A stretch of DNA of 64,000 nucleotides. It comes from Candidatus Poribacteria bacterium (GTDB lineage: Bacteria; Poribacteria; WGA-4E; JAJDTR01). Shown piece after piece: positions 1-64,000 of this stretch. The DNA is taken from NCBI GenBank assembly GCA_965208765.1, contig OZ242354.1, positions 1,383,343 to 1,447,342 of the forward strand, in the 5' to 3' direction. The notes beneath the pieces were generated by a model, which saw only the letters and a list, made by a program, of their open reading frames with translations, searched no databases and was not told where the DNA came from. A program made the position numbers and the translations under genes. Positions within the stretch are counted from its first letter, which is position 1, and every line of letters starts with the position of its first letter.

Positions 1-863
1 CCGGAACCGTGTTGGCAAGGCTCCCGGAAAAGAGCGCAACCAGCCAAGACATTGTCACTGGACTTCCCCGTGTGACGGAACTCCTTGAAGCCCGAAGACC
101 TAAAGATAGGGCAATTATTGCCGAAATCGAGGGATATGTGGAGTTTGACCACCGTATTTCTAGAGGGATGCGCCAACTTCGTATCAAACATGGCGATGAA
201 TCGAGCGCACTGTACAGAATCCCCGTTGGTAAGCACCTCGTGGTTCATGAAAATGATTGGGTGGACGCGGGCGACCGTCTGACGGACGGTTTTCTTGACC
301 CGCACGACATTCTGAAGATTAAGGGTGAGGAGGAAGTCCAATCCTATCTGGTTAACGAAGTGCAAGATGTATATCGCAGCCAAGGCGAACACATTAACGA
401 CAAGCATATTGAGGTGATTGTCCGCCAGATGCTGAATAAGGTAAAAATCCTCTCGGCAGGAGACACGGAGTTCCTTGAGGAAGATGAGGTGGACAGGTCA
501 GTCTTCCATCGAGTCAACCGTCGGGTTGCAGACGATGGGGGACAGCCAGCCACCGCCGAACCAATACTGCAAGGCGTCACGAAGGCGGCGTTAAGCACGG
601 AAAGTTTCATCTCGGCTGCCTCATTCCAGCAGACAACAAATGTGTTGACGAAGGCCTCGGTCATTGGACAAAAGGACTACTTGAAAGGCTTAAAGGAAAA
701 CGTCATCATGGGCCGTCTGATTCCAGCGGGCAGCGGAGTGCCGAGTTTTCGCAAGATCGAAGTGTATCCTGAAACCGAAGAATTGCCAACCGCCGATGAT
801 GCGATACTACCTGAAGATGCGACATTGCCTGGGGCTAGCGAGGATGACCGTGCTGCAGATTAA
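1..863 (+). CDS. rpoC: DNA-directed RNA polymerase subunit beta' (C-terminal fragment, 5'-truncated at window edge)
   Basis: Translation contains the conserved RpoC C-terminal block (GLPRVTELLEAR...KHIEVIVRQM...VIMGRLIPAGSG). The ORF runs in from the window start and stops at 861-863. Confidence 0.9.
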   Translation, partial: GTVLARLPEKSATSQDIVTGLPRVTELLEARRPKDRAIIAEIEGYVEFDHRISRGMRQLRIKHGDESSALYRIPVGKHLVVHENDWVDAGDRLTDGFLDPHDILKIKGEEEVQSYLVNEVQDVYRSQGEHINDKHIEVIVRQMLNKVKILSAGDTEFLEEDEVDRSVFHRVNRRVADDGGQPATAEPILQGVTKAALSTESFISAASFQQTTNVLTKASVIGQKDYLKGLKENVIMGRLIPAGSGVPSFRKIEVYPETEELPTADDAILPEDATLPGASEDDRAAD

Positions 864-911
864 GATCTCGAATCGTCCCACCTTCCCCTAACCGTTTCCT
901 GACTTTTGCGT

Positions 912-1742
912 CTATGTTTGTTTTAGCAAATATTCGACGGTTTCCCAAGAATCTACGTGCAAAATCTGCTTAGCATTAGCTTGTGTTTCTCGACAACTGC
1001 TAACTTGGCGAGACGCTTGAGTAACGCGCTGTATTGGGATATTGAATCGATCTATTGCCCTTAAGCACGTCTGGTTTTCGCCTATGAGAATTCCTATGTC
1101 GGCATCAAGCATTGCACGTAGATCCGATAGTGAATCGCCGACGTAGCCCGTCAGCCCTGCCCTTGACCGACGAGATTTGAAGTGCCTCCACTTATCATCG
1201 GCGGAAAGGACTTGCAATTTTATCTCGCCGGTAGAGATTCCCCGCGGATCGAATAGCAAGCAGTTTGCCACCACCATATCGCAGAGTCCCTTTACCGCTC
1301 CCTCAACAAACGTTGTCGACCAATTCGCGGACAGTATCTCAACAGTAACCCCCGCGGAACGCATCGCCGATAGGCATGTTTTCGCACCTTCTTTTTTTTG
1401 AACCTGCCTACCCGCTTCTCGCAACGTCTCCTGTGTTAGCCCCGCCAAGAATCCTTTCTTCACTACCTTACGTATCGAGACCGTTTCCAAAGACCGAATG
1501 TCGCATAGGAAATCGAGAAGGGTTCCTTTACAGTGCTCTTGAGATCCATCTAGCCATTTTTCGCATCTACGGGCATAACGCCCTCTGTACCACTTAACCG
1601 TCTGTTGCCATTCTTCCATAGTCGGAGTTCCATTAACGTCGCGGCTTTGCGACGCAGCCGTGACCAACGACTGGATTGTGTCTTTCTGCGAGATTGTTTC
1701 ATCAAAGTCAGAGATGAGTTTATCAATACGGTAGATTGGCAT
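912..1742 (-). CDS. HAD-superfamily hydrolase (subfamily IB-like phosphatase)
   Basis: N-terminal HAD motif I DFDET(I) and a C-terminal motif VGDSLSDL...D. Length is 276 aa. Confidence 0.55.
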   Translation of the reverse strand: MPIYRIDKLISDFDETISQKDTIQSLVTAASQSRDVNGTPTMEEWQQTVKWYRGRYARRCEKWLDGSQEHCKGTLLDFLCDIRSLETVSIRKVVKKGFLAGLTQETLREAGRQVQKKEGAKTCLSAMRSAGVTVEILSANWSTTFVEGAVKGLCDMVVANCLLFDPRGISTGEIKLQVLSADDKWRHFKSRRSRAGLTGYVGDSLSDLRAMLDADIGILIGENQTCLRAIDRFNIPIQRVTQASRQVSSCRETQANAKQILHVDSWETVEYLLKQT

Positions 1743-1796
1743 AACAGATAGCTAGTTAGAAAAAAGTCTAGGGACAGTAAACGATCTATAATCCCT

Positions 1797-3191
1797 CTAA
1801 TCTACGTTCGGTCCAAGCATCTTTTCCGGAACTACAATCTGGTCGAATTCCGTTTCCGTAAGAAGCTTCAGTTCGAGAGCTGCTTGTCGCAACGTTTTAC
1901 CTTCACTATGCGCCTTTTTGGCAACTCGAGCCGCATTGTCATAACCAATGTGGGGATTTAGTGCCGTCACCAACATTAAGGATTCGCTCAGATACTGTTC
2001 AATCTGTTTTCGATTGGGTTCGATTCCGACAACACAGTTCTTGCGGAATGAACGACAAGCATCTCCAAGGAGACGCACGGACTGCAACGCGTTGAAGGCG
2101 ATGACCGGCATGAATACATTCAGTTCGAAGTTTCCCGATGCTCCAGACAACGCGATTGTTGTATCATTGCCCATTACTTGAGCGCATACCATCAACATTG
2201 CTTCACACTGCGTAGGATTGACTTTGCCCGGCATTATCGAACTTCCCGGCTCGTTTTCAGGCAAGAAGAGTTCGCCGAGTCCGCAACGAGGTCCGCTTCC
2301 CAACCAACGAATGTCATTGGCAATTTTGAAGAGCGAACTTGCCAACACCTTAAACGCCCCGCTAGCTTCAACAACCGCGTCGCGCGCACCCAAGGCTTCA
2401 AACTTACTTGGCGCGGACGCGAACCGAATTCCCGTGCGTTTACTGATTGCGGCAACTGCACGATCGGCGTATTCAGGATGTGTATTTAATCCTGTCCCAA
2501 CGGCTGTACCACCAACAGGTAGTTCGTGCAAGTGCGGCAGTACGTGATCGATCGCTCTTAAGGCGTTGGACAACTGCTGCGTATACCCGGCAAATTCTTG
2601 TCCCAAGGTCAGAGGCGTAGCATCCATTAGATGTGTACGTCCAGTCTTTACGATCTCAGAAAACGCTTCTGATTTGTCGGCAAAAGTATCCCGAAGCGCT
2701 GTCACCTCCGGGACCAAGTGGTTGCGAATGCGATCAACGATTGCCACGTGAATAGCCGTTGGAAATGCATCGTTCGTGGATTGAGATTTGTTAATGTGAT
2801 CATTGGGATGGATAGGTTCTTTGCTACCCAGAACTCCGCCAAGCATTTCGACCGCTCGGTTTGCAATTACCTCGTTTGTATTCATGTTGGTCTGGGTGCC
2901 GCTGCCGGTTTGCCAAACAACCAGTGGAAAGTGGTCGTCCAATTCACCGTTTACCACCTCTTGAGCGGCTTGCATGACTACCTCTGCTTTATCTCGGTCA
3001 AGTAGTCCAAGAACCGAATTTACTTCGGCTATCGACTGTTTCACGATTCCTAGAGCCCACAACATTTCGCGTGGGAAGCGCTCTCCGCCGATTTCAAAGT
3101 TCTGCAAGGACCTCTGTGTCTGTGCTCCCCAATATCGATCGGCAGGAACCTCAATGTCTCCCATACTGTCTTTTTCAATTCGTGTTTTCAT
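1797..3191 (-). CDS. fumC: fumarate hydratase class II
   Basis: Full-length 464-aa protein with the fumarase/aspartase signature [16 protein letters not shown] and a typical FumC N-terminus ([19 protein letters not shown]). Confidence 0.95.
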
Positions 3192-3312
3192 GATGATTCT
3201 GCTCCGGTTCGGCCTTCAATTATGATAATAACCACCGTGTAGTATAGCATTTCAGACTATAGCCACTCAACTGATTTTAAGGGGAATTTGTGTTGATAAA
3301 ACCTCGCCGAGC

Positions 3313-4410
3313 ATGATATATTCTCAGACCAAGAACCGTTACGCATCAAGGAGAACGGGAATGAGCGGTCTATCCTTATTCAACCCATATCTTACGAAAA
3401 CTCTTTCGCCTCCACCACCACGGAGTTATCGTGACCGTCAGTGGTGCACGCGAGGATATCAACCAAACCTGAAACCTATTTCACCGGACAGTGAGTTGGG
3501 TGTATTGATCGGGCAAATGGGTTGGGTGGGTAGCCATGCGCATGACCGCGGATACCTGTGGGGATCTGCGGGAAACATGGGCACTTTACTTAATGATTCC
3601 ATCGATCCCGACTGCCTGCTGCCATTCGCCGAATCACCACGTTATTCGTTGCCAACTGAAATTTCCGTGCCCGGCTTGGCCGGACGACGTGTGCTCTTAA
3701 CCAAGTCGGGGGCACGGCTAGACATGATCTCACTGGAACATCCAGCGCTGAATTTGACGATTGTCGAAGTTGAAGTCGACGGAGTCCATTACCGCATGCG
3801 CTTCGGTGCACAACCTATGTCCCAACAAAGCACAGATCAGAATAGTCCGAGCAAACCAACCAGTGAGATGTTCCATTATATGCTAATTTTCGACCAACTG
3901 GAGATACACGGATTCAAAGCTTTGGTTCACCTTCAGCCCAAGTTTCTGAATCTCATCTCCAGGACTGAGCACGGACATCCATCGCGCTTCTATGACTTCC
4001 TGAAAGGCTATGAACCGGAAACTCCGATAATGTATGATGATTGCGGTGGAATTGGATTCGTTCAGGAGCGGGCACCCGGAATACCGGACCTGTCCTACGA
4101 AAGCCTTCGTCTCTTTAAAATGGAGGATTTTCCTTCCCAACCGGCTAACGCAATGCGTCATATTCTATACTGGGTTGGACACGGGACCTTTTCCAGAGGT
4201 GTTGATTTGTTGGACGCCTACAAGCACGGCGAATATTTCGAGGCGGCGGCGCGCATGGCATGGGAGGCGAACCAAGGGAATATTAATGCACAGCCTTACG
4301 ACGACGAAATCGTGAATTGTATTTTACGTGAATTTCACGCCAATCAAGATCCGCCGGAATCGCTGATGCCGAAAGAACCGGAAAAACAAGGCGTTTTCAA
4401 CTATCCATGA
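3313..4410 (+). CDS. hypothetical protein (no recognisable domain)
   Basis: 365-aa ORF with no competing ORF in the region. There is no signal peptide and no motif I recognise. Confidence 0.4.
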   Translation: MIYSQTKNRYASRRTGMSGLSLFNPYLTKTLSPPPPRSYRDRQWCTRGYQPNLKPISPDSELGVLIGQMGWVGSHAHDRGYLWGSAGNMGTLLNDSIDPDCLLPFAESPRYSLPTEISVPGLAGRRVLLTKSGARLDMISLEHPALNLTIVEVEVDGVHYRMRFGAQPMSQQSTDQNSPSKPTSEMFHYMLIFDQLEIHGFKALVHLQPKFLNLISRTEHGHPSRFYDFLKGYEPETPIMYDDCGGIGFVQERAPGIPDLSYESLRLFKMEDFPSQPANAMRHILYWVGHGTFSRGVDLLDAYKHGEYFEAAARMAWEANQGNINAQPYDDEIVNCILREFHANQDPPESLMPKEPEKQGVFNYP

Positions 4411-4497
4411 TTCGGTTACGGGATAAACACCGAGCCAATCACTTTGGAATTGCATTCTTCTCACGTCTAGTATCTATAGCACTAAGCACAAGTTAAC

Positions 4498-5331
4498 ATG
4501 GATAAAACACACGATGACCCCTTCTTCTCACTTGCACAAAGCAACGATTCGGAGATTGACTTGGGCTTAGGTGCTTTGCTAATTGCCAAAGACATCTATC
4601 CGGAACTGGACACGGTTGCTTATATGGATTTACTGGATCGAATGGCGTTGGAAGTAAAGGATAGGATTGGCGAAACGAAAGAGTCGAGCCGACAAATCGC
4701 ACGCCTAAATCACTACCTGTTTGTAGAGAAGGCATTCCAAGGCAATCAAGAAGACTATTACAACCCGCGAAATAGCTATCTCAACGATGTTCTTGAACGC
4801 AAACTCGGTATTCCCATCACCCTTTCAGTCGTATACATCGAAACGAGCAAACGAATCGGACTACCAATCACCGGTGTGGATTTCCCGGGGCATTTTATCG
4901 TCAAACATAAAGGGGAGCACCTTGAAACCTACATTGATCCATTCCACGGCGGACGAATCCTGACTGACGATGCACTGCTCAGACAATTGGAAACCGTATT
5001 CCAACAGCCCACGCCACTACAACCCGAATTCTTGAGGCAAGTTAGCAATCGGGAGATCTTGGCGAGAATTCTGCGTAATCTAAAACAGATTTACTTCAAG
5101 AAAGAAGCGTATGCTCTAGCGACCTCCGCTAGTGAGCGTATTACATGGCTCCTACCTGATTTCGCAGAAGAACATCACGATCTCGGTTATCTCTTTTATA
5201 AAACCCAAGCGTACGGCAAGTCGCTTAAGTCTTTTCAAGAGTACCTCCGGATCTCACGCGATGCTCCTGATCGAGAGGACATTGAGGAAAACGTAAAATT
5301 ATTGCGAAAACAGGTGGCAACGTTGAATTAG
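4498..5331 (+). CDS. transglutaminase-like/TPR protein, SirB1/YchA (UPF0162) family
   Basis: N-terminal transglutaminase-like core (ITLSVVYIETSKRIGLPITGVDFPGHFIVKH) followed by a C-terminal helical repeat region. This is the typical YchA/SirB1 architecture. Confidence 0.6.
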   Translation: MDKTHDDPFFSLAQSNDSEIDLGLGALLIAKDIYPELDTVAYMDLLDRMALEVKDRIGETKESSRQIARLNHYLFVEKAFQGNQEDYYNPRNSYLNDVLERKLGIPITLSVVYIETSKRIGLPITGVDFPGHFIVKHKGEHLETYIDPFHGGRILTDDALLRQLETVFQQPTPLQPEFLRQVSNREILARILRNLKQIYFKKEAYALATSASERITWLLPDFAEEHHDLGYLFYKTQAYGKSLKSFQEYLRISRDAPDREDIEENVKLLRKQVATLN

Positions 5332-5523
5332 AATCTAACCGAAGAGCCGGTATCTTTGACTCGTTAGGTCAACGTAACGCACAGAATGTTGCCGCACATG
5401 GAAACAGAAAAAGAGTTGATTTCCAGTGCCCAATGTGTTACCTTAGGGCTTTCTGAAATCAGGCAAGAATTGACGTTTCGCTCCGTGGGATAAATTGAAC
5501 GTAGGACCTCGGGCTGATGTAGA

Positions 5524-5788
5524 CTAGGTTCTGTTGACATTTACGTGAAGTGAGTGTCCAATCGTAGGGGCGAGGTTCCCTCGCCCGTTAAATGACGGGT
5601 TGGGAAACCCAACCACCAACTGAGCGAATAACGAAGGATCAAGGGAGCGGTTAGCGACCGCGATAGAAATCCCGTAGCGATCCCCTACGAAGATTGACCC
5701 AGTGTAGAGAGATCCCTTGTGGTTGCCCAACATTCTGCCTCAAGTGAATCAATATTGGCTCAATTTTCAAATGTCAACAGAACCTAGT
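5524..5788. repeat. structured element of about 265 bp (copy 1) bounded by a perfect 19-bp inverted repeat ctaggttctgttgacattt
   Basis: Perfect inverted repeat at both ends. Nested stems inside: cgtagggg...cccctacg enclosing gggcgagg-ttcc-cctcgccc and gggttggg-aaa-cccaacc. It shares a conserved core with 19600-19860. Confidence 0.5.
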
Positions 5789-5959
5789 GAAGTCATAAAT
5801 TATGCGACTTGTTTACCAAGAAACAGAAAGCCTGAGTTTTTGGTTCACGTTCGCTAGGTTTTAGAAAAATTCGATTTTCGTGGAGTTCCGCGTCTCCGTG
5901 TCCGCTGCGAAAAATTCCTGATTCATGTCTGATTAGCCTCCCAACGCGAAGAAATCAGC

Positions 5960-6373
5960 ATGCGATTTCAACACAGAAACCTTGCCATTTCACTTTTATT
6001 GATCAGTTTAGGGGCAACTGTTGGTTGTGCGAAAATTCTCGAAGATCAAACAGAACTAGAACGCGTCGAGGCGACTTTCTTTTACGATCCTACGTCGGCA
6101 TCCGTCCTCGGTGCCTATTCAGTTAAGTTGCCTGAAGAACGTCTCATACGAAGAATCATTGTCCATTCGCTTGACCCAATTCGAAACACTGATATTTATG
6201 TTCGAACTGGGGAACACGGATGGATTCATACAAGACAAATTAAGGGCTGGCTCAAAGGTGCTTCGACCATTGATATTCGAGCTAAGGGCGATGCGGTTCG
6301 AGTTATTCCCAAGACTGTACTGATTCGTGTCATTAAAGACATTGAAGTCTTTGCCGTGCCCAAACCAAATTAA
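5960..6373 (+). CDS. putative lipoprotein (small secreted protein family; the interrupted gene at 32954-33405 is a paralog)
   Basis: Signal peptide with a Cys (LLLISLGATVGC). It is homologous to the two fragments of the interrupted gene at 32954-33405 (PEERLIRRIIVH.../...IDIRAKGDAVRVIPK). Confidence 0.5.
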   Translation: MRFQHRNLAISLLLISLGATVGCAKILEDQTELERVEATFFYDPTSASVLGAYSVKLPEERLIRRIIVHSLDPIRNTDIYVRTGEHGWIHTRQIKGWLKGASTIDIRAKGDAVRVIPKTVLIRVIKDIEVFAVPKPN

Positions 6374-6939
6374 CTCCACGATACATCGCTAGGGAAGGAA
6401 TTCGGTATTGGAAAGTAACTAACCCTCGAAGCACTAGAAATACCACGATGCCAATGCTATATAGCATAGTAAACATAACCTTCCCCCTATTTTTCTTTGC
6501 CGGAACAGTCGGTTGCGCTCAACTAAAGACCGTTGGTGAAGGAGGACTGGAGCGGGCAGAAGACAATACTTGAGTTGACGCAATAGGCAGTGTTTTGCAC
6601 TTCGATGTCCACGATTCGCTATGAAAACTACTCGAATCCGGCATGATTGTCCGTTTAACCGCCAATCGATTTTATCGTCGCCGGAGCAGTTAGACTGTCG
6701 CAATCCGGTTTGAATCGCTTGATATTCGGGGGTGACCCCATCGTCGATTTCACACATTCGGGTCCAGGCATTTCTAAAGGCGAAGTGAGGACAAGTGGCA
6801 GTTCGACTCCTGTTGTTCCCTCGCATTCGTCGTATTGATGGGTTGATTTCTTCGAACCAAGCAAGTGGACCCGATGCTGCGCATGTTTCGTCACTCTTAC
6901 AAACTGATCTAGGCAGTTACCATCGGAGGATAGCAGCGA

Positions 6940-7737
6940 ATGACACACCCCGAATTAACGTTGACAGAACGGCGGTTTGGCCAGACAACACGCCGAGATG
7001 CGTGGTGGCTACAGCCTTTGGCCGTGTTCATAGGACTGACTACGTTCGGCATTTATTCCCTTTGGGCAGCATTTCAGAACGCCCACTATACCTTTGGACC
7101 GTATTTATCTCCATTTTACTCGCCGGAGCTTCTTGGGAGTTCAGAACACAGCTGGTTCGGAGACAAACCGGGTTGGTGGCCGCTTTGGTTGCCGTTCTCA
7201 CCGGCGTTTCTTATCCTGTGGGCACCTCTCGGTTTCCGTCTGACGTGCTATTACTACCGTGGTGCATATTATAAGGCATTCTGGGCGGACCCGCCCTCAT
7301 GTACCATTGGCGAACCCAGGAAGGGCTATCGTGGCGAACATTCATTCCCGTTAATAGTCCAGAATGTACATCGCTATTTTCTTTATTTCGCCTTACTCTT
7401 CTTAATCTTTCTTTCCTATGATGCATGGAAGGGATTTTGGTTCAAAGATGAAAGTGGTACCGCATTCGGGGTTGGCATCGGTTCTCTCATACTCGTTGGG
7501 AACGTATTCTTTCTCGGCGGATATACGCTTGGCTGTCACTCGCTCCGCCACCTGGTAGGGGGCATTCTCGATCGACTTTCGAGTGCACCGGTGCGCCGAT
7601 CCACCTACAATGGCGTCAGTTGCCTAAATCGTCGTCACATGCTGTGGGCATGGATGAGCCTTTGCTGGGTGGGGTTTTCCGACATCTATGTTCGATTGTG
7701 CTCTATGGGAATCTTGGCCGACTGGAGAATATTGTAA
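6940..7737 (+). CDS. sdhC: succinate dehydrogenase/fumarate reductase cytochrome b subunit (b558 family)
   Basis: Polytopic membrane protein encoded immediately upstream of sdhA with an overlapping stop/start. A GGAGGA ribosome-binding site lies 11 nt upstream of the ATG. Conserved His-containing helices are present. Confidence 0.75.
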   Translation: MTHPELTLTERRFGQTTRRDAWWLQPLAVFIGLTTFGIYSLWAAFQNAHYTFGPYLSPFYSPELLGSSEHSWFGDKPGWWPLWLPFSPAFLILWAPLGFRLTCYYYRGAYYKAFWADPPSCTIGEPRKGYRGEHSFPLIVQNVHRYFLYFALLFLIFLSYDAWKGFWFKDESGTAFGVGIGSLILVGNVFFLGGYTLGCHSLRHLVGGILDRLSSAPVRRSTYNGVSCLNRRHMLWAWMSLCWVGFSDIYVRLCSMGILADWRIL

Positions 7738-9560
7738 TGAGCCAATTCGAAACTCACACCTATGATGTATTGGTAATTGGTGCCGGTGGCGCGGGGTTGC
7801 GTGCGGCAATTGAAGCCTCTGCGGCGGGGGTATCCGTGGGATTGGTGTGTAAGTCTCTATTGGGCAAAGCGCACACCGTGATGGCTGAAGGCGGCGTCGC
7901 AGCGGCGTTGGCCAATGTGGATGAGAGGGACAGTTGGAAAGTTCACTTTGCAGACACCATGCGGGGTGGACAGTATCTCAACAACTGGCGCATGGCTGAA
8001 ATTCACGCCAAGGAGGCACCTGATCGCGTGCGTGAATTGGAAGCGTGGGGAGCGCTCTTTGATCGGACTGCCGATGGGCGCATTCTTCAACGCAACTTCG
8101 GTGGACATCAATACCCGCGACTTGCTCATGTCGGGGACCGCACGGGATTGGAGATGATTCGGGTACTACAGGACCATGGTGTTCACGAAGGCGTTGATGT
8201 GCACATGGAATGTGCGGTTGTTTCTATTCTAAAGGACGGTGACCGCACTGCCGGGGCGTTTGGTTACGAGCGCGAGAAGGGTCGTTTCAAAGTGTTTCGC
8301 GCGAAAGCAATTGTACTTGCGACCGGCGGCGTGGGCAAAGCTTACAAGATCACGAGCAATAGTTGGGAATATACCGGCGACGGTCATTCTCTTGCCTATC
8401 ACGCAGGTGCGGAACTTATCGACATGGAGTTCGTTCAGTTTCACCCAACCGGTATGGTTTGGCCTCCGAGTGTACGTGGTATACTGGTGACGGAAGGAGT
8501 GCGTGGAGAAGGGGGCATACTGAAAAACAGCCTCGGAGAACGGTTTATGTTCAGCCATATACCCGATCTCTACGTCAATCAAACATCTGACGATCCCGAG
8601 GAAGGCTGGCGCTACACTCAAGGTGATCGAAACGCGCGAAGGCCTCCCGAACTCCTTACTCGCGATCACGTGGCGCGATGCATTGTAAGTGAGGTTCAGG
8701 AGGGACGCGGCAGCCCGCACGGCGGAGTTTTTCTTGATATTGCATGGATTAAAGAGAAACTGTCAAATTCGGAAGATCATATTAAACGGAAACTGCCGAG
8801 CATGTATCATCAATTCATGCAATTAGCCGATCTTGATATTACGAAAGAACCGATGGAAGTTGGACCAACAACCCATTACATTATGGGGGGCATACGGGTC
8901 GATGGCGATTCTCAGATGACATGTGTACCGGGGCTATTTGCAAGCGGCGAATGCGGTGCCGGTTTACACGGAGCCAATCGACTTGGAGGAAATTCGCTTT
9001 CGGATCTCCTCGTGTTAGGAAAACGCGCCGGCGAATATGCGGCGAAGTTCGCTAGAGAGAATGGTGAAAGCGCCATCAATGACGCGGAAATCGAATCAGC
9101 AGCAAGTTGGGCATTACGATTTTTCAATAATGACGCTGGTTCCAGTGGTAAAAACCCCTTCCAAATTCAGTACGGCCTCCAAGAACTGATGCAGGAACTA
9201 GTGGGAATCGCTCGGAGCGAGGACGGGCTCAATAATGCGCGAGTTCAGATCCATGAGTTGAATGAGCAGGCGGAGCAGACTAGCGTCGAAGGTAATCGAG
9301 AATACAATCCCGGCTGGCATACCGCACTTGACCTGCAAAGTTTGATAACCGTGTCCGAATCCATTGCGCTTGCAGCTCTGGAACGCAAAGCAAGCATTGG
9401 CGCACATTCACGCGACGACTATCCCGAAAAAGAGGAACCTGGCGCGGGTAGATACAACACGGTCGTGCGGAAAAGCGAGAACGGCACCATGGAGGTTAGA
9501 CGTGAACCCCTTTCACCGATCCGCGACGACCTTCAGGCGATTATAGAGGAGATGGGATAA
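7737..9560 (+). CDS. sdhA: succinate dehydrogenase flavoprotein subunit
   Basis: FAD-binding N-terminus (DVLVIGAGGAGLRAAIEA) and a covalent-FAD His region. The likely start is the ATG that overlaps the sdhC stop (taATGagc) by 1 nt. Confidence 0.93.
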   Translation: MSQFETHTYDVLVIGAGGAGLRAAIEASAAGVSVGLVCKSLLGKAHTVMAEGGVAAALANVDERDSWKVHFADTMRGGQYLNNWRMAEIHAKEAPDRVRELEAWGALFDRTADGRILQRNFGGHQYPRLAHVGDRTGLEMIRVLQDHGVHEGVDVHMECAVVSILKDGDRTAGAFGYEREKGRFKVFRAKAIVLATGGVGKAYKITSNSWEYTGDGHSLAYHAGAELIDMEFVQFHPTGMVWPPSVRGILVTEGVRGEGGILKNSLGERFMFSHIPDLYVNQTSDDPEEGWRYTQGDRNARRPPELLTRDHVARCIVSEVQEGRGSPHGGVFLDIAWIKEKLSNSEDHIKRKLPSMYHQFMQLADLDITKEPMEVGPTTHYIMGGIRVDGDSQMTCVPGLFASGECGAGLHGANRLGGNSLSDLLVLGKRAGEYAAKFARENGESAINDAEIESAASWALRFFNNDAGSSGKNPFQIQYGLQELMQELVGIARSEDGLNNARVQIHELNEQAEQTSVEGNREYNPGWHTALDLQSLITVSESIALAALERKASIGAHSRDDYPEKEEPGAGRYNTVVRKSENGTMEVRREPLSPIRDDLQAIIEEMG

Positions 9561-10306
9561 TGGCAACAGCAACTTTTAGGATTTGGCGCGGTGACGCCGA
9601 TCACGCGGAGTTCGTCGATTACGAAAGTGAAGTCTCCGAAGGGATGGTAGTACTTGACGTTGTGCACCAGATCCAAGCACAACAGGCAAACGATCTCGCC
9701 GTACGTTGGAACTGTAAGGCTGGAAAATGCGGATCTTGCTCTGCTGAGGTCAATGGTCATCCAAAACTGATGTGCATGACTCGGTTGAACGACTTACCTC
9801 TTGACCAGCCAATCACCATCGAACCGATGCACACTTTTCCATTGATAAAGGACTTGGTCACCGACGTTTCGTGGAACTTCGAAGTAAAGAAGAAAATAAA
9901 GAAATTCAACCCTCGCCCACCTGACGCTGATGACGGTACCTGGCGAATGGCGCAGGAGGATATTGACAGGGTACAAGAATTCCGTAAATGTATCGAGTGT
10001 TTTTTGTGTCAGGATGTTTGCCATGTGCTTCGCGATCATCACCTTCACCATGAGTTTATCGGACCTCGATATTTTGTGCATAACGCCGCCTTGGAAATGC
10101 ACCCGCTCGACACCGAAAATCGTCTAGAAGATCTAAAGGAAGCAGATGGAATTGGATATTGCAACATTACCAAATGCTGTACTAAAGTCTGCCCGGAACA
10201 CATCACAATTACGGATAACGCCATCATTCCTCTTAAGGAGCGTGTAGTGGATCAGTTTTACGACCCGCTAAAAAAGCTGTTCCGGATTTTTCGTCCTCGA
10301 ACCTGA
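9560..10306 (+). CDS. sdhB: succinate dehydrogenase iron-sulfur subunit
   Basis: 2Fe-2S, 4Fe-4S and 3Fe-4S cysteine clusters (CKAGKCGSCSAEVNG; CIECFLCQDVC; CNITKCCTKVCP). Its start overlaps the sdhA stop by 1 nt. Confidence 0.93.
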   Translation: MATATFRIWRGDADHAEFVDYESEVSEGMVVLDVVHQIQAQQANDLAVRWNCKAGKCGSCSAEVNGHPKLMCMTRLNDLPLDQPITIEPMHTFPLIKDLVTDVSWNFEVKKKIKKFNPRPPDADDGTWRMAQEDIDRVQEFRKCIECFLCQDVCHVLRDHHLHHEFIGPRYFVHNAALEMHPLDTENRLEDLKEADGIGYCNITKCCTKVCPEHITITDNAIIPLKERVVDQFYDPLKKLFRIFRPRT

Positions 10307-10575
10307 GTTTGTTGCTTACCGACCGTCGATGAATTCTGTTAGGCTGCGAATAGACTCCAAAAGAGATAAACACGTCGGATGCAGTTTTTCCCGATTTGTT
10401 TAACCTGCCGGTCTAGATTTCGTCCGAGAATATGGTCAATTCGTCCGGTATGTCTAACCCGCCGTCGTAGGACAAGCAATTTTTTTTTGAGAATTCTAAT
10501 ATGATGGCTCAGATGATATTTCAGATGAACATAAGTCAAGATAAAGTGTATTTATAGGGCAAGGAGGAGATTGAC

Positions 10576-12744
10576 ATGAAGTTTTCGTACCGCTGTAGTT
10601 TGATCTTATGCTGCTTAGTTATCGTATCGCTCGCCGCTTGCATTACAGGAGGCGTATCGAACAAAATCGAGAAATTGATCGAGGCGAAGGATTACCACGG
10701 AGCCATCGAAGTTTACCAAACCGTTGTCAACGCAAAACCTGGAACATCCGAAGCCCGCGAAGCCCAGCTTGAGATGGCTAAGCTGTATACAAAGAAGCTG
10801 AATAAGCCGGATCGCGGTGCGGAGTTGTATCAGGAGGTTATTGCGTCCGCGCCGGACAGCCAGGAAGCGGCAAACGCCCACTATGAGTTGGGGATGTATT
10901 ACTTCCGATCTAAGGAGTATGAATCTGCACAAGGACAGTTTGATACGGTTGTGAATAAATTCTCTGAATTGGAACTTAGCAACAACGCCCAACTTATGCT
11001 TGCCAAGAGTTTTGAAGAAGCCGAGGACTATAAGCAGGCTGCTGAAATCTATGATAATTTCGCTAACCGTCATCCCGCGAGCGAACGCGCCGCGTTGGCA
11101 CTTGTAAATAAAGCTAGAATTCAAAAGAACTACCTAAAGAACCAACAAGAAGCCAAGCGCACGTACCAATCAATTGTAAAAAAGTATGGCCGGCTTGAAG
11201 GGGTTGAGGATCAAATTAATGAAGCAAAACAAGAACTGACCGAAATTGGTGCGAGCATTCCCAAACCCGACGACCCGTTGGAAACACAAATGGGGCGCGC
11301 TCTGGAACGACAAAGGAAACGCCTAGAAAGGGACCGCCCGCGCGGAGGCGCAGAAAAGAGTCGTGCGATGGGTGTTACTTCCATCATCCCGGATTCTGGC
11401 TTTGGTATCAGCGCACAGGAAATAATGAAAAATTTTGGTGCTCCGCTCGGAATTCAAGCTGATCCGGATGGAACATACTACGACGCGCAATTCATGATTG
11501 CTGGTTTCCTTTTCGGAGATGAACACTATCGTGATGCGGGAGCAATCCTCTTTGACGCAATCCACCGGGCGAAAAACGATAATGCTAAAATTGATCCGTA
11601 TTACTATGTGCGACTGTCGATCTGCTATCGGAAGCTAGGCATGCATAAGCGTGCGCGAGAAATGCTCGAGCAAGCGGTAAAAGTAGACCGAAATGTTCTT
11701 GATGCCGTTATCACAGCGGGGCAAGATCGCTACGCCGATGCGAGGATTATGGATACCGAGGAAGACAAGCAAGAAGCCTATGAACAAGCGATCGCGATCT
11801 ATAACTCCGTCCTAGGTTTCAATAAAGGTAAGGATGCGGATGTCTATTTTCGGTTAGGCCTAGCCTATCAGAAGATGGGGAACCTAGACATGGAACGCGA
11901 ATCTTTTGAACGTGCTGTCGCTGTAGATACAGACCACATGGACGCGCTCCAATGGTTACCGGATGTCTACAAACGGATGAAGAACCGGTCACGGGCAACG
12001 ACCTTTCAGAACATCGTTGACGGCAAGGGCGAACTTTATGTGAATAAGATGGTCATTGGCGACCTTTGTTACAACTACGAAAATTACAGAAAGGCGAAAT
12101 CTCTCTATTCTGCAGCAGCGCGAAATGCCGAGCGCGGCGGTAAAGTAGACATCAACATGGATTCGGCAGAACGCCTTACACGCTTACCCGGGATTGGCTC
12201 TACATTGGCTAACGCAATTATTGCCGGACGGCCGTATGAAAGAGCCGACGATTTGCTTCGCGTAGAAGGAATCGATGAGCAAAGGTTAGACTCCCTTCGC
12301 GATAGAATTGCGGTGCAAAGGAGCGTGGCACGAGAAGAAAAGAGGCAGCGAGAAAATAGAATTGTTCATTCGACGATTCGCGCAGCGATGGCGGCTCAAA
12401 AACTGGGACAAGAAGATAACGTGAGCGAACTAATGGAGGGATTGGCAGAGAGATTTTCCGAGCATCCACTCCTTCCATACGGGCAGGGCGAAATCGCTCT
12501 GATTAAGGGCGAAACAGATGCCGCTATTGAATCTTTCAAAAAAGCAATTGAGATTGCTCCACACTCCGACTTCGCCCCGGTGGCTCTCGGCGAATATTAT
12601 CTCTCCAAGGGTTACGATGATGAGGCGCTGGCGGTTTGGGAGACATTTCTTGAAGGAAATAGATACAATAGAAACGTTATTGAGCGCCTTAAGAAGCTAA
12701 AATCCAAAATCAACAGCGCAAGCGCGGCCGCCGAGTTGGAATAA
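10576..12744 (+). CDS. TPR-repeat lipoprotein with C-terminal helix-hairpin-helix (ComEA-like) motif
   Basis: Lipobox LAAC in the signal peptide. Multiple TPR-like repeats. HhH motif RLTRLPGIGSTLANAIIAGRPY. The promoter-like AT-rich region and GGAGG ribosome-binding site lie upstream. Confidence 0.7.
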   Translation: MKFSYRCSLILCCLVIVSLAACITGGVSNKIEKLIEAKDYHGAIEVYQTVVNAKPGTSEAREAQLEMAKLYTKKLNKPDRGAELYQEVIASAPDSQEAANAHYELGMYYFRSKEYESAQGQFDTVVNKFSELELSNNAQLMLAKSFEEAEDYKQAAEIYDNFANRHPASERAALALVNKARIQKNYLKNQQEAKRTYQSIVKKYGRLEGVEDQINEAKQELTEIGASIPKPDDPLETQMGRALERQRKRLERDRPRGGAEKSRAMGVTSIIPDSGFGISAQEIMKNFGAPLGIQADPDGTYYDAQFMIAGFLFGDEHYRDAGAILFDAIHRAKNDNAKIDPYYYVRLSICYRKLGMHKRAREMLEQAVKVDRNVLDAVITAGQDRYADARIMDTEEDKQEAYEQAIAIYNSVLGFNKGKDADVYFRLGLAYQKMGNLDMERESFERAVAVDTDHMDALQWLPDVYKRMKNRSRATTFQNIVDGKGELYVNKMVIGDLCYNYENYRKAKSLYSAAARNAERGGKVDINMDSAERLTRLPGIGSTLANAIIAGRPYERADDLLRVEGIDEQRLDSLRDRIAVQRSVAREEKRQRENRIVHSTIRAAMAAQKLGQEDNVSELMEGLAERFSEHPLLPYGQGEIALIKGETDAAIESFKKAIEIAPHSDFAPVALGEYYLSKGYDDEALAVWETFLEGNRYNRNVIERLKKLKSKINSASAAAELE

Positions 12745-12805
12745 GTAGGCGAACTAATCGACGCTGCACGCATGAAATCTGTTCCTGTTGACATAACGAG
12801 CAAAT

Positions 12806-13642
12806 TTGCACCGGAATGAGGCTGGACTATTGGCAAATGATCCTGCGGAGATGCTATGCTCCGTTGAGAAGATAGCACGGGAGGCGGGCGTAATCTTGGT
12901 GGAGTATTTCGGTAGGATTGCCCAAGTCGAATACAAGGGAATTGGTGATATCGTAACGGAGGCGGACAAAGCTTCTGAAGAATTCATCAAAGCGAGTCTT
13001 GAGGCGCTGTTCCCCAATGACTCTATTCTCGGTGAGGAGTTCGGATTGTCGGACATGCAATCCGAAAATTGTTGGGTTACCGATCCCCTGGACGGAACTG
13101 CCAATTATGCGGCGGGATTGCCTATCTTTTCGATTGCAATTGGTCTGTTGTGCAACGGAAGTCCAATCCTCGGTGTTGTCTTTGACCCCAATATGGACCA
13201 AATGTTCAGTGCGATAAAGGGACAAACTGCAACTCTTAATGGTACTGCTATCCGTGCGAACAGGCGAGAAAAACTGGATCCGATAGGGCTATTTGGATTT
13301 TCCTCAGAGGTTATGAAAGCGCTAAATCCCTTTATGCAGAATCTTGCAAAGGGACGTTCGTTGGGCTCTGCTGCACTCCACATCTGCGGCGTTGGAACTG
13401 GATATTTCGATGGTAGTCTCGATTATACGACAAAACTCTGGGACGTAACTGCCGCGACAGCCATATTGGAGGCGGCAGGCGGCTCCGTGACGTACCCATC
13501 AGGCGAAGCTATTTTCCCTTTGCCGGCAGACTCCCCAGCGTATCACGGTGCTAACGTACCCTTTCTGGCAACCAATGGAAAACTTCATGAGGAATGCGTA
13601 AGCGAGCTCGCTAAAATCAGCCCAATCGGCGATGAGAATTAG
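12806..13642 (+). CDS. suhB: inositol monophosphatase family protein
   Basis: IMPase motifs (DPLDGTANYAAGLP; WDVTAATAILEAAGG). The start may be the internal Met at 12851. Confidence 0.85.
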   Translation: MHRNEAGLLANDPAEMLCSVEKIAREAGVILVEYFGRIAQVEYKGIGDIVTEADKASEEFIKASLEALFPNDSILGEEFGLSDMQSENCWVTDPLDGTANYAAGLPIFSIAIGLLCNGSPILGVVFDPNMDQMFSAIKGQTATLNGTAIRANRREKLDPIGLFGFSSEVMKALNPFMQNLAKGRSLGSAALHICGVGTGYFDGSLDYTTKLWDVTAATAILEAAGGSVTYPSGEAIFPLPADSPAYHGANVPFLATNGKLHEECVSELAKISPIGDEN

Positions 13643-13854
13643 GTCACGTAGAATATCGATACATAAACACTCGCATTATCTAGCGAACCATTTCGCTTCT
13701 CGCGGCCATCTCAAGGCACTCCCGGAATCGGGAAAACCTGCTTTTCTCATTTCGACCGGCCTTCATAATGGTGCCAGCGATGAGGGATACCATTCCTGCG
13801 GTAATATTTCCAATTCGTACGATTCAAACAACCTTAACCACTGAGGAGATTCTC

Positions 13855-14382
13855 ATGGGAAATGTCAACCTTCTCGATCCGCTCGATCATGGTAGTAAAT
13901 CTGCTAAGTATCCTGCTCCTCGCCTTGACACGCTAAATGGCAAAACGATGGGGCTGCTCAACATTGGGAAGAATGGTAGTGATGTCTTCCTCGAACGTGT
14001 CGAAGAGCTGATCTGCGGAGAGTTTGATGTCGCGGAAGTTGTCCACGTTAACAAACCGACATTTACACGCCCTGCGCCCGATGAACTCATAATCCAGCTT
14101 GCTAATCGGTGTGATTTTGTCATCGAAGGACTTGCTGACTGAGGCTCTTGCATATCGTGCAGTATGCACGACGGAGCAGCACTGGAGGAATGTGGGATTC
14201 CATCGGTTGCGATCTGTTCGGAGGTATTCTTCGCGGCTGGAAAGGTACAAGCAAAAGCACTCGGTTATGAAAACCTTGAACCCATAACCGTCGGGCATCC
14301 GATACAAAGTCTGACAACTGACCAAGTGCGGAGTCGCGCTGATGGAATCGTAGAGAAAATCACTTCCGCACTGACAAGATAG
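13855..14382 (+). CDS. UGSC-family (seleno)protein; in-frame UGA at 14140-14142 read as selenocysteine
   Basis: Track ORFs 13768..14142 and 14164..14382 are in the same frame and are separated only by a single TGA. Read-through gives ...IEGLAD-U-GSCISC..., which contains the U-G-S-C motif that names the family. The ATG at 13855 has a GGAG ribosome-binding site 7 nt upstream. Confidence 0.55.
14143..14175 (+). promoter_or_regulatory. candidate bacterial SECIS hairpin downstream of the UGA
   Basis: A 7-bp stem tcgtgca/tgcacga with a GUA apical loop begins about 11 nt after the UGA, and an overlapping tgcata...tatgca stem is also present. This placement is what a bacterial SECIS element requires. 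Confidence 0.35.
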
Positions 14383-14534
14383 TTTAATTCACAGCAGGGC
14401 AGAGAACAGACAAGCCACAAATGAAGAGTTAATTTTGGCTATTCATATCATTGAGAATAGCCCATTAATCGTGGAGATCTCGTAGCATAAACTGTATGAA
14501 GGTTAAATATTTAAATCGGTTATTCTAGTTTTCC

Positions 14535-14748
14535 CTAAACTCGGTAGGTGCGGTTTCCTAACCGCGCCGAGCATTGTTAGGATATTACCGAATTATTTTT
14601 TTTAACTTCATTTAGTGGTCTATTCGCTAAGAATTTAATGCTTACGAGACTGGCACAGAAAACTGTTCTACCACGCCGGTAGGTGCGGTTTCTAACCGCA
14701 CCGGCACCCAACTCTAACCATATTGTTTTGGAAAATAAACCATTTAGT
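14535..14748. repeat. 132-bp hairpin repeat family: degenerate half unit plus one full unit
   Basis: Contains ggtaggtgcggtttc(c)taaccgc and the full consensus gtggtctattcgctaagaatttaatgcttacgagactggcac...ccggtaggtgcggtttctaaccgcaccggcaccc...ggaaaataaacc. It matches the tandem array at 46496-47034. Confidence 0.85.
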
Positions 14749-14904
14749 TTGTGCATCACACGCATAATCTAACAGATCAAGTGAGCAATCAACCGAGTGG
14801 CTAGGGAGTGCCGTATAGATCCCATAGCGATAGGCAACCCTTGTGCTACAAAGGCAGTAACTTTGGTTAACTAACCCAAGTTGCCACCTCTGTTCAACCG
14901 AGGC

Positions 14905-15004
14905 ACAGAAACCGAGTTTTTCCGACATGGATACACGAGACTGCCGAAAATTAGTCCAATTTACCTGAAACTTGGCAAACGCGAACCAAAAACTCGGTTT
15001 CTTT
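14905..15004. repeat. second hairpin repeat family (gaaaccgagtttttcc...aacttggtttc), split copy
   Basis: Halves gaaaccgagtttttccg and cctgaaacttgg/aaaaactcggtttc are separated by about 40 bp of inserted sequence. They are related to the copies at 20485 and 37628. Confidence 0.4.
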
Positions 15005-15133
15005 GTTTAGGTAGCAACTTGCGTTAACTAACAACACAATTTACCACTGAAATGAGGATTGGAAGTATTTCGTAGGCGGTTCAGTTTCGAAGATGAAAAA
15101 GGTAATCGAAGGCGGAAGTGGATTAAATAGAAG

Positions 15134-16060
15134 ATGACCAGCCAAGACAAACCAACTCTCCTGGTCACCGGCGCTAGCGGTTTTGTGGGAAGGACGCTTT
15201 GTCGTTGCGCGGTTGAAAGTGAACACGGCGTCGTCGCATTGTCCCGTTCACCAGACACTGCTGCAGCATTGCTTCCTCATGAAACGAAGGTGGAGGCATG
15301 GCTACCCGATACCGAACTCCTCACGTCTTCAGCCTTGTCTGAAATCGGAGCCGTCGTTCATCTAGCCGGAGAAACTATTGGGGAAAGATGGAATCCCGAC
15401 AAGAAACAGCGAATTCGAGAAAGTCGCGTACATTCGACGAATCGGCTTGTAGAATCCCTAGCTAAAGCCGATACAAAGCCCGCGGTCTTGGTGTGCGCCT
15501 CCGCGATTGGATATTACGGTGAAGGTGGAGATCAGGAATTCACCGAGGATTCTCCACCGGGCAATGATTTCCTCGCCGGTGTCTGTCAGGATTGGGAGGC
15601 GGAAGCGCAAAAGGCGGAGGCGCTGGGAATCCGTGTGGTCCACATCCGGCTAGGACATGTGTTTGGAAGAAATGGCGGCTTGCTTGGAAAGATGCTTCCC
15701 CCGTTTTACATGGGCTTGGGAGGCAGGTTGGGAAGTGGATCCCAGTGGATGTCATGGATTCATATTGACGATGTGGCGCGAATAATACTGTATGCGATCG
15801 AAAATCAAAACGTAAACGGTGCACTTAACGCTACTGCGCCACTCCCCGTTAGAAACATTGAGTTCACCAAGACCCTCGGCCGTGTTATCCGTCGTCCGAC
15901 CCTTTTTCCTGTGCCTACTTTTGCCTTAAAGCTACGCTATGGCGAGTTCACCGATTTCATGCTCATGAGTCAGCGCGTTCTCCCTGAGCACACCTTGTCG
16001 ATGGGCTTTGAATTCCGCTATGCGGATATCGAATCGGCTTTGCGGGCATCTCTGGGGTGA
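15134..16060 (+). CDS. TIGR01777-family epimerase (YfcH/SDR39U1-like; NAD-binding Rossmann fold plus C-terminal DUF1731)
   Basis: Rossmann motif TGASGFVG, the conserved VHLAGE, and a DUF1731-like C-terminus. Confidence 0.8.
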   Translation: MTSQDKPTLLVTGASGFVGRTLCRCAVESEHGVVALSRSPDTAAALLPHETKVEAWLPDTELLTSSALSEIGAVVHLAGETIGERWNPDKKQRIRESRVHSTNRLVESLAKADTKPAVLVCASAIGYYGEGGDQEFTEDSPPGNDFLAGVCQDWEAEAQKAEALGIRVVHIRLGHVFGRNGGLLGKMLPPFYMGLGGRLGSGSQWMSWIHIDDVARIILYAIENQNVNGALNATAPLPVRNIEFTKTLGRVIRRPTLFPVPTFALKLRYGEFTDFMLMSQRVLPEHTLSMGFEFRYADIESALRASLG

Positions 16061-16120
16061 TATCCAGCTGGTGCAAGTATGTCGGTAGAATACCTACTCT
16101 GTACGATCGCTCCTCGAACG

Positions 16121-17077
16121 TTAATGAGGTGGCACGAGCATTCGTAGTCTTGTTTCCGCTTCTCTACCAATCTCCCCGCCAGTCGCAAGTTTAGCTGCCA
16201 TCTTAAAGTCTTCCCGCGCTTGTTCGATATCCCCCAAGCGCTGATGAGCAGCGCCTCTGCGCAGATGGACGGGTCCCAGAATTGGATGACCTTCCTCCCA
16301 CATCTGGATCTCGGTACTTGCGAGTTCAATGACTCTGAGATAGTCTGATCTTGCATCCTGTTTCCTATTCAAGCGTTCAAACGTTTCGCCACGGCTAAGG
16401 TACGCCTCCGCAAACTTCGGTTCTATCTCTATCCCCCTGTTGAAATCATCCAGAGCTAGTTCATTCTTTCGTAGCCGCTGGAAGGCTCGTCCCCGTTGGA
16501 AGTAACCGGCTGCGCCGTCCTTACGCTGAATAACAGCGGTATAATCCGCGAGACCGCGTGCCTCTTCACCGACTTGCAAATAGACTTCTGCCCTTTTCCA
16601 TATGACAAACGCCGCCCACCTTGCCCCTAGTGATGCTGTGTAATCCGCAATGGCTTGATGATAATCTCCTAGTTCCCGGTAAGCATCGCCACGGCTAAAG
16701 TACGCTTCAGCTTGGTAGCGTTTCAACTTGAGCACCCGATCGTAATCAGCAATTGCATTCCGGTATTCCCCAAGGCGGTAGTATGCAAGCCCTCTTCGGA
16801 TCATAGCAAGGGCATGTTTCGGATTCTTCTCAATTGCGCGTGTAAAAGCGTCGATCGATCCCTGATAATCAGGGTTGATTCCTTCCAGCAGGGAGGTCCC
16901 CTCGTTGACATATTCCACGACCACGGGATTCTCCCCTTTGAGGCGCTCCCAACTGACAAACCGTGAGGCGAGCAGCACACAGATTATCAACAAGGGCGCC
17001 ATAATCCAAATCAGCGCACGCATCTGTTCTCCGTTTGCATCATATAGCGTAAAAGGAACTAATGTGGGCAATCGCAA
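16121..17077 (-). CDS. membrane-anchored TPR-repeat protein
   Basis: N-terminal transmembrane helix, then about 7 TPR repeats (AEAYFSRGDAYRELGDYHQAIADY and similar). Confidence 0.65.
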   Translation of the reverse strand: MRLPTLVPFTLYDANGEQMRALIWIMAPLLIICVLLASRFVSWERLKGENPVVVEYVNEGTSLLEGINPDYQGSIDAFTRAIEKNPKHALAMIRRGLAYYRLGEYRNAIADYDRVLKLKRYQAEAYFSRGDAYRELGDYHQAIADYTASLGARWAAFVIWKRAEVYLQVGEEARGLADYTAVIQRKDGAAGYFQRGRAFQRLRKNELALDDFNRGIEIEPKFAEAYLSRGETFERLNRKQDARSDYLRVIELASTEIQMWEEGHPILGPVHLRRGAAHQRLGDIEQAREDFKMAAKLATGGEIGREAETRLRMLVPPH

Positions 17078-17421
17078 GAGTATTGGACTGTTGGGCCATC
17101 GGGCGGCTACATCCGTTCAACCGTACATGTCTATTGCTTGCCGCGTGGAAACTCAACTAATGATACTCCATTTACAGTAGAACAAACAATTCGAATCTGA
17201 TGGCTGTAAATCCTGATACGAATCAGCCCCGTAATGAGTGCAGAGTGTGAGAGATCCCACCTATCTACGCCGGGGATGTACCGCTTGTCCACCCACTAAT
17301 TCTGGTTCCTGATTTGCTCTACACGATAACATCTCAACCTGACTGTCGTCAAATTACCGATTTGACAACCCGTCGCGTTTGATGTATCATAGTTTCGCGA
17401 CACTCTCCCGGGAATTTAACC

Positions 17422-17958
17422 GTGACCGACCCAATTCTAGAAAACTCACATGCACAAGATGATGTTGGCCCCCGGTTTCGATTTTGCCCGAAATGCGCGG
17501 AACGGCTCGAAAATCGGCTCATTGAACGACATCGCCGCCAAGCCTGCACCGCATGTGACTTCATTTTCTATCAAGATCCCAAACCGGTAGCCGGCACATT
17601 AGCGCTGAAAGACGACAAAATTTTGCTAATTCAACGCGGAAACGAACCTAAACACGGTTTCTGGAGTTTTCCAACCGGTTTCATTGACATCGGCGACACA
17701 CCGGAAGAAACCGCAATTCGTGAAGTCAAAGAAGAAGCGGACGTTGAGGTAGAACTAGACCAGCTCCTGGGTGTTTACTCTGACATGGAGCGCACCGTAG
17801 TATTAATTGTATATGTGGGCAGGATAGTCTCCGGCGTACCAAGGGGAAGTGCAGAAGCGCTTGACGCACGTTTATTTGATTCCCAATCCCTGCCAGAACT
17901 TGCATTTGACCACGATTTTCAGATACTAGCTGACCTGTTCGACAAGATGGAGAGATGA
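17422..17958 (+). CDS. NUDIX hydrolase with N-terminal zinc-ribbon
   Basis: CPKC...CTAC zinc ribbon followed by a Nudix box (GFWSFPTGFIDIGDTPEETAIREVKEEADVEV). Confidence 0.8.
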   Translation: MTDPILENSHAQDDVGPRFRFCPKCAERLENRLIERHRRQACTACDFIFYQDPKPVAGTLALKDDKILLIQRGNEPKHGFWSFPTGFIDIGDTPEETAIREVKEEADVEVELDQLLGVYSDMERTVVLIVYVGRIVSGVPRGSAEALDARLFDSQSLPELAFDHDFQILADLFDKMER

Positions 17959-18046
17959 CGCAGGCTAAGGATTTCAATGACAGAACCGCCGGCTGCATGC
18001 CGGAAGAATGTCCGTAATAGATACCTTCTACGTAAGGAGACGGTGA

Positions 18047-19396
18047 ATGCCTACAATCCTAGAAAGATATGCGGAGGCGTTTCAGAAGCACGAAAAACTC
18101 GCGCGTCAAGCGGGATATATGTTCCCGGACGGCGTCACACATGATAGTCGACATGCGGATCCATTTCCTATCTATGTTGATCGAGCGGAGGGATCAAAGA
18201 AATGGGGCGTCGATGGAAAAGAATTCATCGATTACTGGGCTGGGCATGGCGCTTTACTGTTAGGGCATGGCCATCCCGCAATTGTCAAGGCGGTAAAGCG
18301 CCAGATGGAACACGGCACTCACTATGGTGCATGTCATCCGCTTGAGATTGAGTGGGCAAGCTTGGTGAAGGAACTCATCGCGTCGGCGGAACGCGTGCGA
18401 TTCGTGAGCTCCGGCACGGAAGCCACGTTGATGGGATTACGCCTATCGCGCACTTTTACCGGCAAAAACAAACTGCTCAAATTCGCAGGGCATTTTCACG
18501 GGTGGCACGACTTTGTCATTCAGGATGCGTATCCTCCCTTCGGAAAACCGGTTCCCGGAATCCCGGCAGAGGTAATAGATACCACCGTGATCTGCCCGCC
18601 AAACGACATCGCCGCGGTTGAAAGGTGTTTGCAGACGGATTCGGACATCGCATGTGTGATTTTGGAGCCGACAGGCGGATCTTCAGGAGCGATTCCGACT
18701 AAAGGTGAGTTCCTACTTCAACTGCGTGAAGTCACCCGCCACTACGGCGTCGTTTTGCTCTTTGACGAGGTGGTTACCGGTTTTCGCGTGGCACCCGGTG
18801 GCGCACAGGGATATTACGGTGTGACACCTGATCTGACGAGCCTCGCCAAGATCGTAGCAGGTGGTTTGCCCGGCGGCGCCCTTGTCGGCAAAAAGGATAT
18901 CTTGGACTTGATCTCGATTAAAGAGCAGGAGACCTCCGACGAACCTCAGAAAATGCCTCATCCTGGTACGTTCAATGCAAATCCCCTAACCGCAGCAGCC
19001 GCTATCGCAATGCTAAACATTGTCAAAACGGGCGAACCCCACCGGCATGTAAACCGCACGGCTGACGACCTACGAGACGGATTCAATGATGTCATAGACA
19101 GCCACGGTCTCGATTGGGCAACTTACGGTGAGTTTTCGTGCATCAAGATGATTCTTGGACACGGGGAGAAGGTTCGTGCCAAAGACTTCAATCCACATGA
19201 ATGGGACTATCGTCGATTGAAAACCGCGAGCCAGCCCGATCTGATGATGAATCTTCGTTGTAGCATGCTACTGAATGGAATCGATTTCCCCAGTAACGGT
19301 ATGACGACGGCGGCACACACAGATAAAGATATTCAACAAACAGTCGCCGCACTAGATCAAACCGTCAACTGGATGAAAGAAGACGGGTTGATATGA
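18047..19396 (+). CDS. class-III (GSA-aminomutase-like) pyridoxal-phosphate aminotransferase
   Basis: Aminotransferase class III fold motifs (SGTEATLMGLRLSR; DEVVTGFRV; the lysine region LAKIVAGGLPGGA). Confidence 0.85.
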   Translation: MPTILERYAEAFQKHEKLARQAGYMFPDGVTHDSRHADPFPIYVDRAEGSKKWGVDGKEFIDYWAGHGALLLGHGHPAIVKAVKRQMEHGTHYGACHPLEIEWASLVKELIASAERVRFVSSGTEATLMGLRLSRTFTGKNKLLKFAGHFHGWHDFVIQDAYPPFGKPVPGIPAEVIDTTVICPPNDIAAVERCLQTDSDIACVILEPTGGSSGAIPTKGEFLLQLREVTRHYGVVLLFDEVVTGFRVAPGGAQGYYGVTPDLTSLAKIVAGGLPGGALVGKKDILDLISIKEQETSDEPQKMPHPGTFNANPLTAAAAIAMLNIVKTGEPHRHVNRTADDLRDGFNDVIDSHGLDWATYGEFSCIKMILGHGEKVRAKDFNPHEWDYRRLKTASQPDLMMNLRCSMLLNGIDFPSNGMTTAAHTDKDIQQTVAALDQTVNWMKEDGLI

Positions 19397-19454
19397 GCGG
19401 AGGCTCCGCAAACAACAGGAATGATGGTTTTCTGCGGCAATCTCTATCGCACTC

Positions 19455-19490
19455 CATACGGTAGGTGCGGTTTCCAACCGCACCGAGGTC
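19455..19490. repeat. solo copy of the repeat-family hairpin (ggtaggtgcggtttccaaccgcaccg)
   Basis: Same hairpin as the core of the 132-bp repeat. It sits about 60 nt after the aminotransferase stop. Confidence 0.6.
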
Positions 19491-19599
19491 CGCTCCCACA
19501 GAAATCAGCACCAAGAGTCATCTTCTGTGGCGCACCCATCAATCAATGGGCTGGTATTCCCTCGCCCAAGTCTACATGGAATTTAATTGTTTAAGACAC

Positions 19600-19860
19600 T
19601 GATAACTGTTTAGTTCGGTCCAAAAAAGAAGAAAAATTAGTCTGGCATTTATTTGGGATTGACTGTCGCTAGGGTGAGCCTCCCTCTGCGAAAGTGGCAT
19701 CCCTCTGTGGGAAGGAATCAAGGGAGCGAACAGCGACCGCGATAGAGATCCCCCTGCCCCGATACTAACTACGGCGGACGTGCAATGAGTTGCTACTACA
19801 AACCGACATCGGCGGTATAGATTGATGAACTAAACAACTACAGACACTGAAACCACATGA
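19600..19860. repeat. structured element of about 260 bp (copy 2), sharing the gaaggatcaagggagcgNNNagcgaccgcgatagaRatccc core with 5524-5788
   Basis: Imperfect terminal inverted repeats (cactgataactgtttagttc / gaactaaacaactacagacactg) and internal stems (gtcgct...agcgac). A core of about 40 bp is about 88% identical to the element at 5524-5788. Confidence 0.45.
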
Positions 19861-19955
19861 TTAGTGCCCTAAAACGCTTAACTTAATCCCTACCCCTCGA
19901 CTAATGCGCACCCCTAACATAAATGTCAACAAAATTTCGTAATATAGGCTTCTAG

Positions 19956-20450
19956 ATGATGAATATGGATGAGAAACAGGCGAAAGAAGAAGCCTTACTG
20001 TATTGGCAGGAAGCACTGGAATACCAAATGCGCGGGGAATTTGCCGATGCAATTGAGTTGTACCTGAAATCTATACAACTTTATCCTACGGCTGAGGCAC
20101 ACACCTATCTCGGTTGGACGTATTCTATGATGGGACGAGTCTACGACGCGATTGATGAGTGCAAAACGGCTATAGCAATCGATCCCGATTTCGGTAACCC
20201 ATACAACGACATCGGCGCTTCTCTAATTCAGCTTGGCGAACACGATGCGGCAATACCTTGGCTTGAAAAAGCGATCGCCGCTCCCCGCTATGAAGCTCGA
20301 GCACACCCTTTCATGAACCTCGGACGTGTCTTTGAACACCGATTCGAGTGGTCGAAAGCCATCGCGAGCTACAAGCGGGCGTTGGAAGAAAGCCCCGACT
20401 ACAAGATTGCGTTCGTAGCGATGAGAAAACTTCAGGCAAAGCTGAATTGA
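19956..20450 (+). CDS. TPR-repeat protein
   Basis: 164 aa with 3-4 TPR motifs (AIELYLKSIQLYPTAEAHTYLGW...). Confidence 0.7.
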   Translation: MMNMDEKQAKEEALLYWQEALEYQMRGEFADAIELYLKSIQLYPTAEAHTYLGWTYSMMGRVYDAIDECKTAIAIDPDFGNPYNDIGASLIQLGEHDAAIPWLEKAIAAPRYEARAHPFMNLGRVFEHRFEWSKAIASYKRALEESPDYKIAFVAMRKLQAKLN

Positions 20451-20484
20451 CCCTTTCTTTAAACAGTCTTTTTTTACGTATGAA

Positions 20485-20545
20485 ATCCATTGAAACCGAG
20501 TTTTTTCCCGAAAACTTGGTTTCTTCCAACAATCCTATTTACCTC
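20485..20545. repeat. second hairpin repeat family copy (ttgaaaccgagttttttcccgaaaacttggtttcttcc...)
   Basis: About 85% identical over 55 bp to 37628-37685. It has a stem gaaaccgagtt/aacttggtttc. Confidence 0.5.
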
Positions 20546-20644
20546 AAGAATCCGTATGCGTATTTCCTATACGTTTGTTTTTAACAAACAAACCACTAAG
20601 ACCCCGCCACCGAAAAACACATTTCCCCATTAAGAGAAAACAGC

Positions 20645-22228
20645 ATGAACGCAAAAATAACGGGATGTGCTGATAGCCCCAACACTCGGAAATTTGCCGA
20701 CCGTATGCGAGAGCGAAATCCTTCGTTCGAACCGGAGGCTTTCCGCCAACTCAGCGGCACAGATTTAACCACGTCGAAGATTGGTTACGGTTCCTATCGC
20801 GTTGACTACCGACACGGTGAGCATACAGCAACCCTTCGTGAAGCTATTCAAGCCGGCTGCAATCTAATTGACACCTCTAGCAATTACACCGACGGTGGGA
20901 GTGAGACGTTGATTGGAAATGTCTTGAGCGAGCAGATTGCGGAAGGGAAGTTCGAGCGAAGCGAGATAATCGTAGTCTCGAAGGTCGGTTACATTCAAGG
21001 TCAAAATCTAGACGAAGCCATGCGGCGTGAACGAGAGGGGGAACCTTGGGAGGAAGTCGTCAAATATATGGATGGGTGTTGGCATTGCATCCACCACGAT
21101 TTCCTCGTGGATCAATGGAAACGCAGTTCGGACCGGCTGCAACTCGAGACTATTGACGTTTATCTACTGCACAACCCGGAGTATTTTCTCTCAGATCTTC
21201 ACAAGCGAAGCACCCAGGCAAATGTTGAGGATATCCGGGATACCTTTTATGACCGTATTTACCGTGCCTTCGTGCAGATGGAGCATTTCGTAGAGGAAGG
21301 CAAAATTCGCTGCTACGGGATATCATCCAACACGTTTCCCTCTCCTAAGACGGACTTTGAACACGTCTCCCTCCACCGCTGTTTCTCCGCAGCTTGCGAC
21401 GCGGCGAGAACGGTGCACGGTAATCAAGACGCGAACCACTTCAGAATAATCCAGCTCCCATACAATCTCTTTGAACATTCCGCGCTGTTAGAGGTCAACA
21501 ACACAATCAACGGGCAAGATATGACGGTGCTCGAGGGAGCAGAAACACTTGGGATTGGCGTGTTGGTGAACCGCCCGCTCAATGCCGTACAGGGCAATCA
21601 GATGGTGCGCCTAGCGCAGTACCCTTACAATCCTGAAATCGACTATCAAGATGCGATTGACAAGGAAGTCGAAACGCTTGATGAGACAGAGAATCGGCTG
21701 CGAACGACGCTGACGGATTGGGGAATCTTGGTTCAACTGAGCAAGTCGGCTAACACGACGCTGTTTTATGATCTTGCTCAAAAGCTGCCCCGATTCATGC
21801 CTCAAATCCAAAACCGCGACCACTGGGAGCAAATCTCTCAACAATACCTCATCCCCCTGATTCACACCTATTTGGGGCAAACGATTGAAGCATGCCCAAA
21901 TGCCCATCAGGCCGAGTGGAAGGTCATGCAAACGGAATATGTCGAAGCGATCAACCGGTTGCTTGCACTCGTCTCGGGACGATTCAACCGCATGGCATCA
22001 CTACAGGCGGAACCGATTTCAAAGGCATTGGATCAGATGTTGGAGGGAGAAGAAAGAAAGTTGACATTGTCACAAAAAGCTCTGAACTTTGCTACTTCGT
22101 CGCCGGGAGTGTCGGTGGTGTTAAACGGAATGAAACGGGGCGAATACGTCGCCGATGCCATGGGGACGATGAGCATTCCCGCCTATTCGCAGCCTGTTCT
22201 AGAGCTAACAAAAGCCATGGAAGGCTGA
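20645..22228 (+). CDS. aldo/keto reductase family protein with C-terminal extension
   Basis: Aldo-keto reductase N-terminal half (YGSYRV...LIDTSSNYTDGGSE...IDVYLLHNPE) followed by about 200 aa of unknown function. Confidence 0.7.
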   Translation: MNAKITGCADSPNTRKFADRMRERNPSFEPEAFRQLSGTDLTTSKIGYGSYRVDYRHGEHTATLREAIQAGCNLIDTSSNYTDGGSETLIGNVLSEQIAEGKFERSEIIVVSKVGYIQGQNLDEAMRREREGEPWEEVVKYMDGCWHCIHHDFLVDQWKRSSDRLQLETIDVYLLHNPEYFLSDLHKRSTQANVEDIRDTFYDRIYRAFVQMEHFVEEGKIRCYGISSNTFPSPKTDFEHVSLHRCFSAACDAARTVHGNQDANHFRIIQLPYNLFEHSALLEVNNTINGQDMTVLEGAETLGIGVLVNRPLNAVQGNQMVRLAQYPYNPEIDYQDAIDKEVETLDETENRLRTTLTDWGILVQLSKSANTTLFYDLAQKLPRFMPQIQNRDHWEQISQQYLIPLIHTYLGQTIEACPNAHQAEWKVMQTEYVEAINRLLALVSGRFNRMASLQAEPISKALDQMLEGEERKLTLSQKALNFATSSPGVSVVLNGMKRGEYVADAMGTMSIPAYSQPVLELTKAMEG

Positions 22229-22288
22229 GACCAATCCGTAGTTTCATCAACCTGCTGTCCCTGATGCTTCAATGGAGGCCTACGAGAT

Positions 22289-24571
22289 CTATTTCAAAAT
22301 CACCATCCGGCGCGTAACGGAATAAGCGTCAGTCTCTAGCCGATAGAAATAAAGTCCCGACGCAACCGGTTCGCCAAGTCCATCTCGCCCATCCCAGTAC
22401 GCTGCACGGTTCCGACTCGTATACACGCCCGCAGGTTTGTGCCCGATCATCAGCGTTCGTACTCTCCGCCAGTTCATATCATAAATCGTCAACACTACCT
22501 CGGAGGGCTCCCCCAACTGATACGGTATCCATGTGTCCGGATTAAACGGATTGGGGTAATTCGGTAGCAATGCCGTCTGATTGGAAGTTAAAGAAGTGAC
22601 TGAGCGTGATAGTTCTAACAGTAGCCCGGTCTTATTGACGACTTCTATTCGTTTAACGCCGCCCCATGTCGTAGGAAGTCTGAGATCCCACAGCAGAACC
22701 GTGCTATCCCAACTCCCGCTGGCAAGCGTGTTCCCATCGGGAGAGAACGCTACAGAGTTGACTCTCCACCTATGTCCTGATAAGGTTCGTACCTGTTTCC
22801 CGGTGCGAACCTCCCACAGACGAACCGTTCTGCCGTAATTCCCGCTACCACTCGCAAGCATTCTTCCATCAGGCGAGAAGACGACACAAGTCACATCGTC
22901 CATATGGCAAGAGAGAGATTGCAAGTGTTCGCCGGTGATAGAATTCCACAAACGAATTGTACCGTCATCGCTTCCGCTAGCAATCGTGGTGCCGTCGGGT
23001 GAATATGCAACTGAATTTATCGTCCACTTGTGCCCGGCAAGAATCTTCGAGGTCTTTCCAACGCGGAGATCCCACACACGAATCGTTCCATCCCTGCTGC
23101 CACTGGCAAGCGTATATCCGTCGGGCGAGAATACTACGGAAGTGACTCCCTCCGTATGGCCGGAAAGAGTCCGCAAGTGCTCGCCGGTGAGAGAATCCCA
23201 CAAACGAATGGTGTTGTCGTGGCTGCCGCTCGCAAGCGTGAACCCTTCGGGCGAAAACGCAACCGTGTTAACTCCTTTCTGATGACCTTGAAGGCTGTGC
23301 AGGAGGTCCCCTGTACCCGAATCCCACAGACGAATCGTCTTGTCGTATTCCGCGCTCCCACTGGCAAGCATCATCCCATTGGGTGAGAAGGTTACCGAGG
23401 TGACCCAACCTGTATGCCCGGAAAAAATTCGCACAACTTTCCCGGTGCGCATGTCCCACAGACGGACGGTCCGGTCCCAACTTCCACTAGCCATTGTGTT
23501 CCCATCGGGAGAGAAGACAGCGGAGTTTATTCTGCCCGTTTGGCCCGCAAGAGCCCGAAAGCGTTTCCCTGTGCGAACATCCCAAATACGAACCGAGTTG
23601 TCGTAACTCCCACTGGCTAATGCGGACCCGTCAGCCGAATATGCTAAGCTGTGGACTCCCTCGGTGTGCTCCTCGAAGGTCATCAGGGCTTCCCCGGTGC
23701 GTGCATCCCACAACCAAATCGCCCCGTCATATCCTCCGCTGGCAAGCTCGTCTCCACCGGGTGAGAAGACTACGGAAGCAACTCTAGCTTTATGTTTTAT
23801 AAGCGTCTGAAGGTGTACTCCAGTGCGTGTATCCCACAACCGAATAGTGTTGTCGTGACTGCCACTGGCAAGTGTGAACCCATCAGGAGAGAAAGCTACG
23901 CTCCAAACTCCACCTGCGTGCCCTTCAAGGATCATCAGGGCTTTTCCAGTCCGAGCCTCCCACAGCCGAATTGTCTCGTCGGTACTCCCACTGGCTACCG
24001 CGCTTCCGTCGGGGGAAAACGCCACGGAAGTGATCATTTGCCTATGACCTTTAAGGGTGAGCAACTCTTCCCCTGACCGCACATCCCACAAACCAACCGT
24101 GTTGTTCCAACCGCCGCTCGCAAGTGTCAATCCGTCTGGGGAAAACGCAATGGAAGTGGCTCTGCCCGGATGTTTGAATGTCTGAAGGCGACGACCCGTA
24201 CGTGTTTCCCAGATTTGAATCGTATCAACATAAGATCTAAGGGAGAGTCTGGAATTAGAAAAACTGGCATTGGCAAACGTGTGCCCACTGGGCGAAAATG
24301 CCACGGCAGTGGTCCATCCCGTTTCTGCCGCATGTAGCGCGACTTCGACATCGGTGTTCGCATCGTAGAGCCAAACGCCGATGCTACCCCCGACCGCCAG
24401 CCACGCCCCATCAGGCGAATGCGCGATGTGGGATACAGAACCTTTGCCGAAACGTGCTGCGGCGCCGTCGGGCAGATACCAGCGGGTAACGTCGTGAGCG
24501 AAGCTGCTCCCGAACAACAAAGCAGAAACCAAAATAAGACCAAGCTTAACCAAGGAGTTTTTTCTCATCAA
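22289..24571 (-). CDS. WD40-repeat (beta-propeller) protein with C-terminal T9SS-type sorting domain
   Basis: Signal peptide. About 14 WD40 repeats (GH...SVAFSPDG...LASGSxDxTIRLWD). The C-terminal about 90 aa match the Por-secretion-tail/FlgD-Ig-like pattern (NYPNPFNP...GVYTS..WDGRD..GEPVASGLYFYRL). Confidence 0.85.
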   Translation of the reverse strand: MMRKNSLVKLGLILVSALLFGSSFAHDVTRWYLPDGAAARFGKGSVSHIAHSPDGAWLAVGGSIGVWLYDANTDVEVALHAAETGWTTAVAFSPSGHTFANASFSNSRLSLRSYVDTIQIWETRTGRRLQTFKHPGRATSIAFSPDGLTLASGGWNNTVGLWDVRSGEELLTLKGHRQMITSVAFSPDGSAVASGSTDETIRLWEARTGKALMILEGHAGGVWSVAFSPDGFTLASGSHDNTIRLWDTRTGVHLQTLIKHKARVASVVFSPGGDELASGGYDGAIWLWDARTGEALMTFEEHTEGVHSLAYSADGSALASGSYDNSVRIWDVRTGKRFRALAGQTGRINSAVFSPDGNTMASGSWDRTVRLWDMRTGKVVRIFSGHTGWVTSVTFSPNGMMLASGSAEYDKTIRLWDSGTGDLLHSLQGHQKGVNTVAFSPEGFTLASGSHDNTIRLWDSLTGEHLRTLSGHTEGVTSVVFSPDGYTLASGSRDGTIRVWDLRVGKTSKILAGHKWTINSVAYSPDGTTIASGSDDGTIRLWNSITGEHLQSLSCHMDDVTCVVFSPDGRMLASGSGNYGRTVRLWEVRTGKQVRTLSGHRWRVNSVAFSPDGNTLASGSWDSTVLLWDLRLPTTWGGVKRIEVVNKTGLLLELSRSVTSLTSNQTALLPNYPNPFNPDTWIPYQLGEPSEVVLTIYDMNWRRVRTLMIGHKPAGVYTSRNRAAYWDGRDGLGEPVASGLYFYRLETDAYSVTRRMVILK

Positions 24572-24602
24572 GCGATTCTCAGCGTTCAGCTGAAATGCTT
24601 TT

Positions 24603-24956
24603 CTACTTTGAGCGTCGTTTGGTCGGACGATTGATTTTCTCGTATCGCATCTGCTTTTCGTGTTTCAGATAAAGTGGAAGCGTATCCCCTACCAGGCAGA
24701 GATGTCGATAGTCCTTGTAGTTTGGGTTGTGAAGTTGAAGCCGCTTGTGAAACTTTTTCGACCACTCTGTTCGCCAACTCAGCCGCTGGCTTGCGTTGCT
24801 CTCGACAATAGGCTCTGATTTTGTGTAGTTCTCTCGCATCTGTCGTACCTTCTCATCGAAACTGGTCGGTTCTTCAAGCCAACTCACTACCTTCCCGGAA
24901 CAGCCAGCAAGTGATAATAAACCGACTATGAATATCGTACTCAGCCATCGCGTCAT
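24603..24956 (-). CDS. small lipoprotein, hypothetical
   Basis: Lipobox LLSLAGCSG. It is encoded immediately upstream of, and on the same strand as, the WD40 gene. Confidence 0.45.
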   Translation of the reverse strand: MTRWLSTIFIVGLLSLAGCSGKVVSWLEEPTSFDEKVRQMRENYTKSEPIVESNASQRLSWRTEWSKKFHKRLQLHNPNYKDYRHLCLVGDTLPLYLKHEKQMRYEKINRPTKRRSK

Positions 24957-25093
24957 TCTTCCGCCCTTCCTTTCCAGCGCGGAAACTCCCGCATTATTCG
25001 AATAATCGATCGCCTACCATGCGGTTACCGAAGCAGGTAGTTGGGCCGATATGAGAATCGTATAACTCAAAGACCCGATAACAACACTATGAC

Positions 25094-25253
25094 ACTAAGT
25101 GGTCTATTCGCTAAGAATTTAGTGCTTCCGAGACTGGCACAAGAAACGGTTATACCGTTCCGGTAGGTGAGGTTTTTAACCGCACCGGCACCCAACAATA
25201 ACCATATTTTTTTGGAAAATAAATCACTAAGTAGCCTATTCGTTAAGAGCATG
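25094..25253. repeat. 132-bp hairpin repeat family: one full unit plus a partial unit abutting the IS left end
   Basis: gtggtctattcgctaagaatttagtgcttccgagactggcac...ccggtaggtgaggtttttaaccgcaccggcaccc...ggaaaataaatcactaagtagcctattcgttaagagcatg. Confidence 0.8.
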
Positions 25254-25263
25254 TTTGAAAAGT

Positions 25264-27092
25264 ACATTTGTAGGGTGCGCACGGCGCACCAGCCTTTAAA
25301 GCCCCAGTGGGGCGGAAGGTGTGTAGAAATACCGAAACCCTGTACGCCAAAGCCCCAGCGGGGCGACAGGTACATAGCGGTAAATTACAAAAACGCGTCT
25401 TCAAATGACTAAAAATGGCTTTGCTACCGAATTTTCAAACAGGTTCTAAGCTCGACTTTGTACAAAACTAGAAGGGGAATAAGGTAAAATTAGTCGAAAA
25501 AGCAACACCATTCGACTAAGGAGGTACACCTTGATTCCCCCATCGCTGATAACATTGTTAACTCCGTTTCAATCATTGTTTCGACGTCCTAGCTGGATTA
25601 AAATCCAAATCTTACTCGTTGGAACAATCCTTTTAACCGGTAGGCGAACAGTAACTCAAGCCCTGAGAGTGACCGGTCGGTCAGCCGACAATCGGTTTGC
25701 TCTGTATCACCACGTGCTTAGCCGTGCGGTTTGGTCCCCTCTGCAAGCCGCCCAAAAACTGTTGTTTACGTTATTGAAGTTCCTCGACGACGGTAAGCAA
25801 CCGTTAGTATTTGGCATTGATGAAACGATTGAGCGCCGCTGGGGAGCCAAAATCAAAGCACGAGGTATCTATCGTGATGCCGTGCGTTCTTCATCAAGCC
25901 ACTTTGTCAAAACCAGCGGATTACGTTGGATAGCGCTGATGTGGCTAACACAGATTCCCTGGGCATCATGTATCTGGGCGCTGCCGTTTTTGACGGCACT
26001 TGCACCCTCCAAACGTTACTATGAGTCTGAAAAACGTTGCCACAAGAAACTCACTGACTGGGCAAGACAAATTGTATTTCAACTTCGCCGGTGGTTGCCC
26101 AATCGTTACTTGGTTGTGGTCGCTGATTATAGTTATGCGGTGTTAGAATTCCTTGCAGCTTGCCAAGAATTGTCAAATCCGGTAACCATTATCACTCGTT
26201 TGCGACTTGATGCAGCACTCTACCAACCTGCTCCACCTTATAGCGGTACAGGACGTCCTTGTAAGAAAGGAGAGCGGTTACCTACCTTGGCTGACATTCT
26301 GCATGACCCAAACACCCAATGGCAGAACCTTGATTGGTATAACGGTCAACAAAGAGAAATGCAAATCATCTCACAGCCAACCGTTTGGTATCACACGGGC
26401 AAACCCCCGGTGTCAATCCGCTGGGTTTTGATACGAGACCCTCTTGGCAGTTATGAACCGATAGCCCTTTTATCAACTGACACAACACTTTGTCCCAACC
26501 AGATAGCCAACTGGTATGTTCGTCGCTGGCGAATGGAAGTCACTTTTGAAGAAGTGCGTGCCCATCTAGGCGTGGAAACACAAAGACAATGGTCGGATAA
26601 AGCGATTGCTCGCACGACTCCAATGCTATTTGGACTGTTCTCTTGGATTACCTTAGCTGCTCATCTACTGGTTCAACAGAATCAAGTAGAAGTGCGACAG
26701 GCTGCATGGTATCAGAAATCGTTAGCCACCTTTTCTGATGCAATAGGGTGGGTGAGACACCATTTTTGGTCTGCAGAAGCGGACATGACTTTTTCACAGG
26801 TCAACCAAAATGACCAGATGGTTAAAATCTCAACCGCTTTTCTCGAACGCTTGATTGACACCGTCTGTTATTCCGCTTAAATGTACAAAGTCGAGCTGAG
26901 AACCTGTTTGAATAATCGGTAGCGAAACCATTTTGGGGCATTTGTAGAAGTTTTTTCACGATTTTATTGTCTCCTGCTACGTACCTGTCGCCCCGCTGGG
27001 GCTTAGGTGCACGGGGTTTTGGCATTTCTATACACCTTCCGCCCCTCTGGGGCTTTTAGAGGCTGGTGCGCAGTGCGCACTCTACAAACGTA
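25264..27092 (+). mobile_element. IS4/IS701-like insertion sequence with about 210-bp terminal inverted repeats
   Basis: The left region (25264 to about 25470) and the reverse complement of the right region (26882 to about 27092) align along their whole length (tacatttgtagggtgcgcacggcgcaccagcc...gctcgactttgtaca). They flank a single DDE transposase ORF. Confidence 0.8.
25531..26880 (+). CDS. DDE transposase, IS4 superfamily (IS701-like)
   Basis: 449 aa. Candidate catalytic D (GIDETIERRWG), D (VVVADYSY) and E within a Y-x2-R-x3-E-x6-(K/R) motif (YVRRWRMEVTFEEVR). Confidence 0.85.
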   Translation: MIPPSLITLLTPFQSLFRRPSWIKIQILLVGTILLTGRRTVTQALRVTGRSADNRFALYHHVLSRAVWSPLQAAQKLLFTLLKFLDDGKQPLVFGIDETIERRWGAKIKARGIYRDAVRSSSSHFVKTSGLRWIALMWLTQIPWASCIWALPFLTALAPSKRYYESEKRCHKKLTDWARQIVFQLRRWLPNRYLVVVADYSYAVLEFLAACQELSNPVTIITRLRLDAALYQPAPPYSGTGRPCKKGERLPTLADILHDPNTQWQNLDWYNGQQREMQIISQPTVWYHTGKPPVSIRWVLIRDPLGSYEPIALLSTDTTLCPNQIANWYVRRWRMEVTFEEVRAHLGVETQRQWSDKAIARTTPMLFGLFSWITLAAHLLVQQNQVEVRQAAWYQKSLATFSDAIGWVRHHFWSAEADMTFSQVNQNDQMVKISTAFLERLIDTVCYSA

Positions 27093-27264
27093 CTATTCAA
27101 ACAGGTTCTAAACATTTACAATGAAAGAAACCTGGATTTCAAGGGAAAAGAGGAGGATTGAGGGAAAATCGAAGTGGGGAATGGATTACCAAAAAAGGAA
27201 TCCTCATTTTTCGAGGGAGGGGACGAACTTGGAGTATTTTAAGCGTCTCTGCGCTCCACAACTG

Positions 27265-29508
27265 TTATAACTCAACGGCTATGCCCAAGTAAGGGATAAT
27301 CGGGAATTGATAGATATCTTCTTTTTCGGTGTAATCGTCGTTGTAGCTGAAGTCGAGTAGGTTCTTGCGGTTATAGGCGTTCAACAGTTCGAGAAAGACG
27401 CGCATCTGCCAATTAGAAAAGCGAAAGGCCTTGCTAATCTTCACGTCCAGCCGATGATAGGCCGGCAAACGTGCTGAATTGGTCTCCGCGTAGATTGGGA
27501 CGTAGATGAATTCGTCGTTGCGCGGGTCGGATTTTAAGTCAGCCCCGAGCACCGGCGTGTAGGGATTGCCGGTCCGGTATTGCCATTTCGTGCCAATTTC
27601 CCAGGTTGGAGTCGGACTGTAGGTCGCCGCAAGCGTCGCCACGTGCGTTTGGTCGAACGAATAGAAGCGGTACGGTTCGCCGGGGCTATCCCGCCGTTTG
27701 GAGAGTCCATAGGCATAAGAACCCCAACCGAGGAATCGCTCCCCGGTTTGATGTCGTAGGAACACCTCGGTGCCCTGCGCGAACCCGACGCCCTGATTGA
27801 GATAATTTGCTTCGTCATCGTTGGTCACCAAGTCGACGAGGTTCTTGTAGTAACCGGCGAGCTTGATCTCGGTCGTCTCAGAGATTTCACGCGTATACTC
27901 CAGTACGTAGTGACTGGCTCGGCTGGTGCTCAACTCCGGGTTGCCGACGCTCCGCGTAAGCCTCGGCGGTGTCGGCACTTGCTGATAGTTGCCGTAGGAA
28001 AACTGGACCTGAGAACCCGGCGAGATTTCAAACAGGAGACTTCCGCGCGGTTGGATGGAGAGTCCGTCAATCTGATTCAAGTAATCCGTTCGCAAGCCGA
28101 GTACGACTGACAAAAATGGCAATACCCTGTATCGGTCTTGCAGATAGATTTCAAGTCGTTTTCCAAGTGAGGATTCGTCGATCGATTGCTTCTCGATAAA
28201 CCGGGGATCGTAATCGACTTCGCCCTCATCAGGCGGACGCAGAAAATTGCCGGTAGCCCTACCCGGTTCGAGTCCGAGTATCAAACCGGATTCAATCTGA
28301 TGTTTCGGCGTCAGCGTGTAGGTGAGGTCCTCGCGAATCACGTACTGCGGCGCATCAACTTTGAGCGATAGATCAGCGCCGATATTGACATCAAACGCGA
28401 AAAAGGAACGGGTCAAGGATAGATAGGAGGTCAAGCGGTCAGTGAGAAGGGAACGGAGGTGAATACCGGCTCCCTCGAAACCGCTGTCAAAGTCTATATT
28501 CCCTCTTAGATCCTCGTCCACATCTTCGCCATCCAGCTTGAGCGCGAAGCTGTCACCGGAGGCAAATAAATTGAGCGAGAGTTGATGCTTTTCAGAGAGG
28601 TTATAACCTCCCTTTATCTGATAATCCCAAAATCGGGGGAAGGCGGTGATTTGTCCGCTATCAAATGACAATGACCTGAGAAACAGGTCGATGTAGCTTC
28701 TTCGTCCGGCTGCATACCAAAATCCCTTGTCGCCAATCTTGCCTTCTAATAGCCCTTCGGAGTAGAGCAAATTGAGGTTGAATTTTGCATCGAAACCGTC
28801 CGTGTTTTTGTTCCTTGAATAGATGTCGATCACGGCCTGGGAGTCGACGCCAAATTCGGCGCCGTAACCGCCGGCGTAGACGTCAATCCGTTCAATGACT
28901 TCGGAACTGAGGGAGGAAACAATTCCGCCGAAATGGTAAGGGTAACCGATCGGCACCCGGTCAAAGTAATAGAGGTTGTCTGTATCGGCGCCGCCGCGGA
29001 TATACAGGGCGCCGCTAAAGTCGTTTGCCACACCGACAGCGGGCAAGGATTGTAGGGCGCGGAGAGCGTCTCCCGCCGTGCCGGGGACGCGCTGAATCTC
29101 TGCGCCGCCCAAACTCTGTCTGCCAACCGACGGCAAAGGACGATCGGTTGTAACCTCTACTTCGTCAAGGGGCACAACAACCGGCTCAAGTAAGATTTCA
29201 ACACGCGTGATTTCCGCCGGCGCTACGGTAGCCGGGGTATCCGTAGAAGGTAGGTATCGTGAAGCGTATGCGGCAAGGGTATAATGCCCGGGTGGCAGGT
29301 TGCGAATCTGAAACTCGCCGTTCGCATCGGTGAGAACGCGCTGACCGGTCTCGACGATGCGCACTTGTGCGGATTCGATGGGCTGTTTAAGATTCTGTTG
29401 AAGGACTGTGCCGTAGATTTCGCCGGATTGGCTTGAAGCCTGCTGTCCATATGCGATACAGGGACATAGGCACAATACGAATAGTATTTTAGTGCAAATC
29501 TGTTTCAC
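27265..29508 (-). CDS. TonB-dependent outer-membrane receptor with N-terminal carboxypeptidase-regulatory-like domain
   Basis: Signal peptide. CarbopepD_reg-like start (GEIYGTVL...ANGEFQIRNLPPGHYTL). Plug domain and a long barrel ending in a C-terminal aromatic residue (…IPYLGIAVEL). Confidence 0.85.
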   Translation of the reverse strand: MKQICTKILFVLCLCPCIAYGQQASSQSGEIYGTVLQQNLKQPIESAQVRIVETGQRVLTDANGEFQIRNLPPGHYTLAAYASRYLPSTDTPATVAPAEITRVEILLEPVVVPLDEVEVTTDRPLPSVGRQSLGGAEIQRVPGTAGDALRALQSLPAVGVANDFSGALYIRGGADTDNLYYFDRVPIGYPYHFGGIVSSLSSEVIERIDVYAGGYGAEFGVDSQAVIDIYSRNKNTDGFDAKFNLNLLYSEGLLEGKIGDKGFWYAAGRRSYIDLFLRSLSFDSGQITAFPRFWDYQIKGGYNLSEKHQLSLNLFASGDSFALKLDGEDVDEDLRGNIDFDSGFEGAGIHLRSLLTDRLTSYLSLTRSFFAFDVNIGADLSLKVDAPQYVIREDLTYTLTPKHQIESGLILGLEPGRATGNFLRPPDEGEVDYDPRFIEKQSIDESSLGKRLEIYLQDRYRVLPFLSVVLGLRTDYLNQIDGLSIQPRGSLLFEISPGSQVQFSYGNYQQVPTPPRLTRSVGNPELSTSRASHYVLEYTREISETTEIKLAGYYKNLVDLVTNDDEANYLNQGVGFAQGTEVFLRHQTGERFLGWGSYAYGLSKRRDSPGEPYRFYSFDQTHVATLAATYSPTPTWEIGTKWQYRTGNPYTPVLGADLKSDPRNDEFIYVPIYAETNSARLPAYHRLDVKISKAFRFSNWQMRVFLELLNAYNRKNLLDFSYNDDYTEKEDIYQFPIIPYLGIAVEL

Positions 29509-29734
29509 GTAGTGCTATTTTCCTCGCGTCCTTTTCAAGTCGACATTAATGACGTCAAATGGTCCGACCGTGTTTACACCTTGACGCCAAAAAAGATGCG
29601 AAAATAGAAGAAGCGTTGCATCGGCTGAAATTCCCTTGGATTTCTCGTATAGGTTTGGGTCAATCAGCAAAAAAGCCATAAGAGGCGCGATTATTGCACC
29701 TCGGCAATAACTCGGTTCTCGACACAAGTCTGTA

Positions 29735-29800
29735 GGGTGCGCACTGCGCACCAGTCTCTAAAAGCTCAGCTTTGGCGGAAGGTGTGTAGTAACACCTGAA
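29735..29800. repeat. solo fragment of the IS terminal inverted repeat outer end
   Basis: gtctgtagggtgcgcactgcgcaccagtctctaaaagc...ggcggaaggtgtgtag matches the outer about 70 bp of the IS terminal repeat. Confidence 0.6.
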
Positions 29801-29982
29801 TTTCGCCTACCTAAGCCATGACGGGATCAGGCCAGTCTATAGCGAGCGCGATAGCTGTCCGACAGGCATTTTGACGCGTAGCTACACCACGATGAAAAAG
29901 CTTGTCTTCAAAGGACTGAAAATTGCTTTGCTGCAACTAATAATACAGGATCTGACGATCGGTATAAAAAATTTCCTCCACT

Positions 29983-30605
29983 GTACATCTGTAGGGTGGG
30001 CACTGCCCACCATTTCCTTTACGGTGCGATCAATCGACTGGATAAGGGTCAACCGAGCGGACAATGAGGGCGGCAGAAAATACCGTGCGATTGAGCACCT
30101 ACCAGCCTTTGAAAGCAACAACGGCGCGACAGGTGCATAGCACCGGGGAGTTTACCACATTCAAACCTAAGTTGGTGGATAAATGCCCCATCCTCGGATG
30201 TTATGTCGCTCAAATTATAAGCTCGACTTTGTACATTTGAGCAGTATAACAGACGGTGTCAATCAAGCGCTGGAGAAAAACGGGTGAGATTTTACCCATC
30301 TGGTCTTATGGGTTGACGTGTGAAAAAGTCTTCGCTATAGACTAGAACTGGTGTTTCACGCAACCCGATGCATCGGGGCAAATCGCTGGCGATTTCTAAA
30401 AGCCTCTAACCTTTAGATCTCTATCGTCTTCGCTATTTGCTCAGTTGATCCCACGCCGGGGCTTTGGTTTAGTGTGGCTTGGCTTGCTATACACCTTTCG
30501 CGCCGCTGGCGCTCTCAAAGGCTGGAAGATCTCCATCGCGCTCATTATTCATTCACTTGATTGCAGTACGCACCTTACAAGAAATGGTGGGCAGTGCCCA
30601 CCCTA
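29983..30605 (-). mobile_element. internally deleted (non-autonomous) copy of the IS at 25264-27092, in reverse orientation
   Basis: A full terminal repeat (29983 to about 30245) is followed by the last about 60 nt of the transposase gene in reverse complement (encoding ...QRLIDTVCYTAQ). About 200 bp of unrelated sequence follows, then a terminal repeat outer end in the opposite orientation (30455-30605). Confidence 0.6.
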
Positions 30606-30622
30606 CAAATGTACAAAGTCGA

Positions 30623-30745
30623 GCTAAGAATTTAATGCTTACGAGACTGGCATAAGAAACGGTTCTACCACGCCGGTAGGTGCGGTTTCTAACCGCACCG
30701 GCACCCAACAATAACCATATTTTTTTGGAAAATAAACCACTAAGT
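30623..30745. repeat. 132-bp hairpin repeat family copy directly abutting the IS-derived terminal repeat
   Basis: gctaagaatttaatgcttacgagactggcataagaaacggttctaccacgccggtaggtgcggtttctaaccgcaccggcacccaacaataacc...ggaaaataaaccactaagt. Confidence 0.85.
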
Positions 30746-30955
30746 CGCCAAATGTTGAATGGTTCCATATTCAATACGTGAATAGATTCAAAATAGTCAA
30801 AGTCCGACTACGACGCGTAGGTAAGGCACGGCTTTTCGGTGTAGAATCGGCACGACAATCAAGTAAAGCAGTGTGACATTCAATCCGCAGAAAACGAAGA
30901 ATTTGGACGGAACTAGATTCCGTGCGAAACTTCGGAATGATGAGAGTTTTGATGC

Positions 30956-32614
30956 CTAGTGCCAAATGCGGGGGCTGTTATCGGCGACCGCCGACACGTG
31001 TTTCTGGGAAGAGGAAAAGATGAGGGCACTATCGGGCAAAGGTTGGGCAGCCAATAGCAGACAAGTTGACGGGGAACTTCCCCTTTGCCAAGCCTCGATG
31101 AACGGTGTTTCGCTTAGCCGCTTCGTGTGTCGTTCAAGCGGATTTGTTAGGCTGATCTGACCAGCTTCTGTGTCCCATGCAGTCATCACCCACGGGTGTG
31201 TACCGCCTACAAGTGATCGCAACATCACAATCGGCGTCCAGTTTTCCGCCAGCAATTCGCGCAGATCGGTTGGGTCACAGTGAGAGATTAAGAGCGGATG
31301 TTGGCCTGCGCTTCGAGCGACTCGTCGCAATTGGGCAAGAGAGTATGCGTCAAACTCTTGAGCGCTTCGGACGGCGCGAAGACGGCGGAAGGCATTGCTG
31401 ATTGAGTGGCTAGATGCCTGCATGTGGAAGCGTTTTTCTCCAGCGATCACGCGAGGATTTCCAATCTTCTCGTCAGGAATACTCAACTGAGAGACAAATG
31501 ATCCTATCTCTCTGTCGGGATTTATCCGTGGATTGAGGCGAGCGATGACGGCTCTGTCGAGACAGTGGTTCATACGTATACCAAGCCGTGTTGCGGCAAA
31601 GACCTCGTCTGGCGTGATAGATATAATCGCCGAAATTAATTCAGGGACGACTATATCCATTTTCTTTGGCGTGAGTATAAGGGAACTTGAATCCAATACA
31701 TTAGATGCTTGAGCCGGACAAACCGCTTCCAGCGTACGAGGTTCCAGTATCGGCGTTTTCCTGTGCACGCTTCTTCGTGAGAAAGGTAAATCCTGCCGGG
31801 CTGGAGATTCACGAGAATTCCCCTCGCTGGTCGGCAATGGAGAGCGAACATGCGCCGGATTTGTGAGGGTGACAATATTCGTTTCCTGAGATTCATTCGT
31901 ATGGTTTTCGCCGGTCACATCCATCGAACCGTAGATTAGGACCGTTACAACTGCTAGATGTGCAGCTATCGAGATAAACCCTGAGATCGGTGTCGCCGTG
32001 GATGCAGAAACACCTGATCCATCTACACGGTGTCGGAAACCTCTCCACGGCAAAACGAAGCAACTTAGATAGAATCGCAGTTTCACCTGCAAGGATTTTC
32101 GTGCCACGCTGAACAAAGACTTAACCGCTTGTACACTGCCCCCGATCTGTTTGGCAATTTCCCGATACCCAAGCCCTTCAAGCAGACGTAGTTTTGCGAC
32201 TGATCGCTGACGCTTTGGAAGCGCGTCAATCGCTTTCTGGATTTCTCCTTGTAGTTCCCTGTCAGTTGCCTCATCTAACGGATCACGTCCGCTGCCAGGT
32301 ACCGCTGCGAGAACATCGTCATTGCGGTCTACCTCAACATGATAATTGCGTCGATAATTGTCAATGCACTGATTTTTCGCGACCCGATGTAGCCAGGCGT
32401 GATAGCTGCGGCGATGATCAAAGGAATCAATGTGTGACACGACCTTGAGAATCGCTTCTTGATAGATGTCCTCCGCTTCCTCGTAGGATCTGGCCATCTG
32501 TGCAATCAGTCGAATCATGCGCACGCGGTAACGCTGATCAAGCGCGGCAAGAGCCGTAAGGTCACCCCTCTTGAGACGTATCACAAGCTCCTGATCAGTT
32601 GGTTCGCATGACAT
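30956..32614 (-). CDS. ECF-type RNA polymerase sigma-70 factor fused to a transmembrane/periplasmic C-terminal extension of about 350 aa
   Basis: N-terminal sigma-70 region 2 and region 4 (DIYQEAILKV...; ALPKRQRSVAKLRLLEGLGYREIAKQIGGSVQAVKSLFSVARKSL). Then a hydrophobic segment (ISGFISIAAHLAVVTVLIYG) and a long domain I cannot assign. Confidence 0.7.
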   Translation of the reverse strand: MSCEPTDQELVIRLKRGDLTALAALDQRYRVRMIRLIAQMARSYEEAEDIYQEAILKVVSHIDSFDHRRSYHAWLHRVAKNQCIDNYRRNYHVEVDRNDDVLAAVPGSGRDPLDEATDRELQGEIQKAIDALPKRQRSVAKLRLLEGLGYREIAKQIGGSVQAVKSLFSVARKSLQVKLRFYLSCFVLPWRGFRHRVDGSGVSASTATPISGFISIAAHLAVVTVLIYGSMDVTGENHTNESQETNIVTLTNPAHVRSPLPTSEGNSRESPARQDLPFSRRSVHRKTPILEPRTLEAVCPAQASNVLDSSSLILTPKKMDIVVPELISAIISITPDEVFAATRLGIRMNHCLDRAVIARLNPRINPDREIGSFVSQLSIPDEKIGNPRVIAGEKRFHMQASSHSISNAFRRLRAVRSAQEFDAYSLAQLRRVARSAGQHPLLISHCDPTDLRELLAENWTPIVMLRSLVGGTHPWVMTAWDTEAGQISLTNPLERHTKRLSETPFIEAWQRGSSPSTCLLLAAQPLPDSALIFSSSQKHVSAVADNSPRIWH

Positions 32615-32953
32615 AGCACACCTCTAATCCGTACAGCTAACGATATATACGCGAAAATGCTCCAAAGGGTCAAAAAAAACAGCATCTTATTCGGTGTTTC
32701 CCGACTAACGTCCCCTCACTCGTCTCAGACATCCTCGGTTCTCCTCCGCCCAAAGCCAATTGGAGGAGCATTTTTGGCGTTGGCCTCTCGTGTAAGCATT
32801 CGCTCTCGCAGCAGTCCGCACCCCATCTGCAATTCTCGATTTTGACCTTTCCCAATCATTCTGCGTACATCAAAGCAAGTGACATTCTCGTTTACGATAT
32901 GTTTTGGTTCATCATGGACGGCAAATCAATTGGCATACCTGGGAGGTAACACT

Positions 32954-33405
32954 ATGAGAAGATTTCACCCGCACCTGTTCATCAGTTGTTTGTTAGTCAC
33001 TAGCTGTGCGACCTTGCTCTCGGAACAGCAATATATCCAAGTTGATGAGAAAGTCACAGAAACCGTTCTACCACGCCGGTAGGTGCGGTTTCTAACCGCA
33101 CCGGCACCCAACATAACCATATTTTCTTGGAAAATAAACCACTAATGTACTCAATTCCCGAGAAAAGAGAAATCCGGAGAATCATTATTTTGGGCGAAGG
33201 AACAGTGACTAATGTTGATATTTATGCTCGCAACTCGGAGAATAATTGGAAGCGAATTAAGAAAATCAAGAAGACTGTAGGATTTCCGATTGAAATTAAT
33301 GTAGTTCTAAAGGCCGACGCTGTTCGGATTAACCAGAAAAGAATACGAGGCAGGGGCAGCATCAATTCGGTCCGATTTTTCGCGCTTTCGAAAGAACAGC
33401 AGTAG
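32954..33405 (+). pseudogene. lipoprotein-family gene (paralog of 5960-6373) interrupted by insertion of a repeat-family copy
   Basis: The N-terminal fragment (MRRFHPHLFISCLLVTSCATLL...QVDEKVTE) and the out-of-frame C-terminal fragment (YSIPEKREIRRIIILGEG...INVVLKADAVRI) are both homologous to the 5960-6373 product. They are separated by a repeat copy of about 91 bp (33055-33146). Confidence 0.55.
33055..33146. repeat. 132-bp hairpin repeat family: hairpin-containing half unit inserted into a coding sequence
   Basis: cacagaaaccgttctaccacgccggtaggtgcggtttctaaccgcaccggcacccaacataaccatattttcttggaaaataaaccactaa. Confidence 0.8.
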
Positions 33406-33430
33406 TTCAGGCCCGATTTTCCGGGCGTCA

Positions 33431-34708
33431 TTACTTTGGTATCTCCGCCGTAATTACACGCGGTCCGTTCGCAGTAATCAGAACATTATCCTCAATCCGA
33501 ACTCCTCCAACCGATCTCCAGTCGCCAAGCGACTCCCAATCTACACTGTCCCGGAAACGCTCACGCTTCTCCGGGTCATCAAGGATGGCAGGAACAAAGT
33601 AGATTCCAGGCTCCACCGTCATTAGGAAGTGTTCTTCCAATGGGAAATTTATCCTCACGCGCACCCCGCAGCACGATTCAACCTTGTCGCGCCCTGGGGC
33701 ATGTCCGCCAACATCGCGCACTCCAAGTCCCGTCATGTGACCGATGCCGTGCGGGAAGAACAGGGCAATCGCCCCCGAATCGAGTAGACCGTCCACTTCG
33801 CCTTTGAGAATTCCGAGATCCCGCAATCCACGCGCGAGGACACTCGCCGACGCACGGTGTACATGGTGCCACTCTATACCGATGCAGCATTTCGAAATTC
33901 CCTCGGACTCTGCAGCAAGTACCAGGTCATAGATGGCTTGCTGCCTCGATGTGAACCCATTCTCGGCGGGATACGTGCGTGTCACATCCGCCGTGTAACC
34001 GGAAATCGCCCCGCCTGCGTCTATCAGCACCAGATCGTCAGCGTTCACAATCCGTTCACCGGGTTCGAAGTGGAGCACGGCCGCATGCGAACCGACTCCC
34101 ACAATCGTACCGTAACCCACGCTATCCGCCCCTTGTCGAAACATTTCCGCTTCCAATTCAACCTGGATTCGACGCTCGCTTATTCCGGGTCGAATGACCT
34201 CGCGCGCCTTAGCGTGCCCCGCCGCCGTGGCTTTGACTGCGCGTTCAAGGAGCCCTACCTCCGCGGAATCCTTGCGTCGCCGTACCGTATCGAGCCGCGC
34301 CCTCATCTCCACAGCGAATTCTTCATCACCCTCGACGCCTTGGATAGGCGAGCCAAGCACTGCTATTTCCGTGCTGGAGTTGCGCTCCAACCAGTCGGAG
34401 AGTCCGGCGATATCCTTGCCTTCAGGTGCGTCTGGGTTCCCTTCCCATAACCGTTCCGTTGGCGTAACCGGGCGAACAAAATGGGTCCAGCCCTCCTGTT
34501 GGCTATATGCAAGAACTCCGCCTGAGCGTTGAGAACCGGTCAGCCAGTAGTATTCGGGATGCGCCGTAAAGGGATAGGTTTGGTCAAGCCCCCCGGGGAT
34601 GGAAATCGGCTCGCCCGCACCAATCAGAACAGTCGGCGACTGATTTCCTAACGCTTCGGCAGCGTGTCGCCTCCTTTTTTCCAAGACGTCTTTTTCAAAT
34701 ATCGCCAT
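33431..34708 (-). CDS. pepP: Xaa-Pro aminopeptidase (M24B family)
   Basis: M24 metal-ligand motifs (DAGG...GYTADVTRT; HGIGHMTGLGVRD; VEPGIY...EDNVLI). Confidence 0.85.
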   Translation of the reverse strand: MAIFEKDVLEKRRRHAAEALGNQSPTVLIGAGEPISIPGGLDQTYPFTAHPEYYWLTGSQRSGGVLAYSQQEGWTHFVRPVTPTERLWEGNPDAPEGKDIAGLSDWLERNSSTEIAVLGSPIQGVEGDEEFAVEMRARLDTVRRRKDSAEVGLLERAVKATAAGHAKAREVIRPGISERRIQVELEAEMFRQGADSVGYGTIVGVGSHAAVLHFEPGERIVNADDLVLIDAGGAISGYTADVTRTYPAENGFTSRQQAIYDLVLAAESEGISKCCIGIEWHHVHRASASVLARGLRDLGILKGEVDGLLDSGAIALFFPHGIGHMTGLGVRDVGGHAPGRDKVESCCGVRVRINFPLEEHFLMTVEPGIYFVPAILDDPEKRERFRDSVDWESLGDWRSVGGVRIEDNVLITANGPRVITAEIPK

Positions 34709-34948
34709 TTTCTATCTCTTTATTCAATGGATTTTAACTGTCTAGTGCATCGTTTGGTTCGTAGCAGTACAATTCATTGCATGCCCGCTTTGGGCATGTA
34801 AGCCCCGATTCGCCTGAATCAGCATTGTACTTCTATACTCGGCGCGTTCTCTGCCCGCTCGGTCTGGATTGGCAAATCCAGACCGGTGGACTAAACAGTT
34901 ACATGGTCTAATTCGTTTACATATCCAAGACTGGTTGATTCATACCGC

Positions 34949-37501
34949 CTATTCACCCAGCAAACCGTTAAACAACAACTTGAACGTTCCGTGGGTTGTA
35001 GCGCGGAATTGAACGCGGAATCCGTACAATATCACGTGTCCCACCCCGTATTTGACCGACACCACAGCCGCGCGATTGGAAAGATGCTCCTCACCAACAA
35101 GCCAACCACTCTGAAGGAGGTCACGTTCCGGATAGGAGGCAACCACATCATATCGGTCATTGAAGTGGGAACCGCCGATCGAAAACACGGGGCTATCCCA
35201 AAACAGGGCCAGCGCACCGGATGGCATACCGTAACCGAGCGGATGGGACGTGTCCACGTCAACGCGAAGAGTAGAACCCGGACAGAAGAACTCTTTGTCC
35301 GGTTTGCCCTTCACATCGTTCTGCACCTGCAATCCCAGCTTTTCTATAGCGAATTCACACGCGCGGTTTATCGTTATTAGTGTACCGCCATTCTCGACAA
35401 AAGCCTTGATGTTTTCTACTCCAACGTCACCTAGTCCACTCCTGTAATCTTCAGGTACGGGGATAGTTCGGAGCAGCTTCTCAGTCTCTTCGCCTCCGCC
35501 GACAATCATCTCCGTCGAATCATCGGGAAAGACAATCACTTCGTACGTCTCGTTTAGATCTCCCGCTACAATCCTATCATCCCGCAAAGTCTGATACGAG
35601 AATCCAAATTGCTCCAGTGTGAGACGTGTCCACCCCTCGTCCATGTTGCCTCCCCAGTACCGGTTGTACAAACCGATGCGCCGGGAGATAAGCGATCCCA
35701 TTTCGCTCACGAGAGAGTGATTCACACCGTAGAATGAAACTCCCGATGTCCGCGCCAATGCGTTCAATTCTCGCCTTTCTATACCGTTAATCAGAAAACT
35801 GCCAACGGGCAAAGTTTCACCGCCAACTTCGACCTCCGTTGTTAGCCGACAGATTTCCGCGCCGTTCCCAAGAAGTTGATTTACAACACGATATGCTTCG
35901 TTGAGACGCGGATCGATGACGTAGCCATAGTTGCCGGAACCGATGACGTCTCCGGCAGGCGCTGTCGACTCGGATACCTTGACAAACGCCCGCTTCTTCG
36001 AAGCAAGCGCAGTGCAATCCGCTTGCACCGGTTCGGCGATTACTCCCATCATTTCTGCCATCGTGTCTGTTACGGTATCGTATGGTCGATTCGGAGTGCC
36101 ATCCTGAAAACGCGTCCATGCGTCGTCCGGGAAAAAGGTGCGATCCAGCAATGATTTGATCGCGCCGCGTTTCGGTTGATTAATCGGGAGGAAGAATGTA
36201 CCTGACGGATAAGTTACATCTCCTAACCTCACTTGATGGCGCGTTTTCTGTATCTCAATGCCTTGGAGCAGCAACCTGCTGATTAGCGTGTTTACCGTCA
36301 ACGGGTCATGTTGGTCGGCTCTAACGAAGTATCCGGCTGAAGCCTCTCTTTCGCCTCGCTCCGTTTGTCGGAGCGCTTTCTGCACCGCATTGCCCAGTAC
36401 GGTCTCACGATATTTCGCAGCTAGATGCAACACTGCCTTTGATGCGACAAGTTGCTGTTCTACCATATCGCGAAGCCGCCACCAACCTCCTCCCCAAGGA
36501 CTAGGAAAATTGGTCTGTGCTTTGTAGTGCGGCATTCCGCGGAGCGTACCCCCATCGCCTGAAAGTTGGTGAGGATGGATATAGATCGGTGTTGCCAGTC
36601 TAGCCTGCGCCGTTTCTGTCAGCATACTGGCAACATTGTGGTAATTGCCCATCCAATGAAATCCAAGATGTGCCCAGCCGCCGAAAAGCGCGCCGTTGAC
36701 CACCCCCTGAATTCCGGCTTCTTCAAGTTTGTACGCCATGTGACTCCCGTACCAACCGAGTTCGCGCCATACGAGCGGGTCGGCGTGCGGATGAATGGGT
36801 TCGCAATATGGAGCGACAAATAACCTTGCGCCATAGGCGCCCATCTCATGATGATCTTGGAACACGTGTGGATGCCACTCTTGAAACATGATACGCGCCA
36901 TGTATTGCGATTCGACCAGATTAAGCATGAATGCGTCTCGGTTATTATCGTGCCCGCAATATTTGTGATATAACCACGGCAACGGCGCGCCTTCGTATTC
37001 CGTACCAACGTGTTCGTTGTACCAGTCTGTAACCATTATTTGGCCGTCGGGATTAAAACAGGGAATCATCAGAAAAATCGTGTTCTCTAAAATCTCCGTC
37101 GTTTCCTTGTCCATACCGCAGACCAAGTCGTAGGCTAGTTCTGCCGACATCTGCGTCGCTGCAATCTCGCTCGCGTGTAGACTCATGCTCTGGCACACCA
37201 CGGCACGACCATTATTGACTAAGCGGCTGATCCTTGCCTGTGAAAGTCCCCTCGGATCGGCAATCTGTGCATTGATTTTCTTCAGTTCTTCCAGGCGCGC
37301 AAGATTGCTTGCTGACGAAATAATAGCCAGTAAGAAAGGATTCCCTTCCGTCGTTGCGCCCAAATTTACGACCTGAATATTTCCGCTTTCTTCCGCCATC
37401 AAATTGAAGTAATCGACTATCTTGTCCCAGCGCGCAATCTTACGGTCGCTCCCGATCCGGAATCCGAAAAACGATTCTGGCTTCGGTATAGTGTTGGACA
37501 T
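34949..37501 (-). CDS. M14-family zinc carboxypeptidase-like protein (850 aa, with large C-terminal extension)
   Basis: M14 motifs H-A-S-E (SMSLHASE), NPDG, and GHDNNRDAF (similar to DxNRN[FW]). Confidence 0.7.
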   Translation of the reverse strand: MSNTIPKPESFFGFRIGSDRKIARWDKIVDYFNLMAEESGNIQVVNLGATTEGNPFLLAIISSASNLARLEELKKINAQIADPRGLSQARISRLVNNGRAVVCQSMSLHASEIAATQMSAELAYDLVCGMDKETTEILENTIFLMIPCFNPDGQIMVTDWYNEHVGTEYEGAPLPWLYHKYCGHDNNRDAFMLNLVESQYMARIMFQEWHPHVFQDHHEMGAYGARLFVAPYCEPIHPHADPLVWRELGWYGSHMAYKLEEAGIQGVVNGALFGGWAHLGFHWMGNYHNVASMLTETAQARLATPIYIHPHQLSGDGGTLRGMPHYKAQTNFPSPWGGGWWRLRDMVEQQLVASKAVLHLAAKYRETVLGNAVQKALRQTERGEREASAGYFVRADQHDPLTVNTLISRLLLQGIEIQKTRHQVRLGDVTYPSGTFFLPINQPKRGAIKSLLDRTFFPDDAWTRFQDGTPNRPYDTVTDTMAEMMGVIAEPVQADCTALASKKRAFVKVSESTAPAGDVIGSGNYGYVIDPRLNEAYRVVNQLLGNGAEICRLTTEVEVGGETLPVGSFLINGIERRELNALARTSGVSFYGVNHSLVSEMGSLISRRIGLYNRYWGGNMDEGWTRLTLEQFGFSYQTLRDDRIVAGDLNETYEVIVFPDDSTEMIVGGGEETEKLLRTIPVPEDYRSGLGDVGVENIKAFVENGGTLITINRACEFAIEKLGLQVQNDVKGKPDKEFFCPGSTLRVDVDTSHPLGYGMPSGALALFWDSPVFSIGGSHFNDRYDVVASYPERDLLQSGWLVGEEHLSNRAAVVSVKYGVGHVILYGFRVQFRATTHGTFKLLFNGLLGE

Positions 37502-37627
37502 AGTACGGCTCCTTGTTTCCTAATATGATGATTGAATACGATTCATCGTGCGATTTCAGCCTATTTGCCCAGACTGAATTATTCCACAATTCGCCGCTTA
37601 GTGGTTAATTTTCTAAGTATTAACGCA

Positions 37628-37685
37628 CCTTGAAACCAAGTTTTTCCTGAAAACTTGGTTTCTTCCTAAATCCTAGTGGGCTTCA
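37628..37685. repeat. second hairpin repeat family copy in the 5' region of the M14 peptidase gene
   Basis: ccttgaaaccaagtttttcctgaaaacttggtttcttcctaaatcc: an 11-bp stem with a 9-nt loop. It is paralogous to 20485-20545. Confidence 0.5.
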
Positions 37686-38085
37686 AGGGAACGGTTTAAT
37701 TAACTCACCACTGGACAACTAGACACTAGCAATCAAGGTAATCCCGTAATCTCATAAATCACAGTTCAGACAATCATCCAAACGCCCCATAAGCACTATC
37801 TATTTAGAAAATAAACCGCTTGGACACGTCTCGTTTGCACCAGAGAGATGATACCCGAATCTAAGAAAATGACACGACGCCGCTTGTCAATGGCAGGACG
37901 AGGACTACGAAGTTGGCGCGGACTCAGCATTACGGTGAGGATTTTTGGCGAGAAGTTTCTCGAACTGATGGAGAGCTAAGCCTGTTGAACTATGGCAATG
38001 TAGATATTTCCTGCGATCTGGAATGATGCTAAGGTCGTCTAAATTCCGTTGACGGTAAGGACTACGAACTCGTAGGACAGACAGG

Positions 38086-39360
38086 TTACCGCAGATCTGC
38101 CAAAACATCGAAAAAGTTTGGGAAGGTTTTACTGACACAGCCTGGATTCCTAATTCGTATCCCCGGTACTTTCAGGCCAACCAAGGAGAAACTCATCGCC
38201 ACCCGATGATCATCATAGGTATCAATCTCTGCCGGCTTGACGTCTGACGGATGGATTTCGACGCCGTCCTGATGCTCAACGACATCTACGCCCAGTTTCT
38301 GCAGCTCCGCGACCATGGCATAGATCCGATCTGTTTCTTGCCACCGCGTGTGCTGAATATTCCGAATAACTACGCGCTCCCGAGCGAACGGAGCGATTGC
38401 AGCCAGCGTAAGTGCCGTATCGGATATCGCGTTCATGTCTACGTCAATTCCTGCAAGTTGCTCCGGTCCCATGACTTCGATTCCGCTAGAATATCGATTC
38501 ACACGGCAACCCATCTTTTCAAGTATATCGACGAATCTAATGTCACCCTGAGTGGAATCCGCAGTCAGATTATTGACGCGCACTCGGCCACCTGTCAAGG
38601 CGGCGGCCGCAAAAAAGTACGATGCGCTGGAAGCATCCGGTTCAATGGCATATTCGCGCGGTGAATATTGTTGTCCGGGAGCAATCTGAAAATAACGGTA
38701 GTCTTTGTTGACTACATGAACTCCGAATGCCTCCATCACCGACATGGTGATGTCGATGTACGGTTTCTTAAGTTTATCTATAATTTCAATCTCTAGCCCA
38801 TTGACCGCATACGGGGCAACTAGCATCAGCGAGGTCAAGAATTGGCTGCTTTTGCTGGCGTTCAAACGTGTATGCCCGCCCTGAAGTCCGTTTGCACACA
38901 CGACTACGGGGAGGCAGCCGTTGTCGAATTGTGAACGTGCATCCACGCCAACCTGCCTCAGACTGTCCAGCAAATCGGAAATTGGACGACTGCGGCGCAT
39001 AGGTTCGTCGCCATCGATAACGTACTCTCCCTTCCCCAGTCCGACATAACTGATTAGCGATCTCGTAGTTGTCCCGGAATTTCCTACATAGAGACTCGCA
39101 CGATTCACCGGAATTTTGCCGCCGCTGCCGACCACGTCGAACGAGCATCGATCTTCGTTAGCGGCGATAGCTATGCCCAACTGTCTGAGTGCCTCATACA
39201 TGTAGCGGGTATCATCGCTAAACAACGCGCCCGTCAGCCTGGAATGTCCTTTGGCAAGTGAAGCAATCAGTAATGCGCGGTTCGTATAACTCTTCGATCC
39301 CGGAACAGTTACAATGGCATCGACTGGATTCTGAATCGGTTCAATTTCAAGCATTGACAT
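38086..39360 (-). CDS. aroA: 3-phosphoshikimate 1-carboxyvinyltransferase (EPSP synthase)
   Basis: N-terminal substrate-binding motif (TVPGSKSYTNRALLIASLA) and full-length homology (424 aa). Confidence 0.93.
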   Translation of the reverse strand: MSMLEIEPIQNPVDAIVTVPGSKSYTNRALLIASLAKGHSRLTGALFSDDTRYMYEALRQLGIAIAANEDRCSFDVVGSGGKIPVNRASLYVGNSGTTTRSLISYVGLGKGEYVIDGDEPMRRSRPISDLLDSLRQVGVDARSQFDNGCLPVVVCANGLQGGHTRLNASKSSQFLTSLMLVAPYAVNGLEIEIIDKLKKPYIDITMSVMEAFGVHVVNKDYRYFQIAPGQQYSPREYAIEPDASSASYFFAAAALTGGRVRVNNLTADSTQGDIRFVDILEKMGCRVNRYSSGIEVMGPEQLAGIDVDMNAISDTALTLAAIAPFARERVVIRNIQHTRWQETDRIYAMVAELQKLGVDVVEHQDGVEIHPSDVKPAEIDTYDDHRVAMSFSLVGLKVPGIRIRNPGCVSKTFPNFFDVLADLR

Positions 39361-39592
39361 TGCGGATCTGGAATGAGATTTGGCAACCTACCAGGTGTCT
39401 CTCCTTTACTGCCGCAGATTGCTTTTCGCCTCAGCTTGGGAGGAGTTCCTAGTTTAGCAAAGTCGAATATGCGTGTCAATACCTAGTTTTTTGCCCTCCC
39501 GTCTCCTATCGGGCAAAAAAAATAGCCCTGCGCTTCGTGCGCAGGGCTTTGACCGTGGCATATTTTATACATGAAAAAACTGTCGGGTAAGT

Positions 39593-40414
39593 TTAGAAGG
39601 TCGCGCGTAGAACGAGTTGGCTTTCAACGCCATCCGGCAACACTGTTGTCCGTAAATCCAAATCTATCGGTTTGAACGAGGTCAATCGAGAATCCTTCTT
39701 CTTGTTATGTCTCTTGGCAACGATACGGGCTTCGACCGCACTGATCGCATGATTCAAGATGACACCACCCAATAGAGTTCGCGCGAACTCGAATTTGTCG
39801 TTAGCTTCGTATCTCAAACGCAAAGCTTCTTCGCGGTTGGGCGAGTCATCGTCCCCCTTCCTGTCTTCATCCTTAAACGCGCGGCGGTCGTCCCAATACC
39901 ATTTTCCTGTCCGATCAAGCGGTTCTCCGTTATTTTCGGTATAAACGTTATGCCAGTTGTCAAAGAGTGTAGCGTGTTCGAAATCCTCAATTGGGTCCCA
40001 GGTTTCAAACGTGCCAGGACCGTCAAAGATAACATGCTCCCTGACTAGATCTCGGTATTCATCACGTAAGTTTTCGGCGTCGCTACGCGTGATAAAATAA
40101 CCCACCAGAAGCGCAACATCCGCGGCAAGGAACAAATAGCCCCGTTTTGCGCCAACATATAGCTGACCCGATCCCGGTACAACGAGTGAAGACAGGAACG
40201 CGCGATTAGGCGACTTCATCGGTTCCCTCGGAAGCAAACCTTCCGCTTGCGCTCCCAATGTCCTCGTGCCAAGCGCAGACTTCATGAGCAAAACGGCAAA
40301 TTCGGAATTATGATTCTCAGTCTCCACGCTTGATGCTATACTCAAACAAGTGCATGAGAACAACACGCAACCCATCAATGCTGCTGCGGCCCCTCGCCCA
40401 ACTCTCCAACTCAT
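39593..40414 (-). CDS. hypothetical secreted/membrane protein
   Basis: N-terminal signal/anchor sequence. Conserved block LVVPGSGQLYVG...YLFLAADVALLVGYF suggesting a DUF5683-like family. The assignment is weak. Confidence 0.45.
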   Translation of the reverse strand: MSWRVGRGAAAALMGCVLFSCTCLSIASSVETENHNSEFAVLLMKSALGTRTLGAQAEGLLPREPMKSPNRAFLSSLVVPGSGQLYVGAKRGYLFLAADVALLVGYFITRSDAENLRDEYRDLVREHVIFDGPGTFETWDPIEDFEHATLFDNWHNVYTENNGEPLDRTGKWYWDDRRAFKDEDRKGDDDSPNREEALRLRYEANDKFEFARTLLGGVILNHAISAVEARIVAKRHNKKKDSRLTSFKPIDLDLRTTVLPDGVESQLVLRATF

Positions 40415-40512
40415 TACCGTGCGGTCTCCATTCGATTAAATTCGTACCTTAAACGCCTAAAGTTTCTGCCTAGCATGGATGCGAGAAGGTGGATCTTGTT
40501 CTGCCATTCATC

Positions 40513-41601
40513 CTAGAACCGAAGCATGAGTTCGAAAACGTTTAATCTTTTTCCATTGGGCCCGCGCGGCACTTCCACTGCGTAGTCAAACTGATAGTCA
40601 AGCAATTTCACGCCCAAGCCATATGTCAGATGATCCGAAAAATTCAACAATTCTATCCCCGGTTCCGTTTTGTAACCAACGCGCAACGCAAGAAGCTTTC
40701 CGAGCCAATATTCGACGCCGATGCTTTTCCGTAAATGCCTCCATTCAAAGGCACGTATGCCAACGCCTCGATCTGAAAGTACGTCGCTACGCGTTTGGTC
40801 GGGATGTTCTTTCAAGTGTCGTTCTATCTCTTCTTCATCCTCAATTAACTTATGGATAGATGCCGTTATATCTCCAATAAGACTGACCCGATGATTTGTT
40901 TCTTCGTAGAGCACCACAGCCGTCCCCAACCTGAACTTGCGGGGGAGCGGATCGCTTTGATTCTCGTCTATGAAGTGCAGGCGTGTGCCCCAGTTCTGGA
41001 GGGCGGCTCCGATTTTTACCGGCAAAAATGCATTCAACAAATCGTACTGCGCACCAAAATCAACGGCATAAGCACCGCCGCTCTCCTGCCCTAACTTGAG
41101 CCTGATAATCTTGCCGTTCAATCCGGCGGATAGCCGCTCGGTTAATTGGTCGGCGTATGAAAATGTCAATATCCAATTCGTCCCCAGGTTTTCCTCCCTG
41201 ATGGGATTGGGAGAATCCGTTGTGACCAAGATAGTGCCTTGTCCCTCAAGCTGGAGCGTCGCTCCGAGAATGCCGGCATCGCCAATCGGCATGGCTCCGG
41301 CAAAGAACGCATAATACAGTCCTTCCCCCGCCTCGCCGAAGATGTCTCCTTGATTCTTGTACGAAAGTGCCACCTGCCTGTCTTGGATGATTCCCAATCC
41401 GCCGGGATTCCACAGGGCGCTAGTCACGTCCCCATCAACAGCCGTGAACGCATCCCCCAATGCCGTCGCACGCGTTCCGCCGCCAAGGTCTAAAATTTGA
41501 GCGCCTTGTGTGCCAGGACCCGCCAATCCTGAAGTGGGAGGCAGAATTGTCGTCGCTATCAACACGACCGTGGCTACCAAAGATAGGTTTACTCGCTGCA
41601 T
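40513..41601 (-). CDS. PorV/PorQ-family outer-membrane beta-barrel protein (T9SS-associated family)
   Basis: Signal peptide, the characteristic N-terminal motif GGGTRATALGDAFTAVDGDVTSALWNPGGLG, and a C-terminal aromatic residue (LMLRF). Confidence 0.6.
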   Translation of the reverse strand: MQRVNLSLVATVVLIATTILPPTSGLAGPGTQGAQILDLGGGTRATALGDAFTAVDGDVTSALWNPGGLGIIQDRQVALSYKNQGDIFGEAGEGLYYAFFAGAMPIGDAGILGATLQLEGQGTILVTTDSPNPIREENLGTNWILTFSYADQLTERLSAGLNGKIIRLKLGQESGGAYAVDFGAQYDLLNAFLPVKIGAALQNWGTRLHFIDENQSDPLPRKFRLGTAVVLYEETNHRVSLIGDITASIHKLIEDEEEIERHLKEHPDQTRSDVLSDRGVGIRAFEWRHLRKSIGVEYWLGKLLALRVGYKTEPGIELLNFSDHLTYGLGVKLLDYQFDYAVEVPRGPNGKRLNVFELMLRF

Positions 41602-41941
41602 TGATTAATCTCCTAACACTAGTTCGTTGGAGTGATCTGTTTCTGCTACTCGCTCAAAAACGTATGAGGTGTTGAACAGGTTTACAAACCGATGAGGTCG
41701 CGCTATACTACGAAGGTTTATTTCTACTGATTCTCGCGCTATCGTCGCTCTTTTCCGGAATACAATAGTGTTGCACTTAAAAGGGCGTAATGGATTGGAT
41801 TTTGAAATGATAGCCTACTACAAGAAAATCTGCAATGGAAAAGGGTATTATTTGAACGCATCTTAACGTCACATCTTTTCTTCAGCGTATGAAATCAACC
41901 CTACAGTTGACCGTCAAATTTTAGCAGATTTTGAACATGGT

Positions 41942-44095
41942 GTGGATAATATAATGTCTCTGCCACCATTTGTCAAACAGGCTCTCACTCACATGCATAG
42001 ACCTCCACATCGCATAGCGTTGGGGGTTTTTCTAGCTCTTTGGATCTGCAGCGAATGCTATCCCGCTGCCCCGATCCTCAGAACCATTGAAGCAGTGGTG
42101 ACCGATTCCCCACCGAAGATTGATGGCACGCTCAATGACCTCTGCTGGCAAAAAGCGGCACGGACCGGAGATTTCATTCAATACGGTCCGGCGCCGGGCG
42201 AACCTGCTACCCAGACAACCAAAGTATTCGTTACCTTTGATCGAAATCGACTCTATGTCGGTTTTGAATGTTTCAAGGATGATATGAATCGACTCGCCGC
42301 AAATTCGACGCGGCGGGATTCTCGGTTCTTTTCTGATGATTATGTCGAGGTGTTCCTTGACACATTCCTCGACAGACGTAACTGCTACGCATTCGCATTG
42401 AATCCTCTTGGGACGCAGCGAGATCGCCGAATCATCAATGAAGGCTCAAATGTGAGACGCGGCGGATCCGAGTTAGGTTCCGCGCTTCCGTGGGACTGTG
42501 ATTGGGACGGTCGCGCCGCGGTTCATGCGGACAAGTGGACCGCCGAATTTTCTATTCCCTTTTCCGAGCTCCGTTTTCCCAAATCTCAGAATCCGTCCGT
42601 AGCCTGGGGCGTCAATTTTTGGCGGCACGATGAATCGCGCGAAGAGGAACAATCTTGGGCAAACGTTGGCAACCGCGAATACGCCGTATCGCGTTTTGGC
42701 CGTCTGACGAATCTACCCGTGGACAAACTTGTAACGAAACGATCACTGGAGATTAAACCTTTTGGCGTTGCCAAACCTCAGCAGCTAAACGGCCAAGATC
42801 CGGAAATGAAGGCCGACCTGGGGCTCGATCTGCGTTACCCGTTCTCCAGCATGTCTGTAGATTTCACGATTAACCCCGACTTCGCCCAAATTGAGGCGGA
42901 TCCGGACCGCGTCAATCTGTCGGACATACCGCTGCGTTTTCCGGAAAAGCGACCCTTCTTCTTGGAAGGAAACGAGATTTTTCAGATGCCGGTCGAACTA
43001 TTTTACAGCCGGCGTGTCGGTGATTTGTCTGGGGGCGCGAAGATGGCTGGAAAGCTTGGTGGATACAACCTTGCCGTGCTTAGCGCGCAAGCCGGCCCCG
43101 AGGATCCGGACGAAGAGATTGAGGAGAGGCGCCTACCCTTGGGTGAATACAACTATTCCGTCTTTCGTTTGCAGCGAGAGTTGGGCAGAACCTCGTCAAT
43201 TGGGTTTCTGGGAGTGAACAAACAGCGTGGGAGTTTATACGATCGGGCTTCCGGAGCGGATGCCCGATTCACGTTGCCGGGCAACGTAGACCTTAATCTC
43301 GAATACGCGAGAGAATGGAAATCCGGCGTCAAGAGCGACGACTTGATTTTTGCCCAATTATTGCGTCGCACGAACCGCTTCTCATTTGATATACGTTACA
43401 CCGACATCGGCGAACATTTCGATCTGGAGACGGGGTTTATTCCACGCATCAACCGCCGCGGGCTTTTTCTTTCTACTCGGTATACCAAGCATTATGAGGG
43501 GCTGTTGAAACGCCTGCGGGGCGGCGTAAGATATGAGCGTTTGGAAAACCATGCCGGATATCGCACCAACGAGCAACGAGGAATTAACGGATCAATCAGA
43601 ATCCAAGACTTTTTCCTCTGGCTTGGTCCCCAGTGGTACTTCCATGTAACCGAGGAGCGCATCGCTTATACAGATAAAGTCGTCAGGTTTTACGTGGGCT
43701 GGTCACCGCCCAAGTGGGTCTCAATTCGGAACTTTGGGTCGGTGGGGGTGCGTGATGATAAGGATACCTTTTTCATTAGACCCGAGATCACCCTGCGTCC
43801 CACCTCCAAGCTAAGTTTTGAAATCATAATGCAGCGTCTGATTGAAGACCGCGAACTTACGGAATGGACACGGCGTTTCACGGTCAACTACCAATTCGCG
43901 CAACGCATGTACGCTAGAACCACCTCGGAATTCACCATAGAAAACGAACGGCGCATCTTCCTCCTATTTGCATATGAATATCGTCCTGAATGCACCTTCT
44001 TTATTGTCTATAACGACAATCGAGACGAAGAGGACGATACCGAGCGCATCCTATTTATCAAGATTTCACATCTGTTTAAGTTGGGGGTGTGGTAG
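41942..44095 (+). CDS. CBM9-like carbohydrate-binding domain plus DUF5916 beta-barrel protein
   Basis: N-terminal CBM9-like region (IDGTLNDLCWQKAA...FVTFDRNRLYVGFEC...VEVFLD...AFALNPLG) followed by a domain of about 450 aa rich in beta-strand sequence. Confidence 0.6.
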   Translation: MDNIMSLPPFVKQALTHMHRPPHRIALGVFLALWICSECYPAAPILRTIEAVVTDSPPKIDGTLNDLCWQKAARTGDFIQYGPAPGEPATQTTKVFVTFDRNRLYVGFECFKDDMNRLAANSTRRDSRFFSDDYVEVFLDTFLDRRNCYAFALNPLGTQRDRRIINEGSNVRRGGSELGSALPWDCDWDGRAAVHADKWTAEFSIPFSELRFPKSQNPSVAWGVNFWRHDESREEEQSWANVGNREYAVSRFGRLTNLPVDKLVTKRSLEIKPFGVAKPQQLNGQDPEMKADLGLDLRYPFSSMSVDFTINPDFAQIEADPDRVNLSDIPLRFPEKRPFFLEGNEIFQMPVELFYSRRVGDLSGGAKMAGKLGGYNLAVLSAQAGPEDPDEEIEERRLPLGEYNYSVFRLQRELGRTSSIGFLGVNKQRGSLYDRASGADARFTLPGNVDLNLEYAREWKSGVKSDDLIFAQLLRRTNRFSFDIRYTDIGEHFDLETGFIPRINRRGLFLSTRYTKHYEGLLKRLRGGVRYERLENHAGYRTNEQRGINGSIRIQDFFLWLGPQWYFHVTEERIAYTDKVVRFYVGWSPPKWVSIRNFGSVGVRDDKDTFFIRPEITLRPTSKLSFEIIMQRLIEDRELTEWTRRFTVNYQFAQRMYARTTSEFTIENERRIFLLFAYEYRPECTFFIVYNDNRDEEDDTERILFIKISHLFKLGVW

Positions 44096-44329
44096 AGCTA
44101 TTTTGGCTGTCGTCGTGATTTGGCGGTTTTATCCTGCACGAACCAATCTGTTCAACCCGTAGCTTGGGGTAAGTGTACCTCTTTCACGTTGACACACCTC
44201 CGTCCCGTTGGTTAGAATCTCCCGACGATAAGATCCTTGGCACAATCAACCTTCCGACCAAAACATCCTAGCTCCATGCACCGAACGTCAGGCTTACCTG
44301 CGAGAATCTCGAATCGCGCGAACAGATCT

Positions 44330-45871
44330 ATGAAACATCATCGAAATACCATTCTCGCCATTCTTTCCGGCATTCTTCTTGTCCTGAGCCACCCCAGTTT
44401 TAACCTGTTCCCGCTCGCATGGATAGGACTTGTACCACTTTTGATAGCCGTAAAGTCCGTCCCAAACGTAAAATCCGCCTTCCGGATCGGTTATATTTCT
44501 GGATTGACGTTCTTCGGGGGGCTAATCTACTGGATTGTGCTGCTCTACCCGTTTGCAAACATTTTTGTCACTGTGCTGGGATATGCGGCTCTGGTCGCCT
44601 ACGCGGCTCTGTACTTCGCCGTCTTTTCACTCGCGGTGCATCAGTTGCCGCGAAAATCGGGGATGTCGTTCATTTTTCCGGCAGCGCTGTTTTGGACAGG
44701 GTTGGAGTGGATTAGGAGTTGGTTACTGACAGGTTTTCCGTGGGGTAGCATGGGCTACTCCCAGTGGAGCAATCACGCCGCCATCCAAATCTCCTCCATC
44801 ACCGGGGTCTACGGCGTTAGCTTCGTTATCGTGCTTTTCAACGCGGCAATCGCGTACTTAGTCATCTCGTCTTCCAACTGGCGAAGTGCAATCAAGGGAG
44901 TTGTATTCCCGGTCGCCATTGCGGCACTCACGTTCGCCTACGGCGCGTTCTGCTTATCCAATTCAGGAAGTGCGGCAGCGCGCGTTAAACTCGGGCTTGT
45001 TCCCGGTCATATACCGCAAGCCGAGAAGTGGAAATCGAAACACGCCCCCCGGATCTTCAAGCGATACCTTCGTTTAACCGAAAAAGCGAATGCCGCTAAC
45101 CCGGATATGGTCGTGTGGCCCGAAACTTCTATTCACCCCCAAATAACCTCCGGGCAGGCGAAATCGTATAAAAAACAGCTATCCGAAACGCTGCAAAACG
45201 GCCAAATCTATCTCCTTGCCGGCACGGCAGTCAGAGGGGTTGACAAGAAGGTATACAACAGTGTCTTGCTGCTCTCTCCATCGAACGAGAAACTCGGCAA
45301 CTATTCCAAGATGCATTTGGTGCCTTTCGGGGAATATGTGCCGTTCTCCAGCGCCCTTCCGAACTTCATCCAATTCGAGACATTCGCACCCGGAAAGTCG
45401 ATCAACCTTTTGCCGCTCGCCGATATAGAAGATGCCGAAATGGGAATTGCCATCTGTTTTGAGTCGGTGTTCCCCAATCTCTTTCGCAAGTTCGTGGCGA
45501 AGGGGGCAGACATTATGGGTATCTTGACCAACGATTCTTGGTTTGTAGGCACGACTGCACCCGCCCAACATCTATCCGCCGCGCCGTTCCGAGCCGTCGA
45601 AAACCGCATCTCCGTTTTCCGCTGTGCCAACGGAGGAATCTCCTGCATAATCGATCCGTTCGGGAGGATAACCAGTCGCACTATCACCCCAGCCCAACCC
45701 GATGGCGTTCTGGTAGAAGAAGTGCCTCTGAAAAATCATCAGAGCACAGGGGCGACGCTTTACACGCGCTACGGCGATTGGTTTCCCATTCTCTGTTTGT
45801 TGGCGAGCCTCGTACTAATTGGTCATCGAAACCGGACTTGGCTTCACTCCAAACTTCGGCGCGCCACCTGA
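44330..45871 (+). CDS. lnt: apolipoprotein N-acyltransferase
   Basis: N-terminal multi-transmembrane region followed by a CN-hydrolase domain (MVVWPETS...; catalytic Cys region AICFESVFP). The start was chosen at the Met immediately preceding the first transmembrane helix. The track ORF begins at 44237. Confidence 0.8.
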   Translation: MKHHRNTILAILSGILLVLSHPSFNLFPLAWIGLVPLLIAVKSVPNVKSAFRIGYISGLTFFGGLIYWIVLLYPFANIFVTVLGYAALVAYAALYFAVFSLAVHQLPRKSGMSFIFPAALFWTGLEWIRSWLLTGFPWGSMGYSQWSNHAAIQISSITGVYGVSFVIVLFNAAIAYLVISSSNWRSAIKGVVFPVAIAALTFAYGAFCLSNSGSAAARVKLGLVPGHIPQAEKWKSKHAPRIFKRYLRLTEKANAANPDMVVWPETSIHPQITSGQAKSYKKQLSETLQNGQIYLLAGTAVRGVDKKVYNSVLLLSPSNEKLGNYSKMHLVPFGEYVPFSSALPNFIQFETFAPGKSINLLPLADIEDAEMGIAICFESVFPNLFRKFVAKGADIMGILTNDSWFVGTTAPAQHLSAAPFRAVENRISVFRCANGGISCIIDPFGRITSRTITPAQPDGVLVEEVPLKNHQSTGATLYTRYGDWFPILCLLASLVLIGHRNRTWLHSKLRRAT

Positions 45872-46495
45872 ACAACACCGGATTCCTCAAACCCTGTAGG
45901 AGCGAGCAAGCGAACGGCCAGTGAGTGCAATGGAGTTTCGCTCCTGGTCGCGACCAAACCAATCCTCGATCGCCAACTACGCGATTTCCGCTTCCCTTCT
46001 AGTCATTGTTCCGCTCTCCAATCGTCCGCGTACAACCGATCCCTGCACCAAGTCGCCACAGCCCACTGCTTTTAGCCCTACTGTGCGATATTGTCGGCAT
46101 CTGATCAAAGATTCGTTTTGTCCCAATACTGAGGGTATCGAGATCGGGGTATCAGACACGGGATTTGCACCTCGAAAAACCTTACCTGAACATATCCAAA
46201 TTTCTTTTGGTGCCAGGTGCAAATTTCAGATGCTGTTTCCGCGGGCGACATCCGAGAAATGGTTGCCAAAATGCGGCGGCAATGTTAACATTCTACCGGA
46301 AAAAGTCGCGGTCTATGCCGCGAGCCGCATCAACTGGAGGACAGCGCGGAGATGCAGTTAGCCTTTATTGAGGGGGATTGTGAGAATTACACCAATTCTC
46401 ATGCATCGAATGCCGGAAAGTTGTCCGAGGCCTCTTTTCAGGAGTATGAAGCGGTTTCGGATGATGATATTGACGCACTCATTGATGAGATGAAG

Positions 46496-47034
46496 CCACT
46501 AAGTGGTTCATTCGCTAAGAATTTAATGCTTACGAGACTGGCACAAAAAACTGTTCTACCACGCCGGTAGGTGCGGTTTCTAACCGCACCGGCTCCCAAC
46601 ACTAACCATATTTTTTTGGAAAATAAACCACTTAGTGGTCTATTCTCTAAGTATTTAATGCTTACGAGACTGGCACGAGAAACCGTTCTACCACGCCGGT
46701 AGGTGCGGTTTCTAACCGCACCGGCTCCCAACACTAACCATATTTTTTTAGAAAATAAACCACTAAGTGGTCTATTCGCTAAGAATTTAATGCTTACGAG
46801 ACTGGCACAAAAAACTGTTCTACCACGCCGGTAGGTGCGGTTTCTAACCGCACCGGCTCCCAACACTAACCATATTTTTTTGGAAAATAAACCACTAAGT
46901 GGTCTATTCGCTAAGAATTTAACGCTTGCGAGACTGGCACAAGAAACTGTTCTACCACGCCGGTAGGTGCGGTTTCTAACCGCACCGGCTCCCAACACTA
47001 ACCATATTTTTTTGGAAAATAAACCACTAAGTGA
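46496..47034. repeat. tandem array of 4.1 units of the 132-bp hairpin repeat
   Basis: Unit starts at 46496, 46628, 46760, 46892 and 47024, an exact 132-bp period. The units are over 90% identical and each contains the hairpin ccgg-ta-ggtgcggtt-tct-aaccgcacc-gg. Confidence 0.9.
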
Positions 47035-47059
47035 AAAATAATGAGGGTAGGAGATAGTA

Positions 47060-47404
47060 ATGGAAGAATGGATTAAGTTTATCGCCCTACTGGTCGGGAT
47101 TGTGGGGTTGTGGTGGAAGCTCACCACCTCGATGGCGACCAAAGCGGAAGTAACGGCAGTAAAGACCGAACTCAGGGTTGAAATAGCTGAGGTTAAGGCG
47201 GACCTCAAAGAAGATATAGCCGAGGTAAAATCCGACATGGCAGCCATGAAAGGGGAGCTAAAATCTGAAATTGCCGAGTTGAAATCCGACATGGCGGGCA
47301 TGAAGGCAGATATCAAAGCGGAGAATGCAGAGCTAAGGGCGGACATCAGGGAGATTCGGCAACTGCTATACAAAAACGTTGTCGAGACCGAGAAGCATGA
47401 ATAA
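47060..47404 (+). CDS. small membrane-anchored protein with 11-residue amphipathic (apolipoprotein/LEA-like) repeats
   Basis: N-terminal transmembrane helix (FIALLVGIVGLWW), then 11-mer repeats EIAEVKADLKE/DIAEVKSDMAA/MKGELKSEIAE/LKSDMAGMKAD/IKAENAELRAD. A GGAG ribosome-binding site lies 7 nt upstream. Confidence 0.5.
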   Translation: MEEWIKFIALLVGIVGLWWKLTTSMATKAEVTAVKTELRVEIAEVKADLKEDIAEVKSDMAAMKGELKSEIAELKSDMAGMKADIKAENAELRADIREIRQLLYKNVVETEKHE

Positions 47405-47863
47405 TCGAGATGCGGTGTCGCGCGACGGTAACAGGTATTCGCAAATTGATGTTTTGCGGAACCCTCTCCGTCTATCTGCAAGAGAATCTCTTGAAAACGA
47501 CAGTGAATAAGGTATAGTCATGATAGATTTATTTCTACTATGGCGGTGGATGAAAAAAGAACGCGACGGTGAGACTCGATTGGCAAAACAAAGGGGTAGA
47601 ATAGAAGGGGCAAATGCGAGGGATAAAGTATGGATTTCGTGGTACGAGCGCAAGATGCAAGCGGAGCAGAATGGTGTTGAGTTTGATGAACCTCCGCCTC
47701 ATTTAGTGCCGCGCAAGCGTGCTAAAATAGTTAGGAGGTAAAGAGAGATTGTGACGCCGACAATGCGAAGCGAATTGGTAGGTATTGGGAGACTGGGCAG
47801 GGGATTTCTATCGCACTCCCTGATCGGTCGTTTGATTGCTCCCACTGCCCATATCCGCCGAGA

Positions 47864-50182
<2,319 letters not shown>

Positions 50183-50185
50183 TCA

Positions 50186-50204
50186 CCTACCTCTAAAGGG
50201 TAGG
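50186..50204. promoter_or_regulatory. perfect inverted repeat cctacc-N7-ggtagg about 135 bp upstream of katG (candidate operator)
   Basis: cctacctctaaagggtagg lies in the katG 5' region. Confidence 0.25.
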
Positions 50205-50707
50205 GTTCTTAAACGCTTGCTAGGCTCTGCCTAACAATCCCTCCAACAAATATCCCCAAAATGGAATGTCATTCCTATTGTGCCTGTAAACCTCTAGATA
50301 CCTGATTAACACCAATCTAAAGGTTGCTTATTTGTGGTATAGATTTGCGTTGGCACTTCAGCCCTCATATTCTCATAGAACCCAATCATTGTCAAGCATA
50401 AGTGTCGGATTGTCGAGGCGAATGGTGCCAAGGTGCGGACAGCCGAATAAACTATCTCTCGGACTCGAAAATTCGGCTTCACCCGAGCTATACTACTGCG
50501 CCGGGAAGTTTCTTGAACGGTTCAGATTCGCCAGATTGGCTCACCTGAATCGCTCTCCTTTCCGTCTAAAGACCAGAGAGACGCGTTCCGTAAAGATTCC
50601 GCTAGGGGCATCAAATGGAAGATGGCACACCATACGCCATGGAACGTGCTATCCCACAGCCGTGTGACTGACCACTAACCACCAGCCACTGGTCATTGCG
50701 TTTCGAT

Positions 50708-50745
50708 TGACAACTTTACATAACTCAAGTATAATTTGGAGGAAA
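50708..50745 (+). promoter_or_regulatory. consensus sigma-70 promoter (TTGACA, 17-bp spacer, TATAAT) with no clear gene downstream
   Basis: ttgacaactttacataactcaagtataat in the 1.27-kb katG/prfB divergent intergenic region. Confidence 0.5.
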
Positions 50746-51319
50746 TGGAGGCGTAGTGCCAAAGAAAGTACGAACCCCTGAAATCCTGACGACCAATATT
50801 TTGCTCGTGGCAAAGGTTTTTTCTCACAACCAAATACCGTCACAAAACACAAACTTTTTCTTCTGTACCTATTCTGTACCTATTTTATTCACATCCATAA
50901 TGCCGGGAACCCGCGCCGTTAAAGGAAACGTATATCTCGAAACATGTGAACACCCCCTTAAAATTGGCTTGCTGTTCACATTCTTGTACCTATCTTCTGT
51001 CCCTATTTTTCAAAAAAAATGTGAACAAAGCATACCTAAACTCTTAAAAAAGTGCGATGAGTATACATTATTTCACGTGAGCCGCACCTTCATATTAATC
51101 CGCTTTTTTCTTTAGAATGAGATCTTCAAAGCGATTCGAGGGGACAGACAGTCCCCAAATCGAGTGAACATCCAGCACGATAGAGCACCCGTAGCAATCC
51201 CACTCATTTCGCCTCTTACGGCTCTAGGGCACTTTCTTCGCTGACCACCAAGTGAGTGAATAGCGAGTGCGGTAGAGATCCACTAATCACTAACCACTGA
51301 CTTTGAAAGGAAACAACCT

Positions 51320-52427
51320 ATGATAGCAGATCTAAAGTCCGATGTTGATAGCATGAACACACGACTCGCCGAACTCCGGAGGTATCTTTGACCTGGAGAA
51401 CAAAGAGAATGAACTGGCGGATCTAGACGTAGAGTTTTCAAAACCCGACTTTTGGAACAACCCGCAGCAAGCCCAGAAAACCAGCCAGCGAATGGCGCAA
51501 CTCCGCAACGAGGTAACACAGTACAACGAGATTGAATCCGAATTACAGAATCTCCAAGTGTTGGTTGACCTCGCTATTGAAGAAGACGATGAGAGTTTCA
51601 ACGATGAGATTGATGCCGGGCTGAAGGAAATCTCCAAGCAGGTTGAAGACATCGAACTCAAGCTGATGCTTGACGGGGAACATGACATCAACAACGCACT
51701 ACTGTATATCCATCCCGGCGCAGGAGGTACCGAATCGCAAGATTGGGCATCCATGCTGATGCGTATGTACATTCGTTGGTGCGAACGCAGCGGCTATAAA
51801 ACGGAAACCCTCGACCTGACTCCGGGCGATGAAGCCGGCATCAAGACTGCCACAATACTCGTAACGGGAGAATTTGCGTTTGGATATCTGCATGCGGAAG
51901 CAGGAATACATCGGCTAGTCCGCCTGTCACCGTTTGACTTCAACCACCGTCGTCATACCTCCTTTGCCGCTGTCGCCGTCAGCCCCGAAATCGATGATAC
52001 CATCGAAGTCGAAATCGACCCCGCCGACTTGAGAATTGACTACTATCGTTCAAGCGGAGCAGGCGGACAACACGTGAACGTTACCGATTCTGCAGTCCGC
52101 ATGACTCATCTCCCTACCGGAATTGTTGTGCAGTGCCAAAATGAACGCTCACAGCACAAGAACCGTGAAGTCGCGATGAAAATCCTACGTTCCCGGCTGT
52201 ACGAGTTTTATGAGGCACAGCGGCGTGAGGAGATTTCCAAGATGCAGGGGGAACGGCTCGATATCAACTTTGGAAGTCAAATTCGCTCTTATGTGTTGCA
52301 TCCCTACCGACTCGTCAAGGACCTGCGCACCAACGTTGAAACCGGTAACGTGGATTCGGTCATGGACGGAGATTTGAACGCCTTCATCGAGGGCTATCTG
52401 AAACACAAGCAAGGACACAAGTCATGA
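51320..52427 (+). CDS. prfB: peptide chain release factor 2, with programmed +1 ribosomal frameshift
   Basis: Frame 0: MIADLKSDVDSMNTRLAELRRYL then TGA at 51389-51391. Immediately upstream is the canonical shift cassette GGAGG-TAT-CTT-TGA-C. Frame +1 from 51390 reads DLENKENELADLD...MAQLRNE... through the SPF and GGQ motifs to the stop at 52427. Confidence 0.9.
51371..51392 (+). other. prfB +1 frameshift site (internal SD-like GGAGG, slippery CUU, UGA-C stop context)
   Basis: ccggaggtatctttgacc. Confidence 0.85.
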
Positions 52428-52516
52428 CATGATTCGCCCGCGGAGGCGCCATGTCCATAACCCCTGATTTTGGTTGCCTAAATCGGCGTCGCGTGCTATA
52501 CTAAGAGCGTTATAGC

Positions 52517-54016
52517 TTGACGGACATTGAAGGGACAGGAAAATTGGAAGCGCCCAGTGATCTGATTGCACAGCGCCGAGAAAAGTTGGAAGAAATCCGA
52601 AATCTCGGCGCAAATCCATATCCGTACCGATACTCGCCAACACACACCACTTCTGAAATCCATCGACAGTTCGCCGAAGTCCAAGAAACTCCTGACGAAA
52701 GTAAACCAATCTGCATTGCCGGGCGTATCATGACCAAGCGGGATCACGGCAAGAGTAGCTTTGCCAATGTGCAGGATTCCGAAGGACAGATTCAAATTTA
52801 CGTCCGCCAGAATGTCGTCGGTGCAGATGTTTACGATATCTACAAGATGCTTGACGTTGGCGACATCGTCGGCGTAAAAGGGGTTGTTTTCCGCACTCGA
52901 ACGGGTGAACTCACGGTCCTGGCAAGTGACATCCAACTCCTGTCCAAATCGCTTCGTCCACTACCGGAAAAATGGCACGGTCTGCAGGACAAGGAAACTC
53001 GCTATCGTCAGCGTTACGCCGATCTGATCATGAATCGCGAGGTAAAGGAGGTATTTGCCAAGCGAACCTTAATCGTTCAGGCTATCCGTGATTATCTGAA
53101 TGCCGTAGATTTTATTGAAGTTGAAACGCCGGTACTTCAACCAATTTATGGCGGAGCGAATGCGCGGCCATTTGTCACCCACCACAATACGCTGGACCAG
53201 ACGCTCTACTTGCGCATTGCGAATGAGCTCTATCTGAAGCGCTTGATTGTCGGGGGATTTGATCGAGTGTACGAGTTCTCAAAGGATTTTCGGAATGAAG
53301 GCATGGACCGCGATCACAATCCCGAATTTACGATGCTTGAGTTGTATCAGGCTTATGCGGACTACGAAGATATCATGTGCCTCACGGAACAACTGATCGC
53401 TCACACCGCGAAAGAGGTGGTCGGAAGCACCGGGATAACCTTTCAGGGCGAAGAAATATCGCTGGAACCGCCGTGGCAGCGGCTCACCATGACCGAGTCA
53501 ATCGGTGCGGAGACCGGGATTGATGTAGAATCCCTCAATGACAGCGCACTGCAGGATGCCGCGTTAGATGCAAACGTCGACTTGGATGGAATTGAATCGA
53601 GAGGGGAAACCATAGCGGCGATGTTTGATTCACTTGTCGAACCCAATCTGATTCAACCTACGTTCATCTGCGACTACCCGATCGAGGTGTCGCCGTTTGC
53701 CAAAAAGAAGCGGGGCGACGAACGATTTGTGGAGCGGTTCGAGTACTTCATGGTGGGCATGGAAATGGGCAACGCCTTCAGCGAACTGAACGATCCGATT
53801 GACCAACGTGAGCGATTTATAGAGCAGGGAAAGAAACTCGAAGCCGGGGACGAGGAAGCATTCATGGTCGACGAGGATTATCTCCGGGCGATGGAATACG
53901 GTATGCCTCCAACAGGCGGTCTCGGATTTGGCGTCGATCGACTTACCATGTTGCTAACGGATCAACGATCTATTCGGGATGTCATCTTTTTCCCGCAGAT
54001 GCGCCCCGAAGACTAA
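52517..54016 (+). CDS. lysS: lysine--tRNA ligase (class II)
   Basis: Class II motifs (FRNEGMDRDHNPEFTMLELY; ...GGLGFGVDRLTMLLT). Probable TTG start. It sits in the classic prfB-lysS arrangement. Confidence 0.92.
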   Translation: MTDIEGTGKLEAPSDLIAQRREKLEEIRNLGANPYPYRYSPTHTTSEIHRQFAEVQETPDESKPICIAGRIMTKRDHGKSSFANVQDSEGQIQIYVRQNVVGADVYDIYKMLDVGDIVGVKGVVFRTRTGELTVLASDIQLLSKSLRPLPEKWHGLQDKETRYRQRYADLIMNREVKEVFAKRTLIVQAIRDYLNAVDFIEVETPVLQPIYGGANARPFVTHHNTLDQTLYLRIANELYLKRLIVGGFDRVYEFSKDFRNEGMDRDHNPEFTMLELYQAYADYEDIMCLTEQLIAHTAKEVVGSTGITFQGEEISLEPPWQRLTMTESIGAETGIDVESLNDSALQDAALDANVDLDGIESRGETIAAMFDSLVEPNLIQPTFICDYPIEVSPFAKKKRGDERFVERFEYFMVGMEMGNAFSELNDPIDQRERFIEQGKKLEAGDEEAFMVDEDYLRAMEYGMPPTGGLGFGVDRLTMLLTDQRSIRDVIFFPQMRPED

Positions 54017-54029
54017 CTCCAATACCGAT

Positions 54030-55484
54030 ATGAAATTTGAGTGGTTTGTTGCTTCTCGATACCTGAAGTCTCGAAGAGAGCAGTCGTTTATCTCGATTAT
54101 TGGCGTCATATCCGTCGTCAGTGTAGCACTTGGAATTGCGGTCGTTATTCTTGTAATTTCCGTCATGAATGGATTTGAACATGGGCTTAGAGAAAAATTC
54201 CTTGCCAACGAAGCCCACGTGACCGTTCGCTCATCCGCCGGAAATTACTTCTCGAACTATCAGGATACCATCAAGCAGATCGAAGCTATCGACGGGGTCG
54301 AAGCCGCCTCTCCCGTCATCTACACTCAGATTGCGGCTTGGCCCACACATGAGGACTCGCCTCGGAGGATTATCTTCGTTAAAGGCATTGATCCGGCAAA
54401 GGAAAATCGGGTAACAGGCTTTTCGAAGTTTTTTGATGGACCTGTGGACTTCAAGAACTCGCCACTGATTGAGAGCGCTCGCTTGCAAGCGGATGAAACG
54501 ATCTTCGGTGGAATCGTTTTGGGAGACGCTGGCGCAATTAACATGGGCGTTGTCAAGGGCGACGTGTTGCGTCTAGTTTCCAGAATGCAACGAAATCCTG
54601 CGAATCCAACCACCTTCTTGGCCCATACACGTAACTTCGTTGTGGTTGGCATCTACAAGTCGGGAATGCACACCTACGACAATGTGCTCGGATTTGTCCA
54701 CTTGGACACGGCACAGGAACTCTATAACAAGCAGCCAGACCAGATCAATATGATTGAGGTTCGCACATCAAGTGCGGATATCGCATCTGAAGTACGAGGA
54801 CGTATAGCGTCAACAATCCGTCTTGATGGAGGAATTCGGGGAATACCGGTCACGAATACGTGGGTGGATTCGCATGCTCCCCTGTTTGAAGCCATAAAAC
54901 TGGAGAAGATTGTCACCGTGATTATCGAAGCGTTGATTATCCTAGTGGCGGCATTTAATATCGCTAGCACGCTGATCATGACGGTTATGGAGAAAACGCG
55001 AGACATCGGGGTTCTTCGTGCGATGGGATCTTCCAAGCGTAACATTTTGAAAATATTCATGGTTCAAGGTTGCACCATCGGCGTGTTGGGGGGCATCGTG
55101 GGTACAGTCCTTGGCGTGAGCATCTCTTGGCTGCTTGATCTGCAGAATATTCGCCCCTCACGTTGGTTTGCGCTACTCATTCTGATTCCGTTCAGTATAC
55201 AGCTCTTTATCGCATTTAGACGCTCGTTATCACTGCATTTCAGTTTCAAGGGATTTCTTGGCTTGTTGTGGACGGGAGCTATCGGGTTACTTCTCTACTG
55301 CCTCGCCCAGCCGATCTACATAGATGGCCAAGTTTATCAATTGAGTCGCCTTCCCGTGAAAATTAACTGGCTATTTGTCGGATTCATGAATGTACTTTCA
55401 TTTGCCATCTGCTGGCTTGCAACGGTGTATCCGGCGTGGCAAGCTTCCAATCTCAAACCCGTTGAGGCATTGCGGTATGAATAA
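54030..55484 (+). CDS. LolC/LolE-family (FtsX-like) ABC transporter permease
   Basis: N-terminal MKFEWFVASRYLKS...FISIIGVISV, a MacB-like periplasmic domain, and C-terminal FtsX helices (GVLRAMG...). Confidence 0.8.
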   Translation: MKFEWFVASRYLKSRREQSFISIIGVISVVSVALGIAVVILVISVMNGFEHGLREKFLANEAHVTVRSSAGNYFSNYQDTIKQIEAIDGVEAASPVIYTQIAAWPTHEDSPRRIIFVKGIDPAKENRVTGFSKFFDGPVDFKNSPLIESARLQADETIFGGIVLGDAGAINMGVVKGDVLRLVSRMQRNPANPTTFLAHTRNFVVVGIYKSGMHTYDNVLGFVHLDTAQELYNKQPDQINMIEVRTSSADIASEVRGRIASTIRLDGGIRGIPVTNTWVDSHAPLFEAIKLEKIVTVIIEALIILVAAFNIASTLIMTVMEKTRDIGVLRAMGSSKRNILKIFMVQGCTIGVLGGIVGTVLGVSISWLLDLQNIRPSRWFALLILIPFSIQLFIAFRRSLSLHFSFKGFLGLLWTGAIGLLLYCLAQPIYIDGQVYQLSRLPVKINWLFVGFMNVLSFAICWLATVYPAWQASNLKPVEALRYE

Positions 55485-56172
55485 TCTCATTCGCACTGTT
55501 GATTTACACAAATCATATTTCGACGGGGCAAAGGAACTTCCCGTTCTTAAGGGCATCGATATAGAGATCCAGAAAGGCGAGATTCTCGCGATCATCGGTG
55601 CGTCAGGCGTCGGTAAGAGTACATTGCTGCATCTAATTGGCGGGCTGGATCGCCCGACACAAGGCAAAGTCTTCTACGAAAATCAAGATATTTTTGAGTA
55701 TAATGACCGAGATCTCGATCGATTTCGGAATCTTGGCGTTGGGTTCGTCTTCCAATTCCATCACCTGTTGCCGGAGTTTACGGCAATTGAGAACGTAGCA
55801 CTCGGTGCGTTGATTGCCGGCAAAAATGCTCATGATGCGCGGGCCGACGCCCAAGACTTGCTCGATTACGTAGGACTATCCGAACGCCTTGAGCATCATC
55901 CGAGCGAACTCTCGGGTGGCGAGCGACAGCGGGTAGCCATCGCTCGCGCCCTGATTAATCAGCCGAGGGTCGTCCTAGCCGATGAACCGACGGGAAACCT
56001 CGACCGAAAAACCAGTGCGGCGGTGCTCGATCTATTATGGGATTTGAACGATCGTTTCGACCAAACCTTCATTATTGTCACTCACAATCAAGCCCTGGCG
56101 CAACGTGCGGATCGGCTAATTCAACTCGTTGATGGCAAAGTTTCCGATCAAATCCAAGTGGTCGAATTATGA
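55477..56172 (+). CDS. LolD/MacB-type ABC transporter ATP-binding protein
   Basis: Walker A GASGVGKST, signature LSGGERQR, Walker B VVLADEPTGNLD. The start overlaps the permease stop (ATGAATAA). Confidence 0.85.
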   Translation: MNNLIRTVDLHKSYFDGAKELPVLKGIDIEIQKGEILAIIGASGVGKSTLLHLIGGLDRPTQGKVFYENQDIFEYNDRDLDRFRNLGVGFVFQFHHLLPEFTAIENVALGALIAGKNAHDARADAQDLLDYVGLSERLEHHPSELSGGERQRVAIARALINQPRVVLADEPTGNLDRKTSAAVLDLLWDLNDRFDQTFIIVTHNQALAQRADRLIQLVDGKVSDQIQVVEL

Positions 56173-56228
56173 AGCAAATGCCGAATGAGACACACGAAGC
56201 AACGGATAATTAAAAGACACTAAGATGG

Positions 56229-57302
56229 ATGGGCATGGAAATTAAGGTAACGAAATCAACAAATCCCCAGCAGGAGCGTCCAAAGGATTCTGAGTTAGGT
56301 TTCGGCAAGTACACTACCGACCATATGTTTCTGATGGACTATGTCCTAGGGAAGGGATGGCATGATGCCCGTATTGTTCCGTACCAACACCTGCGTTTGG
56401 ATCCGGCGGCAATGGTGTTACACTACAATCAGGAGGTCTTCGAAGGCTTAAAGGCGTATGCCCTTGCGGGCGGCGGTATCGGCTTGTTTCGGCCGGAGAA
56501 AAACATACAGCGGATGAACGCCTCTGCCCAAAGGTTAGTCATGCCCGAAGTGGACAGTCAACTGTTTCTACAAGCGATGAAGCAGTTAGTTCTAATCGAT
56601 CGGGAGTGGCTCCCGAAATCGGAGGGAACATCCCTTTATATCCGCCCCACGATGATAGCAACCGAACCGATGATTGGAATCCGAGCGTCGGAACGTTATC
56701 TGTTTTACATCATTTTATCTCCGGTAGGTGCCTACTATCCCGAAGGCTTTAATCCAACGCGCATTTACGTTTCTGACACGCATGTTCGCGCCGCGAAACA
56801 CGGCGTCGGTAACGTGAAAACCTCGGGAAATTACGGATCAACGCTTTTTGTCTCACAGGAAGCGGCGGTAAAAGGATACACTCAGGTCTTATGGCTAGAC
56901 GCAAACGAACTTAAGTACATTGAAGAGGTCGGTACAAGCAATGTGTTTTTCTTGATCGATGACGAGTTGGTCACCCCTCCCCTCAAAGGTACCATTCTGC
57001 CTGGGATCACTCGAGATTCGGCGCTCCAGCTTGCCAGGAGTTGGCAACTCCGCGTTTCCGAGCGGTTGATTTCCATTGACGAAGTCATTGATGCATGCCG
57101 AAGTGGAGCGCTCAAGGAGATGTTCGCTACCGGGACGGCGGCGGTCATTTCTCCGGTCGGCGAAATATCCTATAAAGGGGAGCAATTCCAGATAGCGAAC
57201 GGCAAGACGGGTGAACTTGCTCAGACGCTTTATGACGAACTGACCGGAATCCAATATGGACGTAGAGAAGACCCGTTTGGATGGCGAATTCGCGTTGCTT
57301 GA
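56229..57302 (+). CDS. ilvE: branched-chain amino acid aminotransferase
   Basis: Fold-type IV PLP enzyme motifs (EVFEGLKAY...; lysine region ...TSGNYGSTLF...; EVGTSNVFF). Confidence 0.9.
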   Translation: MGMEIKVTKSTNPQQERPKDSELGFGKYTTDHMFLMDYVLGKGWHDARIVPYQHLRLDPAAMVLHYNQEVFEGLKAYALAGGGIGLFRPEKNIQRMNASAQRLVMPEVDSQLFLQAMKQLVLIDREWLPKSEGTSLYIRPTMIATEPMIGIRASERYLFYIILSPVGAYYPEGFNPTRIYVSDTHVRAAKHGVGNVKTSGNYGSTLFVSQEAAVKGYTQVLWLDANELKYIEEVGTSNVFFLIDDELVTPPLKGTILPGITRDSALQLARSWQLRVSERLISIDEVIDACRSGALKEMFATGTAAVISPVGEISYKGEQFQIANGKTGELAQTLYDELTGIQYGRREDPFGWRIRVA

Positions 57303-57611
57303 GAGCCGCTTTACTGTTCTCATGAAAGAGATGCAGTTGCATTACATTTATCTCATACGAACTCGTATTCCGTAAGTTACAAGACCCGGTGTTCGAAATA
57401 GCCCGATTCATAGTGCGTCATGGAGTCCGGGAGACATTTAGATCGGAAAATGCTATCGATTCCGTTTCGTGGAGTTCAAACAGCGAGCTTTATGACCGCG
57501 AAGATTTACCAGTCTTTTTTACGAAGTTTTCTAGAACGACATGCAGCATCCGGGAAACCATGATGAAGTCTGTCTATTCCTCAATAACGACCTGTTAGGA
57601 GGTATTTTGCC

Positions 57612-60248
57612 ATGTTTAGAATTGCATTCGGAACGTTGATCCTGCTACTTGCATTGGCAAATGGTCTTATATTAGCTAGCGCAGAAGAAGCAACCGACAC
57701 AGAAACTGCCGTGTCGGACACTGCCGACCAGGCTCTAATTGTAAAAAAGATTAGATTTGAGGGAGTGAAGGACACGCCGGAAGAGTTCTTTGAGATACAT
57801 ATACAAACGAAGGTTGGAGAGGAAATCTCTCCCGATCGCCTCTCCCAAGACATAAAGAACCTCTACAAAAATACGGGGTTTTTCTCTGACTTTAGCGATG
57901 CGGGAGAATCCCCTATTAGAGTTGAAGTTGAATCTGCCGAAGGCGGCGGTCTGGAGGTAATTTACAAACTCAAAGAGAGTCCAAAAATTGAGAGTGTCAA
58001 GATCATAGGAAACGAGAAGCTAAAGACTGGCAAGATTAAGGAAGCCATTACTCTAAAACCTAGCGAGATATACAGCGATCAGCGCCGTTGGGAAAGCGAA
58101 CGAGCTATTCTTCGAGTCTACAAGGAGAAGGGGTATTATCTCGCAACGTTAGAGTCTGATTCCAATGTTGATCGGGATACAAATACGATCGAGGTCACTT
58201 TCGAAATTAGTGAAGGTGAACGGATCAAGATCCAAGAGATTAATTTTCTCGGTAGCAGCAGCATTCCTGCGAAAACGCTTGCCAAAAAGATTAAAACTCG
58301 TGTCGGAAAACATTTCGATGAAAACCTGTTGGATGAGGACATGACCCTCCTGCGCCACTATTATCAAGATCAAGGATATGCGCAGATTGAAGTTGATGGA
58401 CACGAACATCGTCTTACTGCTGATAACACTGGGCTGATAATTGACATCTCCGTCGACGAAGGCCCCGAATACGTTATAGGCGCCTATGACATTAAAATCC
58501 TGCATGCGAAGAAACCCGCCTTTTCCGAAGGGAAGATTCGCGATATGCTAGATCCGGTTGAAGGCGAAATCTTTGACCGAGGAGTGTTTCAGGAATCGAT
58601 TGAAAAAATCCAGAAAGCCTATCATGATAAGGGTTACCTCCTGTCAGAGTTGTCACCCGTCCCGCGCTTTAACGAAACAGAGGGGATTGTTGACATCGCA
58701 TTAGACATTAATGAAGGCGATGTTATCGTCATTGAGAAGGTTGAGATTGACGGGTTGGAGAAAACCAAAAAGAGTGTCGTCAAGCGAGAACTCGATCGCG
58801 TGAATCTCAAAAGCGGAGAGTTTCTTGACGTAAAATCCTTACGCAAGGCTCGCCAGAAACTCTTTCAAATGGGACCATTTATCCGAAACATCGACTTTAT
58901 ACCCACGCCAAACTCCCTCGGAGAGAATAGCCGCGATCTCAAGGTCGAAATCGCCGAAACATCAAGAACCGGCATGTTTAGCCTAGGGGGCGGATATGGC
59001 ACTGAAGGCGGAATCTTCGGCGTGGCGGAGATCGGGGAAAACAACCTCTTTGGACGCGCTTACCGTGTGCACTTGAAAGGAGAATTAGGTACACGCGATC
59101 GGCACACCGCTGAACTTCGCTTCAACACCCCGTGGATTTTCGGCACACCGACACGCTTGAATGTAAGCCTCTACAACACACGACGCCTGCGCCGATATTA
59201 TCAGTCAATTATTTACCGAGACCGCGGGTTGGATCGCTCCATCTATTCGCGAAAAGGGGGAGCGGTAACCGTAGGACGATCGATTGCGCAAGACATTGAT
59301 GTGTCCGTACGCTTCAGAAACGAATATACGAATAGTTTTAACCCGGACGTTAATACTTTCAATCTAGATTTGAGCCATAGAGCCAGTCTTAATAACGAAG
59401 GGGACGTTTCGAATGAGTTGAGAGCGGCATTTGAAACACAAGAGAATGCGCTTTCTGAAAATGCAATCAGTTCCATCCGAATACCGGACCGCGAATGGCT
59501 CGTTCAAGACCTTCCAAGCGAAGACGATGAAGAAAGCGCACAGACCGTGAAGAAATTCGTGGTTAGGCACGAGGAGGGGGCACCGACATTTGATGTTTAT
59601 GACTACGGAGAACACCCATATGATCGCTCTGTCAGGAGCCTGACATTCTTCCTATCCAGGGATACGCGTGATTATCTGACAAGCATTTACGACCCGGTTT
59701 CAGGCTCCTTGAACACGCTTTCCTATGAACACGCTGGAGGACTTTTGAGAGCCGACAGTGAATTTCAGCGGTATACGTTTGACACAAGTTGGTTCCGCGG
59801 TACATGGCGTAATCACGTATTTGCAGCCCACGCAAGAGCTGGTTATCTGAACAGTAGAACCAGCGATGACTACTTCCTTCGCTGGGAACGGTTTTACTTG
59901 GGCGGTATTGACACCGTTCGCGGTTACGAGGATTATTCCATTTATCCGCCCTTAAGGCCTGGTGTAAATCTCAGCTACGGAGGTAACAAGGTTTTCTTCG
60001 CGAACTTTGAATACCGTATTCCGATCGGCTCACAGTTAACGGGTTCGGCGTTCTTTGACATCGGTCAAGTTTGGGATGAATATCAGCCAAATATCTTCAA
60101 GAATATCAACCTGAGGAAGGGCGCCGGTGTAGGGATTCGATTCAACCTGCTAGGCATGTTGGCTCGTGCCGAATGGGGATATGGATTTGACCGCCCCGGA
60201 GGAGAAAAAGGAGGTAAACTCCATTTCACAATCGGTCCGGGATTCTAA
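57612..60248 (+). CDS. bamA: outer membrane protein assembly factor BamA (Omp85)
   Basis: Signal peptide, multiple POTRA repeats (FEGVKDTPEEFFEIHIQTKVGEEISP...), and a C-terminal 16-strand barrel ending ...FTIGPGF. Confidence 0.9.
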   Translation: MFRIAFGTLILLLALANGLILASAEEATDTETAVSDTADQALIVKKIRFEGVKDTPEEFFEIHIQTKVGEEISPDRLSQDIKNLYKNTGFFSDFSDAGESPIRVEVESAEGGGLEVIYKLKESPKIESVKIIGNEKLKTGKIKEAITLKPSEIYSDQRRWESERAILRVYKEKGYYLATLESDSNVDRDTNTIEVTFEISEGERIKIQEINFLGSSSIPAKTLAKKIKTRVGKHFDENLLDEDMTLLRHYYQDQGYAQIEVDGHEHRLTADNTGLIIDISVDEGPEYVIGAYDIKILHAKKPAFSEGKIRDMLDPVEGEIFDRGVFQESIEKIQKAYHDKGYLLSELSPVPRFNETEGIVDIALDINEGDVIVIEKVEIDGLEKTKKSVVKRELDRVNLKSGEFLDVKSLRKARQKLFQMGPFIRNIDFIPTPNSLGENSRDLKVEIAETSRTGMFSLGGGYGTEGGIFGVAEIGENNLFGRAYRVHLKGELGTRDRHTAELRFNTPWIFGTPTRLNVSLYNTRRLRRYYQSIIYRDRGLDRSIYSRKGGAVTVGRSIAQDIDVSVRFRNEYTNSFNPDVNTFNLDLSHRASLNNEGDVSNELRAAFETQENALSENAISSIRIPDREWLVQDLPSEDDEESAQTVKKFVVRHEEGAPTFDVYDYGEHPYDRSVRSLTFFLSRDTRDYLTSIYDPVSGSLNTLSYEHAGGLLRADSEFQRYTFDTSWFRGTWRNHVFAAHARAGYLNSRTSDDYFLRWERFYLGGIDTVRGYEDYSIYPPLRPGVNLSYGGNKVFFANFEYRIPIGSQLTGSAFFDIGQVWDEYQPNIFKNINLRKGAGVGIRFNLLGMLARAEWGYGFDRPGGEKGGKLHFTIGPGF

Positions 60249-60302
60249 ACGATTGCTGTTCACACGCTAACTTTTAATCTCAAACATTCGAAGGATTGAC
60301 TT

Positions 60303-60881
60303 ATGAGACGAATTTCGATATTATACGCCGCTGTTGTGATCGGGATTTTTGTGATTGCCATTGGCGCGGTGGCACAGACTCAGTTTAAACTCGGAGTTGT
60401 TGACACGCAGAAGGTCTTTGAAGGATATAAGGCCTCACAATCAGCAAACGAAACCTTGAAAAGTGCTACAGACAGGCTTCGAGCTCAGTTGGAGAAACTC
60501 AGGGAAGAGATTCGAACAATGGAGGAACGACTTACCAAACAGAAACTGTTTCTCGATAACCCCCAAACTGAGAGTATTCAAAATGATATCCGTTTGAAAC
60601 AACAGGAATATCAACGTGAGTTGGAGATTGGCCAAGAATCGATCTCGGCCAAAGAGAAAGAACTGGTTGAACCAATCCTGAAGGAGATTGAGACACTCAT
60701 CAAGGAAATTGGCAAGGACGGAGGGTATAACCTGATTCTTGAAAAACGCCTTGTAACGCTTTATGTCGATCCAAGTTACGATCTGACGGAGTCGGTTATC
60801 CAAACGCTGAATGAGCGATTTGAGGAAAAGAATCCGTCTGAATCAAGTGAAAAGGATTCCGAGGAATCAGAATCTCCTTAA
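60303..60881 (+). CDS. skp: periplasmic chaperone OmpH/Skp
   Basis: Signal/anchor sequence, then the coiled-coil Skp-like motif (KLGVVDTQKVFEGYKA...). It sits in the bamA-skp-lpxD order. Confidence 0.8.
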   Translation: MRRISILYAAVVIGIFVIAIGAVAQTQFKLGVVDTQKVFEGYKASQSANETLKSATDRLRAQLEKLREEIRTMEERLTKQKLFLDNPQTESIQNDIRLKQQEYQRELEIGQESISAKEKELVEPILKEIETLIKEIGKDGGYNLILEKRLVTLYVDPSYDLTESVIQTLNERFEEKNPSESSEKDSEESESP

Positions 60882-60968
60882 TGGAAATGGAGGGATGGGA
60901 CGGGGTGATAACCGTTCATTGCGCACGAATCACTATCAAACTGTTCTGTTGTCCCGGATGGGGGCAGT

Positions 60969-62024
60969 ATGGTAAAAACACTTAAGGAAATAGCTGAGCT
61001 AATCAACGGAGATTTGTGCGGCGACGGCAATCTGGAGATTACCGGTGTATCGGGAATAAAGGAGGCGCAGCCGAATGATATTACATTTGTTGCCAATGCC
61101 AAATACCGCAGCGAGATGGAGCACACAAATGCCTCAGCGATAATCATTGGTCCAGACATCCAGGGCAATGGGAAAACCACAATTCGAGTGGCGGATCCCT
61201 ACCTCTCCTTCGTTAAAGTGCTTGAAATGTTCTCTTGGCGCAAGAAGCGTCCGACTGAGCTTGGAGTCCATGAAACCGCCATCATCGGCGAAAACGTGCA
61301 GTTGGGAGAACGGATTTCAATCCAAGCCTACGCTTACATAGGAGATAACGTCGAGATTGGGGACGATACGATAATCAGTCCCTCAGTATATATCGGTCAT
61401 GATACCAAGATTGGTAGCGGGACGTTGATTTATCCCCGTGTTACGATCCGGGAAGAAATCAAAATTGGCGACAGCGTGATTATTCACTGCGGTGCGGTAA
61501 TTGGAAGTGACGGATTCGGGTTCGCGACCGTTAGTGACCGGCATCATAAAATCCCGCAAATCGGCACCGTCATCATTGAGGACGATGTTGAGATTGGTGC
61601 CAATACTACGGTGGACCGGGCGACGATGACAAATGGGGCTACTGTTATCAAGCGAGGCACCAAGATTGATAACCTTGTTCAAATCGCTCACAATGTCGTG
61701 ATTGGCGAGGATTGTCGACTTGCTGCCCAAGTGGGAATCGCCGGAAGTACGGTGCTCCAAGACCGAGTAACCGTGGCGGGACAAGCTGGCGTTGTTGGAC
61801 ACCTGACAATTGGAGAGGATACGGTTATATTTGCAAAATCCGGCGTCACCAAGAATACACCGGCCGGAAGTTCTGTTTCCGGATTCCCCGCACGACCTCA
61901 CGCGCAAGAGATGCGAGTCCAAGGCGCTTGGCACAGGCTACCATCAGAGTTCTCTCGGCTTCAGAAACGAGTAGCGGATCTTGAATCCCAACTTCGCCAG
62001 CGCGACGATGAGTCATCCGAATAG
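60969..62024 (+). CDS. lpxD: UDP-3-O-(3-hydroxyacyl)glucosamine N-acyltransferase
   Basis: LpxD N-terminal domain ([12 protein letters not shown]...) followed by left-handed beta-helix hexapeptide repeats. Confidence 0.92.
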
Positions 62025-62979
62025 GTCGCAACCCCCTAACGATGGGAGTTCCCTCGGACCGTATGTTCCGGTCTTGGCATATCACAGAATCGATGGTGGG
62101 TTTGAACTCGGGGTTAATTCAATCTCTCCCGAACTCTTTGACCGCCAGATGCGCTTTCTCGCCGAACAAGGTTATACTGCTATCACTCTTGACCGTTTCA
62201 TCCAGGCGATTGACCCGTCGTCCCGCCAGAAGAAGAACCCAGTGGGGAACTCTCTCCCATCAAGTTTGCAGCCCCGAGACTCTCGAGTTCCAGTGCAACA
62301 GCAGAAAAATGACGGTGCTCCCTGCTCTCGTTCTCGCGAAAGGTCGACAAGTGAACCGCAGGAAGAACTCAATATACCTCGCAAATCCATCCTGATAACC
62401 TTTGACGATGGATATGAGGATTTTTATACGTCGGCTCGCCCCATTTTGACGAAGTACGGCATGACCGCTACCGTCTTCGTCCTCGCAGGATTCATTGGGA
62501 AATTCAATACGTGGGATGCCCGATTAAGATTGAGACGGTCGCGGCATTTGAATGACAAGCAGATTCAATCCCTTTATTACGAGGGATATGATATTGCATC
62601 TCATGGAATGCAGCATCGATTTCTAACGCGATGTAACGAGGCGAGTACAAAGTTCGAACTTTGTGAATCAAAAGCAACGCTTGAGAAGTTGCTGCATCAT
62701 CCTGTACACGGCTTTGCTTACCCTTATGGATGTTCGAATCCTGAAGTTGCCGAGCAAGTAAAATCTGCGGATTATCGCGTTGCCTTTGGTTTGAAGCCAA
62801 CCAAAGCAACTGCATCAGAATCTATCTATCGTTATCCGCGCATAGCAGTGTATCGATGTGACACGCTTTCGAACTTTAAGGCGAAGCTGGGCTTGAGCGG
62901 ACGATACCGTTTCAAGTTAGAGTGTATGAAAAACAGTGTCATTAACCGCTTTGCCTATTTGAACAGGCTCCGGCGCTGA
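62008..62979 (+). CDS. polysaccharide deacetylase (NodB-homology domain) protein
   Basis: NodB motif [20 protein letters not shown]...GMTATVFV. The start is uncertain (61981 or 62008); it overlaps the lpxD 3' end. Confidence 0.7.
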
Positions 62980-63005
62980 CAAGAGGACAACGGAAAAATG
63001 CGGAC

Positions 63006-64000
63006 ATGGAAAAACAAAATCTTGCTCGGTCCAGGATGCGGAATCGATTCTCGCGTTCCCTCCTCCCGTTTTGTGATTATCTGATTGTTCTCCGTCCTAC
63101 CCTTCTATTTCCTGTCTGGACACTGGTGCTTCTGGGGCATTATCATGGCACTGCGCACATTTCTCAATCACTAAAACTTGAAATCCTAGCCGCGGAAATA
63201 CCGGTCCACTTCAATTTAGACGTTCGTGTCTGGGTTACGCTTGGTTTGTACTCAATGTTGGCTGGTGCGGGTTATATCATAAACCAAATAGCAGATAAAG
63301 AAACGGATTTAGCAAATAACAAGCTATACCTAGTCGCCGAAGGATACGTAAAACTAACGCTGATTAAGGTGCAAGCAGCCGTACTATTTCTTGCGTCGAT
63401 TATGTGGGCGGTGGTTTGGTTTCACCATAGCTGGTCATATCTCATGCTTATTGCAGTGTCCACAGTTCTCGGAGTGATCTACTCTGTTCGACCATTCCGA
63501 TTGAAAGGAAGACCGATACTTGATCTTCTGGCAAACGCTATTGGGTATGGAGGTGTAGCATTCCTCCTCGGATGGACAGCTACTGCTGCGTTGAATATAG
63601 AAGCGCTGCAGCGAGCTATTCCTTATGTATTCTGCGTCGCTGCCGCATTTGTTAACACAACGCTCCCGGATCTGCAAGGAGACTCGGCACATGGCTATCA
63701 CACAACCGGCGTTTTATTGGGCGTGCAGCGAGCATGTCAACTGAGTCTATTCCTATTGGCGATCGCAATACTCTCAGCGTGGATTGTTAGTGATGGAATA
63801 GCTCTCATTTCCGGTTTGGTCTCCGTTCCGTTCTTCATTTTCATGAACGTCGCGCCGAAACGTCAAGCTATCATATTGGCGACCCGTATCGGCATCCTGA
63901 CACTCTCGTTTGTCGCTTGCGTTCTCATCCCGCCCTATTTCCTTTTGTTCGGGGGCACTCTCCTATTTGTTCGTTGGTACTACGGTGCTCGGTTTGGCAT
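63006..64000 (+). CDS. UbiA-family prenyltransferase (3'-truncated at window edge; absent from ORF track because no stop lies in the window)
   Basis: Open frame from the ATG at about 63006 to the window end with no stop. Multi-transmembrane protein with a UbiA-type Asp-rich motif NQIADKETDLANN. Confidence 0.55.
   Translation, partial: MEKQNLARSRMRNRFSRSLLPFCDYLIVLRPTLLFPVWTLVLLGHYHGTAHISQSLKLEILAAEIPVHFNLDVRVWVTLGLYSMLAGAGYIINQIADKETDLANNKLYLVAEGYVKLTLIKVQAAVLFLASIMWAVVWFHHSWSYLMLIAVSTVLGVIYSVRPFRLKGRPILDLLANAIGYGGVAFLLGWTATAALNIEALQRAIPYVFCVAAAFVNTTLPDLQGDSAHGYHTTGVLLGVQRACQLSLFLLAIAILSAWIVSDGIALISGLVSVPFFIFMNVAPKRQAIILATRIGILTLSFVACVLIPPYFLLFGGTLLFVRWYYGARFG

Follow-up and report, generated by a model that had tools for sequence, protein, structure and literature searches.

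A 36-nt REP-associated repeat module in two MITE families of Candidatus Poribacteria

The two elements that share a sequence core in this stretch of Candidatus Poribacteria DNA (64,000 nt, hereafter the window) are very likely mobile repetitive DNA, namely two MITEs and a REP-associated module, and not an RNA gene. Two different transposon shells, designated copy A and copy B, share a separately inserted 36-nt module. The analysis, which draws on related loci numbered with the prefix L, demonstrates two DDE-type non-autonomous transposons that inserted as units, and whose cargo and core are part of a REP-associated repeat system. The known kinds of repeat thereby gain a MITE of the IS5 family, a further MITE family and a module tied to REPs, in a phylum of uncultivated sponge symbionts for which none was found described; a full-text literature search returned no paper describing interspersed repeats of Poribacteria.

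Shared core and element boundaries

Copy A is bounded by a terminal inverted repeat with arms at 5523–5542 and 5769–5788 (20 nt, 100% complementary). The 19-mer CTAGGTTCTGTTGACATTT is found at two sites in the 64-kb window, both of them ends of copy A, which bears out the perfect 19-bp inverted repeat described in an earlier reading of the sequence alone (the sequence-only reading). The three nested perfect stems of that reading were all found at the expected places: a long stem formed by TCGTAGGGG (5562–5570) and CCCCTACGA (5682–5690), a second formed by GGGCGAGG (5568–5575) and CCTCGCCC (5579–5586), and a third formed by GGTTGGG (5598–5604) and CCCAACC (5608–5614). The core TCAAGGGAGCGNNNAGCGACCGCGATAGA has exactly two sites in the 64 kb, at 5639–5667 and 19718–19746, both on the + strand, and is present in none of 100 shuffled controls. 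The 36-nt modules of the two copies are 88.9% identical by BLAST, in agreement with the identity of about 88% noted earlier for the common core. Imperfect terminal inverted repeats had also been proposed for the second element, and they are present as TGTTTAGTTC (19607–19616) and GAACTAAACA (19827–19836), with the limits of the element revised to 19603–19841.

Both copies are intergenic, as had been stated: copy A has a transglutaminase-like/TPR gene on one side and an unassigned ORF on the other, and copy B lies between a class-III aminotransferase and a TPR protein. The two are not copies of one element; they are two different transposon shells that share the core. Two copies of a single MITE were rejected as an explanation, as the ends of A and B differ and so do their target duplications.

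Copy A, an IS5-family MITE

The features of copy A are listed with their evidence in parentheses.

5524..5787, no strand assigned: copy A, a 264-bp non-autonomous IS5-family transposon (MITE), the CTAG at each end included (IS/MITE end identity; absence from L166)
5524..5542, + strand: left terminal inverted repeat of copy A, CTAGGTTCTGTTGACATTT (inverted-repeat search; metagenome ends)
5564..5586, + strand: GTAG-tagged REP hairpin GTAGGGGCGAGG-TTC-CCTCGCCC (recurs in other loci)
5598..5614, + strand: small hairpin GGTTGGG-AAA-CCCAACC (inverted-repeat search)
5617..5636, + strand: left half-unit of the repeat module, CAACTGAGCGAATAACGAAG (recurs elsewhere; nested L/R architecture)
5637..5672, + strand: 36-nt repeat module (the core) in copy A, GATCAAGGGAGCGGTTAGCGACCGCGATAGAAATCC (exact-core scan, profile, alignment)
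5682..5690, + strand: CCCCTACGA, complement of the GTAGGGG head at 5562–5570, closing the inner long hairpin (inverted-repeat search)
5769..5787, − strand: right terminal inverted repeat of copy A, AAATGTCAACAGAACCTAG (inverted-repeat search; metagenome ends)

The assignment of copy A as a MITE of an IS5-family insertion sequence (DUF4096 plus DDE) is strongly supported. The element has a length of 264 bp, an interior of repeat hairpins and no transposase gene. The pattern CTAGNTTCTGTTGACATTT, representing its ends, matched at least 120 metagenome contigs from many environments, and in 13 of the contigs listed both ends are present in inverted orientation, 97–926 bp apart. Six of these two-ended elements span 805–835 bp and one spans 926 bp; the rest span 97–307 bp and have unrelated interiors. 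The 19-nt ends of copy A are identical to those of the 805–835-bp IS5-family elements. The ORFs of an 817-bp element with these ends match DUF4096 and DDE_Tnp_1, and plasmid DNA resembling it is annotated ‘IS5 family transposase’. The insertion sequence with these ends (two ORFs, DUF4096 and DDE, about 0.8 kb) presumably belongs to the IS427/IS1031-like subgroup. None of the listed metagenome loci with copy A ends (at least 120) carries the poribacterial 36-nt module.

The syntenic locus, recovered in three related genomes, comprises fumarase, aldolase II and transglutaminase-like genes, the intergenic region, a 265-aa protein and an FAD protein. In L166, where the neighbouring protein is 88% identical, the orthologous intergenic region lacks exactly copy A, with both flanks aligned. 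The junction reads GACTAG[...]TGAAG in the window and GACCAA-TGAAG in L166, and the longer alignment reads ...GATGTAGACTAG[260 bp]TGAAGTCATAAAT in the window and ...GGTGTGGACCAA-TGAAGCAATAAAT in L166, with a single gap that opens immediately within the left CTAG and closes at the right CTAG. This filled and empty pair implies that the whole 264 bp, REPs and module included, arrived as one unit. None of the 13 two-ended copies shows a duplication beyond CTAG; the scan pattern itself fixed CTAG, and the palindromic nature of this tetranucleotide makes duplications of TA, TAG and CTAG look alike. Copy A is probably an internally replaced derivative in which only the 19-bp IS ends were kept, which an IS5-family DDE transposase may have moved in trans and inserted at a CTAG/TA target.

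Within the 64-kb window the family is represented by one intact copy and a possible relic end at 19921–19934 (one mismatch). A weak 19-nt inverted repeat at 19634–19652 and 19919–19937 (74% complementary) may at most be what remains of an A-type end. One further A-type shell with a module was seen in another genome (L036).

The hairpin at 5564–5586, GTAG-GGGCGAGG-TTC-CCTCGCCC, has the head, the stem of 6–13 bp, the short loop and the repetition of a GTAG-REP, for which GTAG head, stem and short loop are the defining features (PMC3733652). Its sequence (25–26 nt) recurs in L011 (twice), L018, L027 and L035, with a shorter 18-nt match in L023. A 21-mer of the left half-unit at 5617–5636 recurs in L005, L023 and L033 and inside longer matches in L007, L009, L017, L018 and L024.

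Copy B, a second MITE family

The features of copy B are the following.

19594..19602, + strand: left 9-bp target-site duplication of copy B, AGACACTGA (directly flanks the end)
19603..19841, no strand assigned: copy B, a 239-bp MITE of a second family, with ends TAACTGTTTAGTTC ... GAACTAAACAACTAC (family members; filled and empty pair)
19716..19751, + strand: 36-nt repeat module in copy B, AATCAAGGGAGCGAACAGCGACCGCGATAGAGATCC (exact-core scan, profile, alignment; a 32-nt stretch is missing in the L023 paralogue)
19842..19850, + strand: right 9-bp target-site duplication of copy B, AGACACTGA (directly flanks the end)

Copy B is strongly supported as a MITE of a second family, unrelated to copy A. 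Its inverted ends of 14–15 nt are TAACTGTTTAGTTC (19603–19616) and GAACTAAACAACTAC (19827–19841), and the 9-mer AGACACTGA has only two + strand sites in the window, both abutting the element. A duplication of 9 bp is compatible with several IS families. By shared ends, family members are present in L020, L022, L023, L030 and L031. Moreover, L168 contains a 336-bp element with copy B ends and a 9-bp duplication, GACAGAATG, which is missing from the otherwise near-identical L167; its interior is packed with GTAGG-REPs and module arrays. The MITE-like mobile origin suggested in the sequence-only reading is therefore upheld for both copies, by the IS5-family ends and the empty site of copy A and by the 9-bp target duplication of copy B.

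Paralogous B-type elements differ in the presence of the module. The elements of the window and L031 contain it, and in L023 the corresponding position is a clean gap of 32 nt. The reverse case is also seen, in which L031 and L023 have one or more inverted modules where the window reads GTTG. The module is gained and lost independently of the MITE shells.

Distribution and anatomy of the module

The pattern AGGGAGCGNNNAGCGACCGCGAT (20 specified bases) was scanned against one genome per species in 185,579 species. It matched 36 loci. Candidatus Poribacteria account for 35 of them, spread over about nine assemblies; a single genome has as many as eight, and these per-genome counts are lower bounds owing to exact-match scanning. 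The remaining match, L004 (Aquamicrobium), has flanks unrelated to the module family and was taken as a chance match. The module is a Poribacteria-specific interspersed repeat family. The sequence-only reading had named a lack of further copies together with a lack of covariation, or a match to a known IS end or MITE, as evidence against its proposals; there are 35 further exact-core loci in Poribacteria, and the ends of copy A are those of the IS5 family. A profile of the 36-nt unit detected approximately 180 further full or partial copies in the module loci, often diverged. By a crude ORF call, 36 of 38 exact-core copies lie outside ORFs, and the other two are in doubtful ORFs.

The consensus of the module, from an ungapped alignment of 61 copies, is GGGATCAAGGGAGCGAATAGCGACCGCGATAGAGATCCC. 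It is composed of three direct sub-repeats of about 12 nt each (GATCAAGGGAGCG, GATAGCGACCGC and GATAGAGATCC), and also permits a hairpin in which a 6×6 internal loop separates GGGATC/GATCCC and GCGG/CCGC stems. In diverged copies such as GATCAAGCGAACGGATAGTGAGTGCGATAG the inner GCGG/CCGC stem is gone and the 12-nt periodic (G)AT(C)A(A)G-N-GA is kept.

Modules also form nested arrays of the type L^n R^n, in which left half-units GATCAAGNGANNGNATARNGA precede right half-units CGATAGARATCC. Arrays with more left units tend to have more right units (Spearman 0.56, p = 3e-4), and the inner unit lies at one constant position within the outer unit (...ATAAGGA^TGCGATAG). Tandem expansion is seen in L015 as a 53-bp array of nine copies. 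A few extra bases distinguish filled from empty REP sites, so that module insertion junctions are not clean. A GATC target with a 4-bp duplication was considered for the module: it fits some filled and empty pairs (the GATC-loop REP; GGATT in L023) but not the REP1 sites or the nested insertions.

Folding and covariation

The sequence-only reading had also put forward a structured RNA, in which the core would be a non-coding or cis-regulatory RNA, the stems its helices, and the outer inverted repeat the closure of an RNA of about 260 nt. We regard this as extremely improbable. The + strand of copy A does fold well beyond shuffles (z = −7.6), but its − strand is nearly equal (z = −6.5), and good folding of both strands is expected of a DNA palindrome; copy B is at shuffle level (z = −0.6), so that folding better than shuffles is a property of copy A and not of copy B. 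The ‘stem’ that would close the RNA in copy A is the end of an IS5-family transposon. The core is nearly invariant across species and some stem positions show G–U-compatible changes, both of which would speak for an RNA, yet pairing and covariation among the 61 module copies are at shuffle level (paired cells, 74.6% versus 74.7% in column shuffles; covariation score, 0.145 versus 0.156 in shuffles), and the inner stem is lost in diverged copies that keep the 12-nt periodicity. Complementarity between the flanks of solo modules was also tried as a source of covariation, and proved no better than that of mismatched flank pairs (permutation p = 0.2), because the left flanks are all G-rich and the right flanks all C-rich.

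The modules are oriented at random to the genes that flank them (15 same/same, 11 opposite/opposite, and 5 and 4 mixed), which argues against a UTR or cis-regulatory element. Neither intergenic region has a sigma-70-like promoter or an intrinsic terminator above chance. Rfam gave no match at gathering thresholds in the whole 64-kb window, and local Rfam searches with E up to 10 gave chance-level matches only. Among these, a Trp_leader match on the minus strand (16.7 bits, threshold 41) was set aside as chance, as were matches to eukaryotic and archaeal small RNAs (miRNA, snoRNA; 11–15 bits, thresholds 45–53). A literature search found no paper on an RNA motif of Poribacteria.

REP hairpins and RAYT genes

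In 12 of 38 copies an exact GTAGG precedes the module array on its own strand by no more than 22 nt, compared with a background of 1.8% (p = 2e-12), and CCTAC is upstream in none of the 38. Several further copies have a GTGGG or TTAGG head. The GTAGG head is no constant part of the module unit, its distance varying from 1 to about 10 nt. Arrays of modules are found inside hairpins of several REP classes (at least five GTAG-REP classes), for example as GGTAGGTGC[array]TTTCCAACCGCACC in L008 and GTAGGCGG[module]TTGCCCCGC in L025, and the REPs that host modules also occur free of inserts, including in the window. The window has 24 matches to GTAGG plus a stem, versus 9 in shuffles; at least 14 of the 24 are short hairpins of module-associated REP classes, the hairpin at 5564–5586 among them. 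REP1 occurs nine times on the + strand of the window and never on the − strand, with four of the nine in one tandem array.

RAYT genes were searched with tblastn, using an E. coli RayT sequence as the query. Genes or fragments were found in 4 of 35 module-selected 8-kb loci (L006, L025, L028 and L033, the last being a fragment). The three intact genes match the NCBIfam model NF047646, ‘REP-associated tyrosine transposase’, with 202, 128 and 124 bits (cutoff 80), and also Pfam Y1_Tnp. In L006 the RAYT gene is flanked by 34-nt inverted modules (91% complementary) that abut GTAG-REPs. A weak tblastn match in the window itself (52961–53209) was rejected as a RAYT, since it lies inside a 499-aa ORF resembling lysyl-tRNA synthetase.

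Nine RAYT loci were additionally fetched independently of the module, five from clade A (L157, L159, L160, L161 and L163) and four from clade B (L169–L172), representing eight distinct gene contexts. All nine have the classical REPtron layout, with plain GTAG-REPs on the flanks: GTAGGT[TC]GGGT... in clade A, and mainly GTAGGAGGGAACTCCGATTCCCGAC and related forms in clade B. No module adjoins the RAYT gene in any of the nine; L157 has one weak module match approximately 570 bp upstream. Neither clade, then, has the module as its cognate REP, an identity that we considered and dismissed, and the link of the module with RAYT may be indirect, via REP clusters. The REP literature describes GTAG heads, stems of 6–13 bp, complex loops and REPtrons (PMC3733652, PMC8266576); REPs whose loops are long and complex, some of these loops having GCGG/CCGC termini, and REPs that have inserted into other palindromes are also on record (PMC3733652).

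Spread of the module

In the explanation that we propose, both elements would act as DNA and not as RNA. The interiors of both shells consist of Poribacteria-specific REP-type sequences (hairpins preceded by GTAGG). The module is located within hairpins that have a GTAG head, or next to them, across several REP classes, and one genome has it inside a CRISPR repeat; it also nests in itself and expands in tandem. We suggest tentatively that it may spread by the hairpin-based single-strand reactions that REP-associated tyrosine (HUH) transposases carry out on GTAG-REPs. RAYT/IS200-type HUH enzymes would cleave and join next to the GTAG heads, guided by the hairpin. The fixed polarity of the module relative to GTAGG, its residence in hairpins, the neighbouring RAYT genes and the exclusively + orientation of REP1 in the window (9 versus 0) point to such chemistry. 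Several filled and empty junctions that are not clean argue against it, as does the CRISPR array of L005, where a 12-nt duplication has a DDE-like appearance.

In that array, elements of approximately 160–230 bp with inverted module-type ends (GATCAAG..GCGATAG ... CTATCGC..TTGATC) each interrupt a CRISPR repeat with a 12-nt duplication, CCCGAYGAAAAG. Four repeats are split, and five elements stand in tandem, spaced by the 12-mer CCCGAYGAAAAG, a pattern that looks more like the work of a DDE-type transposase than like HUH chemistry. Together with inverted module pairs 150–270 bp apart in L018, L033 and L031, this array favours an alternative in which the module is primarily the terminal inverted repeat of a DDE-type MITE family of its own, with solo and nested modules as relics or abortive products, unrelated to RAYT. 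We think this quite unlikely. Approximately 350 kb of poribacterial sequence contains no module-bounded transposase gene, and the sole gene found between inverted modules is a RAYT. Except in the CRISPR array, no target duplication accompanies the module pairs. Solo modules comprise all 36 nt and keep one polarity relative to GTAGG heads, and nesting takes place at one internal position, which would not be predicted if inverted repeats were decaying.

A host function has also to be weighed, in which the host retains the module as a row of sites that a DNA-binding protein occupies along one helical face, and the module spreads passively with REPs and MITEs. The BIMEs of E. coli provide a precedent, with an IHF-binding motif between two REPs and other extra-REP motifs, and the position of the module inside REP hairpins is similar. 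The three sub-repeats of about 12 nt with the conserved (G)AT(C)A(A)G-N-GA would suit such an array. The near-identity of the core in different species would do so as well, but this conservation is inflated by exact-match retrieval, and HMM matches span a wide range of decay. The IHF consensus WATCAANNNNTTR was tried as the identity of the module and rejected, since ATCAA alone matches. The module has, moreover, no positional preference relative to genes, and it behaves as selfish repeats typically do, being present or absent at given sites, nested and amplified in tandem. We judge a host binding-site array highly improbable.

A stronger form of the HUH proposal, which we consider doubtful, is that the module itself is the mobile unit and would be among the smallest known: polar, non-palindromic and pasted by HUH (RAYT-type) transposases into GTAG-headed single-strand hairpins. 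Its targets would be REPs of several classes, its own centre, giving rise to the nested arrays, and CRISPR repeats beginning with GTAG. If this were true, the module would be a parasite of the REP/RAYT system and might disable CRISPR arrays.

Implications for annotation

Annotation should mask these regions as repeats (MITE and REP-type) and call no RNA genes there, and short ORFs inside the elements, such as the 69-aa ORF at 5524–5733, should be distrusted. The occurrence of one REP-associated module in two unrelated MITE shells, nested in itself and in a CRISPR array suggests an active interplay of DDE-type and HUH-type transposition. The repeats may also serve as natural markers for distinguishing strains in metagenomes. 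They open no long-standing question and are of modest interest as selfish repetitive DNA.

Comparison with known systems

Several insertion sequences target REP hairpins, among them IS1397 and ISKpn1 (IS3 family) and IS621 and other members of the IS110 family. The module resembles these in its insertion in or beside REP stem-loops and its repeated use of the same structured target. However, they are full-length, protein-coding and have defined junctions, whereas the module is 36 nt long and non-coding, with unclean junctions.

Copy A resembles IS5-family MITEs in having the exact 19-nt ends of a full-length insertion sequence of 805–835 bp, a length too short for a transposase, and boundaries at CTAG with nothing duplicated beyond, as would be expected of TA/CTAG targets. 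It also shares with them a clean presence and absence at an orthologous site, and the existence of other MITEs of 97–307 bp with the same ends and unrelated interiors. It differs in that its interior is no deletion derivative of the insertion sequence, being filled instead with host-specific GTAG-REP hairpins and the 36-nt module.

The REP/BIME/REPIN and RAYT (TnpA-REP) systems (Di Nocera 2013, PMC3733652; Corneloup 2021, PMC8266576; Bertels and Rainey 2011, PMC3116915) are likewise built on short, intergenic, multi-copy sequences with hairpin potential. As in those systems, the module has, in part of its copies, a GTAG(G) head on its 5′ side on the same strand, occurs as singletons, inverted pairs, clusters and tandem copies, and has RAYT genes (NF047646) near some of its copies. 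In contrast to a canonical REP, it is no clean palindrome and consists of three direct sub-repeats of about 12 nt, with diverged copies that are devoid of the inner stem; it lies inside at least five GTAG-REP classes and not in one; both local RAYT clades are flanked by plain REPs without it; and it nests in itself at a fixed point.

The intergenic region around copy A

The intergenic region that holds copy A, the 264-bp IS5-family MITE, spans 1,608 bp (window 5332–6939). In three related genomes in which the locus is syntenic it is shorter, measuring 232 bp (L167), 566 bp (L168) and 854 bp (L166). The region contains a 137-amino-acid open reading frame (ORF; window 5960–6373), for which Pfam gives no match and most of which is missing from L166. 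Because an inverted half-unit of the module, the 36-nt repeat common to copies A and B, lies inside it (window 6157–6177), this ORF may not be a gene.

Strand distribution of GTAG-REPs

The GTAG-REP GTAGGTGCGGTT... occurs in the window as nine copies with the head on the plus strand and none with the head on the minus strand.

Copies of the REP GTAGGTGCGGTT... in the window
14544, 14679, 19461, 30676, 33079 and 46567–46963; plus strand; REP GTAGGTGCGGTT...

Although the heads occupy a single strand, the genes near these copies lie in both orientations. The all-plus arrangement may reflect a replication-strand bias, as single-strand transposition would predict. The window also contains a tandem repeat at 46496–47033, with a unit of 132 bp, 4.1 copies and 95% identity, and the GTAG-REP GGTAGGTGCGGTTTCTAACCGCACC is present in every unit. 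In L006, a Poribacteria locus picked, like L005, L007 and L015, by the exact module core, the stretch at 696–3118 holds 414-bp tandem repeats in which CCCAACCTAC REP tails are numerous, together with two copies of the REP-associated tyrosine transposase (RAYT), approximately 2 kb apart, of which that at 2576–3118 is intact and the second is broken and followed by a methyltransferase-like ORF.

Further modules and possible IS5-type ends

Two more module copies, both diverged, are found in the window at 45896–45944 and 47801–47837; a GTAGGAGCGA...TCGCTCC hairpin encloses one of them in its loop, and the other is inverted, with GTAGG upstream. Approximately 80 bp 3′ of copy B, the MITE of the second family, AAATGTCAACAAAA (window 19921–19934) differs at a single position from the right end of copy A and could be what remains of one end of a further IS5-type MITE. 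L007 carries a DUF4096-like reading frame (IS5-family orfA; 4006–4374) approximately 300 bp from an array of GTAGG and module, and between them, a few bases ahead of the GTAGG head, stands the IS5-like end GAGAGCCTGTTGAAAAG. On the minus strand of L015 (1953–2412), nine 53-bp units are arranged in tandem, each holding the 3′ two-thirds of the module.

L005 (CBDCTK010000002.1) contains a CRISPR array at 1500–3958, the 37-nt repeat of which begins with GTAG. Four of its repeats are interrupted by elements of approximately 160–230 bp with ends of the inverted module type, one split site accommodating five such elements in tandem, and a 12-nt duplication, CCCGAYGAAAAG, borders every module-ended element in the array.

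Follow-up and report, generated by a model that had tools for sequence, protein, structure and literature searches.

A predicted UGSC-family selenoprotein gene with an in-frame UGA in a Poribacteria chromosome

Positions 13855-14382 of the 64-kb window, the whole stretch of Poribacteria DNA that was analysed, most probably hold a single gene for a 175-residue selenoprotein of the UGSC family, in which an in-frame UGA would be decoded as selenocysteine (Sec) with the help of a SECIS hairpin. Judged from sequence comparison, this reading is given a probability of about 0.9. The gene is a typical Sec-form member of its family with the SECIS typical of that family, and as UGSC proteins have been known since 2005-2008, what is new here is one further member.

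In the survey of Zhang & Gladyshev, where the family is named 'UGSC-containing protein', it was among the most abundant predicted selenoprotein families of ocean and freshwater metagenomes, the GOS data holding 255 Sec versus 21 Cys forms; its fold was guessed to be thioredoxin-like and no function was assigned (PMC2398784). The family is still described as uncharacterised in reviews of 2022 and 2026, and a literature search found no report of selenium incorporation shown by experiment for any UGSC protein.

The finding matters first for annotation. Ordinary gene callers split or shorten such a gene, which should be recorded as one selenoprotein, and in protein collections it is present only as an N-terminal fragment of 120-123 residues. 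The predicted selenoprotein gene also marks this Poribacteria genome as a probable user of selenocysteine. The biological gain is modest and lies in side results at the level of the family, namely a flavodoxin-like fold, a similarity to GrdB/PrdB and a near-universal partner gene that is missing here. These could guide experiments and concern the family more than the window.

A gene of the UGSC family read across a stop codon

The first-pass annotation had noticed two ORFs, 13768..14142 and 14164..14382, lying in a common frame and split by one TGA. The sequence, the ORF list and the translation all bear this out, the TGA being the sole stop between them. When the forward strand is translated from 13855, a frame with one internal stop, at codon 96, runs to a terminal TAG (Table 1). 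The read-through product is MGNVNLLDPLD...CDFVIEGLAD-*-GSCISCSMHDGAALEE...SALTR. Around the TGA the residues are ...VIEGLAD*GSCISCSMHDGAALEECGIPSVAICSEVFF..., and the peptide that spans the Sec site is ...EGLAD-U-GSCISCSMHDGAALEECGIPSVAICSEVFFAAGK. The U-x-x-C motif that had been announced behind GLAD is found as described, the translation reading EGLAD-U-GSCISC. The ATG at 13855 is taken as the start; a GAGGAG ends 6 nt before it, and a protein beginning there matches the N-terminus of the UGSC family. In an alignment of 39 family members, the TGA column falls within D95-U96-G97-S98-C99, in which D95 is nearly invariant and both G97 and C99 are invariant. A scan of 60 mechanical ORF pairs for other genes with an in-frame TGA in the window left the UGSC gene as the only convincing case.

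Membership of the family, which had also been proposed at first reading, is confirmed by two curated models. With Cys entered in place of Sec, the protein reaches 160.1 bits against NF041046 of NCBIfam, 'UGSC family (seleno)protein' (cut-off 125), and 167.9 bits against PF24696 of Pfam (cut-off 25). The Pfam match extends over profile positions 2-171 of 172, so that one domain crosses the TGA unbroken.

Table 1. Coordinates of the gene and of its predicted recoding elements in the window
Feature	Position	Strand	Basis
Shine-Dalgarno-like GAGGAG	13843..13848	+	sequence reading
Predicted UGSC-family selenoprotein gene, 175 codons + TAG	13855..14382	+	translation, NF041046, PF24696, family N-terminus
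In-frame UGA, predicted Sec (U96)	14140..14142	+	TGA in 112/119 family loci listed
Putative redox motif U96-G-S-C99-I-S-C102 (UxxCxxC)	14140..14160	+	translation, 39-member alignment
Predicted SECIS core hairpin	14155..14171	+	folding, 109-locus consensus, synonymous sites, fdhF register
Possible extended SECIS, lower stem	14144..14177	+	single-sequence fold only; tentative

The hairpin behind the UGA

A hairpin with a 7-bp stem had been placed about 11 nt after the UGA. Its stem and sequence are as claimed, UCGUGCA (14155-14161) pairing with UGCACGA (14165-14171) around the loop GUA (14162-14164), and only the distance needs correction, to 12 nt. Folded alone, positions 14150-14176 reach -8.8 kcal/mol versus -4.5 +/- 1.8 for shuffled sequences (z -2.4; 5/200 shuffles as good). 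The hairpin is therefore only mildly unusual in the single sequence and takes its weight from the comparison with 108 other loci. For a longer stretch the single-sequence fold favours a different structure, which is not significant (z -1.0), so that the single sequence proves no structure. In the fold of 14140-14180, a lower stem formed by 14144-14148 and 14150 with 14172-14177 encloses the core hairpin; it is tentative because the consensus fold of the 109 loci lacks it.

For this comparison, 54 nt counted from the UGA were aligned without gaps for 109 distinct Sec-form loci, whose sequences are related to one another. RNAalifold returned one helix, columns 17-21 with 27-31, showing double changes in four of its five pairs. 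Within an eight-pair helix, pair 21:27 is CG in 90 loci, GC in 16 and UA in 2; pair 20:28 is GC in 103 and CG in 5; pair 19:29 is UA in 93, GU in 6, GC in 3, AU in 2 and UG in 2; and pair 18:30 is GC in 81, GU in 24, AU in 3 and CG in 1. Across the 109 loci, 41 cells are changed on both sides of the helix versus 6.8 after shuffling. The covariation score, 0.227 versus 0.094 for shuffled data, is attained by none of 500 shuffles, and it peaks at slide 0, far above every slid register.

The choice of synonymous codons points in the same direction. Ser in the loop is encoded by AGU in 85/85 cases, non-Ser residues at this place are encoded by GGU or UGU, and the loop reads xGU in 106/109 loci; the Ser two codons past Sec uses all six of its codons. 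In the same way, Cys102 is written UGC in 79 loci versus UGU in one, and Cys99 UGC in 80 versus UGU in 29. The GC3 of the hairpin stretch is 0.70, and the U-ending loop codon therefore runs against composition. This pattern of synonymous sites reflects selection at the RNA level. Part of the conservation of the hairpin is nevertheless at the protein level, because it encodes the conserved peptide CS[VLM]HD. No Rfam family reached its gathering threshold anywhere in the window, and a relaxed search of the hairpin region at E<=10 turned up no relevant model.

The SECIS of E. coli fdhF, found as the exact 45-mer UGACACGGCCCAUCGGUUGCAGGUCUGCACC inside fdhF in 5,419 genomes, offers a model for these features. 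Its hairpin likewise lies directly 3' of the UGA, its loop G23/U24 (counted from the U of UGA) occupy the same positions as in the window and in the UGSC consensus, and its arms UGCA/UGCAC share their register with the window hairpin. G23 and U24 of the fdhF SECIS are contacts of SelB. Differences are also observed: the loop of the window hairpin is GUA (3 nt, or 5 nt with the A-U pair open) and that of fdhF is GGUC; the 5' arm in the window is devoid of the bulged U present in fdhF; and the lower stem is unconserved. The first description of the element as SECIS-like is thus upheld by a hairpin that is conserved and covarying in 109 loci, with its loop GU in the fdhF register. From this anatomy and the likeness to fdhF, the hairpin would bind SelB-GTP-Sec-tRNA(Sec) through the loop GU at +23/+24, in competition with RF2.

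Coding use of the UGA in the window and in homologues

Five independent lines of evidence support a coding UGA, and for this reason the readings by codon reassignment, by two genes or by a pseudogene are very unlikely. The one that survives best, at long odds, is that the UGA is read through as an amino acid other than Sec, either by near-cognate suppression (Trp, Cys or Arg) or because UGA is reassigned in this organism. It finds its argument in the Sec machinery, which was not found in the 64-kb window: selA, selB and selD are not among its 38 large ORFs by Pfam, NCBIfam and synteny with annotated contigs, and tRNA-Sec is not there either, ARAGORN having found 0 tRNAs. However, TGA is the stop of 12 of these 38 ORFs, and the window contains prfB, the gene of RF2 (51321-52427, +; TIGR00020, 485 bits), followed by lysS (52517-54016). 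The main frame of prfB matches from profile position 51, and between its ATG at 51321 and this frame lies GGAGG UAU CUU UGA C (at ~51379-51392), a canonical programmed +1 frameshift site that depends on UGA. Together, the ordinary stops and the frameshift site indicate that UGA is not reassigned. Moreover, homologues devoid of the UGA always carry Cys, the usual counterpart of Sec, at this column, and the features by which SelB recognises the fdhF element recur in the hairpin at the same register. As for the wider group, Poribacteria are among the phyla listed for Sec-containing group 4 [NiFeSe] hydrogenases (PMC13582414), and SelA/SelB COGs are common in bins of sponge symbionts (PMC5649159).

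The homologues were collected at the protein and at the DNA level. A word-indexed search yielded four close protein matches that all end exactly at ...AD; in their DNA (L001-L004) a TGA follows, then GSC in frame and about 80 further codons. L001-L003 are syntenic relatives with ~80-86% DNA identity and L004 is a distant locus. An N-terminal profile, built from the N-terminal half of the window protein and the homologues P0002-P0004 and run with HMMER against 1.84 billion representatives, gave 1,295 matches at E<=1e-3. Among the best 150 of these, about 143 stop at the last profile position and 5 are full-length proteins, with Cys at the UGA column in 5/5. With a full-length profile, the best 120 matches are all full-length (170-239 residues), the residue at the column not having been read individually. 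As a side observation, P0003, probably an assembly chimera, is a 102-residue fragment from a 545-nt ENA contig; its first ~45 residues match PF10017 and its remainder is a UGSC N-terminal half ending ...LAD.

At the DNA level, one genome per species (GTDB) was scanned with the degenerate pattern D-x-V-[ILV]-x-[AG]-[ILV]-[GA]-D-(TGA/TGC/TGT)-G-x-C, which is neutral between Sec and Cys and leaves the hairpin out. At least 120 loci were found, and the matches listed comprise 112 with TGA, 7 with TGC/TGT and one chance match. The TGA loci listed belong to Acidobacteriota, Actinomycetota, Chloroflexota, Proteobacteria, Myxococcota, Methylomirabilota/Rokubacteria, Binatia and Poribacteria, and wherever the flank is sufficient the frame continues, typically for ~79-85 codons more. 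The nearest UGSC genes among the matches listed are those of the Poribacteria loci L058 (chromosome OZ242335.1) and L082. Six of the seven TGC/TGT loci listed come from Actinomycetota and one from a Methanobacteriaceae archaeon. The alignment of homologues that the first-pass annotation had suggested as a check thus returns Cys at the UGA column, in five full-length proteins and seven genomic loci.

These seven Cys-form loci are GC-rich and some of them keep a hairpin, which bears on any comparison of hairpin stability between Sec and Cys forms. Two Cys forms from one subgroup of Actinomycetota, L015 and L123, retain the hairpin CGUCGGC-GGUC-GCCGACG of their Sec-form relatives L100 and L116 in a slightly shifted position, and by manual count L017, L039, L112 and L124 preserve only 4-5 of its 7 stem pairs. 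In this very small sample, such hairpins may be SECIS elements decaying after replacement of Sec by Cys.

Even less probable than read-through by another amino acid is the presence of two genes, the first encoding 95 residues up to the TGA and the second 72 residues from ATG 14164. Both pieces do appear as ORFs, and in L001 both were called as genes, each matching PF24696. The single Pfam domain is nevertheless continuous across the stop, and the seven codons between the TGA and ATG 14164, encoding GSCISCS, belong to the best-conserved codons of the family. In most relatives the codon at ATG 14164 is one for Val or Leu, and the Cys-form homologues are single proteins of 170-200 residues. Between the window and L001, the dN/dS values are 0.072/1.384 for the part before the TGA and 0.062/0.972 for the part behind it; purifying selection acts on the second part (dN/dS ~0.06) with the same strength as on the first. 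Least probable of all is a dead gene in which a former Cys codon (TGC/TGT) was mutated or misread to TGA, since, although the TGA is one base away from such a codon and gene callers break the gene into fragments, the TGA is common to the 112 species listed from many phyla and to four independent metagenome contigs of relatives, the downstream half has a dN/dS of ~0.06 and a conserved RNA hairpin stands behind the TGA. The two-gene, genuine-stop and pseudogene-lesion outcomes, against which the first reading had set its own proposal, are accordingly contradicted by the conservation of the UGA, by selection downstream of it and by the hairpin. In the selenoprotein reading, the UGA at 14140-14142 would be decoded as selenocysteine during translation.

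Predicted fold, partner gene and related systems

An AlphaFold (AF2) model was obtained for the Cys-form homologue P0270, which is 35% identical to the window protein, from a 126-sequence alignment (pLDDT 91.4). It consists of five beta-alpha units, with the Sec/Cys position where strand 3 gives way to helix 3. On this homologue model, the UGSC fold is predicted to be flavodoxin/Rossmann-like. The product of the window gene would be a small alpha/beta protein displaying U-G-S-C-x-x-C at the strand 3/helix 3 turn. A PDB sequence search with the UGSC family profile returned nothing meaningful. A thioredoxin fold was considered and set aside, the P0270 model being flavodoxin/Rossmann-like and the window protein having no thioredoxin match in Pfam.

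Weak similarities recur to selenoprotein B of glycine, sarcosine and betaine reductase (GrdB/GrdF/GrdH) and of D-proline reductase (PrdB), here called the Grd and Prd systems. GrdB models are matched by 20 of the 39 diverse members (best E 3.7e-6), GrdF models by 13, PrdB by 10 and GrdH by 8, always far below the cut-offs. In the window protein, residues 82-172 align with positions 333-419 of the GrdB model, that is, its C-terminal ~90 positions. The protein is not itself a GrdB or PrdB, as it scores 16 bits versus 602 for TIGR01917 and 11.5 bits versus 65 for TIGR01918. This weak but recurrent HMM similarity suggests that the UGSC family is remotely related to the Sec domain of GrdB/PrdB. By analogy, the Sec/Cys site may be a centre like that of GrdB/PrdB, acting in redox chemistry or as a nucleophile. 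Sec96 and Cys99, perhaps with Cys102, would then most likely form a selenenylsulfide/selenol-thiol redox couple as in that domain.

In 101 of 117 loci (116 from other species and the window), the UGSC gene is immediately preceded on its own strand by a partner gene of ~345 residues. The product of this upstream gene sometimes has a thioredoxin-like CPxC domain at its N-terminus. L021, L067 and L080, three of the 116 other-species loci, have the UGSC domain and this partner fused in one frame, an arrangement that probably corresponds to the 'UGSC/Unknown_1 fusion' in the 2008 survey (PMC2398784). The partner has no match in Pfam, NCBIfam or PDB sequences. Its profile retrieved at least 8,000 candidates at E<=1e-10, and among the 120 matches listed one is named 'thiol-disulfide isomerase/thioredoxin', the others being 'hypothetical protein' or unnamed. 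A tblastn search found no partner homologue in the 64-kb window, and none is adjacent to the UGSC gene in the Poribacteria loci L001-3, L058 and L082. The neighbours of the window gene are instead an inositol-monophosphatase-family gene on one side and a yfcH-type epimerase gene on the other. The missing partner is the sole unusual local feature of the gene. It is conceivable, as a tentative proposal, that UGSC is the Sec subunit of a widespread two-component reductase, distantly akin to protein B of glycine/proline reductase, with the ~345-residue protein as second component. If this were true, the Poribacteria gene would be an unlinked version, its product either working with a partner encoded elsewhere or having become an independent redox protein of different function.

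A 132-nt repeat, whose palindromic core is GGTAGGTGCGGTTTCTAACCGCACCGG, is also dispersed over the window. It is observed at 46496-47033, 14542-14748, 25098-25232, 30623-30745, 33047-33141 and 19459-19487. The first of these sites holds 4.1 tandem copies inside a probably spurious 347-aa 'ORF' that matches neither Pfam nor NCBIfam. At a distance of 160 nt behind the UGSC gene there are about 1.5 copies, in a segment of ~500 nt that the syntenic L001-3 lack. In addition, the 100 nt at 14512-14611 are 76% identical to positions 3656-3754 of L058, just downstream of the UGSC gene of that Poribacteria locus. The repeat resembles elements of the REP or MITE type. At 25531-26880 (+) lies a gene for a DDE-family transposase (PF13546), flanked by the copy at 25098-25232.

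Set beside known systems, the window protein resembles the UGSC family (NF041046/PF24696) both in its length of ~175 residues and in U-G-S-C at the Sec/Cys column, and Sec forms are far commoner than Cys forms here too, as in the GOS data. With the thioredoxin-fold CxxC/UxxC oxidoreductases it has in common a presumed role in thiol/selenol redox chemistry and a U/C-x-x-C motif where a helix begins. In GrdB, a UxxCxxC motif surrounds the Sec (PMC13188914). The same arrangement in GrdB/GrdF/GrdH and PrdB is like U96-G-S-C99-I-S-C102 of the window. Selenoprotein B of the Grd and Prd systems is however longer, at ~240-430 residues versus 175, and in contrast to these systems the window gene has no grd or prd genes nearby and lies in an organism and a context unlike those of an amino-acid fermenter.

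Follow-up and report, generated by a model that had tools for sequence, protein, structure and literature searches.

An IS701-family insertion sequence apparently inserted at the junction of two inverted IS5-type MITEs in Candidatus Poribacteria

A transposase gene in the window (the whole 64-kb stretch of DNA that was analysed) is enclosed by inverted repeats of about 210 bp, which a reading made without database searches (the sequence-only reading) had taken for the terminal repeats of one unusual insertion sequence (IS). The locus very probably consists of three independent mobile elements and not of a single IS with long ends. What looked like ~210-bp "terminal repeats" are two small non-coding mobile elements (MITEs, miniature inverted-repeat elements), separate from each other and oppositely oriented, on either side of a short-ended IS; this IS701-type element seems to have landed precisely where the two MITEs met. 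Measured from arm through IS to arm, the locus occupies 25247-27108 (1862 bp), slightly more than the 25264-27092 given earlier. Its components and two nearby repeats are listed here with the basis for each in brackets; labels L001-L050 denote the loci carrying IS701-type relatives that were compared with the window.

25100-25226, plus strand: 127-bp MITE-like unit of the '132-bp repeat' family, distinct from the arms (BLAST of the flank)
25244-25246: outer TAA, left 3-bp duplication of the left MITE (read from the sequence)
25247-25446, plus strand: left arm, a 200-bp non-coding MITE (IS5-type termini, flanks TAA/TAA)
25446-25450: CTAAG, left 5-bp duplication of the IS701-type element (CTNAG pattern among copies)
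25451-26895, plus strand: IS701-family IS proper, 1445 bp (homology limits in 15 other full-length copies)
26896-26900: CTGAG, right 5-bp duplication of the IS701-type element (differs from the left copy at one base)
26900-27108, minus strand: right arm, a 209-bp MITE of the same family as the left arm (80.5% identity to the left arm)
27109-27111: outer TAA, right-hand 3-bp duplication (read from the sequence)
30222-30623, minus strand: internally deleted IS701-type derivative, 402 bp (pattern search and BLAST)

The three elements interlock to the base. The C of the left CTAAG is the last base of the left MITE, the TAA that follows is the inner duplication of that MITE, and the G of the right CTGAG is the first base of the right MITE.

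The inverted repeats around the transposase gene are real, and they are far longer than the 10-40 bp usual for the terminal inverted repeats of IS4-related families, IS701 among them (PMC2266710). They extend over 25242-25465 and 26881-27114, some 225-235 bp at 80-84% identity, with three collinear blocks between 25242-25464 and 26882-27113. The local alignment of the arms scores 226 against 19.4±2.2 in shuffled flanks (maximum 26; 200 shuffles), 201 of the 250 columns are identical in the gapped alignment of the flanks, and left and right arm are 80.5% identical when aligned globally.

The element within, 25451-26895, is an ordinary, complete member of the IS701 family. Its transposase ORF, for which the earlier coordinates (25531-26880) were exact, starts with TTG and encodes 449 amino acids. 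Described before as IS4/IS701-like, the protein falls in the IS701 family by its match to NCBIfam NF049999 (transpos_IS701_3; E = 4.5e-97, 325.5 bits against a cutoff of 170, residues 2-426), and it also matches Pfam DDE_5 (E = 1.2e-28). It is full length, with merely a 2-residue deletion relative to its relatives, and many D, E and R columns are invariant in their alignment. The left end of the IS (25451-25464, CTCGACTTTGTACA) and the right end (26882-26895, TGTACAAAGTCGAG) form a perfect 14-bp inverted repeat. Both the length and the ends lie inside the published ranges for IS701, a family that De Palmenaer et al. 2008 separated from IS4 and whose elements are 1400-1550 bp long (PMC2266710). 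Like that family, the window IS combines a DDE transposase and a length of 1445 bp with short ends and a short, sequence-specific duplication; a point of difference is its host, Candidatus Poribacteria. A look-up of identical proteins found no other record of the exact window transposase, and the nearest relatives from cultured bacteria are merely ~52% identical.

The boundaries of the IS were defined by comparing 16 full-length copies (window, L001-L013 and L017) from at least five assemblies, with transposases 80-95% identical to that of the window. Similarity among these copies ends at CTCGACTTTGTACA and TGTACAAAGTCGAG, which lie inside the arms, and the outer flanks are unrelated between copies. 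The claim that the long repeats terminate the IS is thereby contradicted, and the inverted repeats of the IS proper measure 14 bp, not more than about 30 bp. CTNAG adjoins 31 of the 32 ends, and in 13 of the 16 copies the two CTNAG are identical and in direct orientation. Because its middle base is variable, differing among copies that encode the same protein, and yet matches in direct orientation, CTNAG is a target duplication and not a part of the element. The target-site duplications at the window locus, which the sequence-only reading had left to be identified, are 5-bp CTNAG for the IS (CTAAG on the left, CTGAG on the right) and 3-bp TNA for the arms. The closest relatives (L001 and L017, 94-95% identical) are without one or both arms, and the 94% DNA identity of L017 is confined to 25447-26902. 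More distant copies, with transposases 67-69% identical, have the same ends and the same duplication, and relatives from Nostoc and Microvirga (~51-52% protein identity) have 17-18-bp ends and 5-bp duplications (ATTAG, TTGAG).

Duplications of 5 bp occur in the ISAba11-type subgroup of the IS701 family. Unlike in typical IS701 elements, the duplication of the window subgroup is 5 bp (CTNAG; NTNAG in the wider subgroup) and thus one base longer than the 'exactly four' bp of almost all members, 'around five bps' having been given for the emerging families as a group (PMC2266710).

These comparisons make it very improbable that the ~210-bp repeats serve a variant IS701-type element as functional ends. 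The long and significant inverted-repeat similarity does reach the transposase stop codon, and the degenerate copy at 30222-30623 has an arm-like hairpin module inside an IS701-type end, both of which would suit such a variant. Against it, the canonical 14-bp ends and the CTNAG duplication sit inside the arms; short ends only are found in the more distant relatives and in all 15 other full-length copies, where the best inverted repeat is 19-33 bp; and the arms have termini and a type of duplication that belong to another IS family.

That family is IS5. Elements of the IS1031/IS427-type IS5 subgroups are 850-1050 bp long, have GAG ends and duplicate a 3-bp TNA. Each arm proves to be a non-autonomous MITE of 200-209 bp with the termini of a TNA-duplicating IS5-family element. 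As the sequence-only reading had proposed, a MITE-like sequence is thus present in two inverted copies; each has its own short terminal inverted repeats. All four arm ends are GARCCTGTTTGAA, equal to the termini of an 887-bp element which codes for an IS5-family transposase of 258 aa (NF033580, E = 4e-61) and is present in L002 and L007. The terminal inverted repeats of the left arm are GAGCATGTTTGAAAAG on the outer side and, on the inner side, the reverse complement of GAACCTGTTTGAAAAT; those of the right arm are GAACCTGTTTGAATAA and GAACCTGTTTGAATAG. The left arm is flanked by TAA/TAA and the right arm by TGA (inner) and TAA (outer), with one mismatch. Matching TNA triplets also flank IS5-type elements with arm-type termini in L002, L005, L006, L007 and L015, among them elements of 140-284 bp with the same termini in L005, L006 and L015; the matching flanks of the autonomous and small relatives are TTA/TTA or TCA/TCA.

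The arms are non-coding, overlapped by short spurious ORFs only, and the hairpins reported in them were confirmed: GGTGCGCACGGCGCACC lies at 25274-25290, and GCCCCAGYGGGGC occurs twice at a distance of 51 nt, the left arm containing three hairpins in all. Folded as single-stranded DNA, the left arm pairs its termini at -34.6 kcal/mol (z = -3.05), a stability reached by 0 of 200 shuffles. With 13-16-bp termini starting GAG or GAA, TNA flanks and a stable fold, the arms resemble IS5-family elements and MITEs, but their interiors, with REP-like GC-rich hairpins, are unrelated to that of the autonomous 887-bp element. Among the DNA compared, full-length copies of the arm MITE number two, both in the window; L015, L001 and L005 share ends of ~30-40 nt with the arms and differ in their interiors. 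No IS5-type partner transposase with these ends is encoded in the 64-kb window, so that the arms would need one in trans, and an Rfam search of 24800-27400 at E ≤ 1 gave no match.

From this layout an order of events can be proposed. Two MITEs would first have lain tail to tail with one TAA in common, such that the last C of the first MITE, the TAA and the first G of the second would together have read CTAAG, the centre of a perfect palindrome, TTCAAACAGGTT-CTAAG-AACCTGTTTGAA. The IS701-type element would then have entered this junction and duplicated CTAAG, one copy of which would later have become CTGAG. If the IS entered a pre-existing MITE pair, the ~210-bp 'terminal repeat' is that pair, split by the insertion. 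The sequence-only reading had the gene 'captured' by the MITEs; the IS is instead complete, with its own ends and duplication, and most likely entered an existing MITE junction.

Two mismatches, CTAAG against CTGAG and the TGA of the right MITE against TAA, count against the stepwise scheme; a later change of one and the same base explains both. Searches brought up no empty MITE-MITE junction in the Poribacteria DNA covered and no unoccupied palindromic MITE junction elsewhere in the window. Nine intact junctions were found in metagenome contigs, most with an IS5-type transposase gene adjoining, but they are palindromic over 19-26 bp only and none is a Poribacteria MITE pair.

The reverse order, in which the IS701-type element entered CTAAG first and two MITEs later hit the TAA of each duplication, is attractive in that IS5-type elements duplicate TNA and every CTNAG duplication holds one, and sandwiches are known in both senses (L002 and L028 are IS701-IS5-IS701). 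It would place a C in front of the left outer TAA and a G behind the right one, where T and A are observed. The G that this order demands after the far TNA was lacking throughout a scripted comparison of the two window arms, L005, L006 and L007 (A, A, A, C and A), so that the test fails in the three other loci too; in L015 and L027 the base, read by eye from the printed sequence, is G. TNA is moreover too common for two independent hits on these particular triplets without attraction. On these grounds it is improbable that the MITEs came second.

Similarly improbable is movement en bloc, by which the whole of 25247-27108 (1862 bp) would have been carried by an IS5-type transposase acting in trans on the outermost MITE termini. 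These termini are intact inverted IS5-type ends, TAA/TAA stands outside the whole unit, and a MITE pair moving cargo in trans has an experimental precedent in the integron mobilisation units (IMU; PMC3184786). As in IMU and other MITE-flanked composites, two inverted MITEs bracket cargo at the window locus, with a matching duplication outside; unlike in IMU, the cargo is an entire IS that has ends and a duplication of its own, and the composite is known from one copy. No second arm-IS-arm copy was found in the limited data searched, the closest IS copies lack one or both arms, and the exact window protein is on record nowhere else. The match of the outer TAA is equally expected from stepwise entry into one original TAA, three of the four TNA triplets being TAA, and arms only ~80% identical imply that the MITEs are old or of different subfamilies.

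The locus lies between a WD40-repeat gene, whose end is near 24571, and a TonB-dependent receptor gene at 27265-29508, and its surroundings are themselves rich in repeats. The repeat-family copy said to abut the left end is there, but is of a different family from the arms: the 25100-25226 unit is followed by CTAAG (25227-25231) and then by a second unit, of which the initial 11 nt are present (25232-25242). BLAST located further copies of this 132-bp family, 87-91% identical, at 14614-14748, 30623-30749 and 33058-33145, and at 46496-47033 the family forms a tandem array of 4.1 units. The idea that the composite interrupts one unit of this family was rejected, the right flank showing no continuation (score 15 against a null of 15.8±2.2). 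With a truncated unit as left outer flank and the rest of it absent on the right, at least one further rearrangement must have affected the locus.

The partial copies of the long repeat reported at 29735-30605 are real but heterogeneous, consisting of arm-like hairpin modules and the 402-bp IS701-type derivative. The latter (30222-30623), recovered by a pattern search that gave 4 matches against 0.01 expected, has both 14-bp ends, with ATAAG next to one and CTAAG next to the other. Of the IS it retains the final ~160-180 nt, mostly the 3' end of the transposase gene (78% identity to IS positions 1264-1444 by BLAST), and one of its ends is joined directly to an arm-like hairpin module. A degenerate third IS701-type end may possibly be recognized at 29973-29986, in the cluster 29729-30628.

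The abutment seen in the window recurs. In ~150 kb of DNA (149.5 kb), chosen for surrounding IS copies, IS5-type ends adjoin 9 of 31 IS701-type flanks; at the other CTNAG sites they do so in 2 of 263 cases, or in 1 of 59 once sites within long ORFs are set aside. Three variants of the IS5-type terminus are involved, across different transposase lineages, and L034 and L036 have IS5-type ends on both sides; the two flanking copies in L034 are ~90% identical to each other and so are distinct copies. In the lineages L009-L013 and L041-L050 no such association is found. Somewhat less firmly than the order of events, these counts suggest that this IS701 subgroup would prefer a CTNAG adjoining the end of another transposon, possibly owing to the resemblance of IS5-type ends to the element's own. 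When the IS701-type end is compared with two of the IS5-type end variants, TTTG stands at positions 7-10 from the duplication; in the third variant, GAAACTGTTTTAAAAG, these positions read TTTT. It can tentatively be put forward, at somewhat less than even odds, that an IS701 subgroup of Poribacteria and further environmental lineages has the ends of other transposons as its homing sites, above all the palindromic junction of abutting ends, the preferred site being the last C of an IS5-type end, its TNA duplication and the next G.

Set against end targeting alone, passive coincidence would have the IS needing just CTNAG, with IS5-type ends plus a G supplying harmless sites at which insertions survive. 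CTNAG is indeed scarce, with 263 sites in 149.5 kb, long ORFs contain about three quarters of them, and the two many-copy lineages without the association accord with coincidence. On the other hand, 8 of 16 events represent a large excess even over non-coding sites (1 of 59). Sites beside an existing end also seem to be favoured in L029, where two IS701-type copies have one CTGAG in common, and in the tandem array of the 132-bp family, where the spacers are single CTAAG. Coincidence is, on this evidence, rather unlikely.

Parallels exist among elements that use repeats as targets: IS1397 and IS621 target REP sequences (PMC3184786), and ISPpu9 likewise targets repeated palindromic elements (PMC12288879). 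Like them, the IS701-type copies recur at a fixed spot with respect to a dispersed palindromic repeat, a placement that in each case keeps the IS out of genes. Unlike theirs, the apparent target here is a transposon terminus with its duplication and not a REP, the transposase is an IS701-family DDE enzyme and not of the IS3 or IS110 type, and the preference is statistical only.

None of the elements stands out by itself: they are an IS701-family IS not described before, MITEs of the IS5 type and one more MITE-like family, all from a candidate phylum associated with sponges. For annotation, the locus illustrates that nested mobile elements can mimic a new architecture, and that IS ends are best defined by comparing copies and not by the longest inverted repeat around a gene. 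Of modest interest is that two unrelated transposon families with a common target core, TNA within CTNAG, are repeatedly found abutting. Homing, if true, would be a 'safe-haven' strategy in which the footprint of another transposon family serves as landing pad; it would yield IS copies between inverted MITEs that mimic long-ended elements, and these could in principle be re-mobilised by an IS5-type transposase. A preference of one family for the ends of the other, if true, would help to explain how clusters of IS and MITEs and tandem MITE arrays grow without gene damage in repeat-rich genomes.

The long inverted repeat around the transposase gene is real and lies far above chance: the two arms, inverted repeats of about 200 bp on either side of the gene, give a local alignment score of 226, as against 19.4±2.2 for shuffled flanks. 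The flanks form three collinear blocks (25242-25464 versus 26882-27113) with 201 identities in 250 columns of a gapped alignment, arm-to-arm identity is 80.5% in global alignment, and the hairpins and short terminal motifs that the sequence-only reading described within each arm are both seen in the sequence. Yet the headline of that reading, an insertion sequence (IS) with unusually long terminal repeats, does not hold, the repeat being no property of the IS.

Features of the window (strand given for genes read from their translations)
14614-14748, 127-bp family, solo copy, flanks TTTAG/TTTAG
22289-24571, minus strand, 760-aa protein with many WD40-like repeats, judged by eye from translation
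25100-25226, 127-bp family copy
25247-25446, left arm, 200 bp, flanks TAA/TAA
25274-25290, REP-like hairpin module
25446-25450, left duplication, CTAAG
25451-26895, IS proper (IS701-type), 1445 bp
25531-26880, transposase ORF, 449-aa protein
26896-26900, right duplication, CTGAG
26900-27108, right arm, 209 bp, flanks TGA/TAA
27265-29508, minus strand, 747-aa protein with the look of a TonB-dependent receptor, judged by eye from translation
29729-~29975 and 29982-30221, arm-like segments
29736-29752, 29995-30011 and 30586-30602, REP-like hairpin modules
30222-30623, internally deleted IS701-type derivative, 402 bp
30623-30749 and 33058-33145, 127-bp family copies
46496-47033, 127-bp family, 4.1 tandem units with one CTAAG between neighbours

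The window transposase matches the IS701-family model NF049999 of NCBIfam (E = 4.5e-97; 325 bits, cutoff 170) and also Pfam DDE_5. It is full length, retains all columns invariant among seven relatives, and departs from them only in a 2-residue deletion and a TTG start codon. A protein search yielded thousands of relatives, and the DNA around copies at graded distances was taken for comparison of element ends; these included proteins 95% (P0001), 92% (P0002), 85% (P0003, at five sites in one long-read metagenome) and 80% (P0004) identical to the window transposase, a partial protein (P0107, 95%) whose element is 94% DNA-identical to the window IS, and five copies from a Candidatus Poribacteria MAG. 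The strongest inverted repeat flanking the gene in these relatives usually spans just 19-28 bp; at one locus (L005) it reaches 33 bp, but farther out, within the flanks. Similarity among aligned copies has CTCGACTTTGTACA as its left limit and TGTACAAAGTCGAG as its right limit, the right one starting one base past the stop codon, and the flanks beyond are unrelated from copy to copy. Among 16 full-length copies, CT.AG borders 31 of the 32 ends. Its middle base differs among copies with identical protein and, in 13 of the 16, agrees between the two sides when they are read in direct rather than inverted orientation, which marks the motif as a 5-bp duplication of a CTNAG target. The armless copy at L017 matches the window at 94% DNA identity over 25447-26902 only. 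Element ends and CTNAG duplication are unchanged around transposases 67-69% identical, and plasmid-borne relatives at ~51-52% protein identity likewise have short ends and 5-bp duplications (Nostoc, 18 bp, ATTAG/ATTAG; Microvirga, 17 bp, TTGAG/TTGAG). In its published description the family has elements of 1400-1550 bp, short ends and very short specific duplications (PMC2266710). The window IS is thus an ordinary member of a subgroup making 5-bp duplications. At ~1440-1480 of L029 (ENA ERZ21829549 contig_11), two IS701-type copies stand head to tail with one common CTGAG (...TGTACAAAGTCGAG-CTGAG-CTCGACTTTGTACA...), which could be a tandem dimer or the outcome of insertion beside the end of the element itself.

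The four arm ends all conform to GA(A/G)C(C/A)TGTTTGAA. Arm-type termini of 13-16 bp also bound an 887-bp element in L002 (1530-2416) and L007 (3876-4763), which has matching 3-bp TTA flanks and encodes a 258-aa protein matching the IS5-family model NF033580 (E = 4e-61); with matching TNA flanks, they bound elements of 140 bp in L005 and L006 and of 284 bp in L015. Both arms are non-coding, and the computed fold of the left arm pairs its termini and includes its hairpins (z = -3.05). The arms are therefore miniature inverted-repeat elements (MITEs) of an IS5-type family, outside the IS701-type element; the earlier guess of MITE-like sequence on both sides of the gene was correct. The arms match no Rfam family, and the window encodes no IS5-type transposase. 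The REP-like hairpin module, TTTGTAGG-GTG[C/G]GCA-n-GC[C/G]CACC, is found in differing contexts, following an IS5-type terminus in the arms and an IS701-type terminus at 30586-30623, with similar sequence in L001 (3876-3906), L011 (3030-3059) and L017 (1152-1183); this module may represent a short palindromic repeat in its own right in Poribacteria genomes.

Without the IS, and with its duplication reduced to a single copy, the locus reads ...TTCAAACAGGTT-CTAAG-AACCTGTTTGAA... The ancestral state would have been two MITEs tail to tail with one TAA in common, and in CTAAG the C would be the final base of one MITE and the G the opening base of the other, with the TAA in between; the IS701-type element would then have entered CTAAG between them. 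The TNA triplets at the arms are TAA in three of four cases and TGA in one, a pattern that a single ancestral TAA plus one subsequent mutation is enough to produce. If instead the MITEs had inserted later, into the duplications of the IS, a C would precede the left outer TAA and a G follow the right one, whereas T and A are seen; the same test speaks against this order in L005, L006 and L007, but does not discriminate in L015 and L027, which have G at that position (read by eye). A Poribacteria MITE pair with no IS in between was found neither elsewhere in the window nor in metagenome contigs. In an alternative reading, the 1862-bp composite could move en bloc, its nearest known parallel being the MITE-flanked mobilisation units (IMU), but no evidence of such movement was found among the relatives compared. 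A caveat to the proposed order is that the left outer flank belongs to another repeat family, as a truncated unit whose remainder is absent on the right, and the locus therefore has additional history.

These elements lie intergenic between the genes at 22289-24571 and 27265-29508. The window also carries another, distinct family of MITE-like elements, with a unit of 127 bp (TGGTCTATTCG...AAACCA) plus 5-bp YTNAG, a target in common with the IS701-type element; its tandem array looks as if each new copy had entered the duplication beside an earlier one. A decayed cluster of nested elements occupies 29729-30628: in its 402-bp derivative an arm-like hairpin module is joined directly to an IS701-type end, inverted repeats of 47, 44 and 28 nt connect 29982-30239 with 30485-30633, and there is a possible further degenerate end at 29973-29986.

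Of 31 flanks of the 16 full-length copies, 9 have an IS5-type end directly against the duplication, representing 8 of 16 insertion events; among the other CTNAG sites of this ~150 kb the figure is 2 of 263, or 1 of 59 when only sites outside ORFs of at least 120 aa are counted. CTNAG occurs 294 times in 149.5 kb (window, L001-L013, L015-L017), 31 at IS ends and 263 elsewhere, about half a naive, not composition-based, expectation of one per 256 bases. Other transposase lineages show the adjacency again, there with other variants of the IS5-type terminus: GAGGGCATTTGAAAAT-type ends in L027, L028, L034, L035 and L036, and GAAACTGTTTTAAAAG ends in L051, L052 and L054. Inverted IS5-type ends stand on both sides in L034 and L036, as in the window; the L034 flanks are ~90% identical over the available 102 bp, which makes them separate copies rather than a hairpin created in assembly. 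The converse layout, an IS5-type element of ~887 bp between two IS701-type copies and sharing a TNA duplication with each, occurs in unrelated samples (L002, 75-3871; L028, 1501-~3800). In the Poribacteria MAG JAJDTR01, a 259-bp internally deleted IS701-type derivative (L015, 1356-1614; CTTAG/CTTAG) is directly followed by the 284-bp MITE (1613-1896), oriented like the window right arm. Counting from the duplication, positions 7-10 read TTTG in the IS701-type end and in two of three IS5-type end variants, and TTTT in the third. From the recurrent adjacency and the common TTTG, it is proposed that this IS701 subgroup favours CTNAG sites beside a transposon end. The proposal is a tentative one: it comes from a small sample built around IS copies, associations of this kind are inflated by selection against insertion into genes, and two lineages (L009-L013, L041-L050) have no adjacency.

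The nearest known kinds are the IS701 family for the window IS and IS5-family MITEs for the arms; the elements are new representatives of kinds already known. For the proposed end-targeting behaviour, the nearest systems are the REP-targeting ISs (IS1397, IS621, ISPpu9). The recurrent end-to-end association of two transposon families is of modest interest and merits a genome-wide look.

Follow-up and report, generated by a model that had tools for sequence, protein, structure and literature searches.

Architecture of the fusion gene

The window, a 64-kb stretch of DNA from Candidatus Poribacteria, a sponge symbiont, carries a gene for an ECF sigma factor with a covalently attached membrane anchor and extracytoplasmic module, a sigma factor plus sensor in one chain. 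ECF sigma factors fused to their own membrane sensors can be regarded as the 'one-component systems of the sigma world', and to our knowledge very few of them have been characterised. Rfam and tRNA scans of the window gave no matches. The gene and its parts are listed below with window coordinates.

30956..32614, minus strand: whole gene, ECF sigma, TM helix, spacer, predicted C39-like domain and tail, 552 aa plus stop (ORF; orthologues of the same 552-aa length)
32345..32536, minus strand: sigma-70 region 2, residues 27-90 (Pfam: PF04542, Sigma70_r2, E 1.7e-14)
32090..32245, minus strand: sigma-70 region 4, residues 124-175 (Pfam: PF08281, Sigma70_r4_2, E 4.3e-11)
31991..32074, minus strand: juxtamembrane segment on the cytoplasmic side, residues 181-208, conserved motif FYLSCF..PWR (alignment A1; charge count; without Pfam match)
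31928..31990, minus strand: single TM helix, residues 209-229, with the conserved pattern SG..S...HL (hydropathy 2.06; positive charges on the N-terminal side; alignment A1)
31427..31927, minus strand: extracytoplasmic spacer, residues 230-396, rich in P/S/T/N and poorly conserved in sequence (composition; alignment; AF2)
31040..31426, minus strand: predicted C39-peptidase-like (papain-fold) domain, residues 397-525, without a nucleophile at the canonical position and with H473, N491, C446 and C518 conserved
30959..31039, minus strand: C-terminal tail, residues 526-552, with the conserved motif SPRIWH/Y at its end (alignments A1 and A2; a short strand is modelled at domain positions 157-159)

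The ECF sigma part covers residues 1-180 and is followed by 28 juxtamembrane residues, the TM helix, 167 residues of spacer, a folded domain of 130 residues and the 27-residue tail. The original prediction had placed a single domain of about 350 aa in the periplasm; the extracytoplasmic location stands, while this region divides into the weakly conserved spacer of about 167 aa, the folded domain of about 130 aa and the tail. The block LISHCDPTDLRELL...GGTHPWVMTAWDTEAGQISLTNPLE, pointed out earlier as conserved-looking, has indeed the highest conservation within the C-terminal region in the alignments of orthologues.

Sigma factor and membrane anchor

PF04542, PF08281 and TIGR02937 all match above their cutoffs, the last with 103.6 bits against 42.9, and bear out the prediction of a complete ECF sigma factor. 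With sigma2 and sigma4 above the Pfam cutoffs and neither region 1 nor region 3 matched, the protein belongs to the ECF sigma factors (group 4). All scores of the NCBIfam equivalog models were far under their cutoffs, and the nearest sigma factors outside the fusion family share 28-33% identity. The predicted TM helix was likewise recovered: exactly one strong hydrophobic segment is present (residues 209-229, Kyte-Doolittle 2.06), with four K/R before and four D/E after it.

In fusions of the IutY and ECF48/52/53 type, an anti-sigma domain is recognised as a domain of about 50-90 aa or an HxxxCxxC motif between region 4 and the TM helix. Here these are separated by just 28 residues with one Cys and no HxxxCxxC/ZAS motif, and this segment is too short to hold an anti-sigma domain. 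Past residue 180 there is no match to any Pfam or NCBIfam model, including a FecR-type anti-sigma/periplasmic domain. Of the proposed combination of sigma and anti-sigma factor in one chain, the sigma factor with its membrane anchor therefore remains, and a recognisable anti-sigma domain is absent by Pfam and NCBIfam.

Spacer and C39-like domain

The spacer is fixed in length, with zero indels among the six 552-aa orthologues (all six genes have 1659 nt), and its dN/dS is 0.5-0.7. AF2 confidence was very low across the spacer, and the full-length single-sequence AlphaFold model, with an overall pLDDT of 36, was unusable. In contrast to the spacer, the folded domain (dN/dS 0.16-0.20) and the sigma part (0.13-0.21 among the 552-aa orthologues) have low values, indicating purifying selection on both.

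Residues 397-525 are modelled as a papain-like alpha/beta fold, as in the bacteriocin-processing (C39) peptidases. The gathering scores of PF03412 and PF13529 were not reached; the highest score, 18.1 bits for PF13529 (cutoff 24), came from a relative, and the window protein had no match. Comparing the domain with the C39-like domain (CLD) of HlyB by hhalign gave a probability of 2.4%, which is not significant. Profile searches of PDB sequences returned nothing with alignment A2 and, with alignment A6, just matches to ComA and CdiA without significance and artefacts of summed repeats, namely designed Kelch 'SAKe' proteins. Three WD40 proteins (P0024, P0026 and P0028), which the representative search had brought up, were rejected as the same type of repeat-summed artefact.

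Helix 1 begins at S402, where the orthologues have S, M or L. Among 38 family representatives no conserved Cys or Ser was found at the N-terminus of this helix, a position read from secondary structure and alignment and not from superposed coordinates. As the canonical catalytic cysteine is lost, the domain is most likely a sensor, which would bind a ligand or peptide by analogy with the C39-like domain of HlyB.

A different reading is that the domain is an active cysteine protease with C446 as relocated nucleophile, acting together with H473 and N491 either on the protein itself or on a leader peptide or similar substrate in the periplasm. The modelled fold is that of processing peptidases, C446 lies at a helix N-terminus and is kept in 33 of the 38 representatives, and both sigma-fused clades have H473 and N491-P492 without exception. 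Position 491 is N or D in 36/38 representatives and is followed by Pro, like the 'DP' of C39 peptidases. With these residues kept, some residual or unconventional catalysis is conceivable. However, C446 is only 27 residues ahead of the His and aligns with the middle of the C39_2 profile instead of the catalytic Cys, and the canonical position itself is variable. Moreover, the His is present in only 23 representatives and replaced by R, F or E in the other 15, most of which retain the Cys. C446 and C518 are each about 88% conserved in the family alignment, which in an exported domain suits a structural disulfide. We therefore consider an active protease decidedly unlikely. A C446-C518 disulfide was also considered, and the two cysteines do not co-vary strictly in the family alignment.

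Conservation and distribution of the fusion

Homologous fusions in related genomes, for which the original prediction had recommended a search, were found in at least ten independent Candidatus Poribacteria assemblies, each time in a single reading frame. The intact orthologues have 532-561 aa and identities down to 46%, and every one combines the sigma factor with the C-terminal domain. The fusion is kept in two diverged sigma clades, one with the window clade and P0012 and the other with P0027, P0034 and P0047.

This distribution bears on whether the gene could be a decaying pseudogene or an artefact, in which an error in sequencing or assembly has merged a sigma gene with a downstream membrane protein gene. 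Sigma-only and C-terminal-only ORFs do occur in some assemblies (P0005-P0009 and P0055-P0058), and in the window two of the three putative targets described below have a damaged promoter or gene. In these split forms, however, the tails are out of frame and the two ORFs overlap, which identifies them as frameshifted copies. Together with the intact frame in the independent assemblies, the six orthologues of exactly 552 aa and the dN/dS well under 1 in both folded modules, this makes an artefact or pseudogene scarcely credible, and the C-terminal region is not a separate ORF.

Besides the fusions, about 30 homologues of the domain stand alone and are lipoproteins with a signal peptide and a lipobox, which independently supports an extracytoplasmic location of the C-terminal domain. 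The domain family comprises about 40 clusters at 50% identity and has no Pfam or NCBIfam model. Repeating the word-indexed homologue search with the domain alignment gave just four proteins, all of them previously found. No partner genes common to the stand-alone homologues or to the second fusion clade were seen in the contexts compared.

Neighbouring genes and promoter-like sites

The following features surround the fusion gene.

22289..24571, minus strand: 760-aa WD40 beta-propeller protein with T9SS type-A sorting tail (Pfam WD40; TIGR04183; synteny)
24603..24956, minus strand: 117-aa lipoprotein gene, lipobox LAGC (synteny; sequence)
25092..30743, no strand: strain-specific 5.65-kb insertion, not part of the system (blastn of the window against L005; repeats; Pfam)
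25110-25236 and 30623-30749: 127-nt direct repeats bracketing the insertion
25531-26880, plus strand: DDE_5 transposase gene within the insertion (Pfam)
27265-29508, minus strand: TonB-like gene (747 aa) within the insertion (Pfam CarboxypepD_reg and Plug)
30775..30800, minus strand: promoter-like site 3, in relatives about 172 nt upstream of the 117-aa gene
32648..32673, minus strand: promoter-like site 1, TTTGACCCTT-N12-CGTAT, preceding the sigma start codon by 34 nt (L001 and L004-L007 share it, and the distant L009 copy has it upstream as well)
32842..32867, plus strand: promoter-like site 2, TTTGACCTTT-N12-CGTAC, preceding the divergent small lipoprotein gene by 87 nt (shared by L001 and L004-L007)
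32954..33405, plus strand: divergent small lipoprotein gene, whose L005 counterpart encodes 129 aa (located by tblastn with the L005 protein)

The fusion had been described as adjacent to a TonB-dependent receptor and as resembling cell-surface signalling, where a fused sigma/anti-sigma factor receives its signal from the neighbouring transducer as in FecA/FecR/FecI or IutY. The next large ORF is in fact the TonB-like outer-membrane gene with its Plug domain, which has the same orientation, and the degenerate site 3 is currently oriented towards it; IutY moreover offers a precedent for a sigma/anti-sigma fusion working in such a pathway (PMC8999054). However, the gene is 1.45 kb away across repeat DNA and lies in the transposase-bearing insertion. 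Neither the closest relative nor any other orthologous locus has this insertion, and the TonB-like gene is missing at L001, L002, L004, L005, L006 and L007. The TonB-like protein has no Pfam match to the STN signalling domain, only to CarboxypepD_reg and Plug, and the fusion lacks FecR. With a receptor that has no STN domain and sits in an insertion absent from relatives, the cell-surface signalling reading fails, and we regard it as highly improbable; the fusion is functionally unrelated to the neighbouring TonB-like gene. An 835-aa gene in L004 was rejected as a counterpart of the TonB-like gene, being another WD40 protein.

The conserved partners of the sigma gene are two small lipoprotein genes and the gene for the WD40 protein with a T9SS tail. 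In all relatives the 117-aa lipoprotein gene, which has no family match in Pfam or NCBIfam, is immediately downstream of the sigma gene, and the WD40 gene is conserved as the second downstream gene. TIGR04183 places the T9SS type-A sorting domain at residues 672-758, scoring 28.2 bits (cutoff 23). At L008 the sigma part, the 117-aa gene and the WD40 gene are missing together, a co-loss. In the window a repeat insertion of about 68 bp interrupts the divergent lipoprotein gene, leaving pieces at 32954-33073 and 33142-33402; repeat copy D1 is at 33058-33134. The M14 and M24 peptidases encoded nearby apparently lack signal peptides, judging from inspection of their N-termini, and look like housekeeping enzymes.

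The motif TTTGACCYTT-N12-CGTA is shared by the regions upstream of the sigma gene, of the divergent lipoprotein gene and, in relatives, of the pair of 117-aa lipoprotein and WD40 genes. There are 18 strict matches in about 173 kb, all at these three orthologous positions, against an expectation of 0.005 per 64 kb. In the window, site 3 has a mutated -35 element (TGACTA) and is separated from its target by the insertion. From the sequence pattern we infer that the motif may be the promoter of the fused sigma factor, and its presence at three conserved positions suggests autoregulation, for which site 1 is the putative element, and a small local regulon. The second-clade fusion gene has an ECF-type TGAAAC-N15-CGTC upstream.

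Proposed mechanism

We think it somewhat probable that the fusion is a single-polypeptide transducer with a tethered ECF sigma factor, a C39-like periplasmic sensor, three local promoters and proteolytic release. The cytoplasmic sigma factor would be connected through one TM helix and the flexible, fixed-length spacer of about 167 aa to the periplasmic C39-like domain. With no anti-sigma domain present, the sigma factor is probably kept 'off' by the membrane tether itself, and we assume tethering as the inhibitory principle. Regulated cleavage, first in the spacer and then in the TM helix, would release the sigma factor, which most likely drives the TTTGACCYTT-N12-CGTA promoters of its own gene, the divergent lipoprotein gene and the 117-aa lipoprotein and WD40 genes. 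Proteolytic release is the most plausible activation route by analogy with the sigma/anti-sigma fusions IutY and ECF52 SCO4117, for which proteolytic activation is the precedent (PMC8999054). Site-1/site-2 protease genes, which the original prediction had advised looking for, did not turn up: no M50, S41 or S1C protease is among the annotated large ORFs of the window.

The missing protease genes would also fit a sigma factor that is active while anchored in the membrane, in the manner of ToxR or CadC, with the periplasmic domain acting through oligomerisation or conformation and no proteolysis. Inhibition by an anti-sigma domain is lacking, region 4 is just 28 residues away from the membrane, and the juxtamembrane motif and TM helix are conserved, with dN/dS of 0.26-0.37 in three more divergent comparisons. 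On the other hand, the sigma factor has to bind core RNA polymerase and accompany it through initiation, and we know of no membrane-bound ECF sigma factor shown to be active. A long disordered spacer is moreover a typical protease-accessible element, and the known fused examples are cleaved for activation (PMC8999054). On this balance, activity in the anchored state appears unlikely.

Going beyond the single-polypeptide transducer with proteolytic release, the fusion may represent an undescribed ECF group without an anti-sigma domain, controlled solely by the tether, a 'ruler' spacer and a dead C39-like domain that senses unfolded protein or a peptide in the periplasm, perhaps the T9SS-destined WD40 cargo or the two small lipoproteins, all from its own regulon. 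We put this forward as possible, if rather doubtful. If true, Poribacteria would have a self-contained feedback circuit that watches the export of eukaryote-like repeat proteins, and the stand-alone pseudo-peptidase lipoproteins would be a new family of periplasmic binding modules.

The absence of an anti-sigma domain raises the question of whether tethering alone can silence a sigma factor, and the three conserved promoter-like sites offer a testable circuit of one protein and one promoter motif. Eukaryote-like repeat proteins are thought to be important in sponge symbiosis, and the putative regulon takes in a secreted WD40 protein of this kind, a possible link to symbiosis factors.

Comparison with known systems

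IutY of Pseudomonas putida, an ECF243 sigma/anti-sigma hybrid whose sigma factor is released through Prc and RseP (PMC8999054), shares with the window fusion the single chain with an N-terminal ECF sigma factor, one TM helix and a periplasmic C-terminal part. It differs in having a FecR-type anti-sigma/periplasmic domain and an STN-bearing TonB-dependent transducer, whereas the fusion has no FecR, no anti-sigma domain and no conserved receptor, and carries a predicted C39-like sensor fold. The ECF48, ECF52 and ECF53 proteins of Actinobacteria (e.g. SCO4117), for which a proteolytic activation model has been proposed (PMC5826349, PMC8999054), resemble the fusion in their long C-terminal extension, one or two TM helices, proline-rich extracytoplasmic spacer and terminal sensor domain. 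They possess a zinc-finger (ZAS) anti-sigma element ahead of the membrane and, on its outer side, a domain that binds carbohydrate; the fusion has no ZAS motif and another sensor fold, and belongs to another phylum, with a diderm envelope.

For the C-terminal domain, no C39-like pseudo-peptidase sensor linked to sigma or anti-sigma factors was found in the literature searched. The CLD of HlyB-type RTX exporters (PDB: 3ZUA), which binds the unfolded substrate, is located in the cytoplasm at the N-terminus of an ABC transporter. The window domain, in contrast, is extracytoplasmic, C-terminal on a sigma factor or a stand-alone lipoprotein, without an ABC transporter and without significant sequence similarity to the CLD. 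The C39 double-glycine peptidases PCAT1, ComA and LahT (PDB: 8VP3, 5XE8, 6MPZ) have an active Cys-His-Asp triad and are fused to ABC exporters, while the window domain lacks the nucleophile and stays under the threshold of both C39 models in Pfam.

Another sigma factor associated with WD40 repeats is ECF57 (formerly ECF01-Gob) of Planctomycetes, which has a WD40 C-terminal extension (PMC8999054). Both systems associate an ECF sigma factor with a WD40 beta-propeller in a PVC-related lineage. In ECF57 the repeats are inside the sigma factor's own extension; in the system described here they belong to a protein of their own, which has a T9SS tail and is encoded by a putative target gene.

Architecture of the sigma factor fusion

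30956-32614, minus strand, sigma fusion ORF of 552 aa in a single reading frame

Pfam annotates Sigma70_r2 at residues 27-90, Sigma70_r4_2 at 124-175 and Sigma70_ECF at 14-179, and the general ECF model TIGR02937 (NCBIfam) scores 103.6 bits against a cutoff of 42.9, in agreement with the ECF sigma factor of the original prediction. All specific NCBIfam equivalog models score far below their cutoffs on this protein, no Pfam match is found past residue 180, and the sigma core shares at most 33% identity with any ECF outside its own family. The transmembrane helix was also recovered, as the one strong hydrophobic segment in a hydropathy scan (residues 209-229, Kyte-Doolittle 2.06). It is preceded by four K/R within 28 residues and followed by one K/R and four D/E; this charge distribution indicates a cytoplasmic sigma and a C-terminus outside the cell. 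No anti-sigma domain was found in the protein, and the stretch from region 4 to the helix is only 28 residues long, without a ZAS motif.

Used as a query, the C-terminal 324 residues matched no more than 11 clusters in 5.8 billion sequences. All full-length clusters (545-561 aa) carry the sigma Pfam domains; one of them has the annotation Candidatus Poribacteria. Among the GTDB species representatives, the C-terminal domain was detected in four Poribacteria MAGs only. Some assemblies have sigma-only or C-terminal-only ORFs, which end or start out of frame and overlap each other at the transmembrane helix, so these are frameshifted copies. A separate C-terminal ORF after error correction was therefore rejected, as the single frame is conserved. 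Six orthologues are exactly 552 aa long and homologous fusions exist in related genomes, which bears out the claim that both parts are on one polypeptide. Frameshifted versions of the gene (proteins P0055/P0007, P0056-P0058, P0005 and P0006) were seen in several long-read metagenome assemblies and stem from sequencing errors or else from recurrent pseudogenisation.

Conservation of the C-terminal part is focused in a block of ~155 aa at its end; P/S/T/N/Q/G are abundant in residues 230-396, which are weakly conserved. In pairwise comparisons with four orthologues, sigma has a dN/dS of 0.13-0.21 and residues 397-525 one of 0.16-0.20. The spacer value is 0.5-0.7 with the three more divergent orthologues and ~1 with L005, the nearly identical locus of the closest relative. 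None of these comparisons shows an indel.

31427-31927, spacer (residues 230-396), with dN up to 0.5 yet no indel in six orthologues of equal length

The sequence comparison suggests that the spacer is constrained in length rather than sequence. By conservation and dN/dS, the periplasmic domain of about 350 aa originally described is thus a flexible spacer of fixed length, a folded domain of ~130 aa and a 27-aa tail ending in SPRIWH/Y; its location outside the cell agrees with the charges.

A C39-like domain family

Residues 397-525 have no significant match in Pfam, NCBIfam or PDB sequence profiles. Matches to Peptidase_C70 and, in relatives, Peptidase_C39_2 are all sub-threshold and cover the His/Asp-bearing half, so membership in the Peptidase C39 sequence families is not supported. 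AlphaFold2 built a usable model of this previously unassigned domain from a 10-sequence alignment (pLDDT 77.2, pTM 0.77), and the Foldseek top ranks were HlyB and PCAT1, found independently. We consider the C39-like fold predicted from this model solid at the superfamily level.

Searching 1.84 billion representatives exhaustively with a profile gave 43 proteins, including an additional member of the window clade (P0012) and a diverged second clade that shares the sigma-TM-spacer-domain layout (P0027, P0034 and P0047, sigma domains confirmed by Pfam). About 30 of the 43 are stand-alone proteins of 200-230 aa with signal peptides and lipoboxes. In C39 enzymes the catalytic Cys sits at the N-terminus of helix 1.

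Residue conservation in 38 family representatives
Helix 1 N-terminus (C39 catalytic Cys position, by secondary structure and alignment): Cys or Ser not conserved
His473: 23/38, including every member of the sigma-fused clades
N/D491: 36/38
P492: 34/38
C446: 33/38
C518: 34/38
P461: 38/38
F505 and W509: 37/38 each
Y/W480: 37/38

Read from the alignment, this pattern marks the domain as a degenerate C39-like one, which like that of HlyB would be a binding module. An unconventional catalytic triad built from C446, H473 and N491 is a minority possibility.

Proposed mode of activation

Most likely, membrane tethering would keep sigma in the off state, a ligand would be bound by the pseudo-peptidase domain, the exposed spacer would be cleaved, and intramembrane cleavage would then release sigma. 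The proteolysis is entirely inferred, as no site-1 or site-2 protease gene was found among the large ORFs of the 64-kb window, and the main rival is a sigma that acts from the membrane without cleavage. Activation by proteolysis is described for the sigma/anti-sigma fusions IutY, via Prc and RseP, and ECF52 SCO4117, and ECF57 sigmas carry WD40 extensions (PMC8999054, PMC7826278). Unlike IutY and SCO4117, the fusion described here has a C39-like sensor and no anti-sigma domain. We rate it as belonging with the ECF sigmas that have membrane-spanning regulatory extensions, with a sensor domain family that is unmodelled. Full-text literature searches returned nothing relevant on C39 with anti-sigma and nothing specific on Poribacteria sigma factors.

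Promoter-like motif and putative regulon

Six relatives' loci (L001, L002 and L004-L007) share the gene order PorV-like, hypothetical, EPSP synthase, M14 peptidase, M24 peptidase, divergent small ORF, sigma fusion, ~117-aa gene and WD40 gene(s). A second or larger WD40 paralogue is present at this position in L004 and L006.

40513-41601, PorV-like gene in the same conserved neighbourhood, with a weak Pfam match just under cutoff
22289-24571, 760-aa protein, nearly all WD40 repeats, with a T9SS type-A tail

The sorting tail of the WD40 protein scores above cutoff, and the 117-aa product carries a lipobox. Aligning the upstream regions gave TTTGACCYTT-N12-(G/C)CGTA(T/C), alternatively read as TGACC-N16-CGTA, a two-block, ECF-like architecture. 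The motif precedes three genes: sigma, by 34 nt (site 1), the divergent small lipoprotein gene, by 87 nt (site 2), and the 117-aa gene, by ~172 nt in L004-L007 and 338 nt in L001 (site 3). Its strict form has 18 matches in ~173 kb, all of them at these orthologous positions; the expectation is 0.005 per 64 kb. The motif is also found upstream of the distant copy in L009. Autoregulation is the general rule for ECF sigmas; from this rule and the motif's conservation and position, we infer that the sigma reads TTTGACCYTT-N12-CGTA promoters. The second-clade gene in L010 has a classical, sigma-W-like TGAAAC-N15-CGTC upstream (about 7850-7890). Its surroundings differ: a transglutaminase-core protein gene is divergent from it, and downstream lies a GATase gene.

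L008, from a Poribacteria MAG, retains just 240 aa of the C-terminal part (5761-6483) and one promoter-like site at 6578; it lacks sigma, the small divergent gene, the 117-aa gene and the WD40 genes. This co-loss suggests that the sigma fusion, 117-aa and WD40 genes form a unit.

A strain-specific insertion beside the sigma gene

In the comparison with L005, at ~95% nucleotide identity, window 33072-30744 aligns with L005 9544-11873 and window 25091-24599 with L005 11880-12372. By these blocks, window 25092-30743 is a strain-specific insertion of 5.65 kb.

25531-26880, plus strand, DDE_5 transposase gene inside the insertion
27265-29508, minus strand, TonB-like outer-membrane gene inside the insertion
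25110-25236 and 30623-30749, 127-nt direct repeats bracketing the insertion
25142-25218, 30655-30731 and 33058-33134, short intergenic repeats of 77-nt units with 86-100% identity

The insertion is rich in inverted repeats, with nested ones of 75-116 nt around both genes, and resembles an outer-membrane receptor gene that was mobilised as a composite or with the help of a MITE. Palindromic arms with GTGGGCAGTGCCCAC occur in the repeat family around the locus, and also at 29982-30028 / 30569-30615. In the TonB-like protein Pfam detects CarboxypepD_reg and Plug domains and no STN domain, and the gene for it is absent beside sigma in L001, L002 and L004-L007. Cell-surface signalling through this neighbour, as first proposed, is thus not upheld.

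The sigma gene is intact in the window. One short-repeat copy (~68 bp) interrupts and splits the divergent lipoprotein gene, the -35 element of site 3 (30775-30800, minus strand) is mutated to TGACTA, and the insertion separates this site from the 117-aa and WD40 genes. The degenerate site faces the inserted block, with the TonB-like gene ~1.27 kb downstream on the same strand. Should site 3 have kept its activity, the insertion may have redirected the output of sigma.

Other features of the window

47864-50182, KatG-like catalase-peroxidase gene
51492-52427, release-factor ORF with PCRF and RF-1 domains

The KatG-like gene lies in the window's only high-GC stretch (0.61, compared with ~0.49) and may have been acquired horizontally. 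The profile match of the release factor starts from position 32, and GGAGG...CTTTGAC upstream (51386-51392) is the site classically used for +1 programmed frameshifting in prfB (RF2).

Follow-up and report, generated by a model that had tools for sequence, protein, structure and literature searches.

A partial MITE copy in a lipoprotein gene of Candidatus Poribacteria and the IS630-family elements that share its ends

Insertion into the dinucleotide TA, together with its duplication, is the hallmark of the studied IS630/Tc1/mariner elements (PMC2170065). The repeat unit of pneumococcus (RUP) is a MITE mobilised in trans by one of the IS630 family, IS630-Spn1. It is non-coding and about 100–130 nt long, its inverted repeats match those of an IS630-family element, and its many copies are dispersed, mostly between genes and sometimes within other elements or genes (PMC2229807). 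The Poribacteria MITE described here is like RUP in its length, its lack of coding, its ends, and the way its copies are dispersed. Other bacterial MITEs, such as the Rickettsia RPE, Correia/NEMIS, and ERIC, are likewise small mobile repeats found within protein-coding genes (PMC2229807). The birth of MITEs from Tc1/mariner elements can involve microhomology-mediated internal deletion, in which the endpoints are short direct repeats and part of the element is removed (PMC3814204); the deletion proposed below would be similar in both points.

The locus considered here is a conserved lipoprotein gene in the window, which is the whole stretch of 64,000 nucleotides analysed. The features discussed are collected in Table 1. 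This family of MITEs and insertion sequences is a new one for Poribacteria, whereas the event itself is ordinary and leaves the current understanding of mobile DNA unchanged. If the history set out below is right, the locus is a clean example of a MITE copy immobilised by a deletion that spans the boundary of the element.

Table 1. Features of the window and of related loci (window positions unless a locus is named)
Feature	Position	Strand	Details
Intact distant paralog	5960..6373	+	137 aa; probable lipoprotein signal; similar to the C-terminal fragment and to the intact ortholog
Full-length MITE copy	14616..14742	+	Flanked by TTTAG; repeat match ~14609-14748
Full-length MITE copy	25100..25226	+	Flanked by CTAAG; repeat match ~25093-25241; site empty in L001
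First 18 nt of second MITE copy	25232-25249	+	Adjoins copy 25100..25226; interrupted by IS701-family element
Remainder of interrupted second MITE copy	30623..30739	+	Element positions 11-127; CTAAG then at 30740-30744; repeat match ~30624-30745
Lipoprotein pseudogene	32954-33405	+	Two out-of-frame pieces split by a partial copy of the 132-nt repeat
Native 5' part of the gene, codons 1-37	32954..33064	+	Signal peptide and lipobox LVTSC; 95% aa identity to L001 ortholog residues 1-40; DNA alignment
Junction microhomology CACAGAAAC(C)	33055..33064	+	Common to native gene (orthologs GTCACAGAAAC[T/C/A]) and element positions 39-49 (CACAAGAAAC[T/C])
5'-truncated MITE copy, element positions 50-127	33065..33141	+	77 nt, one internal 1-nt deletion; hairpin; right inverted repeat ...AATAAACCA
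Premature TAG stop, element-derived	33080..33082	+	N-terminal fragment ends ...KVTETVLPRR, then stop
Native target CTAAT, surviving right duplication copy	33142..33146	+	Leu43 codon and first two bases of Met44 codon; fits nTWAg
Native 3' part of the gene, codons 43-129 and stop	33142..33405	+	Out of frame with the 5' part; 94% aa identity to L001 residues 43-130
Tandem array of four 127-nt MITE copies	46504..47026	+	Separated by 5-nt CTWAG; 132-nt period; repeat match ~46493-47033
Autonomous IS630-family element	L015:2627-3841		1215 nt; MITE inverted repeats; CTAAA on both sides
Autonomous IS630-family element	L024:5314-6641		1328 nt; MITE inverted repeats; CTTAG on both sides

The repeat family and its insertion-sequence partner

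Species-representative genomes were scanned with a 34-nt core pattern of the repeat. The scan returned 62 loci, all in nine Candidatus Poribacteria genomes, and with those of the window 74 MITE copies could be aligned. Judged from its ends and flanks, the 132-nt repeat consists of a MITE of 127 nt and a single copy of its 5-bp target-site duplication, and the two lengths add up to the 132-nt tandem period. The termini are TGGTT...AACCA and the inverted repeats TGGTTnATT...AATnAACCA; in the OZ240209 subfamily the inverted repeats are 16 nt (TGGTyTACTCGCTAAG / CTTAGCGAGnnAACCA). The conserved ends read T-GGTTCATTC... on the left, with the T in 45 of 50 copies, and ...AATAAACC-A on the right, with the A in 46 of 50. 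The five bases outside each terminus vary between copies and match across the two sides of one copy. For example, among 50 solo copies the left and right flanks agree at positions 2–6 in 82–90% of cases, where chance agreement by composition is ~0.37 at the variable position 2 and 0.5 at position 4 (A or T). At positions 1 and 7 the agreement is 40% and 48%, which is the chance level. The target-site duplication is 5 bp with the consensus CTWAG (nTWAg), and a 2-bp TA or 3-bp TWA duplication was rejected because flank positions 2 and 6 co-vary across the sides.

Other identities for the repeat were rejected as well. It has no coding capacity of its own, and the copy at 30623-30739 has an in-frame TAA in its only long frame. 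A scan against Rfam at gathering thresholds gave no match, so the repeat is not a known structured RNA, and its hairpin is not an intrinsic terminator since the T-run comes about 20 nt after the hairpin rather than adjoining it. A tRNA scan found nothing, and hence no tRNA-linked integration site. A tandemly duplicated 3' end of a gene, with the frame ending in ...KPLSGLFAKNLMLTRLAQKTVLPRR and a stop, was rejected because an internal stop breaks one copy and because transposon ends and duplications are found on the copies. An att site used in site-specific integration is not compatible with flanking pentamers that vary and co-vary, nor is 5' truncation of the retro-element kind compatible with a partner that is a DDE transposase. 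Most of the copies lie between genes. When the element was removed in silico, a stop-free stretch spanned the site for only ~5 of 50 copies, in every case near the end of an ORF.

The autonomous partner was sought as distant pairs of MITE inverted repeats, and two such elements were found, in L015 and L024. Each encodes an HTH_32 part and a DDE_3 part (domain scores of 5e-16 and 2.8e-25), and in the L015 element an A6G run stands between the two ORFs. The NCBIfam model of the IS630 family, NF033545, is matched by ORF2 at 109.8 bits, against a cut-off of 100, and by ORF1 at 69.8 bits, covering half of the model. The left part of the MITE, hairpin included, makes up the left 110 nt of the L024 element, which argues that the MITE is an internal-deletion derivative of an IS630-family element, and the sequences identify it as a non-autonomous derivative of the Candidatus Poribacteria insertion sequence. 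We infer from the shared ends only that the transposase is active and that it is the one that serves the MITE. No IS630-type transposase was found in the 64-kb window; the transposase at 25531-26880 was rejected as the partner since it is of the IS701 family and has unrelated inverted repeats.

All of the features by which a MITE is recognised were found when tested, namely small size without coding capacity, inverted repeats, target duplication, dispersed polymorphic copies, and an autonomous partner. The family is, on comparative grounds, mobile, given its presence/absence polymorphism, the 5-bp duplication in 50 solo copies, and the IS630-family partner. The polymorphism is seen in L001, the closest relative of the window, where the sites of the window insertions at 25095 and 33142 are empty. 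The sequences that flank window positions 25095...30744 are separated in L001 by one pentamer and in the window by 5.65 kb with MITE copies and CTAAG at both ends. The system is probably an active or recently active IS630-type transposon with its MITE in uncultured sponge symbionts, and the 132-nt repeats of the window should be masked as a MITE family.

The TA duplication of IS630/Tc1/mariner elements was not found in this family, since the MITE and both insertion-sequence copies have a 5-bp duplication (nTWAg). A limited literature search found no description of an IS630 variant with a 5-bp duplication. The composition of the flanks (L015:2622-3846, L024:5309-6646, and 50 solo copies in L004-L065) suggests a preferred palindrome, A-CTWAG-T. 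As a tentative proposal, somewhat short of an even chance, the Poribacteria element and its MITE may form an undescribed IS630 subgroup whose transposase makes a 5-bp staggered cut at (A)CTWAG(T), with preferential insertion beside itself accounting for the arrays. Each inserted copy half-rebuilds the palindrome at both junctions, so the element would prefer to insert beside itself, and head-to-tail arrays with an exact 132-nt period would result. The lineage is flagged here for its non-canonical 5-bp duplication and its tendency to form arrays.

The segment at 25089-30743 (5.65 kb) is absent from L001, and its bulk, 25250-30622, sits inside a 127-nt MITE copy with an apparent duplication of ~8 nt (G[TC]TAAGA). 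That bulk has three parts. One is an insertion sequence of the IS701 family, with its transposase at 25531-26880 and long inverted repeats at 25242-27113; another is a TonB-dependent receptor gene on the minus strand (27265-29508); the third is a 634-nt MITE-like element (29982-30615) with matching GTACATTTGTAGGGTG ends. The segment resembles a composite transposon with the receptor gene as its cargo. The four-copy array (46352-47031 region) starts inside a 72-aa ORF, 46352-46570, whose last 23 codons are element-encoded (...KPLSGSFAKNLMLTRLAQKTVLPRR, then stop); here the 127-nt family may have truncated another gene. A 347-aa ORF on the minus strand, 46438-47481, reads through the array and is probably spurious.

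Hairpin-only look-alikes (CGGTAGGTGCGGTTTCC(T)AACCGC...) that have nothing else of the MITE lie at window positions 14542-14569 and 19459-19485, and on the minus strand of L036 just upstream of the core-pattern match at 2821-2854. Their flank TTTTCCCTAAACTCG recurs in L036, so they probably represent another repeat family with the hairpin module in common. A 36-nt dispersed repeat family, D5 (ATCAAGGGAGCGGTTAGCGACCGCGATAGAAATCCC), occurs in the window at 5638, 14788, 19717, 29826, 48219, and 51247, and a small element similar to D5 lies in the hairpin loop of a MITE copy in L015 (L015:3908-3992), making a nest of small elements. Diverged direct repeats with a period of 126–132 nt at 22686-24118 lie within a minus-strand ORF (22289-24571, 760 aa) that is conserved in L001 at 760 aa and has no Pfam match. 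This ORF seems to encode a repeat protein that has nothing to do with the MITE.

The interrupted lipoprotein gene

The first-pass annotation had read the locus as a lipoprotein gene interrupted and frameshifted by a copy of the repeat family, and this reading holds. ORFs 32879/32954-33082 and 33127-33405 are both on the + strand, in different frames. The first, with its ATG at 32954 and its end at 33082, encodes MRRFHPHLFISCLLVTSCATLLSEQQYIQVDEKVTETVLPRR followed by a stop, and the second encodes ...LMYSIPEKREIRRIIILGEG.... Window positions 33055-33143 match the 132-nt unit of the repeat with 94.5% identity across 91 aligned columns (blastn, E=1.5e-35), and the matching segment includes the hairpin GGTGCGGTT/TCT/AACCGCACC at 33082-33102. 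When the L001 protein was searched against the window with tblastn, residues 1–40 fell on 32954-33073 and residues 43–130 on 33142-33405, with 94–95% identity; the 87 codons downstream of the element are out of frame. The gene is monocistronic, with a divergent neighbour upstream and a convergent one downstream, so polar effects are not expected.

When the gene was repaired in silico, its protein matched 17 relatives, of which the full-length ones have 128–129 aa. Only two of the 17 have a source name, and both are labelled Candidatus Poribacteria. The closest relative is 88% identical by BLASTP and 95% identical in a MAFFT alignment. Comparison with related genomes, which had been proposed as a check on the interruption, bears it out: at five syntenic Candidatus Poribacteria loci, with the shared order ECF sigma, lipoprotein, M24 peptidase, the DNA is uninterrupted at the insertion site. 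In L001, L002, and L003 the synteny with the window runs from a 552-aa ECF sigma protein (minus) through the lipoprotein gene to a 425-aa M24 peptidase and an 850-aa M14 peptidase on the minus strand. An intact 129-aa gene is called in L001 and L002, and the insert is absent from the DNA of L003, L066, and L068. In the lipoprotein-gene region the window and L001 share ~95–96% nucleotide identity, and since L001 is without the insert, the insertion postdates the split between the two.

In three of these relatives the ortholog is called truncated although the MITE is missing (L003:5829-6089, L066:3001-3234, and L068:3001-3369). The truncated calls, P0012, P0016, and P0009, were ruled out as independent MITE hits because the DNA of L003, L066, and L068 is insert-free. 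They are probably sequencing errors and not independent pseudogenes, since they come from long-read contigs at 3–4x coverage; the L003 ortholog has an extra base beside a T-run.

Errors of this kind raise the question of whether the broken allele is itself an artefact, with a repeat collapsed into the gene by mistake when the genome was assembled from a metagenome. The window does appear to come from an uncultured Poribacteria genome, and some related gene calls (L003 and L066) do look cut by low-coverage long-read errors. However, the JGI contig Ga0131747_1016821 (L067, sample 3300009938, 1212 nt), which was deposited separately, is 99.9% identical to window 32524-33735, with one mismatch in 1212 nt and the same insert, so the allele is real and not a mis-assembly. 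Also, what the junctions have in common with the gene is just 5–10 nt, and an assembler would not be misled by so short a match. An artefact is thus barely credible.

The first-pass annotation had also named the 137-aa protein at 5960-6373 as an intact lipoprotein paralog with which both fragments are collinear. The paralog is confirmed by significant collinear similarity: the C-terminal fragment matches it with 36% identity over 80 aa (E=1e-13). As for the fragments, the N-terminal one alone found no match to 5960-6373 by BLASTP, so that half of the claim stands only through the intact ortholog, which aligns with the paralog over nearly its full length (31–32% identity, E about 1e-10 to 2e-11). 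This near-full-length alignment shows that the collinearity is real, and the interrupted gene and the paralog are, by these alignments, collinear, though distant at about 31–36% identity. The proper comparator is not that paralog; it is the set of intact 128–129-aa orthologs from other Poribacteria.

The lipobox motif is LLVTSC, and its Cys is invariant across 11 aligned family members; in the interrupted gene it is Cys18, at 33005-33007. An Lnt gene is present in the window at 44237-45871. In a structure model of the intact ortholog (mean pLDDT 82.6), a signal helix at the N terminus (residues 2–20) leads through a linker to a beta-sandwich. By Foldseek the model is weakly to moderately similar to sugar-binding modules of the galactose-binding-like, CBM32, or discoidin type (best E=5.5e-4, TM about 0.5), and the Pfam family F5_F8_type_C matches the lipoprotein below the cut-off (E=0.0087). 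In the model the main beta-strands start at residue 42, so the break would leave the signal peptide and lipobox on one side and the domain on the other. Accordingly, the gene is best read as a pseudogene in which the predicted export and lipidation signal has been parted from the predicted beta-sandwich.

Of course, a split gene could still work, either through an 86-aa product started at Met44 (ATG 33145) by signals borne on the element or through two parts acting separately. The native ATG is kept directly after the end of the element, an 86-aa ORF is called by the gene caller in L067, and the predicted beta-sandwich core, with its strands from residue 42, lies almost wholly in that fragment. 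On the other hand, the fragment has neither signal peptide nor lipobox and could not be delivered to where the intact protein resides. The C-terminal part has also gained four non-synonymous substitutions and one synonymous substitution in the window lineage; this ratio hints at relaxed constraint, though the counts are too small to test. Continued function is therefore quite improbable, and the stretch 32954-33405 should be annotated as a pseudogene of a conserved Poribacteria lipoprotein rather than as two small ORFs.

Junctions and history of the broken allele

In a DNA alignment with the orthologs, the window has 62 nt more, with 78 nt where the orthologs have 16. The 15 nt that precede the 62-nt indel (GTTCTACCACGCCGG) are repeat-like and unlike the orthologs (TTTCTTCCCTCAGG in L001), and the first base to resemble the element rather than the orthologs is G33065. 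Two short stretches, 33055-33064 (CACAGAAACC) and 33142-33146 (CTAAT), belong to the native gene and look like the repeat as well. The truncated copy agrees with the array copies at 79 of 82 positions. Its right junction is canonical: the last base of the terminus ...AATAAACCA is 33141, the native CTAAT comes next, and at the uninterrupted site the orthologs read GGA-CTAAT-G or GGA-TTAAT-G. At the left, element positions 1–49 (including the left inverted repeat), the left CTAAT, and 16 nt of the gene (TTTTCTTCCCTCAGGA in L001) are missing, and the junction of the broken allele reads GTCACAGAAACCGTTCTACC. This left junction lies within an imperfect direct repeat, CACAGAAAC in the gene and CACAAGAAAC in the element, with the shared motif CACA(A)GAAAC. 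The 9/10-nt repeat being imperfect, the exact microhomology may be just 6–7 nt (AGAAAC[C]), depending on the donor copy.

The first-pass annotation had placed the insert at 33055-33146 and taken the hairpin-containing half of the repeat, 91–92 nt, as the unit that moved, with precise excision restoring the gene. In-silico deletion of these 92 nt does restore a single ORF, of 119 aa, so the excision check succeeded in part. The ancestral gene is not restored, since the true orthologs have 129 aa (...KVTETFLPSGLMYSIPEK...), the repaired protein is without 10 of the residues that they have at the break (...QVDEKVTETFLPSGLMYSIPEK...), and 16 native nucleotides are gone. Both ends of the supposed unit, 33055-33064 and 33142-33146, are native. 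None of the 62 loci, which were fetched with a core pattern inside the segment, has another copy that starts there, and a fragment without the left inverted repeat is no substrate for cut-and-paste transposition (general knowledge of IS630/Tc1 elements, PMC2170065). A mobile half-repeat is contradicted by the alignment with the orthologs and is very improbable. The unambiguous element is 33065-33141, the net extra DNA is 62 nt, and what moved was the defined 127-nt MITE, the half-copy being best explained as the remnant of a later deletion. The target-site duplication that was to be looked for at the junctions does not survive at this copy, its left member having been deleted.

The present allele was probably made by a normal MITE insertion followed by a deletion of ~69 nt. 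In the first step, a full MITE would have been inserted by cut-and-paste into CTAAT, in codons 43–44 of the conserved 129-aa lipoprotein gene; the left junction of that insertion is predicted to read ...TCAGGACTAAT directly followed by TGGTCTATTC..., with GGAYTAATTGGTYYATTC as the junction of the intermediate. In the second step, ~69 nt would have been lost between CACAGAAAC, 16 nt upstream of the target in the gene, and CACAAGAAAC at element positions 39–48, by replication slippage or microhomology-mediated repair. Such a deletion would account for the missing 16 nt of gene and the missing left target duplication, and for the loss of 48–49 nt at the left of the element, with its left inverted repeat. 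The arithmetic closes: 132 (element and duplication) less 69, less 1 for the internal deletion, is 62, the net gain observed.

Elsewhere in the family, one MITE insertion is full length in L033 (5653-5779; compared region 5446-5779), while in L014 (reverse complement 2403-2530) ~32 nt at its start and ~205 nt of flank are missing. This pair shows that deletions across the element boundary do truncate copies of the family. A full-length intermediate at the lipoprotein site was not found in genomes or contigs. A metagenome-contig collection scanned for the gene and for the right element-gene junction gave 0 matches; this collection does not include L067, which carries both patterns.

The absence of an intermediate fits another route, in which the element was copied in by one step without transposition. 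Synthesis would switch strands to another MITE at the CACAGAAAC homeology and return at an ACTAA microhomology between the element end with its flanking CTAAG and the gene's GGACTAATG, so that ~16 nt of gene would be exchanged for 78 nt of element. There is microhomology or homeology at both junctions, and the native gene and the element are unusually similar around the left one, with 20 matches in 27 columns, a level reached by 2.65% of 2000 shuffles. Such similarity over ~27 nt (p about 0.03) would favour a one-step homeologous copy-in equally. However, this route requires two independent template switches, whereas a right junction that is an exact canonical terminus at a consensus-fitting pentamer is predicted directly by transposition, and deletions that truncate formerly full-length copies occur elsewhere in the family (L014 versus L033). 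Copying-in is therefore unlikely, and insertion followed by deletion is preferred.

Whatever its route, the copy is not an intact mobilisable MITE, as only element positions 50–127 and the right CTAAT remain. Without a left inverted repeat it cannot be moved by a cut-and-paste transposase, and it shows past, not current, mobility. The earlier claim that the locus supports recent mobility of the repeat can be kept to this extent: the family is mobile and the insertion is younger than a split at ~95–96% identity, but this copy is now immobile and "recent" is a relative term.

Comparison with known systems

The Poribacteria MITE departs from RUP in three ways. RUP targets and duplicates TA, whereas the Poribacteria MITE duplicates 5 bp (CTWAG). 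Unlike RUP, it forms head-to-tail arrays with a 132-nt period, and in the scan of species-representative genomes it was restricted to Candidatus Poribacteria. The partner element has the organisation of IS630 and ISY100, bacterial insertion sequences of the Tc1/mariner type: an N-terminal HTH, a C-terminal DDE_3, and a match to NF033545, in an element of 1.2–1.3 kb whose inverted repeats are short and whose target is a palindrome with T-A at its centre. It differs from them in its duplication, which is 2 bp of TA as a hallmark in IS630 and ISY100 (PMC2170065) and 5 bp in the MITE and the two insertion-sequence copies here, and in a transposase whose reading frame is divided into two ORFs at an A6G slippery run.

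The effect on the host gene also differs from that of the intragenic repeats described in other bacteria. The well-known Rickettsia RPE, Correia/NEMIS, and ERIC insertions are mostly in-frame fusions that keep the host protein, while the Poribacteria copy is out of frame, brings a stop codon, and stands where gene DNA has been lost, which is plain inactivation. Lastly, the deletions that accompany MITE birth from Tc1/mariner elements are internal to the element (PMC3814204); the one proposed here would span the element boundary, take host DNA along with one inverted repeat, and so immobilise the copy instead of giving rise to another mobile derivative.
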